A stretch of DNA of 32,000 nt from Candidatus Saccharimonadota bacterium (GTDB lineage Bacteria; Pseudomonadota; Alphaproteobacteria; CAJXXZ01; 1604HC): positions 1-32,000 of the forward strand of contig NZ_CP043315.1 in NCBI RefSeq assembly GCF_008189285.1. Direction: 5' to 3'. Each line of letters opens with the position of its first letter. Position 1 is the stretch's first letter. Below the pieces are notes generated by a model that was given only the letters and a program-made list of their open reading frames with translations, was not told where the DNA came from and did no database searches. Positions 1 to 32,000 of this stretch are shown piece after piece. Both the position numbers and the translations under genes were made by a program.

Positions 1-1449
1 ATGATAAATGCAAACATTAAACCAAATGAATATTTATCTGAATTAGATATGGAAGATGTTTTTGTTGAAGAAAGTCTTCTTTCTTTGTTTCCTGAAAATT
101 TTTGCATTAAAAACAAGTTGCTTCCTCTTGAATGTTCCAACAATGTATTGTTTGTAGTATCAGAAGAAGACAACAAAGATTTGGTCGAAGAAATTTCTTC
201 TTATGTGAAATTTGACGATATTGTTTTTAGAGTGTGCAAAGAAGGCTCGATCGTTTTTCACATCAAGAAACTTTACAGTAAATTTAATTTTTCTATAGAT
301 CGATCTCAAGCAAATGATTCTGGAGAATATGTATGCGATAAAATTATCATAGATGCTTTTACTAAAAAAGCTTCCGATATACATTTTTGCCCTGCCAAAA
401 AAAGTGTTTTTGTTAAATATAGAGTAGATGGGATTCTGAGAGAGGTTCTTGAGTTTGAAAAAGAAAAATGGGCGTCTGTTTCTGTTAGGATAAAAATTCT
501 ATCTGATTTAGATATATCTGAGACAAGAATTCCTCAAGATGGAAGTTTTTCTAAAGAGATTTCTGGAAAACAAATAGATTTTAGAGTTGCTTGTCATCCA
601 ACTATGCATGGAGAAAATATAGTTTTGAGGGTTTTGGGGAATAGCAAATCAATAAACTTAAACAATTTAAATTATTCTGGCCACATCATGGAGGATATAA
701 ATAAATTTATAGAGACCCCTGATGGATTAATCATTTTTACTGGACCTGTTGGATCTGGAAAAACCACTTCTTTGTATAGTATATTGTCTAGATTAGATCC
801 TAAATCAAACAACATTGTAACTCTTGAAGATCCAATAGAATCTTATATCCCTTTTGTTAGGCAAACAGATATAAATAAGTCTCCAAATATGAGCTTTGCT
901 TCTGGAATAAAGTCTCTTCTGAGGCAGGATCCTAATGTTATGTTGATAGGTGAGATAAGAGATTCTGATACAGCTCATATGGTCATGAGAGCGGCTATGA
1001 CAGGTCATAAGGTTTTTACAACAATGCATACCAATAATGCTTTTGGGGTTTTTGATAGACTTGTAGAGTTTGGAATAGAAAAGAGCTTGATATTTCAATA
1101 CTTAAAAGGCATTGTTTCTCAGAGATTGGTTAGAAAATTGTGTTGTTGTAAGGTTTTGGCTAAAAATAATATTCCTGACTGCATAAAATATCATTCAAAA
1201 GGAAGCAGTTTTATTTTTGAAGCAAATGGTTGCGCTAAGTGTGATTACACTGGATTTGATGGGCGTGTTGTGGTTGCAGAGAGTTTGTTTGTAGATGGAA
1301 AAAGAAAAACAGGAAACATAATGATGAAAAATAATTTATCAGATATAGTTCCTGAAGATTTCTGTGAAATATCCTTTGATGCAAGAAAAAAGATTGTGTC
1401 TGGAGAGACAACTCTTGAAGAGGTTTCCAGATCCATAGATATGTCTTGA
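1..1449 (+). CDS. Type IV filament assembly ATPase, GspE/PilB family (T2SS/T4P secretion NTPase)
   Basis: 482-aa ORF. Walker A GPVGSGKTTS, Asp-box/Walker B LRQDPNVMLIGEIRD and His-box GHKVFTTMHTN are present. The tetracysteine CCCK...CAKC is followed by TGFDGR, typical of GspE/PilB. The N-terminal ~100 aa resemble the GspE_N domain. I cannot tell T2SS from T4P by eye. Confidence 0.9.
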   Translation: MINANIKPNEYLSELDMEDVFVEESLLSLFPENFCIKNKLLPLECSNNVLFVVSEEDNKDLVEEISSYVKFDDIVFRVCKEGSIVFHIKKLYSKFNFSIDRSQANDSGEYVCDKIIIDAFTKKASDIHFCPAKKSVFVKYRVDGILREVLEFEKEKWASVSVRIKILSDLDISETRIPQDGSFSKEISGKQIDFRVACHPTMHGENIVLRVLGNSKSINLNNLNYSGHIMEDINKFIETPDGLIIFTGPVGSGKTTSLYSILSRLDPKSNNIVTLEDPIESYIPFVRQTDINKSPNMSFASGIKSLLRQDPNVMLIGEIRDSDTAHMVMRAAMTGHKVFTTMHTNNAFGVFDRLVEFGIEKSLIFQYLKGIVSQRLVRKLCCCKVLAKNNIPDCIKYHSKGSSFIFEANGCAKCDYTGFDGRVVVAESLFVDGKRKTGNIMMKNNLSDIVPEDFCEISFDARKKIVSGETTLEEVSRSIDMS

Positions 1450-1455
1450 TGTTGT

Positions 1456-2598
1456 TTGATGTTATTTAAATACTTGGCTTTGTCTAAATCTGGAGTTAGA
1501 AAATCTGGACTTCTTGAGGCAAATAGTTTCGAAGATGCAATGATGGTTATGGATCACAAAGATATGAGCGTTGTTTCTTTAAAAAGAAAAATTGTTTTCT
1601 TTGGAAATAAGTTAAGTGATTCTGATTTGTTCTTGATGTTTGATTTTTTATCCAAATTTATGCTTAATGGACTTGCTTTGGATAAATCGCTGGATATGAT
1701 TTATGAATGCTCTATACGGTCAAGTTCAATGTGTATAAATATTAAGCTTTTAATCGTAAAAGGGTTTTCTTTTTCTGAAGCTCTATTAAAAAATAAAAAA
1801 CAGTTCAATAAGAGCAACATTGGAATTTTTTCAGTAATAGATAAAGTTGGTTCTATTAATAAATTTTGTGTGTTTTTATCCCAATATTACAAAAAAATGC
1901 ATAAACATAGAAATAAGATAAAAAAGAATATGAGATATCCAATTTTATTATGTGTTTTCTTTTTGATTTCTTTTTCCGTTGTGTTGAATTTATTAATTCC
2001 AAGCATAGTAGATTTAATGCAACAAACAAATCAGGATATTCCAGCTCCTTTGTCCATTATGAATCATATTTCATCTCATTTTGGACTGTACGTACTTTCC
2101 TTTGCATCTTTGCCTTTTCTGGCGTTTATTTTTAGAGAAAGAATGAGCGATTTATTGGATATTATTCCTTTTGTTAGAAAATATAGAATGTACAGAGATT
2201 TTTCCTTTTTCTTTTATGTAAGTAGCATGCTTCTTAGTAATGAGATAAGACTAATAAATGGATTTAGAATTGCAAAAGATTGCATGTTAGTCAGAAGAAA
2301 TGCGTACATGATAGAAGAGGTGTGTAGTAGCGTAGAATCTGGAGAATCAATAAGCAATGCTTTTCAAAATGCAGGAATAGAAGAGAGGTTATGCAAGTTA
2401 ATTGATTTATACGAGAAATCTGCCAATTTACAGGATGGTTTTCATGTTATTTCAGAGATGTATGAAATGGAAATGTTTAAGATTATAGATGGGATAGGTG
2501 ATTATTTGCAGCCAGTAATTTTGTCTTTAATAACTGGGCTAATTAGTTTAATAGTATATTCAATTATGGTTCCTGTTTATAGTTCTTTCTCTGTTTGA
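1456..2598 (+). CDS. Type IV filament inner-membrane platform protein, GspF/PilC family
   Basis: 380-aa ORF lying 7 nt after the ATPase gene. The N-terminus FKYLALSKSGVRKSGLLEANSFEDAMMVMDHKDMSVVSLK matches the GspF/PilC N-terminal pattern. It has two T2SSF-like halves with hydrophobic helices. The start is TTG 1456 or ATG 1459. It ends in a double stop, TGA TGA. Confidence 0.85.
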   Translation: MMLFKYLALSKSGVRKSGLLEANSFEDAMMVMDHKDMSVVSLKRKIVFFGNKLSDSDLFLMFDFLSKFMLNGLALDKSLDMIYECSIRSSSMCINIKLLIVKGFSFSEALLKNKKQFNKSNIGIFSVIDKVGSINKFCVFLSQYYKKMHKHRNKIKKNMRYPILLCVFFLISFSVVLNLLIPSIVDLMQQTNQDIPAPLSIMNHISSHFGLYVLSFASLPFLAFIFRERMSDLLDIIPFVRKYRMYRDFSFFFYVSSMLLSNEIRLINGFRIAKDCMLVRRNAYMIEEVCSSVESGESISNAFQNAGIEERLCKLIDLYEKSANLQDGFHVISEMYEMEMFKIIDGIGDYLQPVILSLITGLISLIVYSIMVPVYSSFSV

Positions 2599-2680
2599 TG
2601 ACAGTTATCAACCATAACTGGGCTAATTAGTTTAATAATATATTCAATTATGGTTCCTGTTTATAGTTCTTTCTCTGTTT
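2530..2680. repeat. Direct duplication of the pilC-like gene tail (67 bp, copies 2530-2596 and 2614-2680, offset 84 nt)
   Basis: The sequence ataactgggctaattagtttaata[g/a]tatattcaattatggttcctgtttatagttctttctctgttt occurs twice with one mismatch (2554 g vs 2638 a). Copy 1 is the last 22 codons of the gene. Copy 2 lies downstream, in the same frame, and ends in TAG. Confidence 0.95.
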
Positions 2681-2782
2681 AGTTTTAGAGCGTCGAATAT
2701 ATAAGAAATTTATTAGGAGTAAAATTGTATTTGTTTGGGGGGGCATGATTCATTTTTGTATTGAATATGTTAAATTATTTAT

Positions 2783-3337
2783 ATGAGCAAATCTTTAGAA
2801 GATATATTAGCTTCAATTAGAAATGGCAAAAATATAACTGAGCATTCTACAGAAAAGAAATTTGATGAAGATTTTTATCTTGAGGAAAGTAAGGCTCTTA
2901 GGAGCGGTTCTGTGATTCAAGAAGATGATTCTATAAAACACATTAAACACGCTTTGGGGGAATTAAAAGAAATAGATGAAAAGTATGTTTCAATTCAGAA
3001 AACAGAGAAATTGAAAATTAAAGAAAGTGAATTAAATGATTTGATTGGCCCTATGTTTAATTCTTGGTTTAAAAATAATAAGCAAGAAATCATGAATACT
3101 CTTTCTTCTAAAATTGATATTAAGGATATTTCTCAGGATTTGATGAAGAGTATAATTTCTAGTGCAATTGAAGAGCGCATTTCTGAAGAATATATAAATA
3201 ACATCTTAATAAAGCATGTTAAGGGTTATCATTCTTATATTAAGCAAACTATAGATCATTTGATTGGGAATGTTATTCAAGATAGATTGCATGAAACTAT
3301 TGAAGATGTAATCAGAAAAATTATGAGGAATAAATGA
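2783..3337 (+). CDS. DUF2497/PopZ-like protein (alphaproteobacterial)
   Basis: The N-terminal MSKSLEDILASIRNG matches the conserved M-EEILASIRRI start of PopZ/DUF2497 proteins. It has an acidic middle and a helical C-terminal part (LNDLIGPMFNSWFKNN...). The stop overlaps the valS start (ATGA). Assignment is by motif recall only. Confidence 0.5.
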   Translation: MSKSLEDILASIRNGKNITEHSTEKKFDEDFYLEESKALRSGSVIQEDDSIKHIKHALGELKEIDEKYVSIQKTEKLKIKESELNDLIGPMFNSWFKNNKQEIMNTLSSKIDIKDISQDLMKSIISSAIEERISEEYINNILIKHVKGYHSYIKQTIDHLIGNVIQDRLHETIEDVIRKIMRNK

Positions 3338-5895
3338 GCTTTATAGAAAATATTAAAGAAATAGAGAAATGTAAATCTGCTAATTTTGATACAAAAAAGT
3401 ACGATGGGGTTGTTGTTTTGCCTCCACCAAACATAACTGGAAGATTGCATATTGGGCATGCTTTAAATGCCTTTGTACAAGACCTTAGGGTAAGGTTTGA
3501 GAAGTTGCATGGAAGAAATATATTATGGATTCCTGGCACAGATCATTCAGGAATAGCAACTCAAATATTGGTTGAGAAATCTATCGCCCCATTGACCAAA
3601 TATGATCTAGGGAGAGAAAATTTCTTAGAAAAAGTATGGGATTGGAAAGAAAAATATCAGGAGAATATATATGATCAATTAAAATCGCTTGGTCTTTTAT
3701 TAAATTGGGATTATGCAAAATTTACCATGGATGACGACATGCAAATTTCTGTATCCAAGGCATTTTGTGAGCTTTATAATAGCGGATTAATTTACAAAGC
3801 AAAAAAGATGATTAATTGGGACGTGCAATTGGAAACGGCTATTTCTGATCTAGAGGTAAAATCTGAAGAAATGAAGGGGTCGTTATATTACATTAAGTAT
3901 GATTTAGATGATGATGATTTGAAAGAGATAGTTGTTGCAACGACAAGGCCAGAAACATTGTTTGGAGATCAGGCTATTGCCGTAAATCCTAATGATGAAC
4001 GATATGAAGGAATGATAGGAAAATTTGCTAGAATTCCTTTAACAAATCGAAAAATAAAAATAATTTCAGATGAGAGATGTGAGATAAATGTTGGAACTGG
4101 AGCTGTTAAAATTACTCCTGCGCATGATTTTCTGGATTTTGAGATTGGGCAAGATCACAATTTAGATAACTGTAGCATTATTGATCAAAAAGGCATGCTT
4201 TGCAGCGATTTAGTGCCAAGTAAATATATTGGTTTGGATAGATTTATAGTTAGAAAGATGCTTGAAGATGATTTAGGAGATTATTTAGAGAAGATTGAAA
4301 ATATTAAGCATGTAATTCCAAAAGGAGATAGATCTGGAACTGTGCTAGAGCCAAGATTAACTGATCAATGGTTTATTGACACATCTGATCTTGCAAAGCA
4401 AGCTCTAGAAGCATTAAAAGATATTGAAATTTACCCTGATTACCTTGTAAATACATATAAACATTGGATGAACAATATTCAACCATGGTGCATTTCTCGA
4501 CAACTATGGTGGGGGCATAGAATTCCTGTTTGGTATTGTGAAGGCAAAGTAATCGTTGCAATCAATAAGGAAGAAGCTGAGAAAAAAGCTTTGAAAATGA
4601 AGTTAAATATAAAAGACTTAAAGCAAGATGAAGATGTGTTAGACACATGGTTTTCATCGGGGTTGTGGTCATTTACAACAATTGAAAATAATAATTTAAG
4701 TTCTGATTTTTATCCAAATGATTTTTTGGTTACTGGAAGTGATATATTATTTTTCTGGGTAGCAAGAATGATTATGTTTGGATGCTTTTTCAAGAAAAAT
4801 GTTCCTTTTAAAGAAGTTTATTTGCATGGGTTAGTTCAAGATGGATTTGGAAAGAAAATGTCTAAATCAAAAAATAATGCAATAGATCCTATGGAAGTTG
4901 TTGATAAGGAGGGCAAAGATGTCTTGAGGTTTGCTTTGCTTTATTCTTCGATTCCTGGAAAGAATGTTAAATTTGGAGATAAGAATATTGAGCATTCAAG
5001 GCATTTTTGTATAAAAATATGGAATTTGTACAAATATGCAAAACACCACCTTGGAAATGAAATGAATTCAACTTCAGATGAAATAAAAATTGATGAAAAT
5101 ATAAAAATAAATCATGCGTGGAATATTTGGATTCAAAATGAAGTTGATCACAGAATATATGATATTAATAAATGCATTAGAAGTTGGGATTTGTATCATG
5201 CTGCTAGCAAGGTGTATAAAATGGTTTGGGATGTTTTTTGTAGTTGGTATTTGGAAGGATCTAAATATTTGTTGAATTCAGAATATAAAGATGAAACAAA
5301 GTATGTATTGGCAAATTCTATTAAGAAGATATCTGTTTGTTTGCATCCATTTATTCCATTTTTAACTTCATATATTTACAAAGATTTATTTGGCAAAGAT
5401 ATATTGAATCATGAAATGTCTGAGAACTCAGTTGAATTAATTAATAACGATGAAGTAAATTTTGCAAAAAAAGCAATTGACGCAATAAGATTTATAAAAG
5501 CTGCATTTGAGATAGAGAAAAAACCTATTTTGCATGTGACAAATAATCAAGAATATAAAAATATGTATGGAATTATTAATCAGATTTCAAAATGTGAAAT
5601 TCAGCTATCTGAAAATGCATATTCAGAAGAGCATATTCCTTATCCTATTTCTGATGGATTTTTGAGCATTCCAATTAAGAATTTTAATTCTAATGAAATA
5701 AATATAAAGTTGAATAAAATGAAAGAAAATATGCAAAAAGAATATGACATGATATGCGCCAAATGCAATAATAACGAATTTATTTCAAAAGCTCCGCAAG
5801 AAGTTAGAGAAGAGATGATCAAAAGAGTAAAAATTCTAGGAGGAGATCTAAAAAAGATGGACAATTTAATTAGTATGTTGGAGAATTCATTATGA
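3334..5895 (+). CDS. valS: Valine--tRNA ligase
   Basis: 853 aa. HIGH motif PPPNITGRLHIGHALN, KMSKS motif KKMSKSKNN, ValRS-typical TTRPETLFGDQAIAVNP, and a C-terminal coiled-coil tail. Confidence 0.97.
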   Translation: MSFIENIKEIEKCKSANFDTKKYDGVVVLPPPNITGRLHIGHALNAFVQDLRVRFEKLHGRNILWIPGTDHSGIATQILVEKSIAPLTKYDLGRENFLEKVWDWKEKYQENIYDQLKSLGLLLNWDYAKFTMDDDMQISVSKAFCELYNSGLIYKAKKMINWDVQLETAISDLEVKSEEMKGSLYYIKYDLDDDDLKEIVVATTRPETLFGDQAIAVNPNDERYEGMIGKFARIPLTNRKIKIISDERCEINVGTGAVKITPAHDFLDFEIGQDHNLDNCSIIDQKGMLCSDLVPSKYIGLDRFIVRKMLEDDLGDYLEKIENIKHVIPKGDRSGTVLEPRLTDQWFIDTSDLAKQALEALKDIEIYPDYLVNTYKHWMNNIQPWCISRQLWWGHRIPVWYCEGKVIVAINKEEAEKKALKMKLNIKDLKQDEDVLDTWFSSGLWSFTTIENNNLSSDFYPNDFLVTGSDILFFWVARMIMFGCFFKKNVPFKEVYLHGLVQDGFGKKMSKSKNNAIDPMEVVDKEGKDVLRFALLYSSIPGKNVKFGDKNIEHSRHFCIKIWNLYKYAKHHLGNEMNSTSDEIKIDENIKINHAWNIWIQNEVDHRIYDINKCIRSWDLYHAASKVYKMVWDVFCSWYLEGSKYLLNSEYKDETKYVLANSIKKISVCLHPFIPFLTSYIYKDLFGKDILNHEMSENSVELINNDEVNFAKKAIDAIRFIKAAFEIEKKPILHVTNNQEYKNMYGIINQISKCEIQLSENAYSEEHIPYPISDGFLSIPIKNFNSNEINIKLNKMKENMQKEYDMICAKCNNNEFISKAPQEVREEMIKRVKILGGDLKKMDNLISMLENSL

Positions 5896-6242
5896 AAATA
5901 TTTGTCGCTGTAGTTGCATTTCTGTTGTATGGATGCGATTCAAAACATGGATTTATAATGAACAAGAGTGTTTTAGGCATTTCAGAGAATGATTTGTATT
6001 CTAAATATGGGAAGTCTGTGATTTCTCATCCAATGAATAAAAACGCCTTATTCTACTTTGAATCTTATGGGAAGAAAATGAATTGGGCTAGAATAGAAAT
6101 TAAGAATGGAAAAGTTTGTTCGTATAATTCTGGATTTTCAAACAGCAAGCCAAGGATTGCAAATCATGTGAAGCCTAATTTAGTGAAAACCAAATGGATT
6201 GATGAATTATTCAGCTATATTGGATCTGCTTCAACAGGATAA
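5892..6242 (+). CDS. Small lipoprotein, possibly BamE/SmpA-OmlA-like
   Basis: Lipobox FLLYGC at residues 10-15. The following segment NKSVLGISENDLYSKYGKSVISHP...FYFE...IEIKNGKV resembles the SmpA/OmlA fold pattern. The start overlaps the valS stop (ATGA). The functional call is tentative. Confidence 0.45.
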   Translation: MKIFVAVVAFLLYGCDSKHGFIMNKSVLGISENDLYSKYGKSVISHPMNKNALFYFESYGKKMNWARIEIKNGKVCSYNSGFSNSKPRIANHVKPNLVKTKWIDELFSYIGSASTG

Positions 6243-6413
6243 CAAGCATATCATTTAAGCTGAATAGGGCAATAAAATGCTTTTAGCCTGATAATATAAA
6301 TATTATTAATTTATTCAGCGATCCAAGTGTTTAAGTCTTTTTTGCTTCAATATTGAATTAATCTCTCTAAGTTAATTGAATTTTTCTCGATAATGTGTTT
6401 TAATGTAGATATT

Positions 6414-6539
6414 ATGAAAGTAGCAAGTTCTTTAAAAACTCTAAAACTAAGACACAAAGATTGTAAAATAGTCAAAAGAAAAGGAAGAGTTTACGTAATC
6501 AATAAAAAATATCCTAGATATAAGGCAAGACAAGGCTAA
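6414..6539 (+). CDS. rpmJ: 50S ribosomal protein L36 (long, alpha-type)
   Basis: Hand translation gives [41 protein letters not shown] (41 aa). This matches the L36 pattern MKV.SSLK...[22 protein letters not shown]. It is below the ORF-track length cut-off. Confidence 0.9.
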
Positions 6540-6760
6540 TGAGCCAAAATAATTTTAAAAGTATTTTGGCTATGACTCAAAGAGCTAAGGATTTGACCAA
6601 TGGAGAAATGCCTAAGGAAAAGATCAATAGCGATAATGTTGGGTATATAGCTTATTGCGAATTCTATAAGGGAGTATTAGATGAAGACGACCTTTTTAAG
6701 CGTTTTGTTAATCAAGATAAATATGTCGAAGATGACGATGATGATGAATACAAAGCCTAG
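6539..6760 (+). CDS. Small acidic-tailed protein, possibly RNA polymerase omega subunit
   Basis: 73 aa. NNFKSILAMTQRAKDLTNGEMP...GYIAYCEFYKGVL loosely parallels the omega core NRF.LV..AA.RARQL..G..P...K....AL.EI..G. The start overlaps the rpmJ stop (TAATG). The similarity is weak and recalled from memory. Confidence 0.4.
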   Translation: MSQNNFKSILAMTQRAKDLTNGEMPKEKINSDNVGYIAYCEFYKGVLDEDDLFKRFVNQDKYVEDDDDDEYKA

Positions 6761-6808
6761 TTTTGCATTGATCTTTAATAATTTTTAATTATAAGCACTA
6801 TAATCAAT

Positions 6809-6838
6809 GATCTGTTTCAGATCTTGTAATATTTTTTT
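6809..6838 (+). terminator. Weak hairpin plus T7 run downstream of the rpmJ/omega-like pair
   Basis: gatctg-ttt-cagatc forms a 6-bp perfect stem (6809-6823). It is followed 8 nt later by ttttttt (6832-6838). The spacing is non-canonical. Confidence 0.25.
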
Positions 6839-7112
6839 GGCATATTTAATACGAATTGCTTTGCAAGATTACAAACAAATAGATGGGATCTCCATCAGAT
6901 AATTTACAAATAATTTATAAATCAATTTCATTGCAGAAAAGCCTATCAATCAATTTTATTATAGAATTTTATAAATTTTTCTAGTTTAATTTCGAGTTTT
7001 ATTGAGTTTGTTGAAGCAATTCATTGCGAAATCTTGAAGTTTTCTTGAATTCCCCTAAAAATCATTCAATATTTGCTCTTAAGAGGTATTTTTGTCATTA
7101 AAAGATATTTCA

Positions 7113-7249
7113 TTAAATTTATTCCACAAATTCTAGTTTCCTTAATTATTTATTTCAAGAATTATTCAATCTGAGAAGGTTCTGATTAATTTATTTCAAA
7201 GATTGTCTAATCTGCAAGAGTTTTGATTAAATGTGTAAGTTGCAAAAAT
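7113..7249. repeat. 137-bp dispersed direct repeat, copy 1 (contains an internal 41-bp tandem sub-repeat)
   Basis: Matches 7357-7493 at an offset of 244 nt with 3 mismatches (7206, 7208, 7233). Inside the copy, tatttcaa (7151, 7192) and aatctg (7168, 7209) recur with a 41-nt period. Confidence 0.95.
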
Positions 7250-7356
7250 CCCAATTAAGCATTTTAAATGCACGCATTAATTTATCTAAAGAATTATAGT
7301 CTTAATCAATGTGTGGGTTGTAGAAGTTATAGTTACTTGGATTTTAAAATCCTTCG

Positions 7357-7493
7357 TTAAATTTATTCCACAAATTCTAGTTTCCTTAATTATTTATTTC
7401 AAGAATTATTCAATCTGAGAAGGTTCTGATTAATTTATTTCAAAGATTGCCCAATCTGCAAGAGTTTTGATTAAATATGTAAGTTGCAAAAAT
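7357..7493. repeat. 137-bp dispersed direct repeat, copy 2
   Basis: ttaaatttattccacaaattctagtttccttaattatttatttcaagaattattcaatctgagaaggttctgattaatttatttcaaagattg... is repeated from 7113-7249. Weaker similarity continues for about 20 nt past the 3' edge. Confidence 0.95.
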
Positions 7494-7969
7494 TCTCATT
7501 AAATTTTAAAAGGCTATTATCAATATATAATTTGCAGAAATTCCAATTAAGTTTTCAAAAGTTTTGATCAGCATGTAATCAAGAGATATCATTGTGCTAT
7601 TTTATGAGAATTATAAGCAATGTAAGTTGCTTTCTTAGTAATAAACACAATCTATAGATGAATTAAGACAAACCATTTATAGACTCTTAATCTAGTTAGG
7701 AAAATCACAACTAGATCATTGTAAATTTCAAATTAATGAATTGTAGATTTTCAATTTTCAAATCATTTTAAAGTAACGCATAATCTCGAAAGTTATTATT
7801 AAGATCTATCTTGCAAATTAACATATAAATTTGTAAAAATTAGGATCATTTTAGAGATATTTTTTCTCAATTTGTTAGCATTCTAAATATCATTAGCTTT
7901 CCTGTCTATATTATTAGATGTTGAAAAGTTGTAAAATTGCTGATAATTAGTTATTTGAAAGGCAGTTTT

Positions 7970-16646: not shown

Positions 16647-17591
16647 TTATCTGAAAGCTTTTTGATTATTTTTAGAACATGCAACAGAAAGTAGGCCTTC
16701 TCGCAATCCAGCGTTAGACATAACAATAACTGATATATTAGATATTATTGATATAATTTTATCTATAAAAATACAGCTTCCACGTGTAGAAATGTCTTTC
16801 TGGTTAGTTCTGTCATTTCTTTCAATGTCTCGTATAATTTCTCCAAATGATTGCTTTACTTGAATTAGAGGCAATATTTTGCCATGCAATATTTTGATAT
16901 CTATATCTTTGAGAGAATGGGTATGGTTTGCAAGCGTGCTCATAATTCCAGATTTAGCTATTATGAAAGGTATGCTTTGTTGTGCGTGATTTTTCATGCA
17001 TCTATGTGCAAACTGTCTTATTATATTTTCAGTTTCCTGGTCCATATAATATTCGCTATTGCTTTCAAGGAATTTTAAAATTCCAATTGGCAAAGAGATC
17101 CATTCTTTCAAATGCACGGAGTTATTATGTTTTAGGCATAGAGCTATTTCAGTACTGCAACCACCCATGTCAATTACATAAGAATATTTATATGGCATAA
17201 TCTCGGAACACCCTAAAGAAGATAAATATATCTCTTCATCTGGGTCAATAACTCTAAAATTTAGACCTGTTTCATTCTTAATTCTTTTTATTATATGATT
17301 TTTGTTTGAAGCAAGTCTGCATGCTGCAGTTACTACGCATTCAATCCGTTTTACATCATATTGTTTGGCTATTTGCATGCATTTGTATAAAAAAGATATA
17401 GTTCTGTTGGCTGCATCTTCTTGAATTAATCCAGTTTTATATACTTTGTCACCTAATCTTACAGCATTTGCTGCAGACTTAAGTATTGAAAAACCCAAAG
17501 GTTTGTTTTTATTTGCAAATCCAATTAACATCCTGCAAAGATTTGATCCCAAATCTATGCATGCTGCTTTGTTATTGTAATTAAATTTCAT
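16647..17591 (-). CDS. Ppx/GppA family phosphatase (exopolyphosphatase / pppGpp phosphohydrolase)
   Basis: ASKHA-fold phosphate motifs CIDLGSNLCRMLIG and VIDMGGCSTEIAL. At 314 aa it covers the N-terminal catalytic module only. Confidence 0.85.
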   Translation of the reverse strand: MKFNYNNKAACIDLGSNLCRMLIGFANKNKPLGFSILKSAANAVRLGDKVYKTGLIQEDAANRTISFLYKCMQIAKQYDVKRIECVVTAACRLASNKNHIIKRIKNETGLNFRVIDPDEEIYLSSLGCSEIMPYKYSYVIDMGGCSTEIALCLKHNNSVHLKEWISLPIGILKFLESNSEYYMDQETENIIRQFAHRCMKNHAQQSIPFIIAKSGIMSTLANHTHSLKDIDIKILHGKILPLIQVKQSFGEIIRDIERNDRTNQKDISTRGSCIFIDKIISIISNISVIVMSNAGLREGLLSVACSKNNQKAFR

Positions 17592-17932
17592 TATACTAAA
17601 TTTAACATATTTTTTTGTTTTATGATAAATTATATGATGTTTGCCTAGATAAATAAAATAAATTCATTTTTACTATATGTGATTAACATTGTATTTATTT
17701 AATTCATACACTAATCATTCATGTTTACGAAAGTCAAAATTTACTGCTAGGCGGTAAAATGGTAAGGTGTCAGGAGAATATAATGGTAATTTTAGATTTT
17801 AATTTTTATAAAAACTACAATACGTTGATTGCAATAAAGTCAGATAAGTACTTAGTTAAAAGAAAAATAGTAAGAAGACGAACAGCAAAAATATCAAAGA
17901 AACTTCCGTGATCATGCTTTGCATGCTAAATT

Positions 17933-18487
17933 GTGTTTGTGAAAATATTTAGAAAAGTGCCAAAAACTTTTAAAGCGCTTAGTTTGTTAGAAGTTAGTTT
18001 TGTATTGATAATTATGAGCCTGATGACATTTGCAGTTATGAAAGGCGTTGGGTTGGTTAGAAAAACTCAAGTAAATCGCTTGTCAAATGATGTGCAAGTT
18101 TATATTTCTGCAGCTCAATATTTTAAGAATGAAAATGGACAATTGCCTGGATTATATTCTGAAAGTCATAGTCCTGCGCCTATTTATGCAAATACTACTC
18201 AGAAATTTTTTGCTCAACTTCAAAAGTCTGGATTGGTGAACGTTAAAGAATCAGATAGTTATTCTACTCCCATAGGTGGATATTATGTGATAGATGAAGA
18301 TAATGGTGATTTGTGGATCAAGATATGCAAAGATAGTCAAGGAAGTGAATATTATTCAATAAGTAGTAGTCAATGGAGCGTATTAAAGCATAATGAAAAT
18401 ATAGATGAAGTTAGACATGGAAATACAGATGAGTTTAGCGATAATTCAGCAAGCCAAACAAGATCTATAAGATTTAAAGTTGGATAA
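17933..18487 (+). CDS. Prepilin-type N-terminal domain protein (type IV pilin / T2SS pseudopilin-like)
   Basis: Class III signal: the basic leader MFVKIFRKVPKTFKA is followed by LSLLEVSFVLIIMSLMTFAV, with Glu at +5. The alpha1-C region RLSNDVQVYISAAQYFKNENGQLPG resembles GspG/pilin. The start is GTG 17933; alternative GTGs are at 17939 and 17957. Confidence 0.7.
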   Translation: MFVKIFRKVPKTFKALSLLEVSFVLIIMSLMTFAVMKGVGLVRKTQVNRLSNDVQVYISAAQYFKNENGQLPGLYSESHSPAPIYANTTQKFFAQLQKSGLVNVKESDSYSTPIGGYYVIDEDNGDLWIKICKDSQGSEYYSISSSQWSVLKHNENIDEVRHGNTDEFSDNSASQTRSIRFKVG

Positions 18488-18627
18488 TAGTTTTCAAAAT
18501 TTGTAATTTCATGATTTTGACTTAGCAATATGAATATTATTTTATCCTAAAATTTTAAATTAATTAAATGTCAAAAAAATTTAATCAAAGAAATTTAATC
18601 AAAGAAATTTAAAAATGAAAAAGAAAA

Positions 18628-18699
18628 TGAGCGTAATAGGGATTGAACCTATGACCCCTACGATGTCAACGTAGTGCTCTACCGCTGAGCTACACACTC
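18628..18699 (-). tRNA. tRNA-Val (anticodon GAC)
   Basis: Hand-folded cloverleaf from the reverse complement: GAGTGTG-TA-GCTC-AGCGGTA-GAGC-A-CTACG-TTGACAT-CGTAG-GGGTC-ATAGG-TTCAATC-CCTAT-TACGCTC-A. It is 72 nt with no encoded CCA. Confidence 0.9.
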
Positions 18700-18791
18700 T
18701 CTCAAGCAATGCTATCAAATTACAGGATTTTGTAAAGTATTTTATTTGATCTCTTTAAATATTTTCATCTTTGTGCTAAGTTTTCGTTTAG

Positions 18792-18864
18792 GGGCGCTTA
18801 GCTCAGTTGGTAGAGCATCTGACTCTTAATCAGATTGTCGTAGGTTCGATCCCTACAGCGCCTG
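18792..18864 (+). tRNA. tRNA-Lys (anticodon CTT)
   Basis: Hand-folded cloverleaf: GGGCGCT-TA-GCTC-AGTTGGTA-GAGC-A-TCTGA-CTCTTAA-TCAGA-TTGTC-GTAGG-TTCGATC-CCTAC-AGCGCCT-G. It is 73 nt with no encoded CCA. Confidence 0.9.
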
Positions 18865-18872
18865 TGAAATTT

Positions 18873-20054
18873 ATGAAATTTATTAGAAATTATTTTTCTT
18901 TCACATATCTGGGAACCTTGCTTGAATATTATGATTACGTGCTTTTTATGCAGTTATCTTATTTTATATCTAAAGTATTTTTCCCTGAAAATTTTAATTC
19001 AATGTTTTATTTGTTTTCTGCTGGATATGCTGCAAGATTTTTTGGAATTTTTGCAATTAGTTTTTTTAGACATGATCAAGAAAAAATATTAAAAGCATCA
19101 TTGTTGATTGTGTCTGTTTCTAGTTTAATTATATCTATAATGCCAACTTATCAATCCATAGGTTTGGTTTCTACATATGTATTAATAACATTAAGATTAT
19201 TGCAAAGCATTTCTTATGCAGTGGAATTTCCTTCTGCAGTTTGCATCGCATCTGAGTCTAGTTCAAAGATAGGGTTAGTTATCTCTAGTGCCACTGTAGG
19301 ATCTATTTTAGCCAATTTATCACCGTGGATTTTATTATTATTTTTTAACAGTCAGCAGATTTTAGATTTTTATTGGAGGATTCCTTTTATGATTTCTGGA
19401 GCATTAGGTTTGATTTTGTTTAGATCAAGGTCTGTAAATTATGAAATGATTGAACGTGTAAGAAAAAGTATGTCTCAGTTTAATTTTATATCTCATTCTA
19501 AGGGAATATTAAACTCTATAAACACTTTGCTATTTCCTGGATTTTTGATCATAGCTTATATGTGTTTGCCTCAATTTTACACTAAATATGGTTATAGCGA
19601 TTTGTATTTTATATATAAATATAAGTTAATTATGTTAGTATTTTCAATAATATGCGTTAGCATAATTGGAAAATTAATGGACTCCAACAAGAATAAAATA
19701 TTTAATGAAAGTGGGATTTTGCATGTTCATAGATATTTTGTGATTTTATGGACCGCAATAGCCTCTTTGTCCTTAATGTGTAAATTTGGAGCTATATTGT
19801 TGATGGCATTTATGCAATTTTGCATTGCATTTTCATTTCAGTACGGATTAAAAAATATGCGCTCTCAATGCAGAGGTTCAATTTTCGCATCTATTATTGC
19901 TTATAATACAAGTATGTTTATTGGATCTTTTGCCTCTTCGTTTATTAGTTTTGCATATATGATTATTATTCCATTGTCCCTTGGATCTTTATTTGCATTT
20001 CAAATTAATAAGAATTTCAAAAATACTGACCTGAAGACCAATCAGCAAGATTAA
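18873..20054 (+). CDS. MFS transporter, ProP/metabolite:H+ symporter-like (divergent)
   Basis: Polytopic hydrophobic protein. The N-terminal LGTLLEYYDYVLFMQLSYFISKVFFP matches the ProP-type G..EW.DF..Y......FFP motif. I set the start at ATG 18873 because the ORF-track start at 18807 lies inside tRNA-Lys. Confidence 0.7.
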   Translation: MKFIRNYFSFTYLGTLLEYYDYVLFMQLSYFISKVFFPENFNSMFYLFSAGYAARFFGIFAISFFRHDQEKILKASLLIVSVSSLIISIMPTYQSIGLVSTYVLITLRLLQSISYAVEFPSAVCIASESSSKIGLVISSATVGSILANLSPWILLLFFNSQQILDFYWRIPFMISGALGLILFRSRSVNYEMIERVRKSMSQFNFISHSKGILNSINTLLFPGFLIIAYMCLPQFYTKYGYSDLYFIYKYKLIMLVFSIICVSIIGKLMDSNKNKIFNESGILHVHRYFVILWTAIASLSLMCKFGAILLMAFMQFCIAFSFQYGLKNMRSQCRGSIFASIIAYNTSMFIGSFASSFISFAYMIIIPLSLGSLFAFQINKNFKNTDLKTNQQD

Positions 20055-20063
20055 GAGTATAGA

Positions 20064-21830
20064 TTGATCAATTTTATTTCACATAATTACATGTCATTTC
20101 TACCATTATTTGGTGTTCAAATTTTGCTTTATAAGATTTTTTCAAAAAATAGAGAGTTTTCATCAACATTATTTGTTTTGTTTGGCTTTGTTTCTTATTT
20201 ATTTTTCTCATCAGAATCTATCTTTTTCACATTTTTATTGTGGGAAATAATTACGTGGATTTCTTATCTTTTATTACGCAATGAAAATAATCGAAAAGAA
20301 ACTAGAGTTATATTGTTAAACAATATATTTGGAGGGCTTGCATTCGCATGGGCAACATGTGTTTTGTTAAAGAAGGTTAGTTTGTGGAGTGATTTGCATA
20401 ATGTTGATTTTTCCAATGCAGATATAATTCAGATTTCGCTTGGTTTGTCTGTAGCTATTTTAACAAAATCATCTCAATTTCCATTTTCTTGGTTAATGCT
20501 AACTAAAAAATCTTCATCGCTTGTTAGTGCGTATTTGCATTCTTCAACTGTAGTGCAAATGGGAATTTACTTGATGGTAAAAATACACTCATCCGCTTTA
20601 AGTAGTGATCTATTTTTCTGGATTATATGTATTTCATCTTGCATAACTATCATTCAATCTTCTATGTATTTTAATAATAACAATTTGAAAGTATTAATTG
20701 CCATTACATCTCAAATTCATGCATCATTATGCATTTTGCTTGCTTTGTACGATATTAATTGCATAAGAAATATAATCATTGTTCATGCGATTTATAAGTC
20801 TTTTATGTTTATTTATTGCGATGAAATATTTAGGAAAAATAAAAGTTACAATATTAGAGATGTAAATTCCATTTCTTTTTCCTCTTTTCTGTTGTTGATT
20901 TTATGCTCCATTCCTATGTGTGGGATTCCTGGATTTATGGCTAGCGCAGTTTATGGAAGCAAGGTGTTTTTGCAAAACAAAATAAATTATATTTTGATGC
21001 TTATCATTAAGTCTTTCAATATTTTGATATTTGTCAAATTATTTATACAAATTTCTAATTTAATTAGAAGTAAAAAGATTGAGTTTTTTAGCTATTTGCA
21101 TGTTTTGCTATTGCCATGTTTATTGTTCTTAGCTCCATCAGGATTTATCAAAACAAACTATTTTATTTTATCCATCCTTTTTTCTTTTTTGCTTTCTAAG
21201 TTTGCACTTAAGTCAGAGAGCAATTTTAATGTTGTGAAACTGTTTGGGTCTTTGATTGAAATGGCTAAAATTCCAAGTAAAAAAGATTATATATTTTACC
21301 TATCCTTTCTTTTGATCTTCATTGCAGCTGTGGGTAATTTTTATGAATGCAATGTTTTTGATAATTTTTTAATGCATTTTAATGTAGAAGATATAATATT
21401 CTATGCGTTTCTGATTTTTGGATGCTTTTTTCTTCTTCAAGATGGTATTTTTAAGAAGCTATCTGGATTTTGGTTGATAAGCATTTTTACGACAAATGAA
21501 TATATGAAATTTGGGGGAGTTGATATTGTTGTTACCAATATATTGGCTGATGTCATTGTGTCTTATTTGCTTATTAAATCATTTATGAATTTTGACCACA
21601 AAGATAATAATATGATTAGATTTATAAGATCTGTCCCTATCAATGCTACGATATCTTTTTGCTGCATTTCTTTTTTTAAAATTTCTTCTAAGATTGTGCA
21701 TTATAATTCGTCAATTTCAGTGAATGATATAGTTGTATTTTATCGTATTTTAGACACTTTAGGAGAGACCTTAGTTTTGTTGATAGTTGGGTTATGCATT
21801 AATTTTTTGATAGCTAAGGATAGATATTAA
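20064..21830 (+). CDS. Proton-conducting antiporter-like membrane protein (NuoL/MrpA family), divergent and orphan
   Basis: LLWEIITWISYLLL resembles the NuoL/MrpA N-terminal WE..G..SYLLI. TKSSQFPFSWLMLTKKSSSLVSAYLHSSTVVQMGIYL resembles KSAQ.PF..WLP.AM..PTPVSAL.H..T.V.AG.YL. It has many TM helices. No other Mrp or Nuo subunits are nearby. Confidence 0.55.
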   Translation: MINFISHNYMSFLPLFGVQILLYKIFSKNREFSSTLFVLFGFVSYLFFSSESIFFTFLLWEIITWISYLLLRNENNRKETRVILLNNIFGGLAFAWATCVLLKKVSLWSDLHNVDFSNADIIQISLGLSVAILTKSSQFPFSWLMLTKKSSSLVSAYLHSSTVVQMGIYLMVKIHSSALSSDLFFWIICISSCITIIQSSMYFNNNNLKVLIAITSQIHASLCILLALYDINCIRNIIIVHAIYKSFMFIYCDEIFRKNKSYNIRDVNSISFSSFLLLILCSIPMCGIPGFMASAVYGSKVFLQNKINYILMLIIKSFNILIFVKLFIQISNLIRSKKIEFFSYLHVLLLPCLLFLAPSGFIKTNYFILSILFSFLLSKFALKSESNFNVVKLFGSLIEMAKIPSKKDYIFYLSFLLIFIAAVGNFYECNVFDNFLMHFNVEDIIFYAFLIFGCFFLLQDGIFKKLSGFWLISIFTTNEYMKFGGVDIVVTNILADVIVSYLLIKSFMNFDHKDNNMIRFIRSVPINATISFCCISFFKISSKIVHYNSSISVNDIVVFYRILDTLGETLVLLIVGLCINFLIAKDRY

Positions 21831-21858
21831 GAGACAAATATGATAGAAATTTAAATAT

Positions 21859-23340
21859 ATGAATATAATTTTTAAGTCAATTTTATCTTTAGTTTTATGT
21901 TTTTGCAGTTTTGAATCTATGCAAGCTAAAGGTGCAAAAAATACAAATACAACAGCTAATGTTAAGAAGCATTCCAATCAATCAAGAAAAAGAGATGCCT
22001 ATCATAAATCAGAATTATCATTTATTTCTTCAGGAGATATAAAGCAAATAGAAGATTGGGCATCAAAAGTGGTTGCTAGCAATAATTATGTAAAGTGCAT
22101 AAGGGCTAAATTTGTTTCAAAAAATGCTAAAAATATAGCAGATATTATGGCATTCTTTCCATCTGTAGATGTTTCCCTTTCTCATCAGCATGTTTTTAGA
22201 GAAAATGGAGCTAATGCTAAAAAAGTTTTTGATGCTAAGTGGCATAACAAAGAGGTAAAAGTTAATTTGATTCAACTTAAAAATTCTATGATTACTGATA
22301 TAGCTGCTTCAGGAATGAAATCGAAAGCTGATCTTGAAGAATACTGGAAAGAATGGTCTAAATTTTGTTTAGAAGATGTTATTTCTAACTTAATAGATTG
22401 GATAGCGCAAAAATCTATCGTAAGAATGAAGCAAAATATTGTAAATTCAAGAAAATCTATCGTAAGAAAAATAGATTTAAGAATACAAACAGGAGTTATG
22501 AATGTTTCTGATTTATATTCTGCGCAATCTGAATTAGCTACTTCTGAGGCAGAATTATTTATTGCGCAAAATAAAGCAAAAGTTTTGAGAAATAAATTAG
22601 ATGATATTTCAGGCGGAATTGAACCCCCTCAACAAATTGGAGTTATATCAGAGTATGGAAATTGGGAAGAGAATAAGTCATCCATTTTAAGAAATTCTCA
22701 TGACTTAAAGCAAGAATATTACATGAGAAAACATAAAATCGCTAAAGGATCATCAAATGTATTAGGTGGAACTTTGCCGAATTTAGGCATTGAAATGTCA
22801 TTTAATAAAAAATCTGACCATCACACTTTTGGATCGAATCCTTTGAAAAAATGGAGAGGTTCTTTTGATTTGAGCTTAAGTCAGCATATTGGATTAGATA
22901 ATATTCCTAGAATTGTGAGCGGGTCAAAAGGAGTTGTTGCTGCTAGATTAGAATATTTAGAGGCTGTTAGAAAAACCATTACTGCTGGACATGAAGTGTT
23001 TGCTGATCTTGAAAATAGCGCGCAAGAATTGAAAATGCATAGAAGAGCTTTGGAGATTCATGAGAAATCATTGAGAGTTAAAAGAGAGTTATTTTTCAAT
23101 GATTTAGAATTGCAAGGAAAAAGAAGATTATCTATAGATGATGTGATTTATGCTGAAGGAAATGTAACTTATGGGCATAATAAAACCATTGAAGCATATC
23201 AAAAAGCTGCAAAAAGCTACTTCACACTTATGCATATGAAAGGTGAATTAGCCAGAAGAATTGGAAACAGAAAAAATTCAAACAAATCTTTTGAGAATAG
23301 CGTTAAACAAGCACAAATAAAAAGAAATAAAAAGAAATAA
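21859..23340 (+). CDS. TolC-family outer-membrane efflux protein (putative)
   Basis: Signal peptide MNIIFKSILSLVLCFCSFESMQA. Helical repeats carry the TolC-like pattern (VSDLYSAQSELATSEAELFIAQNKAKVLRNKLDDISG; second half EYLEAVRKTITAGHEVFADLENS...). The C-terminal tail is lysine-rich. Confidence 0.55.
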   Translation: MNIIFKSILSLVLCFCSFESMQAKGAKNTNTTANVKKHSNQSRKRDAYHKSELSFISSGDIKQIEDWASKVVASNNYVKCIRAKFVSKNAKNIADIMAFFPSVDVSLSHQHVFRENGANAKKVFDAKWHNKEVKVNLIQLKNSMITDIAASGMKSKADLEEYWKEWSKFCLEDVISNLIDWIAQKSIVRMKQNIVNSRKSIVRKIDLRIQTGVMNVSDLYSAQSELATSEAELFIAQNKAKVLRNKLDDISGGIEPPQQIGVISEYGNWEENKSSILRNSHDLKQEYYMRKHKIAKGSSNVLGGTLPNLGIEMSFNKKSDHHTFGSNPLKKWRGSFDLSLSQHIGLDNIPRIVSGSKGVVAARLEYLEAVRKTITAGHEVFADLENSAQELKMHRRALEIHEKSLRVKRELFFNDLELQGKRRLSIDDVIYAEGNVTYGHNKTIEAYQKAAKSYFTLMHMKGELARRIGNRKNSNKSFENSVKQAQIKRNKKK

Positions 23341-23360
23341 AAAATTTCGAAAGGAAAAAA

Positions 23361-24683
23361 ATGTTATCAGTTTTAAATTTAAATTTTAAAATCACAAAAG
23401 AAAGAGGCGATGCGTTGCTTTTTTCTGTCAAAAAATCAGAAGATAACTTGATTTATAGAAATGAATCTTCTATAGAATATTTTACAAGTAAAAAAGATTA
23501 TTTGATTATTGGGGTAGAGGTTGCAAAATATATAAAAAAAGAAAATAAAAGCTTGTCAGATATTTGTATAGACTGCTCTATGGAAAAAGAAGATTTTTTA
23601 AAATTTTATGAAGGAATTTTAATAGGGTCTTGGGAGTACGATAATCACAAAACTGACAAGAGTGGTAAAAATATCTCTGTGAATTTATTAATCAATCAAA
23701 ATATGGGAAATGACATAGAAAGCAAAGCAAAGGAAATTTCTAATTTAATTGAAGCTTCTTTCTTGACTAGAAAGTTGGTTGAAATGCCAGGAAACTTGCT
23801 TACTCCTAGCAAATTAGCTGAGTATGCAAAAAATATAGATGGGTTAAAAGTCGAGGTAGAGAAAATAAATCATGGTGGAATTTGGGAAGTTGGAAAAGGA
23901 AGCTCTGAAGATCCTCTTTTGCTAACTTGCGAATGGAATGGAGATAGCTCTGAAGATCCGATAATATTGGTTGGAAAAGGAGTCACATTCGATTCAGGTG
24001 GATTGTCTTTAAAGCCGCCAAGAAGCATGGAAGACATGAAATGTGATATGGGTGGAGCTGCTACTGTTCTAGGAATTATGCAGGCTGCTGTAAAAAATAA
24101 AATTAAAAAAAGAATTATTGGAATTATGCCATGTGTTGAAAATATGCCATCTGGAAATGCGCTTAAACCAGGTGATGTAATTACTTCAATGTCTGGAAAA
24201 ACAATAGAAGTTCTAAATACTGATGCTGAGGGAAGATTGATTTTAGCAGATGCTTTGCACATTGCTCAAAATAAATATAATGCTAAGGAAATTATTGATT
24301 TTGCAACATTAACTGGAGCTGTGACAGTTGCATTAGGAGAATTATATGCTGGATTATTTTCCAATAATAATGAGCTAGCTAATAAAATAACTGAATCAGG
24401 GGAAATGGTTTGTGAGCCTGTTTGTAGATTGCCTTTGCATGAGAAGTATGATGAATTGATGAATAGTGATATAGCTGATATGTGTAATATACAAAAACCT
24501 GGGGGCGGGGCAGGAAGTATTACTGCTGCGCAATTTCTTCAGAGATTTGTTAATTCTGATGTTGCATGGGCTCATTTAGACATTGCTGGAGTTGCAAGAA
24601 CTTCATTTAATTCGGCTATTAATATAAATAAATCTACTGGATTTGGAGTTAGATTAATTTATAATTACTTAACAAATAATTGA
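23361..24683 (+). CDS. pepA: Leucyl aminopeptidase (M17)
   Basis: M17 signatures VGKGVTFDSGGLSLKP and NTDAEGRLILADAL. 440 aa. Confidence 0.95.
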   Translation: MLSVLNLNFKITKERGDALLFSVKKSEDNLIYRNESSIEYFTSKKDYLIIGVEVAKYIKKENKSLSDICIDCSMEKEDFLKFYEGILIGSWEYDNHKTDKSGKNISVNLLINQNMGNDIESKAKEISNLIEASFLTRKLVEMPGNLLTPSKLAEYAKNIDGLKVEVEKINHGGIWEVGKGSSEDPLLLTCEWNGDSSEDPIILVGKGVTFDSGGLSLKPPRSMEDMKCDMGGAATVLGIMQAAVKNKIKKRIIGIMPCVENMPSGNALKPGDVITSMSGKTIEVLNTDAEGRLILADALHIAQNKYNAKEIIDFATLTGAVTVALGELYAGLFSNNNELANKITESGEMVCEPVCRLPLHEKYDELMNSDIADMCNIQKPGGGAGSITAAQFLQRFVNSDVAWAHLDIAGVARTSFNSAININKSTGFGVRLIYNYLTNN

Positions 24684-24779
24684 ATCCAACAATGTATAAC
24701 TTTCTGTAATTTGATTGTTCAATTATCAAATTTTCGATTCTAAGGAAGGAATTGAATCAATGCAAAAAAATTTAATTTA

Positions 24780-24814
24780 ATCTAATTTTTGAAATCAAAT
24801 CTAATTTTTGAAAT
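24780..24814. repeat. 19-bp-period tandem repeat (atctaatttttgaaat x2)
   Basis: Identical 16-mers at 24780-24795 and 24799-24814 in the pepA-map spacer. Confidence 0.85.
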
Positions 24815-24910
24815 TTTTATATTGTAATTTGCAAATAAAGAAAAAGTTGAATTAATGCATAATAGGCAGATCTGTATGTTAGAATTTTTACATTATAATC
24901 TTATATTACA

Positions 24911-24972
24911 ATCTTATATTTATAAATTTGCTTAAATATCTATCTTATATTTATAAATTTGCTTAAATATCT
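24911..24972. repeat. 31-bp perfect tandem repeat x2
   Basis: atcttatatttataaatttgcttaaatatct occurs at 24911-24941 and 24942-24972, about 35 nt upstream of map. A partial third copy, aatcttatatt, is at 24897. Confidence 0.9.
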
Positions 24973-25007
24973 ATGCTTATTGTTATGTATTTGCTAACAT
25001 TTTATTA

Positions 25008-25775
25008 ATGGTTAGAAAAAATAAGTTTGGCGTAAAAATATATGATGAGAGTAGTTTTGAAAAAATGTCTAAGGCATGTAAATTAGCTTCAAAAACCATA
25101 GATTATTTAAAACAATTTGTGAAAGCTGGAATTACTACAAAGTATATAGATAAGATGTGTGAAGAATTTATTTTAAAAAATGGCGGAAAGCCAACATGTA
25201 AAGGGTATAGCGGATTTCCAGCATCGTTATGCACTTCTATTAATGATGTGGCATGTCATGGAATTCCAAATGATATCGAATTGAAAGATGGGGATATTAT
25301 TAATCTAGATGTAGTTGTTGAAATCGATGGATGGCATGGAGACACAAGCAAAACATTTGCAGTTGGGAAAATATCTGAGCAACATCAAAATTTACTTAGA
25401 ATTGCCGAAGAAGCTATGAACGTAGGTATTGAATCTGTAAAAATTGGTGGATGCTTTAATGATATAGGAAGATCAATTGAGCAATATGTTAAAAAACAAA
25501 AAGGATTTTGCTTAATACCTAAATTTTGCGGTCATGGAATTGGACAGAATATGCATGAAGATCCTCTAGTTTTACATTTTGAGACTTACGAAGAAACTTC
25601 TACAATTGAAAAAGGGATGTTTTTTACTATTGAGCCTATTATTTCATGTGGAAGCTCTAATGTTAGAGAAATGAAAGATGGATGGACAATGGTTACAAAG
25701 GACAATGGATTTGCTGCTCAGTTTGAACATACTATAAGTATTGGGCATGACGAGAAAATACATATATTAACGTAA
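25008..25775 (+). CDS. map: Type I methionine aminopeptidase
   Basis: CHGIPN, metal ligands in INLDVVVEIDGWHGDTSKTF, GHGIGQNMHE and FTIEP...EHT. Confidence 0.97.
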   Translation: MVRKNKFGVKIYDESSFEKMSKACKLASKTIDYLKQFVKAGITTKYIDKMCEEFILKNGGKPTCKGYSGFPASLCTSINDVACHGIPNDIELKDGDIINLDVVVEIDGWHGDTSKTFAVGKISEQHQNLLRIAEEAMNVGIESVKIGGCFNDIGRSIEQYVKKQKGFCLIPKFCGHGIGQNMHEDPLVLHFETYEETSTIEKGMFFTIEPIISCGSSNVREMKDGWTMVTKDNGFAAQFEHTISIGHDEKIHILT

Positions 25776-25778
25776 AAT

Positions 25779-26450
25779 ATGGATCACAAACTTGGACATA
25801 GAAAAAGATTAAGAGAAAGATTTTTAGAATCTGATCATTCTAAATTCTCTGATTATGAGTTAATCGAGCTGTTGCTTCAAATGGCCCAGCCTAGAAAAGA
25901 TGTAAAGCCATTGGCTAAGGATCTGATGGCCAGCTTTAAAAGTTTTAGCGCTGTTATTAGTGCTAGCGTAGATAAGTTGAGGCAAATAAAAGGAATGGGT
26001 CAAACATCTACAACTATGTTTAAGATTGTACATGAGTCATTATGCAGATTATTACGAGAAGATTTATGTGATAACCCCATTTTAAATACTGGAGATAAAG
26101 TGATGGATTATTGTAAATCTAGAATGGCATATCTTGATAAAGAGCAGTTTAGAGTTTTGTTTCTTAATAAGAAGAATGTTTTGATTTTAGATGAAGTTCA
26201 GCAAAAAGGGACTATCGATCATGCTCCAATTTATCCTAGAGAAGTTATACAAAGATCGTTAGAATTAGGGGCGTCAGCTATAATATTGGTGCATAATCAC
26301 CCAAGTGGAAATCCATCTCCATCAAATGCAGACATAACTGTTACATATCAATTGAGAGATATTGCAAATATGATGGAAATATCCCTTCATGATCATTTGA
26401 TTATTAGCAAGGGAGGTTGTTTTTCTATGAAAGAGAACAATATAATATAA
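25779..26450 (+). CDS. radC: RadC-family JAMM/MPN+ protein (UPF0758)
   Basis: N-terminal GHRKRLRERF, an HhH-like middle, and the JAMM motif HNHPSGNPSPSNADI. Confidence 0.9.
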   Translation: MDHKLGHRKRLRERFLESDHSKFSDYELIELLLQMAQPRKDVKPLAKDLMASFKSFSAVISASVDKLRQIKGMGQTSTTMFKIVHESLCRLLREDLCDNPILNTGDKVMDYCKSRMAYLDKEQFRVLFLNKKNVLILDEVQQKGTIDHAPIYPREVIQRSLELGASAIILVHNHPSGNPSPSNADITVTYQLRDIANMMEISLHDHLIISKGGCFSMKENNII

Positions 26451-26616
26451 GAATTGATGAGAATAAATTATGCTTGTTTGATGTTTATAATATTTTAGAA
26501 GCAATTTAATGATGTTTTTATGGTATTTTGGAAAATAATTTAATAATTAAATTAACAATTAGATTAATTAACGATTAAATTAATAAAGAAAATTTTATTT
26601 TACTAGAAAGGGATTA

Positions 26617-27351
26617 ATGTTTAGATATAAATTTACCATTGAATATGACGGAGCAGCTGCAAATGCAGGTTGGCAAGTTCAGCCTGGAAAAATATCTATA
26701 CAATCTTTATTGTCTGATGCTGCATTTGAATTATCTAAAAGTAAGATTTTATTTTATGGATCCGGAAGAACTGATAGAGGAGTTCATGCTTTAGGTCAGG
26801 TTGCTCATGCAGATTTTTTTAAAAGTTATCCGCTATTTTCTCTTAAACAAGGTATGAATTTTTATTTGACAGGAAAAAAAGTTGCAATTAAAGAAGTTGA
26901 ATTAGTTTCTCAAGATTTTCATGCTAGATTTTCTGCAAAAATAAAAACATACAGATATGATATTTGTATGCAAGATTATCCAAATGTAATTAATTTGAAA
27001 AATTGGAGAATTAGCAGAAATTTGGATATCAAAAAAATGGAAGAGGAGTCTAAGTTTTTATTAGGCGTTCATGATTTTGCAAGTTTTAGAAGTAGTCATT
27101 GTCAAGCTGCAACATCAATCAGAAGCATAGATGAGATTAATTTCATTATTAGAGGAAATATCTTGAGTGTATATTTTGTTGGGAAGTCATTTTTGCATAA
27201 TCAAATCAGGGCAATGATCGGAACTTTGGTTGATATTGGGATGGGTAGGCAAATTAATATAAAAAGTATTATGCAGAGCAAAGATAGAAAAAAAGCTGGG
27301 CAAACAGCTCCTCCAGGAGGTTTGTTTCTTGAGAAGATTGATTTTGATTAA
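26617..27351 (+). CDS. truA: tRNA pseudouridine(38-40) synthase
   Basis: Catalytic-Asp motif GSGRTDRGVHALGQVAH. N-terminal Y.F.IEYDG. SFLHNQIRAMIG. Confidence 0.95.
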   Translation: MFRYKFTIEYDGAAANAGWQVQPGKISIQSLLSDAAFELSKSKILFYGSGRTDRGVHALGQVAHADFFKSYPLFSLKQGMNFYLTGKKVAIKEVELVSQDFHARFSAKIKTYRYDICMQDYPNVINLKNWRISRNLDIKKMEEESKFLLGVHDFASFRSSHCQAATSIRSIDEINFIIRGNILSVYFVGKSFLHNQIRAMIGTLVDIGMGRQINIKSIMQSKDRKKAGQTAPPGGLFLEKIDFD

Positions 27352-27737
27352 TAGTTTTGATTTTGACTCATAAATTAATGGTAAATATTCATGGCAAATT
27401 ATAAATAATAATAAAATAAATTGATTGCAGAGTCTAAATAATAAATTCAGCGCAATAAATTGAATAATAATGAGATTTGTAGATAGCGTATAAGAAATTA
27501 AATTATACACTAGATCGTGATTTTAATGCTGCAAGTAAATTTGCTTTTAAGATTTAGAATGAAATGAAAAGAGAGATTTTTAATTGCATATCTCGAGAGC
27601 TTATTCTTTAATTGTATATTTTCTCATAGAAAAATCTTAATTCCATTGTTTTATTAAAATTGTATTGCCTGATAATAGTTAAATTCTATTTTATACAAGC
27701 TTAACATGATGTTTTTATGCATAATTATGCTAGAAGG

Positions 27738-28568
27738 CTATCTCTTCAAGTGATGAGATAAGTGCTCCATATGTCCAGGAAGAGGCGCTTGTATTGTAAA
27801 TCTTTTTCCATTAAGTACAAAATATACTTCTCTGCAATGCAAATGCATCCTTGTCTGTTCTTCAGATCCATACATTCTATCGCCAACTATAGGTAGTCCC
27901 ATATCAGAAACATGCCTCCTGATTTGATGTTTTTTGCCTGTTTTAGGGAAGAATTTTACAATTTCATATGGATATGTATCAATATGAATTTTACCAACTG
28001 ATAAATATCCTGTAATTAGAGATTTTCCATCTTCAACAGTATTGATTGATCCGCTTCCTAAATTACTCCATGGAAGAAGAGATATATATGTCTTCTTCCA
28101 GTTTTTAATGGACTCAGATAATAACATGGCTGTATTTCTGTTTAATGCAAAAATCAATACTCCTGTCGTGAATTTGTCTATTCTATGGACTGGATAAGCT
28201 TTTTTGCCTTTTTTATGAGCGTATTGATTCACCTGCAAGAATGCAGAGTCATCTATATCTCCTTGACTGCACATATTGTATGGCTTATTTATAGCTAATA
28301 TATCTTCATCTTCATATAATATTATAGAGCTATTTAATTCTTTTGTATAAATATCACTGTAGGCATTTTCTACTTTTGGTATTTTGTCCCATACATGTAT
28401 TATGTCGTTTGATGACAATATATGCTGTGGGCTTACTTTTTTACCATTTAACGTGATGTCTTTCACCCTTAAATATTTTTGCAATTCGTTATAGGTAAGA
28501 TTAATATAATGTTCCCTAAACCATTGCCTAATAGATAATCCGTTTTCTGCTTTGTATTTAATTTTCAT
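27738..28568 (-). CDS. RluA-family (RluC/RluD-like) 23S rRNA pseudouridine synthase
   Basis: N-terminal S4-like domain, catalytic motif HRIDKFTTGVLIFA, and KKHQIRRH. Confidence 0.9.
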   Translation of the reverse strand: MKIKYKAENGLSIRQWFREHYINLTYNELQKYLRVKDITLNGKKVSPQHILSSNDIIHVWDKIPKVENAYSDIYTKELNSSIILYEDEDILAINKPYNMCSQGDIDDSAFLQVNQYAHKKGKKAYPVHRIDKFTTGVLIFALNRNTAMLLSESIKNWKKTYISLLPWSNLGSGSINTVEDGKSLITGYLSVGKIHIDTYPYEIVKFFPKTGKKHQIRRHVSDMGLPIVGDRMYGSEEQTRMHLHCREVYFVLNGKRFTIQAPLPGHMEHLSHHLKR

Positions 28569-28605
28569 AATTTACTATTTTCATTGATTATAATAACATA
28601 TATTT

Positions 28606-29184
28606 GTGCAATTTGTTGTTTTATTAAGTCTTATGCTGTATGGATGTGTGCAAAAATGGGAAGATGCTCCTAGAAGAAGTAGTGGAAGAGATATATTTTC
28701 TGTTAAACGTAGAAGTGGATCGCATTATACTGTTAAGAATAGCCAAGGTTCTTTTAAAGTAAAAAGGCAAGGTCATTACAATTTAGATGAGTATGGAATA
28801 GCGTCATATTATGGAGGAAAATTTCATAATCGTAAAACTGCTATTGGAGTTGTATATAATCAATGGGATATGACATCTGCTCATCCAACCATTCCTCTTC
28901 CTGCTGTTTTGAAAGTTTCTCGCACGGATACAGGAAAGTCTATTTATGTTCTTGCAATAGATAGAGGTCCATTTGTGAAGAAAGGCCCAAGAAGAGTTAT
29001 AGATTTATCAAGAGGGGCGGCAAAAGCTTTAGGGATGGAAAGACAAGGAGTGGCACATGTTAGAGTGCAATGCCTTGCTATGGAAAGCGAAAGGTTAAGG
29101 AAAAATTGGCCAACACATAAGAGAAATGGAAAAATACCATATAATCTAGCATGCAAATATACTAAAAGTAGAAACCATTGGTAA
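28606..29184 (+). CDS. rlpA: Septal ring lytic transglycosylase RlpA-family lipoprotein (DPBB domain)
   Basis: Lipobox LMLYGC. DPBB signature GIASYYGGKFHNRKTA...MTSAHPTIPLPAVLKVSR...YVLAIDRGPF. GTG start. Confidence 0.85.
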   Translation: MQFVVLLSLMLYGCVQKWEDAPRRSSGRDIFSVKRRSGSHYTVKNSQGSFKVKRQGHYNLDEYGIASYYGGKFHNRKTAIGVVYNQWDMTSAHPTIPLPAVLKVSRTDTGKSIYVLAIDRGPFVKKGPRRVIDLSRGAAKALGMERQGVAHVRVQCLAMESERLRKNWPTHKRNGKIPYNLACKYTKSRNHW

Positions 29185-29244
29185 AAAATTAAAAGTAGAA
29201 ACCATTGGTAAAAAATTAAAAGTAGAAATCATTACAAGAAAATC
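29164..29244. repeat. 27-bp tandem repeat x3 spanning the rlpA stop codon
   Basis: aaaagtagaaaccattggtaaaaaatt occurs at 29164-29190 and, identically, at 29191-29217. A degenerate third copy is at 29218-29244. Copy 1 carries the last six codons plus the stop (KSRNHW*). Confidence 0.92.
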
Positions 29245-29465
29245 ATAAATCATATAAAGCATTAATATTTCTATAAAATTTGATATTATGAATATGAATT
29301 TTTATTTAAATTAATCAATCTTTATATAATTTTATAATTTGACACTTAATCAATGGAGCTCATCTTTTATTAAATAATTTATATCTCTTACTTGATAATT
29401 TAATTGATTTCTTGCTTACTATTCAATAATTTTGATTTTTCTAGGCCAGTGTTATATATTAAGTT

Positions 29466-30044
29466 GTGTTTATAGTATTCGAAGGTATTGATGGAGTTGG
29501 GAAAAGTTCTCACATTAGAGGTGTCGCTAACTTTCTAGCTGAAATGGGAGTGCAGCATACTTGTACTAGTGAGTTTGGAAATTTACAAATAGGAAAAAAT
29601 ATTAGATATATATTGATGAATTATGATTTAACAGGAAGAGAAGAGTTGTTTTTAATTAATGCTATAAGATCTTATCATTCCAGAGAGGTTTTGGCTCCTT
29701 CTATAAAAGCTGATCAATGGATTTTAATGGATCGATTTATAGATTCTACTTGGGCTTATCAACACGGAGGAAAGCAAATTCCAAAAGAGGTTGTGCAGGA
29801 AATTACAAACTTGATCGATGTGCCTAAGCCTGATTTGGTCGTACTTCTTGATGGAGATAGTCATAGAAATATTGCTAGAGATAAGTTTGACAATGCTGGA
29901 TCTGAGTTTTTTGATAGAGTTAAAGAGTCTTATGAAGAGCGTTTTGATTCTAGAAATTGGTTAAGATACAATACTAATCTGGGGTACAAGCCCGTTCAAG
30001 AGATGATTAGAAAAGATTTAAGAAAGAGAATTTTTCAAAGTTGA
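29466..30044 (+). CDS. tmk: Thymidylate kinase
   Basis: P-loop FIVFEGIDGVGKSS, DRFIDSTWAYQ and a LID region. GTG start. Confidence 0.95.
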   Translation: MFIVFEGIDGVGKSSHIRGVANFLAEMGVQHTCTSEFGNLQIGKNIRYILMNYDLTGREELFLINAIRSYHSREVLAPSIKADQWILMDRFIDSTWAYQHGGKQIPKEVVQEITNLIDVPKPDLVVLLDGDSHRNIARDKFDNAGSEFFDRVKESYEERFDSRNWLRYNTNLGYKPVQEMIRKDLRKRIFQS

Positions 30045-30691
30045 TCAATAAAAAAAAATTAAAAGATAGACTGCAAAGTTTTCTTGATTCATCTGGATTG
30101 CCTGCATTTGTTTATGGATCTGAGGTGGGTTTTATTAATGAAGTATGCAAGGAATTATTTGATGAATTTAATATTGCAGAGAAAATACAGCTTGATTTAT
30201 CTTCAATAAGTGAAGTGAGGGATTTAATTGGTTTTTTGAATGCTACTCCAATATATGGCAAGCAGAAATTAGTGTTGCTGAATGACGCTCAAAAATGGAG
30301 CAATGGTGTTAAATCTGCTTTGTTGAAAAGCTTAGAAGAGCATCCAAGTTATAACAAAATTATTATTACTTCTTCTTCAATATTGGATTTAACTATAATG
30401 TCTAGATGTTATAAAATTCATATTTCTTCTGATTTATTGAGCAAAACTTGCAACATTGATGAGGTAAGCAGAATAGAAGATCCAAATGTTTTGTTTGCAT
30501 GCATGAAGGATTATTTGGAAAAAATAATTCTATGTAATAATTTTAATTTACTTGCTTATGCAGAAGATTTATGGGATAAGGTGAATGAAACTTATAGTTG
30601 GTTTAGAAAAGGAGAAATATCATCGCAAAATTGTATTCAGATTATGTCAAATCTGATTCTAGATCATTTGAATCAGATAAACAGTTTATAA
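30041..30691 (+). CDS. holB: DNA polymerase III delta-prime subunit, short form
   Basis: KLVLLNDAQKWSNGVKSALLKSLEEHP...IIITSSS...TIMSRC matches the clamp-loader box pattern (..NALLK.LEEP...TI.SRC). It has the conserved position directly after tmk, with a TTGA overlap. No intact P-loop is visible. Confidence 0.7.
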   Translation: MINKKKLKDRLQSFLDSSGLPAFVYGSEVGFINEVCKELFDEFNIAEKIQLDLSSISEVRDLIGFLNATPIYGKQKLVLLNDAQKWSNGVKSALLKSLEEHPSYNKIIITSSSILDLTIMSRCYKIHISSDLLSKTCNIDEVSRIEDPNVLFACMKDYLEKIILCNNFNLLAYAEDLWDKVNETYSWFRKGEISSQNCIQIMSNLILDHLNQINSL

Positions 30692-32000
30692 CTGCGCCAA
30701 TATATTATGTGAATGGATCCCCGCATTTGGGTCATTTGTATACCTCAGTGGCAGTTGATATATTACATAGGTTTGCTTTGCTTTTTGGCGAATCATTTTT
30801 TTCCATTGGAACAGATGAGCATGGGCAAAAAGTTGAGCAATCTGCTCAGAGAAATAAGTGTGAAACGCAAGATTATGTAGATAGCATGTATATTGAATTT
30901 TACAAATTGATGAATGCAGCGAATATAAAATATGATGCTTTTGTGAGAACAAGCTCTAAGAAGCATAAAGATAATGTTTTAAATTTTTGGGATAAATTGT
31001 GTAAAAAAGGGGATGTATACGAAGGCGCTTATTCTGGCTGGTATTCTACTCGTGATGAGCAATTTTATTCTGAAGATGAAGTATCAGATGGCGCAAATGG
31101 AAAAATTGCAAAAATATCTAACAGTCCAGTTGAATGGCTGGAAGAAAAATGCATGTTTTTTAAACTCTCTAAATATCAAAATATTTTATTAGATTATTAC
31201 AAGAAAAATAAAGATATTATAAAACCAAGTTCAAGATACAATGAAACTATAGGAATGCTTGAAGCTGGAATTCCAGATTTAGCAGTAACTAGATCAAGAT
31301 TTTCATGGGGAGTTAGTTGCGGAGAAGGGCAAGTGATTTATGTATGGGTCGATGCTTTATCTAACTACATTACTGCAATGGAAAATAATGTAGACTATTG
31401 GATCAATGATATGATTCATATTATAGGTAAAGATATATTGAAATTTCATGCAATATATTGGCCAGCACTGCTTTTATCAGCAGATTACGCCCTTCCTAAA
31501 AGAATATATGCTCATGGATGGTGGACTGTTAACAAAGAAAAAATGTCTAAATCTCTTGGAAATGTGATTGATCCATTTGAAATTTTAAATAAATATGGAA
31601 TTGATCAGTTGCGATACTGCATTATGAAAGAGATGAGCTTTGGTCAAGATGGAGATTTTGATCACGAAAGAATAAAAAATAGAATAAACACTGAACTAGC
31701 TAATGTAATTGGAAATTTGACTCAGAGAATACTTAGCTTTGTTTGGAAAGAATATGAAGAGACTTTAGAAATCAATAGCATAGATGAAAATGACTATGAG
31801 CTTCTAAAGTGTTGGGATGAATGCTTGGAAAATTCTTATTCAGCAATGAAAGAGCAACAAATTCATGTATATTTAGAAGAAGTTAGAAAAGCTGCTGCAA
31901 AAACAAATCAATACGTAGATGGTGCAGCTCCATGGAAGTGTGATGATGCTAACAAAAGGAGAATTTTATCTGTTGGAATCGAATGCATTAAAAGAATGGC
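30631..32000 (+). CDS. metG: Methionine--tRNA ligase (3' end outside window)
   Basis: Frame 1 is open from 30607 to the window edge. It encodes ITAPIYYVNGSPHLGHLYT (HIGH) and EKMSKSLGNVIDP (KMSKS). It is absent from the ORF track because it has no stop within the window. The start codon is uncertain: TTG 30631 is the only canonical start upstream of the HIGH region. Confidence 0.93.
   Translation, partial: MYSDYVKSDSRSFESDKQFITAPIYYVNGSPHLGHLYTSVAVDILHRFALLFGESFFSIGTDEHGQKVEQSAQRNKCETQDYVDSMYIEFYKLMNAANIKYDAFVRTSSKKHKDNVLNFWDKLCKKGDVYEGAYSGWYSTRDEQFYSEDEVSDGANGKIAKISNSPVEWLEEKCMFFKLSKYQNILLDYYKKNKDIIKPSSRYNETIGMLEAGIPDLAVTRSRFSWGVSCGEGQVIYVWVDALSNYITAMENNVDYWINDMIHIIGKDILKFHAIYWPALLLSADYALPKRIYAHGWWTVNKEKMSKSLGNVIDPFEILNKYGIDQLRYCIMKEMSFGQDGDFDHERIKNRINTELANVIGNLTQRILSFVWKEYEETLEINSIDENDYELLKCWDECLENSYSAMKEQQIHVYLEEVRKAAAKTNQYVDGAAPWKCDDANKRRILSVGIECIKRM

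Follow-up and report, generated by a model that had tools for sequence, protein, structure and literature searches.

A reduced, T2SS-leaning type IV filament gene set dispersed along the first 32 kb of the Candidatus Cytomitobacter indipagum chromosome

The stretch of DNA analysed here (the window) covers the opening 32 kb of the Candidatus Cytomitobacter indipagum chromosome. This organism is a Holosporaceae endosymbiont with a tiny genome (628,024 bp) that lives inside a diplonemid, a marine protist. A preliminary description had proposed that four core parts of one type IV filament machine, an assembly ATPase, an inner-membrane platform protein, a secretin and a prepilin-type protein, are encoded here in intact form, dispersed among housekeeping genes. 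All four genes were found in place (Table 1), each is full length against its orthologues, and the four parts can be assigned to this one machine class. The same description had set the organism against the classical Rickettsiales, a group to which this Holosporaceae endosymbiont does not belong, and had implied that the gene set was new. A reduced T2SS/T4P hybrid has in fact been proposed for the same genome, with gspF, gspD, pilM, pilQ and pilB entered for C. indipagum (Fig. 3B and Table S3; George et al., bioRxiv 10.1101/719211; Curr Biol 2020), and incomplete type IV pili, together with a Sec translocon and a reduced T6SS, are the norm in Holosporales (Dittmer et al. 2023, PMC9992710). The reduced T2SS/T4P-like set of C. 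indipagum is already known, having been published in 2019/2020 along with those of other diplonemid Holosporaceae symbionts, and little is gained from the finding as first stated. New relative to the list of George et al. are the pseudopilin gene, the lipoprotein and TPR architecture of the secretin, and, in sister genomes, a conserved ORF after gspF and tandem prepilin genes.

Table 1. Features of the window that bear on the type IV filament gene set.
Feature	Position	Strand	Details
GspE/PilB-type assembly ATPase	1..1449	+	482 aa; N-terminal MshEN/N1E-like domain and ATPase core
GspF/PilC-type inner-membrane platform protein	1456..2598	+	380 aa; T2SSF in two stretches
67-nt direct duplication of gspF 3′ end	2530..2680	+	copies 2530-2596 and 2614-2680, 99% identical
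Lipoprotein-type TPR-secretin	12834..14534	+	566 aa ORF; annotated start 12855
LRR protein with N-terminal Sec-type signal peptide	14834..16516	-	560 aa; weak LRR_4/LRR_8 matches; adjoins secretin gene
Prepilin-type (GspG-like) pseudopilin	17933..18487	+	annotated FZC35_00075, start 17939 (99% identical)

The ATPase matches Pfam T2SSE (346 bits, 3e-103) and MshEN (1.9e-6). The nucleotide-binding boxes of a GspE-type T2SS ATPase can all be read in it, namely Walker A (GPVGSGKT), the Asp box (EDPIE), Walker B (DPNVMLIGEIRD) and the His box (TGHKVFTTMHTN), as can the C-terminal cysteines. Among NCBIfam models it scores 366 bits with GspE and 343 bits with PilB, both under the equivalog cut-offs (630 for GspE), and its best solved relative in the PDB is EpsE of V. 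cholerae at 272 bits, with PilB at 256 bits. It is 59-68% identical to the orthologues of four sister genomes, and its N-terminal domain has not evolved faster in C. indipagum. The platform protein has the polytopic GspF form expected of a T2SS (Pfam T2SSF, 3e-21) and scores highest with the NCBIfam model GspF (121 bits, under the cut-off), followed by HofC (109), ComGB (88) and PilC (61). Its orthologues, 43-53% identical, are always encoded directly 3′ of the ATPase gene.

The secretin carries a lipobox (L-A-A-G-C), with the Cys at the signal-peptide cleavage site and thus predicted to be lipidated, then a TPR domain at about residues 40-190, the secretin pore domain at residues 346-501 (Pfam Secretin, 60.6 bits, 1.9e-16, in addition to TPR families) and a conserved C-terminal HEYRRxDI motif. 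All nine secretin homologues have the same architecture, including lipobox and TPR. No N0, Secretin_N or AMIN domain was found by Pfam, NCBIfam or profile search; the TPR domain fills the N-terminal half, and of a GspD secretin with N0-N3 periplasmic domains only the pore domain is present. When the family profile was compared with the PDB, T2SS GspD structures scored 60-66 bits and PilQ 44-46, whereas the window secretin by itself gave PilQ as the top NCBIfam match (41 bits), followed by GspD (37) and MshL (24.7), with a weak match to PilW (18.9). It is not a secretin of the MSHA type, since the MshL model reaches 178.6 bits on the secretin of metagenome contig L013. As a predicted lipoprotein with a TPR domain, the secretin probably gets to the outer membrane and assembles there with no need of a separate pilotin. 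Retention in the inner membrane, with the protein bridging both membranes, was considered on account of the Asp/Glu at lipobox position +2 and was rejected. This residue looks general in the clade, because it also occurs in a short lipoprotein of the window and in another predicted lipoprotein, from a relative, which we take from its sequence to be BamB-like.

The fourth gene was confirmed to encode a prepilin-type protein on the basis of its motif, a conserved family that mostly matches GspG, and a pilin-like fold. A basic leader of 13-15 residues ends in K-A and is followed by L-S-L-L-E and about 20 hydrophobic residues (alpha1-N). The signature, MKIFRKVPKTFKA up to position -1 and LSLLEVSFVLIIMSLMTFAVM from +1, has Ala rather than Gly at -1 and, at +1, Leu rather than Phe; it combines the features of a class III signal peptide, namely a basic leader, a small residue at -1, a hydrophobic one at +1, Glu at +5 and the hydrophobic stretch, and Glu+5 is invariant in 11 homologues. 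The window protein itself has no Pfam or NCBIfam match, Pfam N_methyl falling under threshold; this family reaches threshold on four of the ten homologues from a representative search that were scanned. A profile search found homologues in every sister genome as well as proteins annotated as prepilin or PulG. Matches to GspG (TIGR01710) were obtained for 8/11 family members, all far below the 88.85-bit cut-off (best E 7e-6), and matches to the GFxxxE domain for 7/11; a F..EYG..PG region also resembles GspG. A low-confidence AF2 model consists of a 50-residue N-terminal helix and a beta-sheet, and the only credible PDB matches to it in a Foldseek search were to type IV pilin 6t8s. The C-terminal cysteine pair (disulfide) kept in relatives is absent from the C. 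indipagum pilin.

The preliminary description had also listed parts that could not be seen in these 32 kb, and the list was borne out. The pseudopilin is the sole prepilin-type ORF of the window, and no alignment-complex family was recognised among the larger window ORFs scanned. Neither the GspC/L/M of a T2SS nor the PilMNOP of a T4aP was found in the window or in any of the fetched loci, and the window contains neither the minor pseudopilins GspH-K of a T2SS nor a PilT-like second ATPase as expected of a T4aP. Canonical pseudopilin assembly needs leader cleavage. A Pfam search of the larger ORFs identified no prepilin peptidase (Peptidase_A24) in the window or the fetched loci, and a regular expression for its motif, GxGD[VA]K[LF], a weak test, had no match in the window or in 34 loci. 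Genome-wide, no prepilin peptidase, GspC/L/M or PilMNOP is listed except 'pilM' (George et al., bioRxiv 10.1101/719211), a gene that was not seen in the window.

In every sister genome examined, each of the four genes has one orthologue, and the local linkages gspE-gspF, uppP-secretin and ppx-pilin are conserved, the last of these in L006, C. primus, L039 and L040. Further genes are found at these positions in relatives. In L001-L004 a bitopic ORF of ∼320-337 aa lies directly 3′ of gspF, accompanied by yidD in three of the four, and in sister genomes one or two further large prepilin-type genes lie directly 3′ of the pilin gene, a second being present in C. primus, L039, L040 and L038. Neither is in place in C. 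indipagum: there is no second prepilin gene at that position, the bitopic ORF has no tblastn match within the 32-kb window, and its site is occupied by the 67-nt duplication, which is probably the scar of a deletion or rearrangement. The ORF of the sister genomes had no match in Pfam, NCBIfam, a PDB profile search or a metagenome scan, and no similarity by hhalign to the ORFs that follow gspF in contigs L013 and L027; a single-sequence AF2 model was unusable (pLDDT 34). Its position and bitopic layout are the only grounds for calling it GspL-like. Given the extra bitopic ORF and prepilin genes, the machine of the clade has more than four parts. The 'stripped-down part list' of the preliminary description needs qualifying; in C. 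indipagum the extra parts, lost or else moved to other places in the genome, are missing at conserved positions, and the system could be in the course of being dismantled.

Selection for function had been suggested from the intact ORFs, and their rates of change agree with this. Measured against C. primus and the more closely related L006, the four genes show the same nonsynonymous divergence as the housekeeping genes valS, mutS and ppx: dN is 0.25 in the ATPase and 0.24 in the secretin, next to 0.23 in valS, and the platform (0.36) compares with mutS (0.38); an artefactual value for mutS against L003, on the reverse strand, was left out. Apparent dN/dS is 0.09-0.34, although with dS at 1.3 to above 2, and thus saturated, these ratios are rough. 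The mature pilins of C. indipagum and L006 share an identical N-terminal stretch of 30 residues and are only ∼60% identical beyond it. These observations weigh against the reading that the C. indipagum set is a remnant heading for loss, with no filament formed and the four genes still present only because loss is recent or because single parts serve other roles. The duplication in place of the post-gspF ORF, the missing second prepilin gene, the Leu at +1 and the lost cysteine pair of the pilin would all fit such a remnant, as would the absence of a prepilin peptidase from the genes reported (George et al., bioRxiv 10.1101/719211). Against this, the missing genes may lie elsewhere in the genome, and with four full-length ORFs diverging at housekeeping rates we consider decay distinctly unlikely.

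Assignment to T2SS rather than T4P rests on small score differences, with every score below its curated equivalog cut-off. Within these limits the parts lean the same way, GspE scoring above PilB, GspF above PilC and GspD above PilQ, with GspG the best match of the pilin family. The set could alternatively encode a type IV pilus proper, a short surface fibre for attachment to host structures such as mitochondria, or to other symbionts, instead of a secretion device. Diplonemid symbionts live in close association with host mitochondria, the several large prepilin-type proteins of relatives could be tip adhesins, the ATPase scores nearly as high with PilB as with GspE, PilQ is the top NCBIfam match of the secretin, and Holosporales sets have been labelled 'incomplete type IV pili' (Dittmer et al., PMC9992710). 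Such a fibre is nevertheless unlikely: the window shows neither a PilT-type retraction ATPase nor PilMNOP nor AMIN/N0 secretin domains, a T2SS leaning is found in platform, secretin profile and pilin family alike, and the pilin is without the C-terminal disulfide of its relatives. A competence-type DNA-uptake pilus (Com/HofQ-like) is very improbable. Weak matches to ComGA, ComGB and HofQ models were obtained and gene-transfer-agent genes are encoded in the clade, but the Com and HofQ models lie well under GspE, GspF and GspD in score, the window has no ComEA, ComEC or DprA, the paper on the gene transfer agents mentions no competence genes, and an obligate intracellular bacterium has little free DNA within reach.

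Taken together, these data make a working, T2SS-leaning reduced type IV filament machine, ancestral to the Cytomitobacter/Nesciobacter clade of Holosporaceae and exporting Sec-dependent effectors, our preferred reading, to which we give a probability of about one half. In such a machine the GspE-like hexameric ATPase would drive the GspF-like platform, which would assemble a short filament in the periplasm by polymerising the GspG-like pseudopilin, and this filament would push folded proteins already exported by Sec out to the host cytoplasm by way of the secretin pore. The secretin has no N0 domain, to which GspC usually docks. In sister genomes the bitopic post-gspF ORF and the one or two large prepilin-type proteins probably complete the machine. 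Since no T1SS is listed for the diplonemid symbionts (George et al., bioRxiv 10.1101/719211) and the T6SS is Sec-independent, the machine is the obvious candidate for an outer-membrane route for Sec-exported effectors. Candidate cargo would be the signal-peptide LRR proteins encoded beside the secretin gene: signal-peptide proteins adjoin it in three genomes, those of the window, of C. primus (an LRR protein) and of L006 (similar to the window LRR protein), and the LRR protein of the window may thus be a substrate or effector. The proposed link between machine and LRR effectors is testable.

A more far-reaching form of this proposal, which we hold to be unlikely, is that the clade has a minimal secretion piston of one ATPase, one platform, a self-piloting lipoprotein TPR-secretin that replaces both pilotin and N0, and pseudopilins with Ala at -1 that are processed by other means than a classical A24 prepilin peptidase or remain unprocessed, with C. 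indipagum managing without the post-gspF ORF and the extra prepilins. If true, no smaller working T2SS-like machine would be known, and it would serve as a natural minimal model. The extra parts of the sister genomes, missing at the same positions in C. indipagum, offer a natural comparison of dispensability, and the annotation gains in precision through the conserved pseudopilin family and the fusion of lipoprotein TPR module and secretin.

Among known systems, the canonical T2SS (Gsp/Eps/Pul/Xcp) shares with C. indipagum the ATPase, the platform, the secretin pore and a GspG-like pseudopilin, and it is T2SS parts that give the best HMM and PDB matches. It differs in being encoded in one operon, whereas the C. 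indipagum genes are scattered, score below the equivalog cut-offs and include no recognisable GspC, L, M, H-K or O, and in having N0-N2 where the secretin of C. indipagum has a TPR domain. In the MSHA-type cluster of metagenome contig L013, an MshL-type secretin, a tandem pair of prepilin genes and a small TPR protein are encoded along with gspE-gspF, which is followed by two ORFs without known family; the layout resembles a possible unfused ancestor. The cluster was rejected as an orthologue, its ATPase being only 36% identical and the window secretin not being MshL-like. HxcQ of Pseudomonas aeruginosa, a lipoprotein secretin that reaches the outer membrane by itself, with no pilotin, has the N-terminal lipobox in common with the C. 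indipagum secretin and is a precedent for the predicted self-piloting. The TPR lipoprotein module also recalls PilF/PilW/Tgl, the TPR lipoprotein pilotins of T4P, although in C. indipagum lipid anchor, TPR and secretin form one polypeptide, and the TPR part resembles PilF/PilW no more than generic TPR does. The 'incomplete type IV pili' of Dittmer et al. (PMC9992710) represent the same pattern at the level of the order, in a survey without part-by-part anatomy for the diplonemid symbionts. The T2SS/T4P hybrid of George et al. concerns the same organism and the same genes, to which the pilin/pseudopilin, absent from their list, is added here.

All four ORFs were recovered at the coordinates claimed in the preliminary description, whose four-part observation is confirmed; the four-gene feature is real and conserved. 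As first stated, the finding is already known and published in outline, since a reduced T2SS/T4P hybrid has been proposed for Candidatus Cytomitobacter indipagum, with gspF, gspD, pilM, pilQ and pilB listed (George et al., bioRxiv 10.1101/719211), "incomplete Type IV pili" are reported in most Holosporales (Dittmer et al. 2023, PMC9992710), and the pilin is named "Type II secretion system protein" in UniProt. The surprise expressed earlier arose from a wrong taxonomic assumption: the organism (628 kbp, 29.5% GC) belongs to the Holosporaceae and lives as an endosymbiont in the diplonemid Diplonema aggregatum, outside the Rickettsiales against which it had been framed. G+C is ~30% across the whole window, and the window pilin is 99% identical to FZC35_00075 (hypothetical protein, Ca. 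C. indipagum), differing solely in start codon choice. Its locus-tag number agrees with a fifteenth gene, which places the window as the first 32 kb of that chromosome. Searching with the ATPase against one genome per species identified four relatives, all with chromosomes of 558-622 kb, the nearest being Candidatus Cytomitobacter primus (68% identity). New here, at the level of annotation, are the pseudopilin family, the lipoprotein TPR-secretin, and accessory genes of the relatives that are missing from their usual positions in C. indipagum, where an apparent duplication scar is found.

Components of the four-gene set in the window and larger prepilin-type genes at pilin loci of relatives
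Feature	Position	Characteristics
ATPase	1-1449	T2SSE family, 346 bits; MshEN/N1E-type domain N-terminal
Platform	1456-2598	T2SSF protein, two T2SSF stretches
Secretin	12834-14534	Secretin domain residues 346-501; TPR repeats in N-terminal third
Prepilin-type protein	17933-18487	class III signal peptide, MKIFRKVPKTFKA/LSLLEVSFVLIIMSLMTFAVM
Larger prepilin-type gene	L036 (C. primus) 10811-12151	tandem, 3′ of pilin
Larger prepilin-type gene	L039 4630-5898	tandem, 3′ of pilin
Larger prepilin-type gene	L039 5901-7601	tandem, 3′ of pilin
Larger prepilin-type gene	L040 4675-5664	tandem, 3′ of pilin
Larger prepilin-type gene	L038 10596-11321	tandem, 3′ of pilin

The prepilin-type protein matched no Pfam or NCBIfam model and therefore required separate proof. 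Positions -1, +1 and +5 at its N-terminus are Ala, Leu and Glu, and it is the sole ORF in the window with a class III start; even under relaxed criteria no second such ORF appeared, which bears out the statement that no minor pilins are visible in the 32 kb. Searching 1.84 billion representative proteins with a profile gave 140 matches, the top ones in the sister genomes OZ247489, OZ247501, C. primus and CP060235, with remoter ones annotated as "prepilin-type N-terminal cleavage/methylation domain" or "pseudopilin PulG". Glu+5 is invariant in the alignment, and the region past the hydrophobic helix (F..EYG..PG) is GspG-like. GspG was the commonest and best model for the family, at scores below the equivalog cut-off, and was matched by 8 of 11 members (GFxxxE domain, 7 of 11). 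An AF2 model of low confidence (pLDDT 60) has a helix at residues 16-66 followed by beta-strands, and its sole credible PDB matches were to the type IV pilin PilA1 of C. difficile (probability 0.90-1.00, E 0.016). The prepilin-type identity of this ORF is thus confirmed.

Walker A, the Asp box, Walker B, the His box and the C-terminal cysteines of the ATPase were legible from the sequence and its alignment to V. cholerae EpsE. Model scores, under the equivalog cut-off, were 366 bits for GspE and 343 for PilB, and among solved structures EpsE (272 bits) ranked above PilB (256 bits). For the platform the order was GspF (121), HofC (109), ComGB (88) and PilC (61), none reaching the equivalog cut-off; a DNA uptake machine is very improbable. 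The secretin family profile scored 60-66 bits against GspD structures and 44-46 against PilQ; the window secretin as a single sequence scored 41 with PilQ and 37 with GspD, below the equivalog cut-off. All parts tilt slightly toward type II secretion, and we call the set T2SS-leaning, with no score at the equivalog cut-off.

The order gspE-gspF-...-PopZ-like ORF-valS-lipoprotein-mutS is kept in all four sister genomes, each of which has directly after gspF a bitopic ORF of 317-337 aa with one hydrophobic segment near residue 230 (56 invariant columns among the four); yidD is also there in three. This ORF showed no similarity to anything in Pfam, NCBIfam, a PDB profile search, hhalign against ORFs of L013 and L027, or a metagenome scan. 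It stands where a GspL-type partner is expected, and its bitopic layout matches that type. C. indipagum has neither this ORF nor yidD at that position, and tblastn of the window found nothing. The exact site is occupied by a 67-nt direct duplication of the gspF 3′ end including the stop region (2530-2596 and 2614-2680, 84 nt downstream, 99% identical), apparently the scar of a deletion or rearrangement. The listing of yidD for C. primus only (George et al., bioRxiv 10.1101/719211) fits a real loss of the segment after gspF in C. indipagum. On the metagenome contig L013 (8244-18606) is a compact MSHA-like cluster, in which genes for an MshL-type secretin, two prepilins and a small TPR protein stand opposite a gspE-gspF pair accompanied by two unknown ORFs and an AAA ATPase. 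After the gspE-gspF block of the window lies a 184-aa ORF (2783-3337) without a Pfam match, kept in three of the four sister genomes; we take its N-terminus (SLEDILASIRN) and C-terminus to be reminiscent of the polar organiser PopZ.

Directly after the pilin gene, C. primus, OZ247489, CP060235 and a 793-kb relative carry one or two larger prepilin-type genes in tandem (241-566 aa); the pilin1-pilin2 tandem is also seen in many metagenome contigs. The larger genes share the pilin's motif, as K-A-F-S-L-L-E, Y-A-F-S-L-V-E, K-A-F-A-L-F-E or K-G-F-A-L-L-E, except in CP060235, where the called start of the ORF lies past it. HMM matches of the larger proteins were weak and limited to the N-terminus. 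The pilin of C. indipagum is instead followed by two tRNA genes, and a second prepilin gene had no match in the window or in the window's closest relative, L006. Together with the post-gspF ORF, these genes indicate that the clade's machine comprises six or seven parts at the least, two of which are missing from conserved positions in C. indipagum, either lost or moved elsewhere. In three diplonemid-clade genomes tadA and T6SS tssBC come after the extra prepilin genes. T6SS genes also lie within a few kb of the C. primus pilin gene (tssBC/F/G, L036 12742-20585) and secretin gene (tssA/M/L, L007 15073-21707).

The dN values to C. primus were 0.25 for the ATPase, 0.24 for the secretin and 0.36 for the platform, with valS at 0.23 and mutS at 0.38; pilin dN relative to L006 was 0.29. 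Apparent dN/dS was 0.09-0.34, not near 1 and in keeping with the earlier claim of selection for function; these ratios are rough, dS being saturated (1.3 to above 2). Between C. indipagum and L006 the pilin shows the usual pattern, with mature residues 1-30 identical and a diverged globular part. The ATPase N-domain, the GspL binder in T2SS, has no higher rate of evolution in C. indipagum than in genomes bearing the post-gspF ORF. Purifying selection therefore maintains all four genes; a decaying remnant in C. indipagum, with its two missing parts, is distinctly unlikely, and the four-gene machine is probably functional.

No prepilin peptidase was found in the window, as had been noted for these 32 kb, or in the fetched loci (Pfam on larger ORFs plus a motif scan, a weak test), and none is in the gene list of George et al. 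(bioRxiv 10.1101/719211). Positions -2/-1/+1 (K-A-F) are conserved among the paralogous prepilin proteins, which argues that the cleavage site is still recognised by some enzyme. The residue at -1 is Ala in the reduced genomes and Gly in three of five more distant homologues aligned; to our knowledge, Ala is the sole substitution that PilD tolerates. The symbionts possess a Sec system and are rich in proteins with signal peptides (106 in C. indipagum) and in LRR proteins (22 LRR_8), and no T1SS is in the list for diplonemid symbionts (George et al., bioRxiv 10.1101/719211). Beside the secretin gene, C. indipagum and C. primus each have a gene for an LRR protein bearing a Sec-type signal peptide; the neighbour in L006 codes for a signal-peptide protein resembling the C. 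indipagum LRR protein. A T2SS-like piston would be the obvious outer-membrane route for such proteins; an adhesive fibre rather than a secretion machine is possible, if unlikely.

Elsewhere in the window, 18870-24683 holds in one block an MFS transporter, a membrane protein of 588 aa, a TolC-like OEP protein and pepA; a proton-antiporter domain is present in the sister-genome counterpart of the membrane protein. The block, kept in C. primus in inverted orientation to ppx-pilin, may represent an efflux module. Within this 628-kb genome, ~1.1 kb (6800-7900) has no ORF of ≥40 aa and no Rfam match, and contains a 162-nt direct repeat (7097-7258 and 7341-7502, 93% identical). A 55-nt repeat occurs three times at 83-85 nt spacing from the mutS-nth intergenic region into the nth 3′ end (10467-10689), and three tandem 27-nt units run from the 3′ end of an RlpA-like (DPBB_1) gene into the next spacer (29156-29248).

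uppP and the secretin gene are linked in C. indipagum and C. primus, as they are in a more distant MAG. All nine secretin homologues share an unusual architecture of a lipobox signal peptide (ending in the lipobox Cys; LAAGC in the window protein), TPR, a short ring-type region, the pore domain and HEYRRxDI. This last motif follows the secretin domain (window 14400-14534) throughout the TPR-secretin family (P0003-P0011), including a GC-rich metagenome member. Neither an N0 nor a Secretin_N domain was detected in the window secretin by Pfam, and a secretin without the usual GspC-docking domain fits the absence of GspC. Several type IV pili use TPR lipoproteins as pilotins, and HxcQ, a known lipoprotein secretin that like the window protein has a lipobox, pilots itself to the outer membrane. 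By analogy with both, a secretin uniting anchor, TPR and pore in one polypeptide would plausibly dispense with a pilotin.
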